NCBI GenBank assembly: GCA_963777605.1
Contig: CAVZRV010000030.1
Coordinates: 384,001 to 448,000 of the forward strand
Source of the DNA: an uncultured Acidobacteriota bacterium
GTDB lineage: Bacteria > Acidobacteriota > UBA6911 > RPQK01 > JAPXNP01
Direction: 5' to 3'
Length of the DNA: 64,000 nt
Shown: piece after piece, positions 1 to 64,000 of the stretch
Layout: each line of letters begins with the position of its first letter
Position numbering within the stretch: position 1 is the first letter of the stretch
Translations under genes and position numbers: made by a program
Notes under the pieces: model-generated
The model's database searches: none
What the model was told of the DNA's origin: nothing
What the model saw: only the letters and a program-made list of their open reading frames with translations

Positions 1-383
1 CCGCAACACTCCACTTCGTTTTCAGGGAACTGCCGTCGCCGCACACCATCTCGACGTCACACTCATGTGGAAACGACTCGATTTCACGAAGGCGCTTCAG
101 CCAATCCGGCATCGTCTCTTGCTGTCGCGTCGCAATAAGCTGATCCAGCCTCCGATCGGCGATTAAATCGGAGGGCCGGCGCAGAAGCTGCGACAGGGCG
201 GGATTGGCAAGCAGAACTCGGCCCTCCGGCTCGATGAGCAGAGTCGGGAAAACGGCCCCAGAGACCTTTTGTGCGTCGGCCACCGGGATCCAGGATCCTC
301 TCTCGTGATCCGTTGGGGCATTACCGTCGCGAGAATCCAGGTTCCCGCGCCACGGGCCCCCTGGCTGATCCTTTGTCATGCAT

Positions 384-548
384 TTAGCAGTTGCCGTCGC
401 GGCAGGGCGGTGGGGGCGGCGGCGTCGGACAGCAGTCCTCGGTCTGTACAATCGGGTCCTGGCTCTCCGTTCCAGAGCCGGTCTGCGTGTCTGTCAGTGC
501 TACGAACGACAGGGCCGTCAAAGTCGCAACCAAAATCCATTCAACCAT
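384..548 (-). CDS. Small secreted Cys/Pro-rich peptide (54 aa, MVEWILVATLTALSFVALTD...EDCCPTPPPPPPCRDGNC), putative signalling peptide precursor, copy 1
   Basis: GGAG RBS before ATG at 548; hydrophobic N-terminus; near-identical paralog at 38041-38208 with synonymous changes; homology ends at the stop codon. Confidence 0.8.
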   Translation of the reverse strand: MVEWILVATLTALSFVALTDTQTGSGTESQDPIVQTEDCCPTPPPPPPCRDGNC

Positions 549-617
549 CTCCACACTCCCTTTCTGTCCATCGGACCCGCGCAGACTAGACCCGGCACAC
601 GCTTGGGACCAAAAATT

Positions 618-665
618 TTCAGAAGGACCGAACACTTTCGGCTCGAGGTGTTCGGAATGTCCGAA
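618..665. promoter_or_regulatory. Tandem operator 1 (TTCAG-N5-CCGAA at 618; TTCGG-N5-CCGAA at 651) in the divergent peptide/7-TM promoter
   Basis: Boxes 33 bp apart; -10-like TAGTCT (minus) and TAAGCT (plus) each 29 nt from the nearer box; same architecture at four other sites. Confidence 0.8.
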
Positions 666-725
666 AAGAGGTGACCGGAAAGGAATTCTTGATCTAAGCT
701 GGAAGTCGCGAATAGACTTCAGGGG

Positions 726-1466
726 ATGTCGCTGTCTGAGATCCCAATGTTGTTCAACACGGGGCTGTTACTGGTTTTGGTTTTTCGGATGGTGAGCAAA
801 GGATTGGTTTCGGATTACCGCGTTTTCTTCGGCTATCTGGTCTTCGAGACCATTGCAACCCTGGTTTCGGAGTGGATCATCCTCCAATTTGGATTGAATT
901 CGACCGCGTACCGAATTGACTACTACACGTATTCGACTCTGACTCCGGCCTTCCAAATCTGGGTGCTCATCGACCTGGCTCGCCGCAACTTCCGGACCGG
1001 CAGCGAGTCTCCCCACGCCACCAACGTGCTCGCGGTGCTCTCGATCCTCGTGGGGCTTCCCGTGTTCGTGTTCATCGGGTTCTTACCGGTCTACGGCTAC
1101 GATCGGGTTCAGGCCGTCAGTCTGGTCTTTCAAATGGTCCTGACCCTGCTGATCTACCTCTACCTGCTGGAACGACGGGACATTGACCCGGGTAAGAACC
1201 TCAAGGCTATTCTGGGTGGGATGACCCTGATGGTCACCTGCCAGTCGTTGAATTTCGTGAGCTATTTCCAGGACCGAATCGGATTTGAGGTCTTCCAGTT
1301 CGGAGTCCCGGCGATCTACGGTGTGGCCCTGGTGATCTTCACCGTCGGACTTTGGAACTACGCACCGGCAAGTGCGTCGGCGGAACAGCGCACGCTGAAC
1401 CTGGGATTACAGCGGAGTGTCCGTTTAATGCTGCACCTTCTCTACGAGAGGCCATCCAGCCAATGA
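726..1466 (+). CDS. 7-TM integral membrane protein (246 aa), putative peptide receptor, copy 1
   Basis: About seven hydrophobic segments, no cytoplasmic catalytic domain; paralog at 37124-37864. Confidence 0.85.
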   Translation: MSLSEIPMLFNTGLLLVLVFRMVSKGLVSDYRVFFGYLVFETIATLVSEWIILQFGLNSTAYRIDYYTYSTLTPAFQIWVLIDLARRNFRTGSESPHATNVLAVLSILVGLPVFVFIGFLPVYGYDRVQAVSLVFQMVLTLLIYLYLLERRDIDPGKNLKAILGGMTLMVTCQSLNFVSYFQDRIGFEVFQFGVPAIYGVALVIFTVGLWNYAPASASAEQRTLNLGLQRSVRLMLHLLYERPSSQ

Positions 1467-1885
1467 GATTCGATGACTACATTGAAATCTACTTCCTGGG
1501 ACTGGTCGCCTGTGTGGCCGTCGTTGCGGCCTACTACCACCTGGCTCGGATCGAGATCCGGGAATCGGATCGCAAGAAGCTCAGTGAAGCCAACCTCAAT
1601 CTGGAAGTGATCCTGATCATGCTGGAAGCGCCCGACACGCAGTACCTGATGTCAAAATCGGGCAGAGGAAAGTTCCTCTTCACGGAGTATTCCCGCTCGC
1701 TCAGGGCAGACGTCCTGGGGCTCATCCGGACACGGGAACTGGGTCTGAAGTCCTACGGACTGATTGCCGCCTTCTACGCCACCTATTGGGTAATGTCCTG
1801 GAAGAGCAAACTCTCGGCCAGTCTCAACGACATTCGCGTGCTCTCCGCGCTGGAACTCAGGCTGGTTCGGGCTCTAGTGTTCTGA
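1463..1885 (+). CDS. 140-aa membrane-anchored hypothetical protein, copy 1
   Basis: ATGA overlap with 7-TM stop; N-terminal TM helix; same length as paralog 36705-37127. Confidence 0.85.
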   Translation: MRFDDYIEIYFLGLVACVAVVAAYYHLARIEIRESDRKKLSEANLNLEVILIMLEAPDTQYLMSKSGRGKFLFTEYSRSLRADVLGLIRTRELGLKSYGLIAAFYATYWVMSWKSKLSASLNDIRVLSALELRLVRALVF

Positions 1886-2452
1886 GTCGTCAGAGAACAG
1901 CGCACACCAGTTGACCAGGTAGTGCTGAACCAGCTTCTCCACGTAGCCCGGGCACCCTTCCGCCTTGAGGAAGAAATGGTAGGTGGCGTCGAGGTAGTTC
2001 TGCTGCCACCACAGGCCTTCACTGGGAGGATGGCCGTTTTCCAGGCGGACCAGACAGCGATCGAGCAGGAAGTCGCTCAAGTTCTGATACATCACGATCC
2101 GGCACGACCGGCCACGAACCTCAAACAGGGAACCCCCTTCAGCCCCGGAGAGCCGGATGACTTCTCCGAGGCGAAATTCCTGAAGCCGCCTCAGGTAGAG
2201 GAGTTCGCTGTCCTCGGCGCGGGTTCCTGACGATTCTGTCGGCCAGACTGCCGAGATATCGGCCTCGAGCACCCCGAGCACCCGGAACAGCGACTCCAGG
2301 TTCAGCCGGTAGGCTCCGGCCTCCATCGAGGCGTAGGAACTCGTGGGAATCCCGGCCCGCTCCGCAAGCTCCCTCAAGCCCACATTTCTCATCAGGCGCA
2401 GTCTTCGAAGCCGTTGTCTGACAAAATCATTCACCGATTGCCCGCAATCCAT
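1874..2452 (-). CDS. XRE/Cro-family HTH transcriptional regulator with uncharacterised C-terminal domain (192 aa), copy 1
   Basis: RLRRLRLMRNVGLRELAERAGIPTSSYASMEAG HTH_3-like pattern; start set by alignment to 36138-36716. Confidence 0.85.
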   Translation of the reverse strand: MDCGQSVNDFVRQRLRRLRLMRNVGLRELAERAGIPTSSYASMEAGAYRLNLESLFRVLGVLEADISAVWPTESSGTRAEDSELLYLRRLQEFRLGEVIRLSGAEGGSLFEVRGRSCRIVMYQNLSDFLLDRCLVRLENGHPPSEGLWWQQNYLDATYHFFLKAEGCPGYVEKLVQHYLVNWCALFSDDSEH

Positions 2453-2486
2453 GGCTATTTCCCCCTTGGCATCACTTTGTCGGGAA

Positions 2487-2515
2487 ACGTTATCGACGGG
2501 TTTCGGTCCTGTCAA
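2487..2515 (-). promoter_or_regulatory. Sigma70-type promoter of XRE copy 1
   Basis: TTGACA-N17-TAACGT; same hexamers conserved upstream of all three XRE copies while spacers diverge. Confidence 0.75.
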
Positions 2516-2599
2516 TACCCCAAAAGAGCATCTCGAGCGATCATCCTCTCAGACGCCACACGACGCCCCCTCGTGAAACGGCCGGAGCAGACCAGAGTG

Positions 2600-2647
2600 T
2601 TCGGGTATTCCGAACACTTTTGCCCCGAAGTGTTCGGACATTATGAA
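2600..2647. promoter_or_regulatory. Tandem operator 2 upstream of the Rhs operon
   Basis: TTCGG-GTATT-CCGAA (2600) and TTCGG-ACATT-ATGAA (2633), 33 bp apart; TACATC 29 nt downstream. Confidence 0.75.
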
Positions 2648-2736
2648 AATTCTTGGGGGCGAGAACCACGTTATGGTACATCCCGCTCGAGCGACGGGTT
2701 TCCTCAAACCGAAACTTTCGATCGGGAGAGTCTGTC

Positions 2737-3432
2737 ATGAAAGTGAAGCCAGTGCTTGTGCTTCCCGCCTTGTTTCTCCTCACCGCCCTGCTTCCGGCCC
2801 AGTCGGTTGCCGACCAGATTTTGGAACGCTACGGCGGTCGGGCCGTCGTATCCGAACTCGGCCGCTTCGAGGTCACAGGACACTTTGAAGGCACCAAGGT
2901 GGCAGAGGCTTTCACGCTTCGGGCCGCGGGTGAGCGAAGCCACTTCGAGACGCCGACGTTTCGCGAGATACGCGACGGGTCGATTGGTCAAGCGGCCCCT
3001 TCCGATCGCGCGCTGGCCGCTCCGAGAAGACGGATCGTCGGTACCGACGACCGGTTGATTCTCCCCATGAGTCTTTTGTCACGTCTGGCCTCATTTCGCT
3101 ATGCGGGCCTCGAGCAGGGAAAGTACTGGTTCGAAACCCAGATCGACAAGAAGGAATTCATCGGCTACGACCAGCCGCCGGTTCAGGTCGAACTGACATT
3201 TGACGCCACGACGTTGCTCTTACAGAGCGCGCGATTCATCGACCCCAACCGCGGGTCGGACTTCGCACTGACCTACGAGGAGTACACGCTCGTTGGCAAA
3301 GTGCCGGTTGCGACGCGCATCGTCCGCTGGATGAACGAGGAGCCGATTCATGCCCTGCGGATTGAGACGGTCAGTTTCAGTCCGACCTTCACCGACGAGG
3401 ACCTGGCTCTGGTTGAGGAAGGAGGCCGCTAA
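2737..3432 (+). CDS. Secreted beta-rich protein (231 aa), possibly LolA-like fold, translationally coupled to Rhs
   Basis: Signal peptide MKVKPVLVLPALFLLTALLPAQ; C-terminal pattern ELTFDATTLLL...TYEEY..VGKVPVATRIVRW; TAATG overlap; truncated paralog at 35530-35843. Confidence 0.7.
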   Translation: MKVKPVLVLPALFLLTALLPAQSVADQILERYGGRAVVSELGRFEVTGHFEGTKVAEAFTLRAAGERSHFETPTFREIRDGSIGQAAPSDRALAAPRRRIVGTDDRLILPMSLLSRLASFRYAGLEQGKYWFETQIDKKEFIGYDQPPVQVELTFDATTLLLQSARFIDPNRGSDFALTYEEYTLVGKVPVATRIVRWMNEEPIHALRIETVSFSPTFTDEDLALVEEGGR

Positions 3433-6400
3433 TGAACACCAGCACACGGTACCTCCTTGCGCTTTTGGCCAGCTGTTTGACCTTCTCAGCCGTCTTGGCC
3501 GACGACCCGTATGAAGCGGAAGAGAACAAGAACGGCTATCAGTTGACTTCAACCTACGGTGGGTTCCTCTCCTCGGGAGGCCTCTACTCGCTCAACGTCA
3601 ATCAATATACCGGCGGTTACAACCTGCACATTCCGATTCTATCCCTTGCAGGCCGGGCCGGGCATGATCTCAACATCACGGCCACTTACAACAGCAAGCA
3701 GCTCTGGCTCGAGCCGTGGCAGATGTACACCTGGGAGGGATACCGCTACGGATTCAATATCAACAGCTATTTGCCCGGACCTCACTCGGGACGTTGGCTA
3801 CTGAACATCTGGCCCTCCATCAAAGAAGAGGTCCCAAACAGTCTCTACTACTTCACCACTCCAGACGGCGCCGTTCACGTTCTGAACCAGAACGTCAGCA
3901 ACCGGTTCTTGGCCGCTGACGGCAGCTACATCGCCTACATTCCCTCTACCAAGAAGGTGGTCTACCCCGACGGCAGCTTCTGGGACTTCAGCGTCTACGA
4001 CACCCAGCACAAGGTGCATCATGTCGATCGCAACGGCAACCGCATCACTTACGTCTACAGCCAATACTCCGGATCGCTGTGGCGCCCCACCCAGATCATC
4101 GATACCCTGGGACGAGAGATCAACTTCGTTTATGGAGACTCGGAGTGGTCCTATGTCACCGAAATTCAGATCCTGAACCGGGACGGTACGGGCCATCAGA
4201 CCTTGACCTACGAGCTTGACTATTCGAGTGTCCCGGTCGACTTGGACGCCATTGAGTACCACAACGGTTCCTGGCGGAAGTACTACGGCACGATCTATGG
4301 GCTCTCCGATTATCGCGTGCTGACGTCGATCGGGCTGCCGAATGGGACGGGTTACTCGATCACCTACGCGACGGATCACGTCAAGAACGAGGCCGAGCAG
4401 TGGGAGGATGTGAGTACCTATCAGCTGGACGAACTCACGTTGCCGACCGGGGCTACGGTCTCCTTCGACTATGCGACACCCCCGGTTCCGACCGCCAATC
4501 AAACCACAACCGCAATTTGGGGCGAGCAACTGAAGTATGCGGAGCGGGTCAGCCGCAGGGTCTCGAGCGTAACCGTCGATCCACTGGACGGCTATCCCTT
4601 CGCGACCACCTACAGTTTCGTCCGGGACTCCGACAACAACATTACGCAAACCACGGAGACGAAACCGGACGGCAGCAAAGTGGTCACTGATTTCTACGGT
4701 TCCACGGAAAACAGCGCGTTACTTCGGGAGGTGCAGACCGTCTATGACACGAACGGGACGACCGAGCTTCGCAGTTCAGAATCCGGCTGGGCCGACACGA
4801 GCTATGGTAAGCGCATCTCGGTCAGTTTGACCGAGGAGCGGTCCGCCTTGGCCGCAACACCGAGTTATGTTCGGACCGAAAGGACCTACGACTACTTCGG
4901 CCGCCTGACTCGGGAGAAGGTCCTGGACGGGGATCGCATTAACTACTACTACCCGCTTCGCGCCCGGCATCTCGAATACGATACCTTCGACTGGACTCGC
5001 TATATCAGTAAACTCCGCCGCGTCGAGGAGACGGCCTGGAACGGCACCTCCGACGAGTACGTGGTCCAAGCGACGGTGTACAACTACGACCAATACGCAC
5101 TGACCGATCGAACGAGCCCCGCCCAGCACGACCCGACCTTTACGACCAGTTACACGAACCGCGGAAATGTGACCCAGGTCCAGGCATACCTTGTGTCCGA
5201 AAATCGCTGGATCACCACCCAGACCCACTACGACATCCTCGGAAACCCGGTTCAGGTCACCGACCCGTTGAGTCATTCAACGACGACCACGTATGCGGCC
5301 GGCACAAATAACCACTACGCCTTTCCGACCCGCGTGACCAACGCCCTCAGCCAATACACCGACATCGTCTTCGACTTCTATACGGGTCTCCCCTTTCAGG
5401 TTACCGATCCCAACGGCCAATCCAGTACGTTCACCTACGATATCTACAATCGACTTATCCAGAAGAACACGCCCGGTGGGGGCCAGGAGAATTACGCCTA
5501 CTACGATCAGTACAATACGGGGATTTACCGTCTTAAGTCGGAAAAGACCGGAAAGATCACCTCCACGGACTCCGCGACCCAGACGATGTACTTTGACGGG
5601 ATCGGCCGGCTGGTGCGGACGGAGCTGGAACAGGATGTGGGAGGGCCGGTCATCATCGACCGTCAATACGAACTCTGCACCTGTAGCGGCAAGGTCGCTC
5701 GAGAGTCGATGCCCTATCGAAGCGGTGAACCGGTCCTCTGGACGGAAAAGCGCTATGACGGGCTCGGCCGGGTTCTCAAGGTCATTCCCCCGGACGGGAG
5801 CGCATCCTCCAACAACACCGAGTATCGGTACAAGTTCGGGGAAAGTCCCCTCTCGGGCCTTCACGGCGCCTCGTTTGTCGGCGTCTTCGACGGCACCCGC
5901 CGGGGCCGGGTCTACGTCTATGGGATGGACGGCGACCTGATCGAAGTGGGAGAGGACGCCAAGTACTCCGATCTGAGCTACACCTACGCGACGCAGTACG
6001 AGAAGCGGCCCGATACGAACTACCTGACCAACGGCCGACGCCGCGACGGCGTCCTGATCAACTATGCCCGCACCACCTATCGGGACATCATTCAGGGCTC
6101 TCAGACCCGGACCTTCCGGTCCGACAGCTTGGGACGCCTGGTCTCCGAGCTTCATCCCGAAAACGGCACAACGTCGTACACATACGATGACGCCGGAAGG
6201 CTTGCGACCCGCACGGATGCCCGCAACTGGGTGACCAACTACTCCTACGACAATATCAATCGGCCCACCGGGCGGACCTACTCGGGTGATGGCGGTGTGA
6301 CGCCGTCGGCGACCTACACCTACGATCAAGGCACCTACGGGATCGGCCACATGAGCAGCTGGTCGTCGGCGAACAACGTCTCGGGCGGAGCCGAGTTCGA

Positions 6401-9131
6401 TGTCGCGGGCCGCACGACCCGTCAGTGGCTGTCGCTTCCGTCGAACTCCCAGGAAGAAGTGAACTATACGTACAATCTCGCCGGCCAACGCACGTCGTTC
6501 GAGTATCCGAACAACGAGACGTTGACTTACAGCTACAACGGGATCGGCCAGTTGACCGATCTGACCTCGAGCTGGGTCGACGCCCAGCATCCGGCCAATC
6601 TCCTCTCGTCGATTAATTACAACTCGGCCGGACAACCCGACTATGCCCTCCTGGGGAACAATCGGGAGCTTCGGCGGGGATACCATCCCGTGACCGGACA
6701 ACTCCAGCATCACGAGGTCCGAAACATCGACATTCCCTTTGCGAATGCCGGCTTCGAATCGGGATCGGGCGGCGATGCCTCCGACTGGTCGGAGATCCTC
6801 GGGTCGGCCAGAAGCGACGAGGCGGCCCTAACCGGCAAGTACTCGTTGAAGCTGGCCTCAGGATCGCTGGCCCTGGCCTCGGCAAGTAGCTACATCGCCG
6901 TCCAGGGCAGTACCACCTACACCCTGTCCGGCTACCTCTACCTGTCCTATTACCACTCGGGCAACGTCTACATCGATCCCGACGGCGGAAATGCCCAGGG
7001 GCAGGCTTTTACGAACGCCCAAGCGTTTGCCGACACGTCGAAAGTCGGCACGTGGCAGCGCGTCTCGACGACGTTTACGACCGCGGCCGGGACGACTGGA
7101 GTCAAGGTCCGCGTGGTCCACGACGGAGGCCAGTCCGGAACCTCGGCCGTCTTCTATGCCGATGAGCTGTCGATTACCGCCGGCACGACGGCTCCGGCCG
7201 CGGCCTGGACTTACGATTACCGGGACGGTGGGGTGGCGGTGGCGAACTCGAGCTTTGAAGCCGGCTCATCGACCAATGCCGTAGGCTGGAATCAAACGAC
7301 CTACGCTTACCGGGACGGAGCTCGGGCGAAGGCGGGAGCGTACTCGATGAAACTGGGCGGCTATTCGACGACTGTCGCGACCTTGTCGAACTACGCCAAG
7401 GTCCGGGGCTCGACCCACTATCGCCTTTCGGGCTGGATCTATATCAGCTCCTACGGGAGCGGCAACGTCTACCTGGACCTCAACGACGGCAACGGCGAAG
7501 GCCAGAACTTCACCGACCTCAACCTCCAGGCGAATACCGGAACCGTCGGAAGTTGGCAATACGTCACCGGAACGTTCGACACGGCGGCCTCGACGGCCGG
7601 CGTCAAGGTGCGCTGTGTCAAAGACGGCGGCTACACCACAACCGCCTACTTCGACGGGATCGAAATCCGGGAGGAGTCGGCGGACTTCGGCACCCCGCAA
7701 AACGGCATGATCCAGGCGATCCAGGACCAGGTCAATCCCAACTACTCGGAGACCTATCACTACGACGAACTCTACCGGCTTGACTCGGCGGAGACCAGTG
7801 TCTGGAGTCTGTCCTGGGTCTACGACCGTTACGGCAACCGGTTGAGCCAGTCGGGATCGGGTGGCGTGCCGACCGAGACCCTCACGATCAGTACCACTAC
7901 AAATCGGGTGAGCGGCTGGACGTACGATGCCGCAGGCAATGTCACCAACGACGGCACCCACACCTATGCCTATGATGCCGAAAACCGCTTAATCAGCGTC
8001 GATGCGGGAGTCACCGCGACCTACGCATACGGCCCCAACGGTGAACGGGTCTGGAAAATTGCCGGAGGCGTGACAACCTACTACTACTGGGGGATCGGCG
8101 AGAAGGTCTCGGGCTCCTGGACCAAGTTCTTCGTCTCGGGCCTGGGTGGTAAGCTGGTCGAGTACAGCAGTTCGACGACGAAGTTTTTTGTGACCAATCA
8201 TCTCGGCAGTGTGGCGGCGCGCATGGATGTCAGTGGAACCCTCAGTGAAACCTACCGCTATCTTCCGTTTGGAGAGCTTTTTGCGGGCTCCGCAACCACC
8301 CACGAGTTCACCGGCAAGGAGCGGGATCAGGAATCAGGGCTCGACTACTTCGGGGCACGGTATCTGGCGTCCAATCACGGCCGGTGGATGAGTGTTGATC
8401 CGGTCTTTCGGAAGGCCCATGACCCACAATCTCTAAATAGGTATGCTTATTCCCGGAACGATCCCATTGGCAAGTACGATCCAAACGGCGAGGAATGGCG
8501 CATCGTGGACTGCGGAGTTGCCGACACGGGTACCCGCGTAATTGGCCTTCCGGGTTCTACTCAAAAAGAAGAATATTACTGCATATACAATTGGTATCCC
8601 GATGCCCCACCGCCAACAACACCGCCCGCGAAACCTCCAACCAAGGAACAGGATCCCGTTAGAAGGATTCCATGGAAGGAGGTCGAATCGGATTGCATAT
8701 CCCAATGGGCAAAGGATCTGCTCGCACCCTACTTTCCTGATTTAGACTTGGACAGCGTACCGGTTGTCCCGGTCCCGTGGAGTTATCCTGGACTTGTCAC
8801 GCTTGGTGAAACAGACAGATGGCGTGGGATCACCCTCTTTCCCATTGTCTTCTACGATCCTTTGAAGCCTGGAACAGATCCTGGCAGTGACGCTGGCCTG
8901 TGGCTGTTCGCCCATGAATTCACACACTTGGAGCAAATCGAGAACTATGAATTCTTGGGCAGGGAGTGGTTCTATTACACGTACGTCACCTGGTGGGCAT
9001 GGAACGTTTTTCACAATGGTGGATACTCCGATATAGGATTTGAAGAGTGGGCAAACCAGAATGCTAGTGAAATCATGGTGAAAGTGCGGGAGCAGTTAGC
9101 CGGAGGAGAAGGCACCCGTGTTTGTCGGTAA
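3432..9131 (+). CDS. Rhs/YD-repeat polymorphic toxin (1899 aa): Sec signal peptide, two carbohydrate-binding-like domains in the core, C-terminal HExxH (DUF4157-like) domain
   Basis: Many YD repeats; Rhs-associated core FTGKERDQESGLDYFGARY...W.S.DP...NRYAY..NDP...DPNG; C-terminal FAHEFTHLEQ. Confidence 0.92.
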   Translation: MNTSTRYLLALLASCLTFSAVLADDPYEAEENKNGYQLTSTYGGFLSSGGLYSLNVNQYTGGYNLHIPILSLAGRAGHDLNITATYNSKQLWLEPWQMYTWEGYRYGFNINSYLPGPHSGRWLLNIWPSIKEEVPNSLYYFTTPDGAVHVLNQNVSNRFLAADGSYIAYIPSTKKVVYPDGSFWDFSVYDTQHKVHHVDRNGNRITYVYSQYSGSLWRPTQIIDTLGREINFVYGDSEWSYVTEIQILNRDGTGHQTLTYELDYSSVPVDLDAIEYHNGSWRKYYGTIYGLSDYRVLTSIGLPNGTGYSITYATDHVKNEAEQWEDVSTYQLDELTLPTGATVSFDYATPPVPTANQTTTAIWGEQLKYAERVSRRVSSVTVDPLDGYPFATTYSFVRDSDNNITQTTETKPDGSKVVTDFYGSTENSALLREVQTVYDTNGTTELRSSESGWADTSYGKRISVSLTEERSALAATPSYVRTERTYDYFGRLTREKVLDGDRINYYYPLRARHLEYDTFDWTRYISKLRRVEETAWNGTSDEYVVQATVYNYDQYALTDRTSPAQHDPTFTTSYTNRGNVTQVQAYLVSENRWITTQTHYDILGNPVQVTDPLSHSTTTTYAAGTNNHYAFPTRVTNALSQYTDIVFDFYTGLPFQVTDPNGQSSTFTYDIYNRLIQKNTPGGGQENYAYYDQYNTGIYRLKSEKTGKITSTDSATQTMYFDGIGRLVRTELEQDVGGPVIIDRQYELCTCSGKVARESMPYRSGEPVLWTEKRYDGLGRVLKVIPPDGSASSNNTEYRYKFGESPLSGLHGASFVGVFDGTRRGRVYVYGMDGDLIEVGEDAKYSDLSYTYATQYEKRPDTNYLTNGRRRDGVLINYARTTYRDIIQGSQTRTFRSDSLGRLVSELHPENGTTSYTYDDAGRLATRTDARNWVTNYSYDNINRPTGRTYSGDGGVTPSATYTYDQGTYGIGHMSSWSSANNVSGGAEFDVAGRTTRQWLSLPSNSQEEVNYTYNLAGQRTSFEYPNNETLTYSYNGIGQLTDLTSSWVDAQHPANLLSSINYNSAGQPDYALLGNNRELRRGYHPVTGQLQHHEVRNIDIPFANAGFESGSGGDASDWSEILGSARSDEAALTGKYSLKLASGSLALASASSYIAVQGSTTYTLSGYLYLSYYHSGNVYIDPDGGNAQGQAFTNAQAFADTSKVGTWQRVSTTFTTAAGTTGVKVRVVHDGGQSGTSAVFYADELSITAGTTAPAAAWTYDYRDGGVAVANSSFEAGSSTNAVGWNQTTYAYRDGARAKAGAYSMKLGGYSTTVATLSNYAKVRGSTHYRLSGWIYISSYGSGNVYLDLNDGNGEGQNFTDLNLQANTGTVGSWQYVTGTFDTAASTAGVKVRCVKDGGYTTTAYFDGIEIREESADFGTPQNGMIQAIQDQVNPNYSETYHYDELYRLDSAETSVWSLSWVYDRYGNRLSQSGSGGVPTETLTISTTTNRVSGWTYDAAGNVTNDGTHTYAYDAENRLISVDAGVTATYAYGPNGERVWKIAGGVTTYYYWGIGEKVSGSWTKFFVSGLGGKLVEYSSSTTKFFVTNHLGSVAARMDVSGTLSETYRYLPFGELFAGSATTHEFTGKERDQESGLDYFGARYLASNHGRWMSVDPVFRKAHDPQSLNRYAYSRNDPIGKYDPNGEEWRIVDCGVADTGTRVIGLPGSTQKEEYYCIYNWYPDAPPPTTPPAKPPTKEQDPVRRIPWKEVESDCISQWAKDLLAPYFPDLDLDSVPVVPVPWSYPGLVTLGETDRWRGITLFPIVFYDPLKPGTDPGSDAGLWLFAHEFTHLEQIENYEFLGREWFYYTYVTWWAWNVFHNGGYSDIGFEEWANQNASEIMVKVREQLAGGEGTRVCR

Positions 9132-9597
9132 CGTAAAACGGGCGTTTCTAGTGGCACTGTGCCTAAACGGGATAGCTGGCTGCTTGCCAGAAGGCCCTCC
9201 GGTCTGCAGGGAGTACTTCAGTGCATTGCCCTCTGCGAGACGCCCTTTCAGCGAGTACTCGATGAACGACCAAGTTGAGATATTCATCTGCGGACAAGCA
9301 ATGCACCCACCGTATATGCCGATTGCCACACTCGCGGGTCATGGATGTGAAATTCTCCCATTGCTCCGAGACCGATTGGTACAGACTGATGATGATCGGG
9401 TTCGTGAGGCGCTCATAACCGTGGTTTGGATTGTTGGTCAGGAACGTTGCGACCTACGGAAAAGAACGGACATCACAGAGGCCGTTCGTACTTCAATCGG
9501 AAGAATGAGATCGGCAGGAGCAAGAAGGATCGCCCTACACAGGCTGCAGGAGATGCTGAATGGGCCGATAACTCACGGGAGAATTCAAGAGAGGTGA
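9118..9597 (+). CDS. Putative immunity lipoprotein
   Basis: Overlaps Rhs 3' end; lipobox-like LNGIAG-C; helical. Confidence 0.65.
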   Translation: MFVGNVKRAFLVALCLNGIAGCLPEGPPVCREYFSALPSARRPFSEYSMNDQVEIFICGQAMHPPYMPIATLAGHGCEILPLLRDRLVQTDDDRVREALITVVWIVGQERCDLRKRTDITEAVRTSIGRMRSAGARRIALHRLQEMLNGPITHGRIQER

Positions 9598-9619
9598 TCG
9601 CCCGGGGCGCAATGGGCGA

Positions 9620-11179
9620 ATGCGAGGGCTCCTCCGGGAGTCGCGGTTTTGGATCGATTCTATCGACAACGATGGGACTGGTGCAGGCCAAAACTTCACG
9701 GACCTCAATCTCCAGGCGATCCAGGACGAGGTCAATCCCAACTACTCGGAGACCTATCACTACGACGAACTCTACCGGCTTGACTCGGCGGAGACCAGTG
9801 TCTGGAGCCTCTCCTGGGTCTATGACCGCTACGGCAACCGGCTGAGCCAGTCGGGATCGGGCGGCGTACCGACCGAGACCCTGACGATCAGTACCACGAC
9901 AAATCGGGTAAGCGGCTGGACCTACGATGCCGCCGGCAATGTCACGGGCGACGGCACGCACACCTATGCGTACGATGCCGAAAACCGCTTGATCACCGTC
10001 GATGCGGGAGTCACCGCGACCTACGGCTACGGCCCCAATGGCGAGCGGGTCTGGAAGGTTGCCGGAGGGGTGACGACCTACTATTACTGGGGGATCGGCG
10101 AGAAGGTTTCGGGCTCGTGGACCAAGTTCTTCGTCTCGGGCCTCGGTGGTAAGCTGGTCGAGTACAGCAGTTCGACGACGAAGTTTTTTGTCACCAATCA
10201 TCTGGGCAGTGTGGCGGCGCGCATGGATGTCAGCGGAACCCTCAGCGAAACCTATCGCTATCTCCCGTTTGGAGAACTGTTTGCCGGTACCGCAACAACC
10301 CACGAGTTCTCCGGCAAGGAAAGGGATCAGGAATCGGGCCTCGATTACTTCGGGGCGCGGTATCTGGCGTCAAGTCACGGGAGATGGATGAGCGTGGATC
10401 CTGCGTTGGGCAATACGGCGAACCCGCAGCGCCTAAATCGCTATTCATATGTTGGGAACGCACCAACGTCACTTGTCGACCCGAATGGCATGCAATGGAC
10501 GCTAGTAGACTGCGGAATTATGGAGAATTCGGTCAAAATCACATATGAAACACCGGAGGAAGCGGGAAGCGAATCGAGCTGGTCAGGCGGGAAGAAATAC
10601 TATTGCATTTACAGTTGGACCGCCGAGCCTCCGCCCCCGAATCCTCCCGTTCCTCCGCCGACGAAACAACAGACCGGTGAGACGCCCGCGTTGAAGGCGC
10701 TTTCGTTCTCGGCGATGCAGAACATCGTGAAAGCGAATAATCTCTCCGGGCAAAGTGATGAGTTGATTCTCTGCCAAGCTTATAGAGAAAGCAAATTCCG
10801 GCCATGGGCGGTCAACGGGAAGACCGGAGCAAGCGGTCTTCTTCAGATCCTGCCTGCAGCGGCGCTAGACATCTGGAGTGGGGAGCCTGGGGGATTTGGA
10901 GAAAACGGGTTCTCGGCCGAGACAATCAACGGGTGGTTCTCCCCCGGCGGAAGAATCTTTCAGCCTGGATTCAATATTGCCACGGGGACTGCCTATTTGG
11001 GGTGGCTGATCTCTGATTGGTCGTCGGTAGGAGGAAGCGTCTGGCAAGCGCTCGACAGATACAGCCACGGTGCCAAGGGCTACGCTGACCAGATAGTGAG
11101 TTGTGAACAAGAACTGAAGGAGGCACTTGAAAACGGTTCGGATCCAATGCCAGTTCTCAAGAAGGTGCTCCCCCAATGA
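9620..11179 (+). CDS. Orphan Rhs-CT module with lytic transglycosylase (SLT)-like toxin domain
   Basis: 9711-~10400 repeats 7711-~8400; after DPNG, SLT motifs RESKF, GASGLLQI, NIATGTAYL, ALDRY; no credible N-terminus. Confidence 0.85.
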   Translation: MRGLLRESRFWIDSIDNDGTGAGQNFTDLNLQAIQDEVNPNYSETYHYDELYRLDSAETSVWSLSWVYDRYGNRLSQSGSGGVPTETLTISTTTNRVSGWTYDAAGNVTGDGTHTYAYDAENRLITVDAGVTATYGYGPNGERVWKVAGGVTTYYYWGIGEKVSGSWTKFFVSGLGGKLVEYSSSTTKFFVTNHLGSVAARMDVSGTLSETYRYLPFGELFAGTATTHEFSGKERDQESGLDYFGARYLASSHGRWMSVDPALGNTANPQRLNRYSYVGNAPTSLVDPNGMQWTLVDCGIMENSVKITYETPEEAGSESSWSGGKKYYCIYSWTAEPPPPNPPVPPPTKQQTGETPALKALSFSAMQNIVKANNLSGQSDELILCQAYRESKFRPWAVNGKTGASGLLQILPAAALDIWSGEPGGFGENGFSAETINGWFSPGGRIFQPGFNIATGTAYLGWLISDWSSVGGSVWQALDRYSHGAKGYADQIVSCEQELKEALENGSDPMPVLKKVLPQ

Positions 11180-12090
11180 AGAATAAACGATGGTGCCTCA
11201 CAATGCTTGTCGTTGAAATCGCCTTGATTGTCTGTGGTGCCGCGACCAGTGCCAACCTAGTCGAGGAGTCCGAGTTTGTAGCCTTCTGGACCACTGAGGC
11301 TGGAGATACGATCTTCAATTGCGAGGTTCAGTTCTCGGACTACGGCAAGCGTTGGCATAAGCTTGTCATTCTCAAGCAAGATTCTGACAGTGCCACTCTT
11401 GTTTACGAACCGGACTTCAGCCGAATCCAACAATTCTCAAACATTGATCTGACTGGAGACGGCGCGGACGAAATATTGACCAGTTGGTCAGATGGGATGG
11501 GTTCAGAGGCAGTCGTCATTCAGCTCGTGCCAGTTCCTCGGATCGTATTCCATCAACCGTACAAATACGGTTTTTCCGTTGAACCGCAGTTCCAGTACCC
11601 ATACTTGGATCGCATTCAGATCTTCACCGGAGCTTCGAACCCGGATGATGTAAGTGTTACTTCGTATGAATGGTCACCGGTAACAAAGCTATTCGTTGAG
11701 CGAGAATCACGGACTATCCATGCTCACCTCTTTGAAACGAGCTCGGGTTCGCCCTCGACAGGTCCGGCGAATGACGGAAGCGGCTGGCCAGAAGCTTCAA
11801 TCCGACTTGGGTCAAGGATCTTGCTGTCGCGACTGCTCCATCGCGCGGATCCAGTCGAACCGAGGGAAGCAAGCCTGGCCGGCTTAGAAGAGGAAGTTGT
11901 GGTTGAGTTGCTTGTTGATGACACGGGGAAGGTCGCGTCAGCTCGAGTCATAAAGGGCGATCCAAGGTTATCACAAGCTGTGTTGGAGGCGGTTCGGCAG
12001 TGGAGGTTCGAACCATTGATTGTCGGAAAGCACGCGGTCAAGATGCGATCTTTCGTGACGCTACGATTTCCGGAAGATTTCAGACGATAG
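11176..12090 (+). CDS. Secreted putative immunity protein with C-terminal TonB_C-like domain
   Basis: ATGA overlap; signal peptide; C-terminus VVVELLVDDTGKVASARVIKGDPRLSQAVLEAVRQWRFEP typical of TonB_C. Confidence 0.7.
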   Translation: MKNKRWCLTMLVVEIALIVCGAATSANLVEESEFVAFWTTEAGDTIFNCEVQFSDYGKRWHKLVILKQDSDSATLVYEPDFSRIQQFSNIDLTGDGADEILTSWSDGMGSEAVVIQLVPVPRIVFHQPYKYGFSVEPQFQYPYLDRIQIFTGASNPDDVSVTSYEWSPVTKLFVERESRTIHAHLFETSSGSPSTGPANDGSGWPEASIRLGSRILLSRLLHRADPVEPREASLAGLEEEVVVELLVDDTGKVASARVIKGDPRLSQAVLEAVRQWRFEPLIVGKHAVKMRSFVTLRFPEDFRR

Positions 12091-12396
12091 AAATGCTTAC
12101 TACGACGTCCGAAGTCGCAGCCGACTGAGCCGGCCGGGTTTGGGAGGGGTTCCCAGGATTCTGGGTTCAAAGTTCTTGGTGCGGCACTTGGCGAGTGGAT
12201 GGGATCCTCATAAATTCGCGGGTCGAAGGTGATCTTCTCAGTCTCGACCTGGTCTTCCGGCATTGCCATCGAGCGTACTTAGTAAGCGTCCGGTGAACCC
12301 ATCTTTCCTTCAGTAGCCTCCCGACGGATACTCCGCGACAGTGGCGCGGGGCGTGGTGCCTGTGCCGAGGAGTGCGAACTGGACCGGAGGGATCCG

Positions 12397-12747
12397 ATGG
12401 GGCGAGCGAAGCGGGATGTGGAGAAGGAGCGGTACTGGCGGAAGACGATCCGGGAGGCGGCCGGCAGTGGACTGTCGATCCGGGAGTTCTGCCGGCGGAA
12501 TGATCTGAGCGAGAGTCAGTTTCACTGGTGGCAGCGCCGGTTGAGAACGAACGAGCGCGGCGGCTCGAAACGCAAGCCCACAGATGAGAGCCGGGCGAGC
12601 TTCGCGCTGGTCAGCGAGGAGGCGGCAGGGCTGGAAGCCGGTCTGGAGCTGGTCCTGATTGACGGACGTCGGCTGCGCATCGGCCGGGGAGTGGACGAGG
12701 AGACGCTGCGGACGGTGCTCGGGGTGGTGGAGACGAGTGGGTGCTGA
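12397..12747 (+). CDS. tnpA: IS66 accessory protein TnpA
   Basis: W...I.....SGLSIREFCRRNDLSESQFHWWQRRL HTH typical of IS66 Orf1. Confidence 0.85.
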   Translation: MGRAKRDVEKERYWRKTIREAAGSGLSIREFCRRNDLSESQFHWWQRRLRTNERGGSKRKPTDESRASFALVSEEAAGLEAGLELVLIDGRRLRIGRGVDEETLRTVLGVVETSGC

Positions 12748-13184
12748 GTTTCCCGGCGGCCGTCAAGGTCTATCTGTGCACGGTGCCCTGCGACATGCGG
12801 CGCTCCTTCGACGGACTGTCGATGATGGCCGAGCACGTGATCGGCTGCAATCCCTTCTCGGGTCACCTGCTGGTGTTCTGCAATCGCCGCTCGGATCGGG
12901 TGAAGATCCTGTACTGGGACCGGGACGGATGGGCGATCTGGTACAAGCGGTTGGAGGCGGGAACGTTCGCCTTTCCCTTTGCCGAGACGGGACGCAAGGA
13001 GATCGCGGCCTGGGAGCTGGGCGTGCTGCTGGAGGGGATCGATCTGGGTCGGGGCCGACGGCGCAAGCGCTACGCTTTGGCGGGGGAAACGGAAGCGGCG
13101 CGGCAAGGGGATGAAAAGGATTGCCGGGAGAGGGCATTTAGGGGTGGACAAAAGCCGAGAGCTCTGCTATGCTCTCGGGTATGA
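12741..13184 (+). CDS. tnpB: IS66 accessory protein TnpB
   Basis: DMRRSFDGL, VFCNRR, KILYWDRDG, KRLEAGTF motifs. Confidence 0.92.
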   Translation: MLSFPAAVKVYLCTVPCDMRRSFDGLSMMAEHVIGCNPFSGHLLVFCNRRSDRVKILYWDRDGWAIWYKRLEAGTFAFPFAETGRKEIAAWELGVLLEGIDLGRGRRRKRYALAGETEAARQGDEKDCRERAFRGGQKPRALLCSRV

Positions 13185-13541
13185 CAAACGTTTCCTCCAC
13201 CACGCTGCGCCAACAGATCGAGCAGATCCAAACCGAGCTGGCGGCTCTGGGGCCGATCCACCCCGGGAGCCTCTCCGAACAGTACAACGTCTGCGGGACG
13301 CCGGGCTGCCGCTGCAAGGATCCCGACGACCCCCAAAAGCACGGGCCCTACTACCAGTTGAGCTTCACCTGGCGGGGCAAGAGCAGCTCGCGGTTCGTCA
13401 AACAGGATCGGCTCGAGGCGACCCGCCACAAGGTGGCCAACTACAAACGAGCTGCGCGACCTGGTCAACCGGTGGGTGGACCTGGCCGTCGAATTGGAGC
13501 GGGCCGAACGCGAGGAAGCCAAAGCGCGTCATGGAGCTTGA
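13181..13541 (+). CDS. DUF6788-like Cys-motif protein inside IS66 (one frameshift near 13450)
   Basis: GSLSEQYNVCGTPGCRC...HGPYYQL; continues after a 1-nt shift as LRDLVNRWVDLAVELE. Confidence 0.7.
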
Positions 13542-15063
13542 TCCCACCCGGCTGCCGGCCGATCCGGGGGCGCTGCGGGCCATCATCCTGGGACTGGTCG
13601 AAGATCTGGAGACGAGCCGGCGTCGACTGCGCCAGGCCCAACACCTGTTGGAACAGCTGCTGCGTCACCGCTACGGAGCACGGCGGGAGCGGGTGGACGA
13701 GAACCAGCTGTTCTTGTTTGCCGCCGGGATCGTCGAAAGCGGCAAGGATCGGACACCCCCGGCCAGAGAAGAGACCCCCGCGCCGAAACCGCAAAGGAGA
13801 GGCCATGGTCGCCGGCCGCTGCCGGCCTCGCTCGAGCGCCGCCGGGTGGTCTACGACCTCGGGGAGGACGAACGGCACTGCCCCGAATGCGGGGATCCCC
13901 TGCACCACATCGGAGAGGAGACGAGCGAACGGCTCGAGTACGTCCCGGCCTGCTTTCAGGTGATCGAGGAATCGTGTCAAAAGTACGCCTGCCGGAAGGG
14001 ATGCACGGTGGTGACGGCCGACAAACCGCGGGCGCCGATCGACAAGGGAAGGCCGGGGCCGGGACTGCTGGCCCAGGTGGCGGTCTCGAAGTACGCCGAC
14101 CATTTGCCGCTGTATCGTCAGGAAGGCATCTATCGGCGGCAGGGCGTGGAGTTGTCGCGCCAGACCCTGTGCGGGTGGATGCGGCAATGCGCCGAACTCG
14201 TCGATCCTTTGTATGAACGGATGAAGCGTGAGGTCCTGAGCTCGAAGGTGGTCGGAACCGACGATACGCCGGTCAACGTCCTCGACCGGAGCCGATCGCG
14301 GACCCGGGTGGGTCGGATCTGGACCTACGTGGGGGACGACCGGCATCCTTACACGGTCTACGACTACACGCCCAATCGCAGCCGGGCCGGACCGCAAGCG
14401 TTCCTCGACGACTTCACCGGATATCTGCAGGCGGACGCCTACGCCGGTTACGATCAGCTCTATCAGGATCCCAGACGCCCGGTCGTTGAGGTGGCCTGCT
14501 GGGCACACGCCCGGCGCAAGTTCTTCGAGGCCCAGTCGTCGGACGTGATGCGTTCGACGGTTTTACTGGCCTACATCCGGCTGTTGTACGACGTCGAACG
14601 GGAGGCCCGAAAGGCCAGGCTGACGGCAAAGCAACGTGATCGGTTACGGCGCCGGCGCTCGGGGCCGATTCTCGACGACATCCACGCCTACCTGGAAAAG
14701 GAGCGGGAACAGGTCTTGCCGAAGTCTCCGATCGGGGTGGCCATCGGCTATGCGCTCTCGAACTGGCGGGCGTTGGTCCGCTACCTGGAGGACGGGGATC
14801 TCGAGATCGACAACAACCCGGCCGAGCGCAGTCTGCGAGGGATCGCCATCGGCCGCAAGAACTGGATGTTCTACGGTAGCGACAACGGCGGGCGGACCGG
14901 AGCGGTCCTGACCAGCCTCATCACCACGTGCCGCAGGCACGACATCGACCCCTTCGACTATTTGCGCGACATCTTCGAGCGTATCGGCGAGCATCCGCAC
15001 ACCCGGCTCGACGAACTCCTGCCCGATCGTTGGCAGCCTGCCCGGACGACCGCAACCTCCTGA
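13531..15063 (+). CDS. tnpC: IS66 DDE transposase TnpC
   Basis: Zinc ribbon CPECG; KYADHLPLYRQ, DDTP, LQADAYAGY, CWAHARRKF, IDNNPAERSLR, GRKNW. Confidence 0.95.
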   Translation: MELDPTRLPADPGALRAIILGLVEDLETSRRRLRQAQHLLEQLLRHRYGARRERVDENQLFLFAAGIVESGKDRTPPAREETPAPKPQRRGHGRRPLPASLERRRVVYDLGEDERHCPECGDPLHHIGEETSERLEYVPACFQVIEESCQKYACRKGCTVVTADKPRAPIDKGRPGPGLLAQVAVSKYADHLPLYRQEGIYRRQGVELSRQTLCGWMRQCAELVDPLYERMKREVLSSKVVGTDDTPVNVLDRSRSRTRVGRIWTYVGDDRHPYTVYDYTPNRSRAGPQAFLDDFTGYLQADAYAGYDQLYQDPRRPVVEVACWAHARRKFFEAQSSDVMRSTVLLAYIRLLYDVEREARKARLTAKQRDRLRRRRSGPILDDIHAYLEKEREQVLPKSPIGVAIGYALSNWRALVRYLEDGDLEIDNNPAERSLRGIAIGRKNWMFYGSDNGGRTGAVLTSLITTCRRHDIDPFDYLRDIFERIGEHPHTRLDELLPDRWQPARTTATS

Positions 15064-15125
15064 GTTCGCCGCAGCCATTCCACACGCCGGCACCACAGAT
15101 CAAGATGGGTTCACCGGACGCTTAC

Positions 15126-15569
15126 GTACGGAGTCAGGGAGATTCGAGGGCAGTAGAGGCGTACCAACTCGGCCGTGTCGATAGTGATCACGTCATGGGC
15201 TCGATCCCGATAGGGCTTCCCAATGAGCAGTCGATCCAGTCGAGCCTCGTCCACCCAGAAGAACACTTTGCTGTTCAGGAGTCGGCACCATTCACCGGGA
15301 GTCATGTCGATGAGGACCTTCCTCAGAGTCGATTCTCTAAGAACCTTTTGGTCGCGTATCACGACGTCCGGCAGACCGTCGTGGCGAAGAACAACTGATT
15401 CCTTTCGGGGCTCACACTCGATGGGATAGCGGATTTCCGGAGGGACCTGATACAGGTCGAGCAGCGCCGACGTGCTCAGAAGTCCGAGCTTACAGATGCT
15501 GTCCCACGCTCCTGCTTCGGCCATGTGGCAGACGAGCGGGTAGGTGGCGACGAGGTCCTCAACTCTCAT
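15126..15569 (-). pseudogene. Truncated DUF7002-like (DarT-like ADP-ribosyltransferase fold) gene cut by IS66
   Basis: HMAEAGAWDSICKLGLLSTSALLD, IRDQK, LNSKVFFW; reading frame runs into the IS66 right IR. Confidence 0.55.
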
Positions 15570-16045
15570 TCCCGAGGCTCCCCTCTCCACGTACGCCGAT
15601 CGATGATGGATCGGAAATCAAACCTGGTGGAAATCAACGAAACCGGTGCTTGGGCAACGGCCTCCACTTCTTGCACGAAGCGAATGCTGTCTTCAGTAAG
15701 CTGCTCAAACCTGCGAGCTTCTCGATTCGCTTTGTCGATGTAGTCGACAAAAGACAGTGCGATATCGGTCGGTCCATTCAAAAGTGTCGCCCGGTGAAGC
15801 AGATGCCAGTCAAACTCAGCAACTCGTCGCATCCTCTTTGTTGTGGATGTTAGCTCATTCCCGAGTAGTTCTTTCAACGGAATGCGTGATCTCCTGCTCA
15901 CTTCCTTCCAGTCGATTTCTCCAGACATCGGTCCGGATGTTCCCTTCTTTGGTGACTCTACTCGGATCGGATAGGTTCTGCAGACCATTACGATTCTTCG
16001 AACCCTGGACGGGGCAATTCCCGCCTCTGACAGGCATCCGGACAC
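15566..16045 (-). pseudogene. C-terminal fragment of adenylosuccinate synthetase-like (short PurA/PurZ-type) protein
   Basis: RTYPIRV...SGPM, TSTTKRMRRVAEFDW, LNGPTDIALSFVDY; N-terminal GTP-binding half absent. Confidence 0.7.
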
Positions 16046-16494
16046 TCGGGATCAATGAGGTAGTAGTCGCTATCGTGTCGCTTGGTCTTGAGCCCGCCGA
16101 CCTCCTGCTTTTCCCGCAGGAAGGCGTAATCACGTAGGGACGGTCTGCGCTCGTGTCGCTTGTAGCTTTCCAGGAGTTCCGCGATCCCTCTTGTCTGCCC
16201 GATATTCAACGGGCCTTCGACATTTCGTCTGACGTCGAAAAAGAGCTCCGCAATGTTGATGGCGAGACTCTCCAGCATGTTTCCGAGCGAGCTGTCCAGG
16301 GATCGAACCAGAGCGGTGTAGTACTGAATCTCCGGGCCGAGTGCGGCAATGAAGACATTGTGGATCTTCATGTTCAAAGTGCCATTTGGGTCGTCAACCT
16401 CCCCTTCGTGGCGAGCTTGAAAGCCGGTGGCGTAGGACTCCACGGCCGTATGCACGAGAGCCCGAATGGCACTCTCGTCGGTTACCGATTTCAT
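16046..16494 (-). pseudogene. N-terminal fragment of type II restriction endonuclease (TdeIII-like)
   Basis: KIHNVFIAALGPEIQYYTALVRSLDSSLGNMLESLAINIA...HDSDYYLID; ends before an E-x-K catalytic motif. Confidence 0.5.
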
Positions 16495-16664
16495 TGAGTC
16501 GGGATGTAAATAATTAGAAAGAAGTGACTTCTTCAGTATAGAGGAATGCAGAAATTCTGCAAGAACGAGCTAAACACACAGGAGAACACGACTTTCTCAG
16601 CGTGAAAGACCAGAGACTCCGCAGGAGAGCTGTACGACTCAAGAAACTAAGAGGTTTGGACCGT

Positions 16665-16909
16665 CTACAAAACTGACTACAGGGGGATTTTGAGCGGATT
16701 CCGGAAACAGCTGTAAACTATTGAAAACAAATGGTGAAGGTAATCGGACTCGAACCGCCGACCCCCTGCGTGCAAAGCAGGGCCGTTCCAAACCCGGAAA
16801 TGTCCGTTTTATGGGCTTCTTGTTTTCAGTGAGTTACGGCCAGCCTGTTGAGGTTCCTGACTCTGTGTGGGTTTGAGGGGCTCTGAGCGACTACAATTCT
16901 GACTACAGG
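16665..16909. repeat. Arm-type direct repeats and IHF-like inverted sites flanking the tRNA fragment
   Basis: CTACAA-AAC/TTC-TGACTACAGG at 16665-16683 and 16891-16909; inverted TTGTTTTCA-N5-TTAC at 16713-16730 and 16820-16837. Confidence 0.65.
16732..16781 (-). other. 3' half of tRNA-Ala(TGC), integrase attachment core
   Basis: Minus strand CCTGC-TT-TGC-AC-GCAGG anticodon arm, GGTTCGAGTCC T-loop, ends CCA; D-arm and 5' acceptor strand missing. Confidence 0.8.
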
Positions 16910-17379
16910 CAGATGTCCCATTTCGTCATTAAAGGTTCCTCCACGGGGGCCGGGATCACCAGAAAACCTCCTCCGGACAAAGACATGTGTAATTACTGTC
17001 TTTCCCGCTGACGTAATGACTGAATCGTCCTTGCCTTGGTGAGCCGGGAAAGGCTGGATACGCCACATAATCAAATCCTCAGCGGAGACGAATGGCACGT
17101 GTTGAGCGTCTGGTCAACCGGCAGGATTGCGGACACAACTCCCGGCGCCCAGCAGGACATGCATGGACTGGCAGACTAGGCGGTTGGCTCAGCAGAGGCA
17201 GACAAGACAATCCAGTCACAACCTAAGTGTGGAGAGGCCTGCCCCGCTTGCCGAACCTCGCGCAGGGTTATCGTTTGGCACTACAGATCCACAGAGTGAG
17301 AGCCTGCCCATGGCCCACAGTTTTACCTGTTCGGTACAGCGAGAACTGAGCCGGGGCATTCAATAACCCACCGCTCATA

Positions 17380-18168
17380 GGTATTGTCAACTTAACGATG
17401 AGATGGCGATACAGGTCCCCAAAATCCGCTTTATTAGGAGATGGACGTCACCTGTTGCCAACACTCGAAAGCACGGTCCCGGAGGAGTCGATGGTGGCAC
17501 GAGCGAAGGAGGTGTCGCCCCACTCGAAACAGGTTCTGAACGGCTGCGTGAATGCTCAGGAATCGCTGGGCTTGCCCTACGGACTTGAATCGTCGCATCT
17601 GGCGTTCTCGCTGTCGAGTCGGCTGGTGTGATACCTCAACCCGGTTGTTCTCGTATTGCCCAGTTGCATGGGGAATCGTTGGAATCAGTTCTCGATGAGC
17701 GGCAGTAGCTTCCCAGCTTGTCGGTGACAAGCCTGTTGAGACCAGATCTTTGTGGGCTTTCAGGAGCTTACGAAAGAACCGCTTGGCGGCCTGTCGATCT
17801 CGTCTGTTCTGCAGCAGAATGTCGATCGTGTCTCCGTCTTGGTCGGCAGCTCGCCAGAGGTAGTCTCGTTCTCCACGGATCGTGACGAAGAGTTCATCGA
17901 GATGCCAAGTGTCCCCCAGTCGACCCTCTTTGTTCCTCAGCCTCCGCGCGTAGACCGTCCCGAACTTGCGACACCAGTACCGCACGGACTCGTACGAAAC
18001 GGCAATTCCGCGCTCAGCCAAGAGGCCCTCGACATCTCGGAAACTGAGACTGAAGCGGTGATACAACCAGAAGGCGTAACTAATGATCGGAGATGGAAAG
18101 CGATGTCGGGTGTAGCTCGGGGTGTTCATCCCGCCATTCTCGCCGACGGCCGTTAATTTGACGGTGCC
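17380..18168 (-). mobile_element. IS6-family insertion sequence
   Basis: Imperfect 18-bp IRs GGTATTGTCAACTTAACG / GGCACCGTCAAATTAACG around a single transposase. Confidence 0.88.
17434..18129 (-). CDS. IS6-family DDE transposase (short compensated frameshift in the middle)
   Basis: RHRFP..II, LSFRDVE.LLAERG, WHLDE, YLWRA.D, NNRVEVSHQP. Confidence 0.88.
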   Translation of the reverse strand: MNTPSYTRHRFPSPIISYAFWLYHRFSLSFRDVEGLLAERGIAVSYESVRYWCRKFGTVYARRLRNKEGRLGDTWHLDELFVTIRGERDYLWRAADQDGDTIDILLQNRRDRQAAKRFFRKLLKAHKDLVSTGLSPTSWEATAAHRELIPTIPHATGQYENNRVEVSHQPTRQRERQMRRFKSVGQAQRFLSIHAAVQNLFRVGRHLLRSCHHRLLRDRAFECWQQVTSIS

Positions 18169-19157
18169 TGGAAAAGCCCTTCGCGAAAAAGGTAATCGGC
18201 TATCTTCCGGGCAAACTCCACGTTGCAGTGCCAGTGATCGCCGGGAGCTTCCTGTACGTTGTGTCCCGCCCTAAGCTCCTGAAAGAGAAGAGGGGCCAAG
18301 TCAAAGTGGCGGATGTTTCGTGCAGTCAGTTCATCAAGCGCAACTTCGCGGGCAGTGCAGTCGCGGGCGGACCACTTCTCCCGCTCTGCCAAGTATGGAA
18401 ACAGGATGACGGTCAGAGAGCTCTTGGAGGGAAGCAGCACAGTCAATTGGTCGAGAGCTTCGCGAAACTCATCAGCAGACGCCTCGACGGAGGGCTGCTC
18501 CCCTCTGAAACGAACCGTGAGATAGTCCCTGAACAACTGTGAGTACCGGCCGAAGAACCGGTCAAGGCTTGAGAGCGGCCTTGCCGGGGCCACCACGTGC
18601 AGCTCGCCATCCTGGCCGACAAATGCGATTGGCGTGATCTGGAAATCATTCACGTGGAAAGTGAGCACGACTCTATCCGGATCGATCTTGTAGTTGTAGC
18701 GACGATACAGTTCGACCTCCTGTGTCGTATTAAAGGAATCAACGCCGGCGTTCCAGTACTCATATCGCTCAGTCCCGTAGCACTCACGCAGTGCGTCAAT
18801 GATATGACCCCGAAAGGTCACCGAATCGCCCATGAAGAGAATCCGCTCAATCCCAGGACGTTTCTTCGGTGGATACGAGTTCAAAGTAGTTCCGAAGCGA
18901 GAGTAAAGAGCTTCTTCCGAGTGGGGTTCCGACCTCAGGAGAGGCCGGAACCCCATCCTGTTGTCAAGCACGAGAACTCGGCGTGCATGGTCAAGGTCCC
19001 AATTCAGCCAATCTAATTCCTGGCCCGCTCGACCTACCGCAATTGGGAGAAGGCGCGCGGCCAGTTCACAAAGGATAAGCGCACAGATAACCCCCAAACA
19101 CAAGGATAGCAGCCTGAATAGGAGTATTCGGCGACGGCTCGACCAGTCAATTCCCAT
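18153..19157 (-). CDS. Membrane-anchored SGNH/GDSL hydrolase; stop codon lies inside the IS6 end
   Basis: N-terminal TM; FMGDSVT, NAGV, FHVND, DHWH blocks. Confidence 0.8.
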   Translation of the reverse strand: MGIDWSSRRRILLFRLLSLCLGVICALILCELAARLLPIAVGRAGQELDWLNWDLDHARRVLVLDNRMGFRPLLRSEPHSEEALYSRFGTTLNSYPPKKRPGIERILFMGDSVTFRGHIIDALRECYGTERYEYWNAGVDSFNTTQEVELYRRYNYKIDPDRVVLTFHVNDFQITPIAFVGQDGELHVVAPARPLSSLDRFFGRYSQLFRDYLTVRFRGEQPSVEASADEFREALDQLTVLLPSKSSLTVILFPYLAEREKWSARDCTAREVALDELTARNIRHFDLAPLLFQELRAGHNVQEAPGDHWHCNVEFARKIADYLFREGLFQAPSN

Positions 19158-19632
19158 TAAATCAAGGATAATACATCCCAGTCTCCTGAGAGCTGATCAC
19201 CTCGGTCTGCCACGGGAAGCGGTGGCTGCGAGCAGAAAACGCTCAGGCGTCGCACGTATGCGCACAACACGGAAACAGTGACCTGCTGAAGGCTGTCGTT
19301 TAACTCCCAATCGCGAAGGTAGGGTTGGATGCCTCAAGAGACGTCTCCGTCAGGCATGCGCACATTCCGGGCTCCACTCCACGGCTACCACTCTCTCCCT
19401 CCCGCTGTTGATCCACCCAAGGGCTCACCATTCGCAGGCGGAGAAACAGCCAGTCTCCAATGGCCAACGGAGCAGCCAATGAAATCCTACAATGAACGCG
19501 ATTCTCACCCTCAAGCGCCAGAGCTTTTTCCAGCGGGCAGAAGCGTGCAGATGCGTTCCCGACCCCCTCCAATCCGCAAGCTAACTGTTTGACCAGGTCT
19601 CAGAGGTTTGAGGAATGTTGTCCCGAAGCCCA

Positions 19633-20604
19633 CTAATCCTCAAAACCGATGGGGAAGCGTGATGGGAGAACGCTCTGAACCCGCGGGTCGCGCTCCAATG
19701 CGCGAGCCTTCTCTTGGTCGCACACGACCAGAGCGATTGACGTCCCCACGCTGTCCAGCTGGAGACCATACTGCTCGGCCAATCCTTCCATCTCCTGCGC
19801 GAGGTTATCCTGGGATACAAGACTTACAGCGTAGTAATCTGCTCGCTTGATCTCAAACGCTTGAGCGGCCCATAGGCGCTCGTCCTTGGAATACAAGGCG
19901 GTGGCTGCAAATGCAACGGGCTGAGCCCATACCGTGTAGAAAACCACCGAGCCTTGAGTAAACCCGTCAGGGATTTCGAACCACTCGTCCAGAAAACCGG
20001 CGACATGAACCTGAGTCGGCGGAGTGGGAATGAAGAACCCCTTCCAGTCCACGAGATTCCCGTCCGGATCGAATAGATCGGCCCGATACGTTCCGGGCGT
20101 CTGGAAATACGCCGCAATGCCCGTATTGCTCACCAACGATTCCGGCCCTCCGTAGAGCACCGGAATGACGAACAGGCTTGCCAGTGGTCGGGCCGATATG
20201 GAAACCTGAGATGTAATTTCACCCGACTTGCGGACCACCAGGTTCGCGGCTACACCGAGTTCAGCTGATGCAGCGATGATCACAGCGCCGTTGCGAAGCT
20301 CTCCCCCGACCAGATCAATCGCCCTGGATGCCCCGGATTCAAGAACGAAACTTCTGGGGCTTAAGAGTTCGTCGTCAGAGCCGTGGATTTCCACCTCAAC
20401 CGCCCCAACGCCCGGGCCGGGATGGACTACAACGATGTGGGTTTCGATCGCGATCGATCCGGACCCACCTCGGGCCACTTGCGGCAGGATGACCCGGAAA
20501 TCATTCAGGCGAAGTTCCTCGGCGAAACCAAGACTCGTATGGAATATCCAGCAGCAGAAGCAAAGAAGACCCATCACGACGGGGATCACTCTCCGAGTAT
20601 GCAT
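19633..20604 (-). CDS. Secreted protein with C-terminal peptidase-inhibitor I9-like domain
   Basis: AGGAG RBS, signal peptide; C-terminal YAVSL...LAEQYG...ARALERDPRVQSV resembles subtilisin propeptides; 10 bp downstream of the subtilase stop. Confidence 0.6.
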   Translation of the reverse strand: MHTRRVIPVVMGLLCFCCWIFHTSLGFAEELRLNDFRVILPQVARGGSGSIAIETHIVVVHPGPGVGAVEVEIHGSDDELLSPRSFVLESGASRAIDLVGGELRNGAVIIAASAELGVAANLVVRKSGEITSQVSISARPLASLFVIPVLYGGPESLVSNTGIAAYFQTPGTYRADLFDPDGNLVDWKGFFIPTPPTQVHVAGFLDEWFEIPDGFTQGSVVFYTVWAQPVAFAATALYSKDERLWAAQAFEIKRADYYAVSLVSQDNLAQEMEGLAEQYGLQLDSVGTSIALVVCDQEKARALERDPRVQSVLPSRFPIGFED

Positions 20605-20614
20605 GTCAACTCTC

Positions 20615-22678
20615 CTATCGAAGTGATACGAATTCTCGAATATAGAGATGGTGAGTGCCTGTCTCCCCACTAGAACCGTAGTACATTAAAACAGGAACCG
20701 CATTAGTACCCAGATCCCAACTATACGGGAAGTTCACCTGAATGAAGTGATCTCCGGAACCAGTCGTAATCAAGGGAGTCCCGTTGTCGGAATTAGACGC
20801 ATAGAGAGTTACAGATTCGTCCGTGATTGTGACTGCAATCGACAGATTCTTCACGCCTCGCAGATCCAAGTAGTAGGGACTGTATGAGAGGTCCGTCAAC
20901 GGTGTATCGTAGACAATAAATGGATATGAGCGGTCAGACGGTCCCTTTAGATCTATCCCTGCAAATACATAATCGCCGAAACTCATGCGCTTATAGGTCC
21001 CCAGTGTGCCACAAGTCTGATTCGTTATTCCAGCATTTTCCACCAAGCCCACGCTTATTCGGCCCATCTCATTCATAATGTCAGTGCCCTCGTTCCGAGA
21101 TGTCACTCGAATGACCAGCGTTTGATCTTGGTTTTCCGGAGGAAATTCAGCCCAGTATCCTGCGATCGTCATGGCAGTAGAACCGGTAAATTCCGCATCG
21201 ATGGCGACATCGTCCGTGTCGACACCGTTGCTGTCGTCAACTTTACGAAGGACGGGATCACAAAGCGCGTATCCGTTCTGTGGTACGGCCCAACGGCTCT
21301 TAGTTGGGTTACTTAGAAACAAGCGTTGAGACGCCGGGCTGTCATCAAAGCTATCTCCAAATGCCCAGGGAGCGAGGTTTGCATTCAACATACGCCCGGT
21401 GTGCGTCACGCCGACGAGTGAGCCCGTCGATACGGGCTGAGACGACAGGAGCAGATTCTCCTTAATCTGCCAATATGTAAGATCGGGATTCACGCTCTTC
21501 ATCATACCAGCAACCCCCGAGACCAACGGGGCGGCCCAAGAGGTTCCACTATTGCGGCAAGTCGTTCCACAGTAGTTGACTGTGGCAGGATCGGCGCTGG
21601 CGCCCTCGGCGGTCCCGCCGCCATTTGTTGTACTATAGATCGCCACTCCGGGCGCAGCCAAGTGAACGCCTCGTCGGCCCAGGTTGGAGAAGCCCGCAAG
21701 GTTGCCAGCCTCATCTACAGCAGCAACACAAATGACATTCTTCAAATGATGTTTGCACGGAAAGACATCCCCGGCTTCCCAGTTCGTAGTATCAACATCG
21801 CGTCCATCGTTCCCTGCAGAGAATACAAAAAGTATATCATTGTCCTGCAAACTCTCGATGGCGGAAGCAATGTTGCTGTATTCATGGATCCCGTTCCAGC
21901 TATTGTTGATGATCTTTGCACCTTGGTCTTTCGCATAGCCATACGCCTGGATGAAGTCCGCTTCAGTGGGAACCCACTGTCCCTCAACCCAAATTGGAGA
22001 CAAAAGTTTGAGCGGGAGGAGGTTCACGTCCCACATCACTCCTGTCGCGCCAATGCCATTATCACCAACTGCGCCAATTAGTCCGGCCGTGAAGGTCCCG
22101 TGATCGTCGTCGTCATCGACTGGAGCATCGCCATCCTCATTCTCGTCATCGCGAAAGTTCTTGGCGTTGTCCAAGTCAAGATTGTCCACCAAGTCCGGGT
22201 GGTCCACATCAACACCAGTATCCACGACAGCAATCGTGACGTTTCCAGACCCTGTCTCCCACCTCCACAATTCTGGAGCATCGATGGCATCCAGGTGCCA
22301 TTGAGACGAGAAGCCAGGATCATTCGGGATTCTGACAGATGCTAGATCGGCCCAGACCACAGCGTTGCGCCTCGCCCGATGAACGACAGGAGAGTGCTCA
22401 TAGGCTAGGATAGCGGCATCCAAGTTTGCTTGATCGGGTAACTCAATCTCAAAGAAGATGACCTCCTTTGTCTCCAGCAGCCTTCTTCGGACAGTGGCAC
22501 TATTCGCAGCGTTCAGGGCATCGAGTTGGGACTTGGATGCTCCCGCATGGACCTGTAGGATCAGGCTGTTCGGGCGGAATTCTTCCCGTTGGCCAAATCC
22601 AATCAGTCCTATTGAGATGCACTCCAACACGACAAACATGAAGATCGGGAGAATGGGTTTCTTCACTGGTACTCTCAT
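20615..22678 (-). CDS. Secreted S8 subtilisin-like serine peptidase
   Basis: Catalytic motifs IAVVDTG, HGTFTAG, SAGNDG, SGTSWAAP; signal and propeptide. Confidence 0.95.
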   Translation of the reverse strand: MRVPVKKPILPIFMFVVLECISIGLIGFGQREEFRPNSLILQVHAGASKSQLDALNAANSATVRRRLLETKEVIFFEIELPDQANLDAAILAYEHSPVVHRARRNAVVWADLASVRIPNDPGFSSQWHLDAIDAPELWRWETGSGNVTIAVVDTGVDVDHPDLVDNLDLDNAKNFRDDENEDGDAPVDDDDDHGTFTAGLIGAVGDNGIGATGVMWDVNLLPLKLLSPIWVEGQWVPTEADFIQAYGYAKDQGAKIINNSWNGIHEYSNIASAIESLQDNDILFVFSAGNDGRDVDTTNWEAGDVFPCKHHLKNVICVAAVDEAGNLAGFSNLGRRGVHLAAPGVAIYSTTNGGGTAEGASADPATVNYCGTTCRNSGTSWAAPLVSGVAGMMKSVNPDLTYWQIKENLLLSSQPVSTGSLVGVTHTGRMLNANLAPWAFGDSFDDSPASQRLFLSNPTKSRWAVPQNGYALCDPVLRKVDDSNGVDTDDVAIDAEFTGSTAMTIAGYWAEFPPENQDQTLVIRVTSRNEGTDIMNEMGRISVGLVENAGITNQTCGTLGTYKRMSFGDYVFAGIDLKGPSDRSYPFIVYDTPLTDLSYSPYYLDLRGVKNLSIAVTITDESVTLYASNSDNGTPLITTGSGDHFIQVNFPYSWDLGTNAVPVLMYYGSSGETGTHHLYIREFVSLR

Positions 22679-22950
22679 TGGAGTCTCCTTCTGTCATTTT
22701 GGTCTGGTTTGAGAATTGTGCGCGAAGTACGGTTCCGAGATAACAGCGACGATCGTTCAGCTGACGTACGCTGAAAGGAGGAGTCTTCAAGCTGTGCCCG
22801 CTGGCGAGGCATATCATCACACACTAGGTTGAAGACTCTGAGCGGTGGCTGATTCTCCATAACAAACGCCTTCGGGTGGGTCTTTCACTCTGTGGGAACT
22901 TACAACCCGGAGCGGACCTTATCCCAGCATCGGCCTCTCGCGGAAAACAA

Positions 22951-22998
22951 TTCGGCACAGCCGAACACTTCAGGCCGGAAGTGTTCGGAATATCCGAA
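22951..22998. promoter_or_regulatory. Tandem operator 3 upstream of the subtilase
   Basis: TTCGG-CACAG-CCGAA (22951) and TTCGG-AATAT-CCGAA (22984); TAAGGT on minus strand 29 nt away. Confidence 0.8.
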
Positions 22999-23089
22999 CG
23001 TTTTCGCATCTTCGGCAATAGGGAATCGGTAGTTGACTTGGATTTCGATGGAGGTCCCTCGAAAGAACCAGTGGAGTCCTTCTGGGCCC

Positions 23090-23118
23090 TTGACTGATTC
23101 GGAACCGGGCGCTAACGT
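23090..23118 (+). promoter_or_regulatory. Sigma70-type promoter of XRE copy 2
   Basis: TTGACT-N17-TAACGT. Confidence 0.7.
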
Positions 23119-23150
23119 GTCTCCGAAATGGGTGGAAGGAAGCGACAAAC

Positions 23151-23727
23151 ATGAGTGAGAGAGAATCGGTGAACGACTTCATCCGGCAGCGGCTTCGTCG
23201 ACTGCGTCTTTCCAAGAACGTGGGATTGAGGAAGCTTGCCGACCGAGCCGGAATCCCCTCGAGTTCGTATGCCTCGATGGAGGCCGGAGCGTATCGCCTG
23301 AACCTGGAGTCCTTGTTTCGAGTGCTCGGCGCGCTCGAGGCCGATATCACGGCGGTCTGGCCGTCGGAAGCTTCCAGAGCCCGCGCCGAGGACAGCGAAC
23401 TCCTCTACCAGCGACAGCTCCAGGAATTTCGCTTGGGAGAAGTGATCCGACTGTCCCAGGCGGAGGGAGGCGCTTGTTCGAGGCCCGCGGCCGGTCCTGC
23501 CGGATCGTGATGTACCAGAACCTGAGTGACTTCCTGCTCGATCGATGCCTCGTTCGCCTGGAAAACGGAGATCCTCCGAACCAGGGCCTGTGGTGGCACC
23601 AGGATTTCCTCGACCCACCTACCATTTCTTCCTCAAGGCGGAAGGGTGCCCGAGTTTCGTGGAGAAGCTCGTTCAGCACTACCTGGTCAACTGGTGCGCG
23701 CTGTTTGCGGAGGAATCAGGCGACTAG
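23151..23727 (+). pseudogene. XRE regulator copy 2 (two 1-bp frameshifts, possibly sequencing errors)
   Basis: Three overlapping ORFs reconstruct the 192-aa paralog. Confidence 0.8.
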
Positions 23728-23978
23728 CGCCCGGACCAGCCTGAGTTCCAGCGCGGAGAGCACGCGAATGTCGTTGAGACTGGCCGAGAGCTTGCTCTTC
23801 AAGGACATCACCCCGTAGGTGAGGTAGAAGGCGGCAACCAGCCCGTAGGATTTCAGTCCCAACTCCCGTGTCCGGATGAGTCCCAGGACGTCCGCCCGGA
23901 GCGAGCGGGAGTACTCCGCGAAGAGAAACTTTCCTTTGCCCGACTTTGACATCAGGTATTGCGTGTCGGGTGCTTCCA
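23716..23978 (-). pseudogene. 3' fragment of the 140-aa membrane protein, copy 2
   Basis: LEAPDTQYLMSKSGKGKF...LVRALVA; homology lost beyond ~23978. Confidence 0.8.
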
Positions 23979-24143
23979 GACTCGACTGTGATGAGCCATT
24001 AACATTTGTCAACAGCCGCCTAATGGGGGGCACCGCGGTGCACAATCTCCCCGGGGCATTTGTGGCAATAGCGGGCGCCTCCGACTTCGCGTTGCGCCGT
24101 CTGGCCGGCTGTTGACATCAGATGCGGACAGTCCCCGACCGAT

Positions 24144-26162
24144 TCAAAGTGCGAACGCCTGAAGCCACTGATCCTGATACACGGGTCGTAACCCAAGGCA
24201 CCCCCGGACGAAATGGTCGTTGCCGTAGAACGGGACGATAATCCACTTGAAGCCAAGCTTTCGCAGTTTGTCGAGCGCCGCGGAAGGCGACAACTGCTGA
24301 AATTGTTCGTTCTTGTAGACAATCCAAGAGAACCCTTCGTTACCGAGCCTTGGGCTCGCCAGAACCGGCACAACACCGCCGTCCATTTCCAGCAGCTTGG
24401 GCACTATGGCAACCGGCTCACAAAAGGTGATTCGAATGAGACCGCTTTCCTCAGAGCCCAGCGGGAGAGGCGACAATTCCGTGGAAGTGGTTCTGGCTGC
24501 AACCTGCTTGTCCTGGAACCAAACGTTCATCGGCGATCTTGACGAGAACTACTTCACGCCCGGAGCCGCGTACCCGAGCAACACCAAGTGGTACCGTTGG
24601 GCGGGATCGAGAGGCCCATCATCTCCCGGAGGGAAATCCTCCAGGTCGGCGATTGACAAAATAGAGGGGCCGGTTCTCCGCCAGGAGCTGGCGCAGAGGC
24701 TCCTGGGCGCGGAAACTCAGTGCGTCAGTGCTGGCTCGGCTCACAATCGGTGCGCTGAGCATCTTCTTGTGGTGAATTGTCTGGTAGAACGCTGCATTGG
24801 GGCCACTGTGGAGGTCGATCACGGCTCCGTCGGTTTGGGTTTCGAGCCATGAATAAAAAGAGCTGACATTCGGTCGACTCATCTTAAGCGGCACCGCGAG
24901 GGATTCGGCGGCAAGCAAGACCCCAAGCGCCACTACCAATGCTGGCCCTCGGCGAAGCTTCGTTATGCGATCGATTGCTGCTCCGTATAAGAGCGCAAGG
25001 CCCAGGTATGTCAGCAGGTGGAACCGGGCAGCGCCTCTAAAAAGTCCAAAGCCCGGTACGTTCCGAACCAGGAAAACGGCATGGCTTCGCCGGTGATCTG
25101 CTGACCGCCCAGCTGGAGGACCGGCCCGAGTGACAGGACGAAGAACACGCCGATCCAAACGGCGGATCGGGTACTCCAGGGCCGCTTGAGCCCGAACCAA
25201 GCCCAAACCGCCAGACACAACAAACTCCAGGGAACAAACTCCCCGGATTCGGCCTCTCCGCGATCCACTTGGTGTTTAACTGATTGAACCAGCTGCCGTA
25301 CGTCGAAGCGGGACCCGGAACGAAGAACGACTGAAGGTCGGCGGAATACATCCCGGCCAATTGCTCCGGGGAAATCCGCCTTCTCCATTTGAATCATTGG
25401 GATAATGAGTGGGCTCAACACAATGACCGCCGCGAGAACTACACTTGCGCTCCCTATCAGCTGTTTCCAGCGTGGTTGACACGCTTCCCGGAAAACAAGC
25501 GTGATAATGAAGAGTCCGCAGATTCCAAAAACGAAGTAGTACCAGTCACAAAGGCCCGTGGCCACCAACCAAAGCGCAGCCGCAGCAACCCGATGCGGGG
25601 TCCAACCTTGCCGGACCCCTCTCAGGCTCGACAGGAAGAAGAACGGAAGCCATTGGTAGTTGATGAGGTTGAAATGCCCGAGGCTCTGCGAAAAGTGATA
25701 GGGGGAGAAGGAGAAAGCACAGCCCGCGAGGAAAGCACCGAGAGAACCAACTCCCAGATAACGCGCCAATCGATACGCACCAAAGCCCGCCAACACGAAA
25801 GTGGTGAAGGCGAATACATTGGAAATCGTCAACAGGGATAGAGCCCCTTGAAGCGGTACCGACAAGATTGAAGGGAGGAGCGCCCGACTGTGCAAGTAGG
25901 TGCACTCTCCGTGTGGGAAGGCAATGTAATCAGTACAGAACGGACTCTGTCCCCGTAGGAGCGAGAATCTCAGCCACCACATGTTCCAGAGAAACAGCCA
26001 CGCTTCACCGTCACCAAGTAGTCGATCCCGGAGTCTAAAGGCTAGAGGGTGGGTCAGAGCGACTGTCAACAATCCGTATCCGACTAACGCCAAAGGCCCG
26101 TAGTCCCGCGCCGCCAACAGACTGCGGACCTTCAGCTGCACCTTGACTCCTTGACTGTTCAA
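24144..26162 (-). pseudogene. Polytopic GT-C-like membrane protein (ArnT/YfhO-like), frameshifted
   Basis: GDGEAWLFLWNMWW, AFLAGCAFSFSPYH...GHFNL, FFVLSLGP, FYQTIHHKK across several frames. Confidence 0.6.
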
Positions 26163-26236
26163 TCGATATGTCCAACAAGGTACACTGCGTATCCTCAGAG
26201 CAAACGGCCGACATGTGTCGAGTCAGCAAAGAGGGG

Positions 26237-27181
26237 CTACCCACGTCTTCGGAATCCATCTTCCAAACACGCGCCTATGGTACCTCCAAAACAAGCCGAG
26301 AGCCATTCGAGTGGAACAATTATCGACTCTGACACAGGTACCCTACAGGTCAAGTCAGGAGACTGGGGGCCAGAGAAATTTGAATCCTCCGCCCCCACGT
26401 CGAACGTTACTGTACTGAAGTGCAGAGCGATGATCCACTGGTGTTCGGAGAAACCGTAACCGTTGCCCCAGACCGGATACCACGGGATCAAGCTTAATGA
26501 AACCCACAGAATCGTGCCAGACGCCCTTGTTGTCTGCGATAGTGTCATCCAGATCCCGAAAGAGGTCAATGACGGTCGATTGGTTAGGTGCGAGTGTCAC
26601 TGGAGTGGACTCTGCCCAGTCCCATGCGTGCCCTTGCGTGCATGTCGACGAGTGGCCGTGAAGGCCTTTAGTTAAGGGATTCTGAACCCAGACGTCCGTT
26701 GTGGTGGCAGAGTAATTCTGAAGTTGTACTTTCGTCTGCCAGCCCTTCGGCCAGGAGCTCATGTTGTGCCAAAATGTAGCAAGTGGAATAACGATCCTCT
26801 GAATCCCCGAGTCCAAGTGGCCGGTACCGTCACCCCAACCTTGCCAAGCAGTCGCAAGCGCATAGCTGCACGAAGCCGTACTGATTACTTCGTCTCCGGT
26901 ATTGAAAGAGTGCGGACTATAGCTGTAGAATTGCCCCCGGTAACCGACGCTACACACGCGCATCTTTCCCGACCACTCGTGGCCAGACCCCTCGGAACAA
27001 CCAGGAAACGCTGCCCAAGCTTGCACACCGGCTCTCAGCCAACGTTGACCCTCGCTCCAGGCGTTGACAAGGTCCTCAGCTCCGTCGCCGTTATCGATTA
27101 CGCATTCACCGATTGCCGTTCCGTCCATTTCTTTGTTCAAGCAATGGTTTGGAGCCTCATATACATAGTTCGCATCGTCAG
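26237..27181 (-). pseudogene. C-terminal part of an unknown Trp/Cys-rich, probably secreted protein cut by IS21
   Basis: Long protein-like frame begins exactly at the IS21 left end. Confidence 0.45.
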
Positions 27182-27468
27182 TGCGTATTCCGGGCCAAGT
27201 TGACCACTGATTCCGATCGAAGTTGTCCAGGGATTCCGGGGGAAGTTGTCCGGTGATTCCGACGTGAAGTTGTCCACTTTCGGGGTGGGCAGCGGAACGG
27301 TGGAAACGAGGTCCGGAATGGTGGACAAGATCCCCGGAATGGGTGGACAACTTCGTCCGGAATGGCGGACACGTTCCCCGGAACGGTGGACACGATCGCG
27401 GAATCGGAGTGAAAGCGGCGCTGGATAATCGCCGGTAAGGTGGACCTCCTTGAGGAAAGGAGGTGCCG

Positions 27469-29033
27469 ATGCCGGCCCGGAGGTTATCCATGCGAAAAAT
27501 ACGAGAAGTACTCAGACTGAAGTTCGAACTGGGATTGGAGAATCGGCAGATCGCCCGCAGCTGCCGGATCCCGCACAGCTCCGTGGGCAACTACCTGAAA
27601 CGGGTCCGACGGGCCGGCTTGAGTTGGCCGCTGCCCGCGGATCTGGACGATGAAGCGCTGGAGCAGCGGCTGTTTCCGCCCGAGGAGCAACCGCCGGAGG
27701 CGTCGCGGCCGCTGCCCGACTTTGCCGCCATCCACGAAGAACTGCGCCGTCACAAGCACGTGACGCTGCAGCTGCTGTGGCAGGAGTACAAAGCAGGTCT
27801 ATCCCGACGGCTACCAGTACAGCCGCTACTGCGAGCTCTATGCCCGCTGGAAACGAAAGCTCGATCTGGTCCTGCGCCAGGATCACCGCGGCGGCGACAA
27901 GCTGTTTGTCGATCATGCCGGACAAACCATTCCCGTCACGGATCCCCGGACCGGCGAGATCCGGGAAGCCTATCTGTTCGTGGCCACGCTCGGGGCCAGC
28001 AACTACACCTATGCCGAAGCCACCGAGCATCGCGACCTGCCCGCCTGGATCGGATCGCACGACCGGGCCCTGGCCTTCTTCGGCGGGGTGCCCACCGTGG
28101 TGGTGCCCGGACAACTGGAAGACCGGCGTCACCGACCCCTGCTTCTACGAACCCGAACTCAATCCGACTTACCGGCAGTGGGCCGAACACTACCGGACGG
28201 CGGTCATCCCGGCCCGGGTCCGAAGGCCACGGGATAAGGCGAAGGTCGAAAACAGTGTGCTCATTGCCGAACGCTGGATCCTGGCGGCGCTTCGCAAGCG
28301 CACCTTCTTCTCCATCGCGGAGGTCAATCAGGCCATACGGGAACGGCTCGTCGAGTTGAACCACCGCCGGTTCCGCAAGCTCGACACCAACCGGGCCCAA
28401 CTCTTTGAAGCGGTGGACCGGCCGGCCTTGAAGCCGCTGCCCGAACGCCCCTATCCCTATCGGGAATCGAAGAAGGTTCGGGTCCATCCCGACTACCACG
28501 TCGAGATCGACCGCCATTACTACAGCGTTCCCTATCACTACGTCCACGAACAGCTGGAGGCCCGGATCGGCGAGAAGATGATCGAGATCTTCCGCTGCGG
28601 CCTGCGGGTGGCGGTGCACGTGCGAAGCTTCGCCGTCGGTCGCCATACCACCCTGGACGAGCATCGTCCCCCGCAGCACCAAAACCTCGAATGGACCTCC
28701 GATCGGATGATCGCCCGGGGCCGGGCGGTCGGTCCGGCGACGGCCGAGGTGCTCGAGCGGATCATGGCCTCCCGTCCTCATCCCGAACTCGGTTACCGCT
28801 CCTGCATGGGTGTCCTGCGACTGGGGCAACAGTATACGAACGAGCGGCTCGAAGCCGCCTGTCGGCGGGCCCTGTCGGTGAACACCTGCTCGTATCGCAG
28901 CATCCGCTCCATTCTCTCGACCGGACTCGACCGCCGGCCCGTCGAATCGCCCCCGGCTTCTCCCGCTCACGACACCGTGCATCCGAACGTGCGCGGCTCG
29001 TCCTATTACGGCTCGAAGGAGGTGCGGTCATGA
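27469..29033 (+). CDS. istA: IS21 transposase IstA (frameshifted)
   Basis: MRKIREVLRL HTH; TLQLLWQEY; PDNWKTGV; PARVRRPRDKAKVE; HYYSVP. Confidence 0.9.
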
Positions 29034-29775
29034 CGCGCGAGCAGACCTTCGACCAACTCTACAGCCTCAAACTGCACGGCCTGGCCGATGCGCTTCAGAA
29101 ACAGCTGGACAATCCCGAGATGGACGGCCTCGGCTTCGAAGAGCGTCTGGCGCTGCTCGTCGACGCCCAGTATCTGTGGCGGGAGAACCGGGCTTATGCC
29201 ACGCGCTTGCGTCAGGCCCGCCTGAAGACGGCCGCCTCGATCGAGGACATCAACTACCGACATGCGCGCAAGCTCGATCGTTCGCTCGTTCAGTCGCTGG
29301 CGACTTGCGAGTGGATCCGCCGCCGCCACAATCTGACGATCATCGGACCCTCCGGCGTCGGCAAGACCTACCTCTGCTGTGCCTTTCTGGAGAAGGCCTG
29401 CCGGGAGGGCTTTCGCGTCCACTATGCGTCGGCTTCGAAGTTCTTCCGCCAACTCGGCATGGCCTGGGCCGACGGCAGCTTCGATCGGCTCCTCGCCAAA
29501 CTGGCCCGCACCGATCTGCTGGCCATCGACGATTTTGGATTGGTCCCCCTGACCGATCTCGAACGCCGTCACCTGCTCGAGGTCCTCGACGATCGGACCC
29601 AATCCCGCTCCACCCTGCTGGCCAGTCAGTTCCCGATCGAAAACTGGCACGAACTCGTCGGCAGCCCCACTCTGGCCGACGCCATCGTCGAGCGGATCCT
29701 GGCCAACAGTCACCGGATCGAACTCGAAGGCGAAACCCTGCGTCGGCTCGAGGCCGGAGGAGGTGACGCCATGAC
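29030..29775 (+). CDS. istB: IS21 helper ATPase IstB (3' end uncertain; reads through into ORF3 here)
   Basis: Walker A GPSGVGKT, Walker B LLAIDDFG, ADAIVERI. Confidence 0.9.
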
Positions 29776-30469
29776 GCCGACGCTCAAGCATGAAAAGGGC
29801 TGGTTTGCCGCCGGCGTGGAAGTGCGAAAACGCCTTGAAGGTCCTCTACCGACGGCGCCTTCAAGCTCTTCATCCATCTGTGTCTGGCGGCGCCTCGCCA
29901 AACCGGGGTCGTCGAGACCAGTCAGAGCGAACTGGCCCGCACCCTTCACAAGGGCAATCTGACCATCCGTAAGTATCTGCAGGAACTGGAAGCGCAAGGG
30001 ATCTGTCGACTGAGCGGCTTCGTGCCGGTCCCCTACTGTCGGGGCCGCATCGAGATCACCGACGATTACTGGCCTTATCAGCGCGGGACCACGCTCCGCC
30101 GACAACCCGTCGGACGGGACGCCTCGGTCGACCAGGTGCGCCAACTGCTTGAAGAGCGCAGCTGTGTGGCGGCTTCCTTCTCCACGGCCGATGAGATCCT
30201 GGCCCGCAAGTGGCTCGACAGGGCATCCCGCTCGAGCGCATCGAACAGGCCATCCTGCTCGGCTGTGCCCGCAAGTACGTCTCGTGGCGCAATCATCACG
30301 ACACGACCCCGATCCGAGTCTGCACTACTTCCAGCGGGTCCTCGATGAGGTCGATCACCTCGAGGTCTCCCCCGACTACTGGTCGTACGTCCGCTCCCGC
30401 ATGCGCCGGATGGAGGAACTCTGGGATCGGAATCGGCAACGAAACGCCTCGCCGGAGCCGGAAACTTGA
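29771..30469 (+). CDS. Third IS21 ORF: HTH plus DnaD/DnaB_2-like C-terminus (frameshifted)
   Basis: GGAGG RBS; reconstructs as GWFAAG...DGAFKLFIHLCL...SQSELARTL...QGIPLERIEQAILLGCARK...LHYFQRVLDEV. Confidence 0.55.
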
Positions 30470-30958
30470 CCCCGCTTCGAGACCGAAAAACCCGGACCGG
30501 CGAACTTGGTTACAAAATTTGACCAAGTTCCGCCGGCCGAAATCCAAAGGAGATGATGTTGATGAACCCTCAAAACCACTTCCTGCTTGCCTCGATGTTG
30601 TCCACCTCAGGCAGCATGAACAAACCCCAGCGTCGCTTCGCTCCGGAGGTGGACAACTTCCCCGGACCGGGTGGACAACATCAGCGGAATACGCACCCAA
30701 GCCCCGGATCACGGTCCATCCTTTCTCACCGGGTGGTTGATCGGGTGGGGAGCCGTGTGTGAGTTGACGCCGCACGGTTCAGAGAGCGGCGGGCGGCAAC
30801 TACAATACCTTCGACATATTGTGGCACTGCCCGGAAAGCGGGAGGAGGACTAAGAATACACACCTCAGCCTGCTACTTTTGGGCGAGCCCGTCTACTCGC
30901 CCACCGACCTAACGTCGCCTTGGTGATCATGACGGCTGTCCTCCAGGCACAACTCAAA

Positions 30959-41158: not shown

Positions 41159-41317
41159 AGGGTTTCTTGAATCGCATCGGCTCTCCCGGCAATTTTCGGT
41201 CGCTGGTTTCGGCAAGCTTCCAATTCTAGATTGAATTCAACTTCCCGGCCGGCCCGGCGGTTACAGCAAGAGATATGAGGACGAGCCACCATCCGAGATG
41301 GAGAAAACGCAAGTTAT

Positions 41318-44300
41318 TCAGCCAAATTGGGTTCTGAGACGCTCGCCTCTCCAACTTCGATCGACTTCTACAACCCGGGACAACTCCTTGAACCGACACA
41401 GGCCGTTGACGAGCTTCATCTGATCGATGGTTCGGCAGTTGACGTCGAGAAGCTTCGGATTAGCCACCAGGACCGCCACGCACTTGGCGCGCGAGACGGC
41501 CACGTTGAGCCGGTTACGGCTAACAGAAAGTCGATCGTCCGCGGGACCTCTTCCCCGGTCGACGTCGCCATGCTGAAAAAGACGATCGGCGCCTCCTGTC
41601 CCTGAAACTTGTCTACCGTGCCCGCCTGAACGTCCCCCAAACCTCTTCTGGACAGTTCAATTCCAAGCAGCCGAACCTGGGCATTGTACGGGGTGACCAC
41701 TTTGATGTCGGCTTGGGATAAAGGTCGCGAAATCGCTCTCGACTCGATCCAGTTCCAGGTGGTCACTGAGCCGCCACTGAGCAGTCCTCAATCGAGTCGG
41801 CGATGAGGCGGACTTCTTCCGGGTGAAGACGAGAGTTCCCGTCATGATCGACGGGAATGAAACGCAGACCGGTTCCAGCGAGCGGACTGGACGGGTTGTC
41901 GATTCTTGACGCGCAAGTTCCGGCTCCGATTCGAGTCTGCCGTCGTAAACGACTTCGGAAATGAACCGGCAGACATCGGGATGGAGCCGCCGTGTCTTCT
42001 CGAGGAAGATGCCCTGTTCCGGCGGTACGGTCAAGGGCATCTCCCAGGAGATGCTCGAGAACCGAGACGCCGCATCCAGGCGGATGGGTTCCCTGGGAAA
42101 CCTGAGCGAGCTGAAGCGGGTCTCCCAGCAGGATCACCGAATCCGCCGCGGTCGTGACCGCCAGAGCCGTGGCGAGTGCCATTTGGCCGGCTTCATCGAT
42201 CACGAGGAAATCGACCTCCAGTGGATCGTTCTTGGGGCAGAAGCACCAGGGCGTCCCGCCAACCAAGCTCACCCCGGGATCGGTCAGATCCAGTCTCTTC
42301 CTCCCGGCATGTCAGCCGACTTCGAGTCGAAGATCAGGGTCTCGTCGAGTGGAGACACGTAGGGGTCACCGGTTCCCCGATTTCTTCAAACCCAGAAACT
42401 GAACTCCCGCCCGCTCTGCCTGTCGCTCGACTTCGTGCAGGAGGTTGTCGATTGCCTTGTGGCTGGTCGCACAGACGCCGACGCGCCGGCCGTCTTCAAT
42501 CAGCCGGAGAATAATCTGCGCCCCCCTATAGGTCTTTCCGGAACCGGGGGGACCCTGGATGAACAGAGCGGAACGCTCGAGGCGCATCGATAGCTCGACG
42601 ATCTCCTCGACGGTCAGATGCCCCTCCTGAATCCGAGCGCCCGGCTCCAGCCCGGAATACGAGGTCTCCGACGCAGAAGGATGTCGCGCCCGGCTTCATA
42701 CTCGACCGATTCGAGGCCCTGATCGACGACCGCCTGCGCAAAGGTTCGAAGCACACTTCGAATCTGATGGGTGTTGAAGGGCCCGCCCGGTATCACAGCC
42801 CGGGGGGGCGGGTTACCCTCGAACTTTGGGCCCCGCTTCAGTTCGATGAGTCCTTCGTTGTCGTCGAGGGCTGCGACCGTCCCGCCATCCAGGATGCGCC
42901 CCTGGTCATCACGCAACTCCGGGTCCTTCACCTGTTGTCCGATCGAAAGCTTGTGCTCCTGAGGCGGGAAGCGGAACTGGGTTACGGTGGACCGCTTCTC
43001 TGGTCGTTCCACGCCCGTTGGTTCCAGCAGCCCAATGGCGTCCCGGTCCTCGACCAGTTCCTCCGGCGTCTTCGTCGCGCGATTAAGAGTTCCCACCAGG
43101 CCGGTTTCTCATCCCGGCGATGATAGTGAAGCAGGTGAGAGAGGATCCATCGGGCGTGTTCTTCACTCGAGCGTCTTCTGGTTCTTCAGGAAGTCCCGAC
43201 AGCAGCGCGGCTGAGAGCGGGTCACCCTCGACTCTCTCCTGCTCGATTTCCTCGGTCGTCTTCTCCGGTTCCCGCGCCTCGAGCCACGGCAGTTCTCTTT
43301 ACCCAGCTGACGTTCCAGCTCGGCCCGCAACCTCAACAGCCAACTTTGCAGCCCAATCAGGGAATCGCAGTCTTCCCGGTTATAGTCTTCGATCTCCTGG
43401 AGCTTGCTGGGATCCTGCGAGATGAGCCAGTCTTCGTAGGCAACGATCGCGCCTCCGGCATCGATCACCCCCTCGGACTCGCGATCCATGTAAAACGTCT
43501 CGACCTTCTTGAGCGAGTAACTCGGGTGGGAGATTCGGATCGACTGCCGGACCACGCTCAATAGATCGACAAAAGCCTCGGCACGAAGCAGATCATCCAC
43601 TCCTGCTCCCGGCTCCCGTACCTCCCCATCAACTGCTTGAGCGCCAGGACATCAGCTGGCCCGTAGTGGTAAATGTGGGCCTCCGGGCACTCCAGCCTGC
43701 GCTCGAGAATGAAATCGATGACCGCTTCGAACGCCCGCTGCTCCTGGTGTTCATCATGGGCCCACCAACTTCTATATTGAAGGTGATCCTTGGAATCTCT
43801 CGAAGAGATCCCGAACAGGTAGGTGAGCTCGATGAACGGATCGCTTTCGACATCAAAGAACAGATCTCCAACCGCCGCTTTGGGAAGGCGTTGGAAGCCC
43901 CGCCGATCCTCCGGCTCAAGGAACTCGTATCGATGGCGGCCGTCCCGTCGCTGCTCGAGTTGAAGCCGAGCCTGATTGGCCAACTTCTCAAATGTTGTGG
44001 GGGCGAGCTCCGGGATCCGGGATCTCGAGAGCGGACTGACCAAGCGAGGTCAATGTGGAAATGCCCGCCGCCTCGAGCCGCTTGACCTGGTCTCGCCGAA
44101 TCCCCCCGACCAGGCAGAGGTCATCATCGGTAACCCAGCCGCGGTAGCAGTAAAGGTTCCACTCGCACAGCCCGCAGAACTCGACGGGGTATCCACGTGT
44201 CTTATCTCTCTGTTCCATCCCCGCGGCGAATCGTGCGCTGATGTGTCGAATGTAGGCCGCAAGGGCATCGCGGTGGATCGTCTGCCGGCTTCCATCTCCC

Positions 44301-44821
44301 AGAATCACGTGCATCCGCTCGGTGACCAGGCCTTGCAGATCATCGAGCAGCTCGCAGTACACTCCCAATTGCAGAATGACATGGGGATGGACCCTTCGGG
44401 CAAGCTTGGTGTCCACGATCTCGTAGCCCCAACTCCCAAAACGGGTTGGGCCGATCTCGGCCCGTTCCAGGATGTCGGCAAATCCGGCCCAGGTCTGGTC
44501 TCCCAGGAAGGCCTGAACGATGGCGTCGGCACCTTCCCGCATAGCCGCGGCCGAGAGCTCGCGGGCCTCCAAAAACGAGACTTGAGGGGGCCGGGGAATT
44601 TCGACAACGCGTTTCCCCTGATCAATCAGCAGCTGAACGTATTTTCGCTCGTGCTCGGTACCGCGCCTGACCAGGAGTTCCAGGTGAGCCGACGTTCGTT
44701 TGGGGACCTCGGTGAGTTCTCCGAGCGTGGCCTTGCGGCGAAGCGTCAGCGCGTGCTCGCAGCGCAGATAGGTCGCCAGGTCCGTCGGGGAAAAGGTCCA
44801 GGCTCCGTCATCAAAGCGCAT
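41318..44821 (-). pseudogene. TM0106-family RecB-like nuclease / RNase H-like / SF1 helicase fusion, multiple frameshifts
   Basis: FSPTDL..YLRCEH, GFADIL...YEIVDTKL, FFDVE, YSLKKVE, YNREDC, QGPPGSGKT, IDEAGQ, LGDPLQL, TPYNAQ, GTVDKFQGQEA, SRAK. Confidence 0.88.
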
Positions 44822-45187
44822 ACCAGGATTCTGGACGAATCGAGCCTCAATTTACAGGCTTGCGGAGTAGACTGATCTCCAGACAACGACAAAGGTCCCC
44901 GGTGTCAACTACATTTCCCTACCCCGGGGAAATGTCATCGTCGTCGAGCAGATTGCGGCTATTGCCGGTTCGAACCCCAATTGGTGCGTTCTTCCGTGCT
45001 AGCCGCAACCTCAGCGATGTCAACTACATGAGCTGCAGTTGTCGTCGAGTAGCAGCCAGGAGGGGCTTGATAGACACGGATCGAAGCGTTCATGAGAGTC
45101 GCGCCACGCAAAGTCGTCGCACAGTGCAAGCGGGGCTTAGGCAATCGTAGGATACTCTCGTTACAATTAGTTCCGTTGCGGAGGGAT

Positions 45188-45819
45188 ATGTCTACATTGC
45201 CGGTAGGGGAGATTTACCTCTTTGAAAAGTTCTGACCTCGTAAATCTTGTTGCATTTTTCTTTAACGACATCATCGGGATGCTCGTTCCTGGTCTGCTTC
45301 TGTTTCAGTGTCGCTTGGATGATGGCTGGATGTACGATCCCTGACGCGCCTACCGGAATTTGGCTCTGGGTTTCTGTGGCCCTGTCGTACTTAGTCGGAC
45401 ACCTGGTGCTGAGCTTTAACGAATCTGTAGTGAAGAAGTTCATTCTAAACAAGAGAGAACAAGCGAGGGTCGGACAGAACCCGGAACGATGCAGCATTCG
45501 AGCGGTTCGTTGATTTCACCACTACCCGGTGGTCTCTGCCGGGGATCCGTCGTTCGAAGAGTTCAGGAATTTGGCCATGTCGGTTTCATCCGAAGCGGCA
45601 GACTTGGCGCGTAGGTTCATGTTTACGGCACTCCTGTGTTTTGGATCAGCGATTGCCTCGATTGCCCTGGTTTCTCTCTTTACGCTTCTTTTTTGGACTT
45701 CTTCCCTCCCAGTCGGTGTCACTTGCCGCTCTTGGCTGCTGTGGTTGCTATTTGGTTTGGGCTCATCGGTGTTGCTCGATGCCTCCGCGGCTGGGAATTT
45801 GAGCGGCGAGCCCTTCTAA
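45188..45819 (+). CDS. Hypothetical membrane protein (frameshifted, low GC)
   Basis: FFFNDIIGMLVPG; hydrophobic segments VALSYLVGHLV and ARRFMFTALLCFGSAIA across frames. Confidence 0.45.
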
Positions 45820-45879
45820 ACCCCATTTTCAGTTGCTTTAGCTAAACATTCCGAAAGATTATACAGTCCCAGAGGATTG

Positions 45880-46283
45880 GGCACGTCGGTATATCTGGCG
45901 GGGAGGACTTTCGGGAAGAATGGGTGGGCAAGATAGAGGTGATCACCGCTCTTCCTGGTCTGCGGTTTCTTGATCCCAGGGTGCACAATCTTGCTGAACC
46001 AAAGGATTATACGGAGTGGGACCTCACTGCGATCGAGAATTGTGACTTCGTACTCGGGTACATGGAACAGTCGAATCCAGGCGGGTATAGCCTTGCGCTC
46101 GAGGTAGGCTATGCGGCTGCCCTTGGAAAGAAGGTCATTCTAGTCTTGGAACCCTCGCCGGAAGGTGGCCGAGATTACTACTTCGAGATGGTGCGGCAGG
46201 TTTCTGACCAGTGCTTCGACACCTTGACTCTTGGTATCGAGGGTCTGAAGCGGGCCGTCGAGGACGCATCGAGAACAATGTAG
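45880..46283 (+). CDS. Nucleoside 2-deoxyribosyltransferase-like protein (5' end frameshifted)
   Basis: VYLAG upstream; FLDPR, WDLTAIENCDFVLGY, LALEVGYAAALGKKVILV. Confidence 0.75.
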
Positions 46284-46362
46284 ATCGACACGGAGCCATA
46301 GAATATCGTCTCGAACGAGAGACCACGGCCGGCAAATCTCTTGAAAGTGACTGCTAAATCCC

Positions 46363-46835
46363 ATGGATATTGAACTAGTGCACAACCTCGACCCAAAGAA
46401 ATTCGTCTGGCTCTGGATGAAGTACGTGCGGGGCACCAACCTCGCGCACCACTGCACGAACTCGCTCCGGGGCCCCTACAGCAAGATCCTCAGCAAGCAC
46501 AATCCGGAACTCCCCGGACACCCCGGCTCGTCCTGAACGAGCAACCCTGGGGCAGCTTCGAAGCCCTCTACATCTGCGGCGTCGCTCAGGAGGGCTACCG
46601 GCAGAAAACGAACTACCCCCACAACCTCCACGCCGCCATCTTCCCTGCCCCGGGAATGCGGGATGTTCTGCGGTTTGAGAATTGGGAACTAAAGGTGGAA
46701 CACGGCAAGTTCTTCCCTATCCCGGGTGAAGACTCACTCCCGCCGGAACTGGCGCGGCTGGATCCGGAATTCACCACCTGCAGGATCTTCCGCTTCGCGG
46801 TTGCGCTGGACCGGATGAAACGGACGGTTCACTGA
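46363..46835 (+). CDS. Hypothetical protein missed by the ORF track (one frameshift near 46515)
   Basis: MDIELVHNLDPKKFVWLWMKYVRG...HCTNSLRG then YICGVAQEGY...NLHAA...CRIFRFAV; strong GC3 codon bias. Confidence 0.55.
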
Positions 46836-46942
46836 AACTGATTCGGTTCGATCCACTGGGCACGGTCGTGCCGCAATCGGTCTAGGGCCTATCCCTCCGC
46901 AACTGTGCTCGTTCCAACTGCGGCGGCCTCAAAGGAAAGGAC

Positions 46943-48939
46943 CTAACAACTCCGGCGAAGTTGATGGCCGCGGATTTCGAGTCCTTTTAACTCCAGGATC
47001 TGCTCCCAAAGGGCTTTGTCTGGACCGTAATCCTCGAACTCGAGCAGTCCCGCCTTCTTCTCGGCAGCGGTGAGCTTGGAAAAGAGCTTGTGTTTCGGGT
47101 GATCCGATGACAGGTAGGCGTCCTTCTCGTAGAGGAGCTGCACCCGCTCCTGTGTCGAGTAGTCAAAGACCTCTACCTCTTGGGTCCTCAGCAGGATCTT
47201 GATCCGGAGCCTCAGTTCCGGGTGGGCTTTCTTCCAGAAGTCGTCATAGAACATTAGAGAGAGCTTCCCCGTTCCCTTGTGGACCTTGATCAAGTCGGCC
47301 TCCTCAACCCCGCCGTAGAGGATCGATGCGCAGCCGACGTAAACGCGCAGCAGCGCCGGCAGTTGAGGCAAGTAGGAACTGTGGAACTGGAGGAACTCGG
47401 CGTCGTTCTTACCGAACAGCACTTCCGCGCAGGCCTCCTCGATCCGTTCCGGATTGGCCGCCTTCAGCAGAGTCTGGTAAGCCTCTTGCTCCAGATGGAG
47501 TAGTTCCCAAAAATCGCCTTGATGTCATATTGCAGCGACTCGGGAAGCATCGTGAACGGGATCCGTTTCTTGAAGTGGGCCATGCAGAAATAGACCAGTA
47601 GGTCTTCGGCCCGCCGATTCCGGGACTCCTCCAAAGCTTCCAGGTCGAACTTCTCGCCAAGGATTTGCAGCGCCTTCGGCAGGGAGCCAGCCGCTCGACG
47701 GATCTCGTCAAAATGTTCGAATTCGCTCTTTCGTGGGACCCGCCCAACTCAAGACAGGTTTGCCAGAAACTATCGAACAGTCCCTGATGCTTCTGATACC
47801 GGGTCAGCTTCGGGAACGAAAACGGCTTCTTTCCGTTCGCGGGCAGCTGAGCTCCTTCCAGTCGATCTTTCGCTGAACGGACCGTGCGATGAACTCGTGC
47901 TTGAGGCTGTCACTCTTGAAGACGTAGAAGATACCCAAACTGACGGAGATCGCCTCCTCACCGAGCGTGCTCTCCAAGTAACGCTGCAGCTCGTCCTGAG
48001 CAAAGTACTTCTGAAAGGTGTTCCTGGAGGTCAGGATGCCGTCCCCAAACGGCCGAAAATCACCGTTTCGGGCGGCGCTGTCGTGCATGACGCTGACGAC
48101 CAAGAGCTCCTTTGCCAACTTCCACGCATCGCGCAAGGTTTGCGATCGCTCTTTCGGGTCCTCAATGATGTTGAGGACAAAACCGAGATTGACGATCTCC
48201 GCTTCCTGACGGGGTTCGTCCGGGGCGTAATAAGGATCCCAGCCGGAGGCCTCAAACCCTGCTTTCCTCAGAGCGCGGACATCGTCACCCTGACCGCATC
48301 CGTAGTCGAAAAGACGTTTCCCGTCCAAGAGCCCGTGCGACAGCAATGCCTTCACCGGCCGCGAGGGCTCATATCGAACAATCGCCGTCCGATGGCGTGC
48401 GACACCTGTACGCCCGGCATCACGACCCGGCTCGGCTCCATCGTCTTCAATAAGCTGATGCCCCTCAATCCGAAGCCGCATCCGCTTGAAAAGCCGCTCC
48501 CACTCCCGCCGAAATCCGATCTTGCTGGGGTACTCAAACAGCCCGGCCTCCTCCTCGGCTTGGGTCAATTTTCGAAACGTCTCATAGAGGGGATAGTCCG
48601 TCCCCACAAGCGTCTCTTTGCGATGGAGGATCGGCGGATTATGGGACTCTGAGAAATGAGTCAGCTCACTGCTGGCCCGTTTCCAAATCCACAAGAATCG
48701 AACGGACAAGCGGCGGATGTCTCGGTGTCGAAGGTAGGATAGTAGAGGTAAGAGATCCGATCGAGCGATCGAGGAATCTTGACAACGTTCGCGCCAGGAG
48801 TGTCCGGCCAGTTAGCGAGAACCGAGTCTCTGAGGGGAAGCGGGAGACTTTCGACGGTTCCGACGTGAAAGTAAATTGCGTCGCCAACCAGTTTCCCAAT
48901 ACCGATTTCAGAAAAGTTCACTGCTCTCTTCGGAGTCAT
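46943..48939 (-). pseudogene. DNA phosphorothioation-associated putative methyltransferase (TIGR04096-like), frameshifted
   Basis: NPPILHRKE, RHRTAIVR, FDYGCGQGDD, GWDPYY, VNLGFVLNIIED, TFQKYF, LRVYVGCA, ADLIKVH. Confidence 0.85.
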
Positions 48940-49073
48940 CCTACCGACAATCAGAATAACCGGATTAGCTGGTCAATTCTGCAATGAGTCTGCCTCTGAG
49001 ATCATGGCAATGGCCTGGGTGTGGGAGAGCCGGCAGAAACGCCCCCATGAGAACGGCGACGAGTATGTCGGTT

Positions 49074-52000
49074 CTATGGGGGAAGTTCTGAAGCCAACTT
49101 CAGGAATCTTCTCTTCGCGTTGGGCGGCAACCCCTGGAAACGTTCAAGAAGCCACTCCACCTCCAACGCTTGAAGTTGATTGGAAATGCTGTTTTTGACC
49201 TTCTCGAGGCGCGCGCGGTGCGGGTCGGTCAGCCACGCTGGGGGGCGCTGCGCCTTCTCATAAAGGCGATTGGCTTCCGCCACTTCGAGTTCTACGTCCT
49301 TCGCCGACTCGGCCTCAACCTGCTCAATCCAGGATTGGCTTTTGTCCTTACGGCTCCTTTCCTCCACCGCAGCAAACGTTGTCACCGTCTCGTCTGGTGC
49401 CCACGGCAGCTCGCCGTCAGCAAAATCCTCGACCGCAGCCTTCGCCAAGCGCTTTGAAAGCGATTCAAACTCAACCCAAGTCAGGCTCTCGCTTGCCAAT
49501 TCCGCAGCAGCATGACTGAAACTATTGAGAGCACGCCGCATCAGGCGGAGATCCTCCAAATCGGATTCAGACCCCTCAAAAACTCGGATAAGGTCATCGA
49601 TCTCATCGGATAGGGTCTGGATATCTTCTGGACTCTTAATGGATTGTTTCCAAAGCTTCTGGGCCCTCTTCAGCATCTCAGACTCCGTCGCTGACAGCTG
49701 AGACTGGAACTTGGATAATGCTTCGCGTGCTGTCACCACCTCCGGAAGATCTATTCGCCTGGCCATTCCCAAGACTTTGCCGGATAGGCTCTTGACCATT
49801 TCTCGGTAGCGCCTTATCTCCGTGATTCGAGTGATTCGGCTGACGGCTCCCTGCTGATCGAGCAACATCTGGACTTGTCTTAGGAGGTCGTGGGCGTCAG
49901 CCGCCGTTTGAGCGTTCTTGATCAAGAAATCAACACGCTTCTCCAGAAGTACCAGCTGGTCAGGAAGCTCCAAGGCTTTTAGGTTTCTACCGGTCCGATC
50001 GAGCATCTTGTGTTTGAACTCGCCAATTTGGTCAATTCCTTCTCCTTTCGGCCGTTGTCTGCTCAGCCACTCCGGAAAGGCCAAGATGATCGTTTGCCGC
50101 GCACGCAGAATCTGCGGCTCGAGTTTGTCGATCTGACCCTCGTCCCAACTTGAACCCTCATTGGCCATCCGGTTTCTGAGCTCAGCAAGTTGAGCCCCAC
50201 CCCAAATTATCAGCCCGACATCTCCCCGCGTCTGCCCAGCTTCGATCTTCTCCAGGGCGGCACTGTGCTGAGCCTCGTTCTGCTCTAAGCGTTCACAAGC
50301 TTTCCTCGCGACCTGCTCGAGCGTCACGAGCCGATAGCCTAAGGAAGGCGGCACCGGTCGGCGGCGTTTCAACTGGTCGGCTTTGTTCAGGAATTGCTCC
50401 TGTTCCAAATATGTCTCCGTTTCCTCCCAAGCCTCAATCAGCTCTTCCCACTCGGAACTCCCCTCGCCCAGAAACACCAGCTCGTCTTGAGAGATGGCAT
50501 CCAAATCGAGAAACTTTCCGCGGAACGGACTTGTCTGAAGCCACTCACTGACCGACAGCTGTCTGCCGCCCCTTGCCACCAACAACTTCTCCACCCGGGG
50601 TGCTACGTAGGAAGAGAGAAGTAGGCCTGCAGATGCGAGGTTCGCACCAAAGGGCGGGTTGCACACTTCTCTCAATGCACTAGAAATTCCGAGGCGTTGT
50701 TCGCCAGTCTTGAGGGCATGATCCCACAATTGATAAGCCGCGCGAGCTCGATCCAACACCGGTTTGTTCGCGACATTCCCGTCGCGGGTGAAAATCCCCC
50801 AGGCGTCCTTCAGGACTGAAACAGCGCGATTCTTTACCTTCACAGGCTTGGCCAGGACGACATCGTAGTCGAGCTTGCCCTGAAAAAGCTCGGTCGTTAG
50901 TTGTAAACAGGAATCTGCCGCATTACCACGGGCGGTCGCGAACCCATCAAATGGAAACGGGATGGGCTTCTTGTAGATCGCTTCGAACACGCTCGTCGCC
51001 ATCTGGGCCAGCCGGCCGCCCCCTGCATCGTCGCCTAATGGAGAAATGTATTGACGTTTTCTCAACTGGCTGTCGACGTGGCTGACCAGTAGCTCTCGGT
51101 CTTTCATCTTTTGAGCGTCAACCAGATTTCCGAAACGCGCCTTTTGCTCTTCCGTCAACGAATCTCTGAGTACCTCAAGTTGGGCAAGAAGATCCCCAAT
51201 CTTGCCGTCTTCATCGAAGATCATCACGATGAAGACCGGAAATCGTGTTCCGTTACGTCCACTGACAAGCGATTTTAGGCTCTTCCGAGCGGCTGCCGTC
51301 GCCGTCTCCGGGTTGCGACTCCGTTCAACTAAGCAGAAAATGGCCGTCCCTCGAGGCTCATCCACAGCAACTGCGTTCTTCCATCGGTCCAATGCGAACG
51401 CGAGGTTTGTCGCCAAGTTGTCCAGGGTTGTGGTGACCGCCTGATAGCGCCACTCGCGGGTGGTAACTTGGTACTTCTCGGAGAAGTCGCAATCAAGGTC
51501 TCGTAAAGATTCACAGTAGTCTTGCACCCGAAGGGCAAAAAGTCCCACCTTGCTCTGCTCGTCGAAGCTGCCGGCCACCCTCTGATTGAGGAACGCCAGA
51601 AACTGTGATCGCGGAACCGCGTCGCCTATGATTTCAAACTTTTTGAGGGCATGATCCCACTCCAGTACGTTGAACTCCTCTTCGAGGGTTTGGATTGCCT
51701 GTTGGGCCTCAGCCGTGCTCAATCCAGCAAACTCCCCAAGCGTCCGAACCACACCCTCCCTGTTTATTGCACGAAGGCCGAGTTTGGATGTGAGAACGAC
51801 CGCCCGAAGAATTCGTCGGCCTTCGCGGGATAGCTGCGCCCCATGACGAGCTTCAACTGAGGAATAGGCATGCGCCACCGATCCTTCTTGACCGGTTTCC
51901 TCTGAGGAAAGCAACTCCTGTTTCAGGTCCTCTGACCAGAGATCGACCGGGACGAGACTCCAGTCTTCCTCTCCGTCAAGCTCCACGCCACTATAGTGCT

Positions 52001-53360
52001 CAAATACCGTCGAAAGCAGCGCCAGAGCCGAACGCTCCTGCAAGTGCTTCCCCCCCGTTGAAAGATGAAAAAGCAACCAGGTCGAATAACCAGATAGGGG
52101 CCAACATCCTTTGCGGACGACCTTGTGAAAACGCTCAGGGTCACTCCAAAGGGCATAATTCTCTGATTGCGGGAACGACAGGTGAAGATTCGCCAGGATA
52201 CTCTTCGATTTTGCTTTTGCCTGTGGAGAATCGAATAGCCTCTCGAGCCGCTCGGGATCGCGCTTTTCGATCAGGTGGGCAATCAGAGTCTCAAGATTAA
52301 TCGACAGATAAGAACGGCTCGAGGACTGAAACCGTGTCACATAGCGCAATATCTCGTTCCGGTATTCTGGGGCCACCCGCTGCACGTATGCGTTCAGCTC
52401 GAATTGGATAAATCCAACGAAAGTCACCGTTTCACTATGTGATTGGATCCCTTCAAATAAGTCCTGTAAGACACCACTGCCGGCAATCTGGCTACGATTC
52501 GTCGCGAACTCGGTGTAACGGCCAAATTCATCAAACAAGAACACGAGGCGACTGAATGGTTTCCCCTCTCCACAGTAGAGCCGAGCGACCGTCTCAATAA
52601 TGTCTTTCAGGGACTCTCCTCCGAGAACCCTAATTGGCATCCCCCGGCGCTGGAAGAACTCATGCACCTCCTGGTAGGTTGTTTCGTCTTGGCGATCCAG
52701 AGCACCAAGCAGTTCTTCAATCGTGTCCGAGCTACACTCTTGAAGCAAGTCGCCGAGGACTTTGTCGTTACTCAGTCGAACCAGGTTCAGTGCCTGCATG
52801 AATCGAGGTCGGAGTTCATCGAGCGGCTTCGTGTCCAGGTCATTCGCCCTTAATTGAGCGTGAGTCTGGCGCGACACTTCGGCATTCAAGTCAAAGTTGC
52901 GCATCCCATTAAGTGCAACAACCAGACAGGGGCGCGACTCCGTAGCCAGGAGAGACCGGACTTCTCTGCCGATTGCCAGGTCAGCGGCATCGAGACTTTT
53001 CAGCGCGAATTCAGCAGGTTCCGAAAGAGGATCACTGAGCAGATGAGCCAAGGTCACCGCGAGATGAGACTTGCCGGTTCCATAGCCGGCGATCGCCAAA
53101 GTAAAGGGGGCATCTTCTAGCCCAAAACAGCGTCTCAGAATTGCGCGGGTGAAACTTGCCGTATCTTGAAGCCGATGCCCATGTGACTCACCGATATCCT
53201 CCTGAGAGACGCCGTGATATGAAGGACCGTGAAATACAAACGCCTCCGCCGCTTTCGCAGACTTGTCACGATTTTCAAGAAACCAATCAATATTCACGGC
53301 ACCGTTGAAAAGGCGGTCGCCTCGAAACGTCACCACATCTGAGAGTCGAGTACCCATCAT
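49074..53360 (-). CDS. Large P-loop ATPase (SspC/BrxC-like), 1428 aa
   Basis: Walker A GYGTGKSH, Walker B LFDEFGRY, GCWPL, QERSAL; follows DUF4007-like gene. Confidence 0.75.
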   Translation of the reverse strand: MMGTRLSDVVTFRGDRLFNGAVNIDWFLENRDKSAKAAEAFVFHGPSYHGVSQEDIGESHGHRLQDTASFTRAILRRCFGLEDAPFTLAIAGYGTGKSHLAVTLAHLLSDPLSEPAEFALKSLDAADLAIGREVRSLLATESRPCLVVALNGMRNFDLNAEVSRQTHAQLRANDLDTKPLDELRPRFMQALNLVRLSNDKVLGDLLQECSSDTIEELLGALDRQDETTYQEVHEFFQRRGMPIRVLGGESLKDIIETVARLYCGEGKPFSRLVFLFDEFGRYTEFATNRSQIAGSGVLQDLFEGIQSHSETVTFVGFIQFELNAYVQRVAPEYRNEILRYVTRFQSSSRSYLSINLETLIAHLIEKRDPERLERLFDSPQAKAKSKSILANLHLSFPQSENYALWSDPERFHKVVRKGCWPLSGYSTWLLFHLSTGGKHLQERSALALLSTVFEHYSGVELDGEEDWSLVPVDLWSEDLKQELLSSEETGQEGSVAHAYSSVEARHGAQLSREGRRILRAVVLTSKLGLRAINREGVVRTLGEFAGLSTAEAQQAIQTLEEEFNVLEWDHALKKFEIIGDAVPRSQFLAFLNQRVAGSFDEQSKVGLFALRVQDYCESLRDLDCDFSEKYQVTTREWRYQAVTTTLDNLATNLAFALDRWKNAVAVDEPRGTAIFCLVERSRNPETATAAARKSLKSLVSGRNGTRFPVFIVMIFDEDGKIGDLLAQLEVLRDSLTEEQKARFGNLVDAQKMKDRELLVSHVDSQLRKRQYISPLGDDAGGGRLAQMATSVFEAIYKKPIPFPFDGFATARGNAADSCLQLTTELFQGKLDYDVVLAKPVKVKNRAVSVLKDAWGIFTRDGNVANKPVLDRARAAYQLWDHALKTGEQRLGISSALREVCNPPFGANLASAGLLLSSYVAPRVEKLLVARGGRQLSVSEWLQTSPFRGKFLDLDAISQDELVFLGEGSSEWEELIEAWEETETYLEQEQFLNKADQLKRRRPVPPSLGYRLVTLEQVARKACERLEQNEAQHSAALEKIEAGQTRGDVGLIIWGGAQLAELRNRMANEGSSWDEGQIDKLEPQILRARQTIILAFPEWLSRQRPKGEGIDQIGEFKHKMLDRTGRNLKALELPDQLVLLEKRVDFLIKNAQTAADAHDLLRQVQMLLDQQGAVSRITRITEIRRYREMVKSLSGKVLGMARRIDLPEVVTAREALSKFQSQLSATESEMLKRAQKLWKQSIKSPEDIQTLSDEIDDLIRVFEGSESDLEDLRLMRRALNSFSHAAAELASESLTWVEFESLSKRLAKAAVEDFADGELPWAPDETVTTFAAVEERSRKDKSQSWIEQVEAESAKDVELEVAEANRLYEKAQRPPAWLTDPHRARLEKVKNSISNQLQALEVEWLLERFQGLPPNAKRRFLKLASELPP

Positions 53361-53367
53361 CCTATTC

Positions 53368-64000: not shown

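Follow-up and report, generated by a model that had tools for sequence, protein, structure and literature searches.

A conserved four-gene cassette of a small peptide, a seven-helix membrane protein, a 140-aa partner and an XRE regulator in one order of Acidobacteriota

Gene content, copies and putative operators

The 64,000-nucleotide stretch of an uncultured Acidobacteriota bacterium analyzed here (the window) carries at positions 384-2646 a unit of four genes for a small peptide, a seven-transmembrane (7-TM) protein, a 140-aa membrane protein and an XRE-type regulator (Table 1). This 2.1-kb cassette is real, self-contained and previously undescribed, and its host is one order of Acidobacteriota. 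Three of its four protein families are unnamed, and the regulator combines a recognizable XRE helix-turn-helix (HTH) with a C-terminal domain that has no known relative.

Table 1. Features of the cassette copies and neighboring genes in the window (O1 and O2, putative operators)
Feature	Position	Strand	Description and basis
Peptide gene, copy 1	384-548	-	54 aa; ORF and sequence, copy comparison
O1, copy 1	609-668		Peptide/7-TM intergenic region; CCGAACAC-N12-GTGTTCGG-N5-CCGAAAAG
7-TM protein, copy 1	726-1466	+	246 aa; ORF, AF2 model, fold searches, conservation map
140-aa partner, copy 1	1463-1885	+	ORF; start overlaps 7-TM stop (ATGA)
XRE regulator, copy 1	1874-2452	-	192 aa; 3' end overlaps convergent 140-aa gene by 12 nt
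O2, copy 1	2597-2646		Between XRE and cargo genes; perfect palindrome GTGTTCGG-N5-CCGAACAC
Cargo 1	2734-3432	+	232 aa, signal peptide, no known family; 5' part common to copy 2
Cargo 2	3432-9131	+	1899-aa RHS-repeat protein, signal-like N-terminal segment; RHS_repeat E 3.3e-17
Operator of partial copy	22961-22999		Faces subtilase S8 gene (20615-22678, minus strand)
Partial copy 3	23164-23979	-	Frameshifted XRE and 3' part of 140-aa gene; blastn
O2, copy 2	35943-35983		Faces 285-aa gene (34986-35843, minus strand)
XRE regulator, copy 2	36138-36716	+	84% aa identity to copy 1
140-aa partner, copy 2	36705-37127	-	94% aa identity to copy 1
7-TM protein, copy 2	37124-37864	-	84% aa identity to copy 1
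O1, copy 2	37935-37975		Motif scan
Peptide gene, copy 2	38041-38208	+	55 aa, ends ...EDCCPGPPPPPPPCRDGNC; 96% aa identity to copy 1

When positions 1-3500 were compared with the whole window by blastn, 383-2987 was found again as an inverted repeat at 38209-35593 (82.6% identity over 2624 nt), and 1622-2439 matched 23979-23164 (84.6%). The initial annotation, which had described two intact units and a partial one, was thus right about the window; it had not recorded that the XRE gene of the partial copy is frameshifted, nor that the 6.7-Mb genome holds three further copies (on contigs C31 and C44, and an XRE-only copy on C13). The six copies share 82-85% nucleotide identity, and four of them are decayed or partial, which leaves the two full copies of the window as the only intact ones. 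Between these two, dN/dS was 0.04 for the peptide, 0.16 for the 7-TM protein, 0.11 for the 140-aa protein and 0.14 for the XRE regulator, indicating purifying selection on all four genes. An 83-aa version of the peptide ORF, extending to position 635, was rejected as an over-extension, since copy 2 shifts frame upstream of the ATG of the 54-aa form.

The tandem operator that had been proposed for the unit is also real: the window contains 13 occurrences of CCGAACAC, compared with an expected 2.65, and none of 100 shuffles reached 13. Sites could be located at 628-655, 2597-2637, 22961-22988, 35943/35976 and 37935-37962. O1 of copy 1 can be read as a good TTCGG-N5-CCGAA palindrome followed, at a distance of about 33 bp, by a weaker one, and the second, weaker site of O2 adjoins the sequence TGAAAAT. 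The palindrome block does not vary among the O1 and O2 sites, the two members of each pair lie 32-33 bp apart at every copy, and seven of the eight GTTCGG-N5-CCGAAC sequences in the genome lie at cassette copies. Within this genome, the operator additionally stands ahead of the XRE gene and of neighboring Rhs, subtilase and metalloprotease genes, which suggests a route by which Rhs toxins and secreted proteases could be co-regulated. In related genomes the motif (at most one mismatch) was present in the peptide/7-TM intergenic region of 10 out of 17 loci, three of them with pairs 32 bp apart. No operator was seen there upstream of the XRE gene or of neighboring genes; thus, control of cargo genes may be peculiar to the present genome. 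A promoter scan of positions 300-2800 returned no sigma-70-like site, and the elements recognized by eye (TGAAAAT beside the weak site, and TTGACA-N17-TAACGT before the XRE gene) are weak, so that casting XRE as a repressor rather than an activator is a guess.

The surroundings of the cassette in this genome include Rhs proteins, a subtilase and a reprolysin-like protease, and the 285-aa protein encoded beside copy 2 is related to cargo 1 in its N-terminal part. The region is rich in IS66, IS6 and IS21 elements and integrases, and a tRNA-Arg gene adjoins it. A truncated PAS+HisKA fragment (window 2-451) abuts the peptide gene of copy 1, and a gene for a PAS-histidine kinase-receiver hybrid follows the copy on C31.

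Predicted features of the encoded proteins

The peptide of copy 1 begins with MVEWILV in a hydrophobic, signal-like N-terminus, continues through a polar linker and ends with EDCCPTPPPPPPCRDGNC. The 7-TM protein is 246 aa long as read from the window ORF, and database entries begin at M8 and have 239 aa. Its family is small (83 representatives among 1.84 billion). No family could be assigned to the window protein in Pfam (E ≤ 0.1), NCBIfam or PADLOC (E ≤ 0.05), nor did any Pfam family match 68 of its relatives (E ≤ 0.01). The AF2 model (pLDDT 93.1, pTM 0.85) is a seven-helix bundle followed by an amphipathic helix 8, with helices at residues 2-17, 25-48, 53-84, 90-111, 117-142, 149-174, 180-201 and 214-233. 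The predicted topology is N-out/C-in with helix 8 in the cytoplasm, the loops containing seven Lys and Arg residues inside versus one outside. Of the 30 most conserved positions, 23 belong to the cytoplasmic half, in contrast to a variable periplasmic side.

In structural comparisons with VIA-align, the best 50 rows were all 7-TM bundles of GPCR type, one of them a designed GPCR-like fold (166-190 residues aligned, rmsd 3.4-4.6 Å), at Z scores of 9.8-11.8, a range (below ~13) that may reflect a generic helical bundle. A Foldseek search gave no match at E ≤ 0.001 (best E 0.17), and microbial rhodopsins were among its rows. On the model, GPCRs thus appear, weakly, to be the nearest solved folds, and calling the protein a receptor describes its architecture rather than homology. 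No lysine for retinal occurs in helix 7 (EVFQFGVPAIYGVALVIFTVGL, residues 180-201 in the numbering of the 239-aa form).

The 140-aa protein, which is translationally coupled to the 7-TM protein, starts with a transmembrane helix, followed by a helical cytoplasmic part of ~70 aa that contains an invariant (A)PD motif; another hydrophobic helix comes next, and the C-terminus is amphipathic. It has no Pfam match, and its family was found in the same order only (11 out of 401 genomes of the phylum). The regulator carries an N-terminal HTH_3 domain (PF01381, E 5.1e-6, 26.9 bits against a cut-off of 23); together with the palindromic putative operators near predicted target promoters, this points to membership of the XRE/Cro-CI family. 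A PDB profile search matched only HTH regions (C.BclI, DdrO, SinR and HipB), and for the C-terminal ~110 aa (residues 90-192) neither a TPR nor any other domain was detected in Pfam, NCBIfam or this profile search. The HTH weakly resembles HipB/HigA-type antitoxins, with NCBIfam antitoxin matches of 18.2 bits against a cut-off of 71.65.

Conservation in other genomes

The order 7-TM, 140-aa gene and convergent XRE gene was found in 23 distinct genomes, all of the same order of Acidobacteriota. It is kept in all nine loci found with the 7-TM protein as seed and in 17 out of 20 found with XRE, the other three being a contig end, XRE alone, and XRE with a partial 140-aa gene; the 140-aa gene adjoins the 7-TM gene in all trio loci. 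Clustering of the flanks of the 20 XRE-seeded loci left only the three trio families in 17-19 loci. The next annotatable family occurred in five, and a family in eight consisted of antisense ORFs within the XRE gene. In these flanks we found no conserved kinase, LytTR protein, TPR regulator, ECF sigma factor, ABC or C39 gene, no conserved exporter, processing enzyme or importer, and no conserved redox or metal protein. Other genomes have one or two matches each (one in 13 out of 15), in ordinary, lineage-specific surroundings such as an aspartate-kinase-like ORF, named by reading its sequence.

A CC-Pro peptide ORF with a hydrophobic N-terminus, divergent from the 7-TM gene, was identified in 22 of the 23 trio-bearing genomes of the order. 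Twenty distinct sequences were recovered by regular expression and two variants (ACC[VP]EPWPC..C) by eye; the single genome lacking the ORF has an IS200-like transposase at that spot. Past the signal segment the core-family peptides are ~30-45 aa long and end in CC-polyPro. All 22 contain the adjacent Cys-Cys pair, with variable linker and tail.

We also collected 19 more distant 7-TM loci across the phylum, which lack homologs of the 140-aa and XRE proteins. In 15 of them, a small co-directional ORF whose product combines a classic signal peptide with a mature part rich in Pro/Cys lies just upstream of the 7-TM gene; the background for such ORFs is 9.2% (603 out of 6553 control anchors), giving a binomial probability of 8e-13, for which related genomes are not independent. 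One locus (L059) has four tandem peptide genes, and two loci encode internally repeated precursors. The distant peptides often lack a Cys pair, some have no Cys at all, and the repeats of L061 and L063 are Cys-free. In at least 14 of the 19 loci a single-TM partner similar in architecture follows downstream, and an XRE-like regulator of ~270 aa lies within 3.5 kb in eight, with no XRE-like gene in that range in the other 11. In hhalign comparisons with the cassette proteins, these regulators reached a probability of 13.6%, with little beyond the HTH, and the partners 2.6%. Judged by sequence, the partners and regulators of the distant loci are analogous rather than demonstrably homologous to those of the cassette.

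These results bear on several claims of the initial annotation. Its proposal would have fallen if 7-TM homologs elsewhere lacked neighboring peptide or XRE genes, but the association persisted (9/9, 17/20 and 22/23) and extends to distant relatives, which likewise follow small signal-peptide ORFs (15/19). The reported lack of TPR regulators and ECF sigma factors agrees with the neighborhoods, where none is conserved. That of histidine kinases applies to the conserved module; in this genome, the PAS+HisKA fragment and the hybrid kinase gene lie nearby. The idea of a kinase-independent analog of peptide quorum systems is likewise in line with a module conserved without a kinase, yet it is not unprecedented, since the SdpC/SdpI/SdpR system takes the same route according to PMC2910880. 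The annotation's further proposals, binding of the peptide to the 7-TM protein and a relay to, or sequestration of, XRE by the 140-aa protein, are inferences, so that its interpretation is supported in part.

A possible signaling route, alternatives and known systems

The reading we favor, although we place it slightly short of an even chance, is a kinase-free relay from the peptide through the 7-TM/140-aa pair to XRE, analogous to SdpC/SdpI/SdpR but built of unrelated parts. XRE would bind the palindromes as two cooperating dimers and repress the peptide and cargo promoters; the Sec-exported peptide would be sensed by the 7-TM protein from the periplasmic side; the 7-TM/140-aa pair would then capture or inactivate XRE at its conserved cytoplasmic face without a kinase; and release of XRE-bound promoters would switch on the peptide gene, as positive feedback, together with the cargo genes. 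Sec-type N-termini in the core family, and ordinary signal peptides in the distant loci, would bring the peptide of a diderm into the periplasm, and cell-to-cell signaling would therefore be a further step. It should be noted that the two intact copies encode near-identical peptides but 7-TM and XRE proteins with a 16% difference between copies, which is unlike insulated ligand-receptor pairs. A wider version is tentative and rather doubtful: GPCR-like peptide receptors throughout the phylum, each beside its own Sec-exported Pro/Cys-rich ligand (in some loci from tandem genes or repeat precursors), coupled in one order through the 140-aa adaptor to XRE without kinase or second messenger, as an autoinducing cell-to-cell system that has been copied here to control Rhs toxins and secreted proteases.

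The CC-proline peptide might instead be an antimicrobial, with the two membrane proteins shielding the producer membrane and XRE setting levels only, without any signal from them. The distant order of peptide, 7-TM gene and partner is that of bacteriocin-immunity operons, and the tandem peptide genes of L059, the Cys pairs by which many peptides could close a disulfide loop and the weapons around the cassette in this genome would fit as well. However, with nothing but a Sec signal the peptide would stay in the periplasm of the cell that makes it, and the Sec-type N-termini, with no exporter, C39 peptidase or ABC transporter conserved beside the cassette, depart from class II bacteriocin loci, which are marked by a double-glycine leader and C39/ABC exporter or by a dedicated immunity family. 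The conservation of the cytoplasmic 7-TM face also fits intracellular coupling better than outer-leaflet shielding, and feedback is suggested by the constant company of a dedicated regulator whose putative operator lies in the peptide promoter region. We consider this explanation unlikely; because SdpI is both an immunity and a signaling protein (PMC2910880), it overlaps with the relay. It is quite unlikely, too, that the peptide serves as a periplasmic bait or co-sensor whose thiol/disulfide, metal or proteolysis state is read by the 7-TM/140-aa pair to tune XRE. CpxP and RseB, which modulate envelope stress sensors, provide a model for such a role. The invariant Cys-Cys pair between variable linker and tail, export by Sec without an outer-membrane route and near-identical peptides in the intact paralogs, as expected if specificity between copies is irrelevant, speak for it, but the Cys-poor and Cys-free distant peptides, tandem-repeat precursors resembling amplified ligand production and the lack of conserved redox or metal proteins nearby speak against it.

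Two other readings carry little weight. The 7-TM protein could be an enzyme or transporter that matures, cleaves or exports the peptide, as AgrB acts on AgrD, rather than its receptor; this would agree with the tight peptide/7-TM linkage across the phylum and with conserved polar residues inside the membrane or close to it (N151, 97% of sequences; R14; Y55; and, in the close subfamily, E142-R-R-D). Yet neither the window protein nor, in Pfam, its 68 relatives matched a peptidase or transporter family, the best 50 structural rows are receptor-type bundles and not CPBP, rhomboid or transporter folds (absence from such a list is not exclusion), and ordinary signal peptides need no dedicated exporter, all of which makes this role very unlikely. 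Least probable of all, in our opinion, is a selfish, island-maintenance or addiction module whose repetition reflects mobility rather than signaling, a reading suggested by six similar copies among insertion sequences and integrases beside a tRNA gene, by the decay of four of them and by the antitoxin-like HTH. Against it, other genomes mostly have a single match in ordinary flanks, the unit contains no transposase, terminal repeats or toxin partner, and all four genes are under purifying selection. No cytoplasmic toxin gene was found as in type II toxin-antitoxin systems, and XRE adjoins two opposite-strand membrane-protein genes and a peptide gene.

To our knowledge, bacterial peptide signaling is known almost only from Gram-positives, where it acts through histidine kinases or cytoplasmic RRNPP receptors, and Acidobacteriota are a poorly studied but abundant diderm phylum of soils and sediments. 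If the kinase-free relay is true, a receptor-like seven-helix protein would connect a genome-encoded peptide with transcription in diderms. Being small and self-contained, with a defined 21-bp operator, the cassette lends itself to direct testing and could find use as an orthogonal peptide-responsive switch.

Several known systems resemble the cassette in part. In HdrRM/BrsRM of streptococci, a membrane protein is thought to restrain the adjacent LytTR transcription factor in the control of bacteriocin-type genes; these systems comprise only two genes, with another regulator family and no cognate peptide gene. Agr (AgrD/AgrB/AgrC/AgrA) similarly has a Cys-containing peptide with a membrane-targeting N-terminus, encoded beside polytopic membrane proteins, and is autoinducing, whereas the cassette has no conserved histidine kinase, LytTR regulator or AgrB match, and its gene order and peptide are unrelated. 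RRNPP systems (PlcR/PapR, Rgg/SHP, PrgX and AimR) share a precursor peptide gene beside an XRE-type HTH regulator, as found in 22 of 23 genomes here, and a peptide promoter that probably carries the regulator's operator; the cassette differs in that its XRE has no TPR, no Opp-type importer is linked and there are invariably two membrane proteins instead.

Sensory rhodopsin II-HtrII and Anabaena sensory rhodopsin-ASRT are seven-helix sensors with small transducers, and the Gloeobacter rhodopsin is reported to act on an HTH regulator (PMC11217422). The likeness to the cassette lies in a seven-helix protein with a small partner and direct coupling to transcription without a kinase; the 7-TM protein, unlike these sensors, lacks the helix 7 lysine, matches no family and probably has a peptide rather than light as input. 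Yeast alpha-factor and Ste2 form a peptide-GPCR pair, and alpha-factor precursors carry tandem repeats, as do the short-peptide precursors of some distant loci. The predicted architecture of the 7-TM protein (seven transmembrane helices, N-terminus outside and helix 8 inside) is GPCR-like, and GPCRs fill its best structural rows, but the similarity is in the generic range (Z ≤ 11.8; Foldseek E ≥ 0.17), with no G protein and no sequence kinship, and we do not claim common descent.

A functional analog would be the cannibalism toxin signaling system SdpC/SdpI/SdpR of Bacillus subtilis. Pfam has an SdpI family, which the 7-TM protein, having no Pfam family, does not match; the two systems are unrelated by homology, the regulator is XRE-type rather than ArsR-type, and the cassette has an obligatory second membrane protein of 140 aa, a diderm host, a short peptide with a CC-polyPro end and no SdpAB-like maturation genes. 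According to PMC2910880, SdpI has two partners: it binds SdpC on the outside of the cell and sequesters the autorepressor SdpR on the inside. The cassette would share with the Sdp system an exported peptide from a neighboring gene, a polytopic sensor holding a small autorepressor, as proposed here, and autoregulation without a kinase.

Cassette copies and their genomic setting

The initial annotation had described a repeated unit, two copies intact and one partial, in which a peptide gene is divergent from a gene for a seven-helix (7-TM) protein, followed by a gene for a 140-aa protein and a convergent gene for an XRE-type regulator (the last three are termed the trio here). Comparison of the window with itself bore this out: segment 383-2987 (copy 1) recurs inverted at 38209-35593 (copy 2; 82.6% identity, 2624 nt), and 1622-2439 recurs at 23979-23164 (the partial copy; 84.6% identity). 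Genome-wide, three more copies were found outside the window, on contigs C31, C44 and C13, and the two full copies in the window are the only intact ones. The genes and copies are listed in the table, together with the cargo, that is, the genes facing operators of the type found upstream of the XRE gene (O2). A longer, 83-aa reading of the peptide ORF was rejected, as it is not conserved and copy 2 has a frame change just upstream of the MVEWILV start.

Genes of cassette copy 1 (window positions), further copies in the genome and cargo of O2-type operators
Feature	Position	Strand	Remarks
Peptide gene, copy 1	384-548	-	54 aa
Seven-helix (7-TM) protein, copy 1	726-1466	+	246 aa
140-aa protein, copy 1	1463-1885	+	ATG overlaps preceding (7-TM) stop
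XRE-type regulator, copy 1	1874-2452	-	192 aa; converges on 140-aa gene, 12-nt overlap
C31 copy			XRE frameshifted
C44 copy			7-TM broken by stop codons
C13 copy			XRE and operators only
Cargo, copy 1 O2			secreted 232-aa protein and 1899-aa Rhs protein
Cargo, partial copy			subtilase
Cargo, C13			reprolysin-like metalloprotease; 317-aa protein and 1582-aa Rhs protein
Cargo, C31			PAS-kinase-receiver hybrid

All four cassette genes are under purifying selection, as the dN/dS values between the two intact copies show (peptide, 0.04; 7-TM protein, 0.16; 140-aa protein, 0.11; XRE protein, 0.14). A simple duplicated element was ruled out, because the integrases flanking the inverted copies are unrelated to each other.

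The genome comprises 6.73 Mb in 53 contigs. A genomic island begins at a tRNA-Arg gene and an integrase gene some 3.5 kb before the window; it also carries a second integrase, along with IS66, IS6 and IS21 elements. At C30:380387-381912, about 3.5 kb to the left of the window, the tRNA-Arg gene is directly followed by a tyrosine-integrase-like gene, beyond which lie an IS3-like fragment and a truncated PAS+HisKA gene extending into the window (2-451); the island with the cassette copies probably has its edge here. Between and beside the copies lie genes for an IS66-family transposase, an IS6/IS240 DDE transposase, an IS21 IstB ATPase and a phage-type integrase (12979-15063, 17434-18129, 28691-29962 and 38757-40034). 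The 3' core of the Rhs gene (7711-8010) is repeated 2000 nt downstream (9711-10010, 93% identity), where it opens a 519-aa ORF in which an RHS repeat and an SLT lytic-transglycosylase domain were recognized (ORFs at 9118-9597 and 9620-11179); this ORF looks like an orphan Rhs toxin cassette preceded by a small putative immunity gene. A 294-aa ORF (33630-34514, minus strand), roughly 1.5 kb from copy 2, contains a MopE-type putative copper-binding motif (E 6.4e-9). Farther away, a minus-strand cluster at 49074-63977 encodes a 950-aa Ser/Thr kinase fused to an SspF-like part (E 3.3e-33), an SspG-like protein, a 1581-aa DndH/SspH-like ATPase (E 4.9e-60), an SspB/DUF4007-like protein and an SspC-like protein, and looks like an Ssp/Dnd-type phosphorothioate-linked defence system.

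Conservation of the cassette, its peptides and its operators

All 20 related loci in named records came from Acidobacteriota MAGs or isolates. The 7-TM profile matched 16 of 41 genomes of the same order, a tally that takes in the present genome and an unpublished one (G018), and in a phylum-wide sample of 401 genomes (G018 counted) the 140-aa family occurred in 11, all belonging to that order. By tblastn, the gene order of the trio, 7-TM and 140-aa genes with a convergent XRE gene, was kept in all nine loci returned from other genomes. An independent scan seeded with the XRE alignment, which was the locus scan that gave relatives, returned 20 loci, 17 of them with all three genes; one of the others was cut by a contig end, one had the XRE gene alone and one had it with a partial 140-aa gene. 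A scan with the seven-row 7-TM alignment produced 115 pattern matches and no relatives. The proposed module thus survived the check whether 7-TM homologues in other genomes of the order lack its neighbours: the nine loci keep the 140-aa and XRE genes, and 22 of 23 distinct trio-bearing genomes keep the Cys/Pro peptide; the sole genome without the peptide has an IS200-like transposase adjoining its 7-TM gene.

Clustering of the flanking ORFs in the 20 loci recovered only the trio families in 17-19 of them, so that cargo, exporters, kinases and sigma factors are not conserved parts of the cassette. The next annotatable family was common to 5 related loci, and one present in 8 consisted of antisense ORFs inside the XRE gene. 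The proposed absence of a kinase or ECF sigma factor therefore holds for what is conserved in these flanks, but, as regards kinases, not for every copy in this genome, in which a PAS-kinase-receiver hybrid lies behind the C31 operator and the truncated PAS+HisKA gene lies beside copy 1.

In Pfam, NCBIfam and PADLOC (the last with the window's proteins), no above-threshold family matched the peptide, the two membrane proteins (7-TM and 140-aa) or the secreted 232-aa cargo protein of copy 1; the sole family signal of the 140-aa protein was a sub-threshold LGT match (14.8 bits versus a cut-off of 24.9). In the protein atlas this protein had no match at 0.9 or above, and the XRE protein matched generic HTH clusters only. 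No RNA runs carrying this sequence were listed, and 14 DNA or unclassified runs contained 5-10% of the words sampled. Neither the cassette nor the peptide motif nor the 7-TM family was found described in the full text of articles in the literature (main text only).

Upstream of and divergent from the 7-TM gene, 20 distinct small ORFs were collected, each for a product with a hydrophobic N-terminus, a polar linker that varies and, at the C-terminal end, Cys-Cys with a proline run 0-4 residues later; a variant, ACC[VP]EPWPC..C, occurs in two further genomes. Judged by eye, several peptides have plausible small-residue sites at which signal peptidase might cut off the N-terminal segment. At four related loci (L009, L010, L011 and L017), the 5' leader of the peptide gene contains a hairpin in which the Shine-Dalgarno sequence (GGAGGTT) pairs with an upstream AACCTCC (folding energy -14.4 to -25.7 kcal/mol; z -1.9 to -2.7 in three of the four), which may indicate translational control of the peptide. 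Such a hairpin before the peptide start is absent from this genome's copies.

The operator is defined by a 21-bp palindrome, GTGTTCGG-N5-CCGAACAC. Its half-site CCGAACAC occurs 13 times in the window versus 2.65 expected, a number reached in none of 100 shuffles; 11 of the 13 sites are at the three window copies and the other two (26441 and 28183) lie elsewhere. In the 6.7-Mb genome, GTTCGG-N5-CCGAAC was found eight times, seven of them at cassette copies. Alignment of O2 with O1, the operator region between the peptide and 7-TM genes, revealed an invariant block, CCGAACAC-N12-GTGTTCGG-N5-CCGAA, which we read as two palindromes, one strong and one weak, with a spacing of about 33 bp (three helical turns). 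Inspection by eye placed TGAAAAT next to the weak site, on the peptide-gene side at O1 and the cargo-gene side at O2, and a TTGACA-N17-TAACGT element upstream of the XRE gene in three copies. Both are candidate promoter elements recognized by eye; a consensus promoter scan of 300-2800 returned no sigma-70-like site. In related genomes, the motif (at most one mismatch) was present in the intergenic region between the peptide and 7-TM genes at 10 of 17 loci, with pairs 32 bp apart in three of them. Three loci of one genus (L019-L021) carry a second TTCGG-N5-CCGAA pair, also 32 bp apart, between the 7-TM and 140-aa genes (about 5065-5120), which are 200-300 nt apart in these genomes instead of overlapping. 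No operators outside the cassette were seen in the other genomes examined.

The 7-TM protein and its wider family

Only 7 relatives of the 7-TM protein were found in a word-indexed database of 5.8 billion proteins, and an exhaustive profile search of 1.84 billion representatives gave 83 at E <= 0.001, nearly all of 215-275 aa save some 20 shorter fragments and one 1498-aa match. There was no credible Pfam match among 68 aligned members. A poor AlphaFold2 model from 7 sequences (pLDDT 59.8) was replaced by one from the 68 (pLDDT 93.1, pTM 0.85), which contains seven transmembrane helices and a C-terminal amphipathic helix. Because seven basic loop residues lie inside and one outside, the N-terminus is predicted to be outside and the C-terminus inside. 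Of the 30 positions with the highest conservation, 23 are in the cytoplasmic half; among them are the G149-x-N151 motif, where helix 6 begins, and W203/P207. Foldseek against the PDB returned nothing at E <= 0.001, and its best rows, from E 0.17, were mostly GPCRs and microbial rhodopsins. In a wide VIA-align search, all of the top 50 rows were GPCR-type bundles, including one designed GPCR-like fold (Z 9.8-11.8, rmsd 3.4-4.6 A, 166-190 residues aligned), a range of Z that can be generic for helical bundles. As it lacks a lysine in helix 7, the protein was rejected as a rhodopsin. When the complex of the 7-TM, 140-aa and XRE proteins was predicted with XRE as the partner, its score did not separate from that of a control with the 7-TM protein replaced.

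Across the phylum, a 7-TM match at E <= 1e-5 was present in 43 of the 401 sampled genomes (the present genome and G018 counted). Among the 30 loci returned, profile searching found the full trio in eight plus one partial, the 7-TM protein with a 140-aa homologue in two, and the 7-TM protein only in the rest. Complete genomes of one family (f46) are among the carriers of distant cassettes. At 15 of 19 distant loci, those without 140-aa and XRE homologues, a small co-directional ORF ends at most 260 nt upstream of the 7-TM gene and encodes a short Pro/Cys-rich mature part behind a classic signal peptide. Among control anchors from these loci the background was 9.2% (603 of 6553), which gives a binomial value of 8e-13, its significance being overstated as related genomes are not independent. 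Tandem peptide genes were also seen: one locus (L059, about 799-1424) has four copies of a 39-aa signal-peptide ORF (...GLCTAPPPTPHGLRK), and two others (L061, 1062-1382; L063, 1201-1425) have single precursors with 3-4 internal repeats (DGPLPGPTIPPAA... and GPWPFPDDSAGGNI), an arrangement that resembles repeat-type pheromone precursors. In at least 14 of the 19 loci the next gene encodes a protein with a single N-terminal transmembrane helix and about 170 helical residues, and in 8 of the 19 an XRE-like regulator of about 270 aa lies within 3.5 kb. These regulators were detected by clustering and missed by the local HTH profile; their HTH matches were weak, with E values of 5e-6 to 6e-3 that fall below the cut-offs. 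Profile-profile comparison of the distant partners and regulators with their core-cassette counterparts found no homology, with little shared beyond the HTH. The 19 distant loci repeat the pattern of peptide, 7-TM protein and partner with other parts; their counts thus make the link of the 7-TM family with small exported peptides a general one, and that with XRE regulators general only in part.

Possible mechanism and comparison with known systems

Beyond the established linkage, selection, architecture and operator pattern, a kinase-free relay from the peptide through the 7-TM and 140-aa proteins to the XRE protein can be put forward tentatively, at slightly less than even chances as a whole. 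The XRE protein would bind the palindromes, and the peptide would be exported and then sensed by the 7-TM protein, whose conserved cytoplasmic face, together with the 140-aa partner, would control the XRE protein with no kinase. The outcome would be feedback on the peptide gene and induction of the cargo genes, the sign of regulation being a guess. Counting against this relay are the fold similarity of the modelled 7-TM protein, which appears to lie in the generic range, the lack of a route across the outer membrane, and the near identity of the peptides of the two intact copies. A bolder reading, that the 7-TM proteins form a bacterial family of GPCR-like peptide receptors, appears less likely than not.

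Among the other explanations, a toxin-immunity pair with a plain regulator has perhaps one chance in a handful, and it is a little less probable still that the cassette is a periplasmic redox, metal or envelope sensor to which the peptide serves as bait. A role of the 7-TM protein in peptide processing or transport is improbable, and a module for island maintenance even more so. Membership of known groups was also assessed, and the cassette belonged to none of the Sdp, RRNPP, Agr and toxin-antitoxin families.

The closest working model for the relay is SdpC/SdpI/SdpR, in which a membrane protein binds an exported peptide and sequesters an autorepressor (PMC2910880). The logic of the cassette resembles this known, Sdp-type membrane sequestration; new are its components, the phylum in which it occurs and the receptor-like seven-helix fold.
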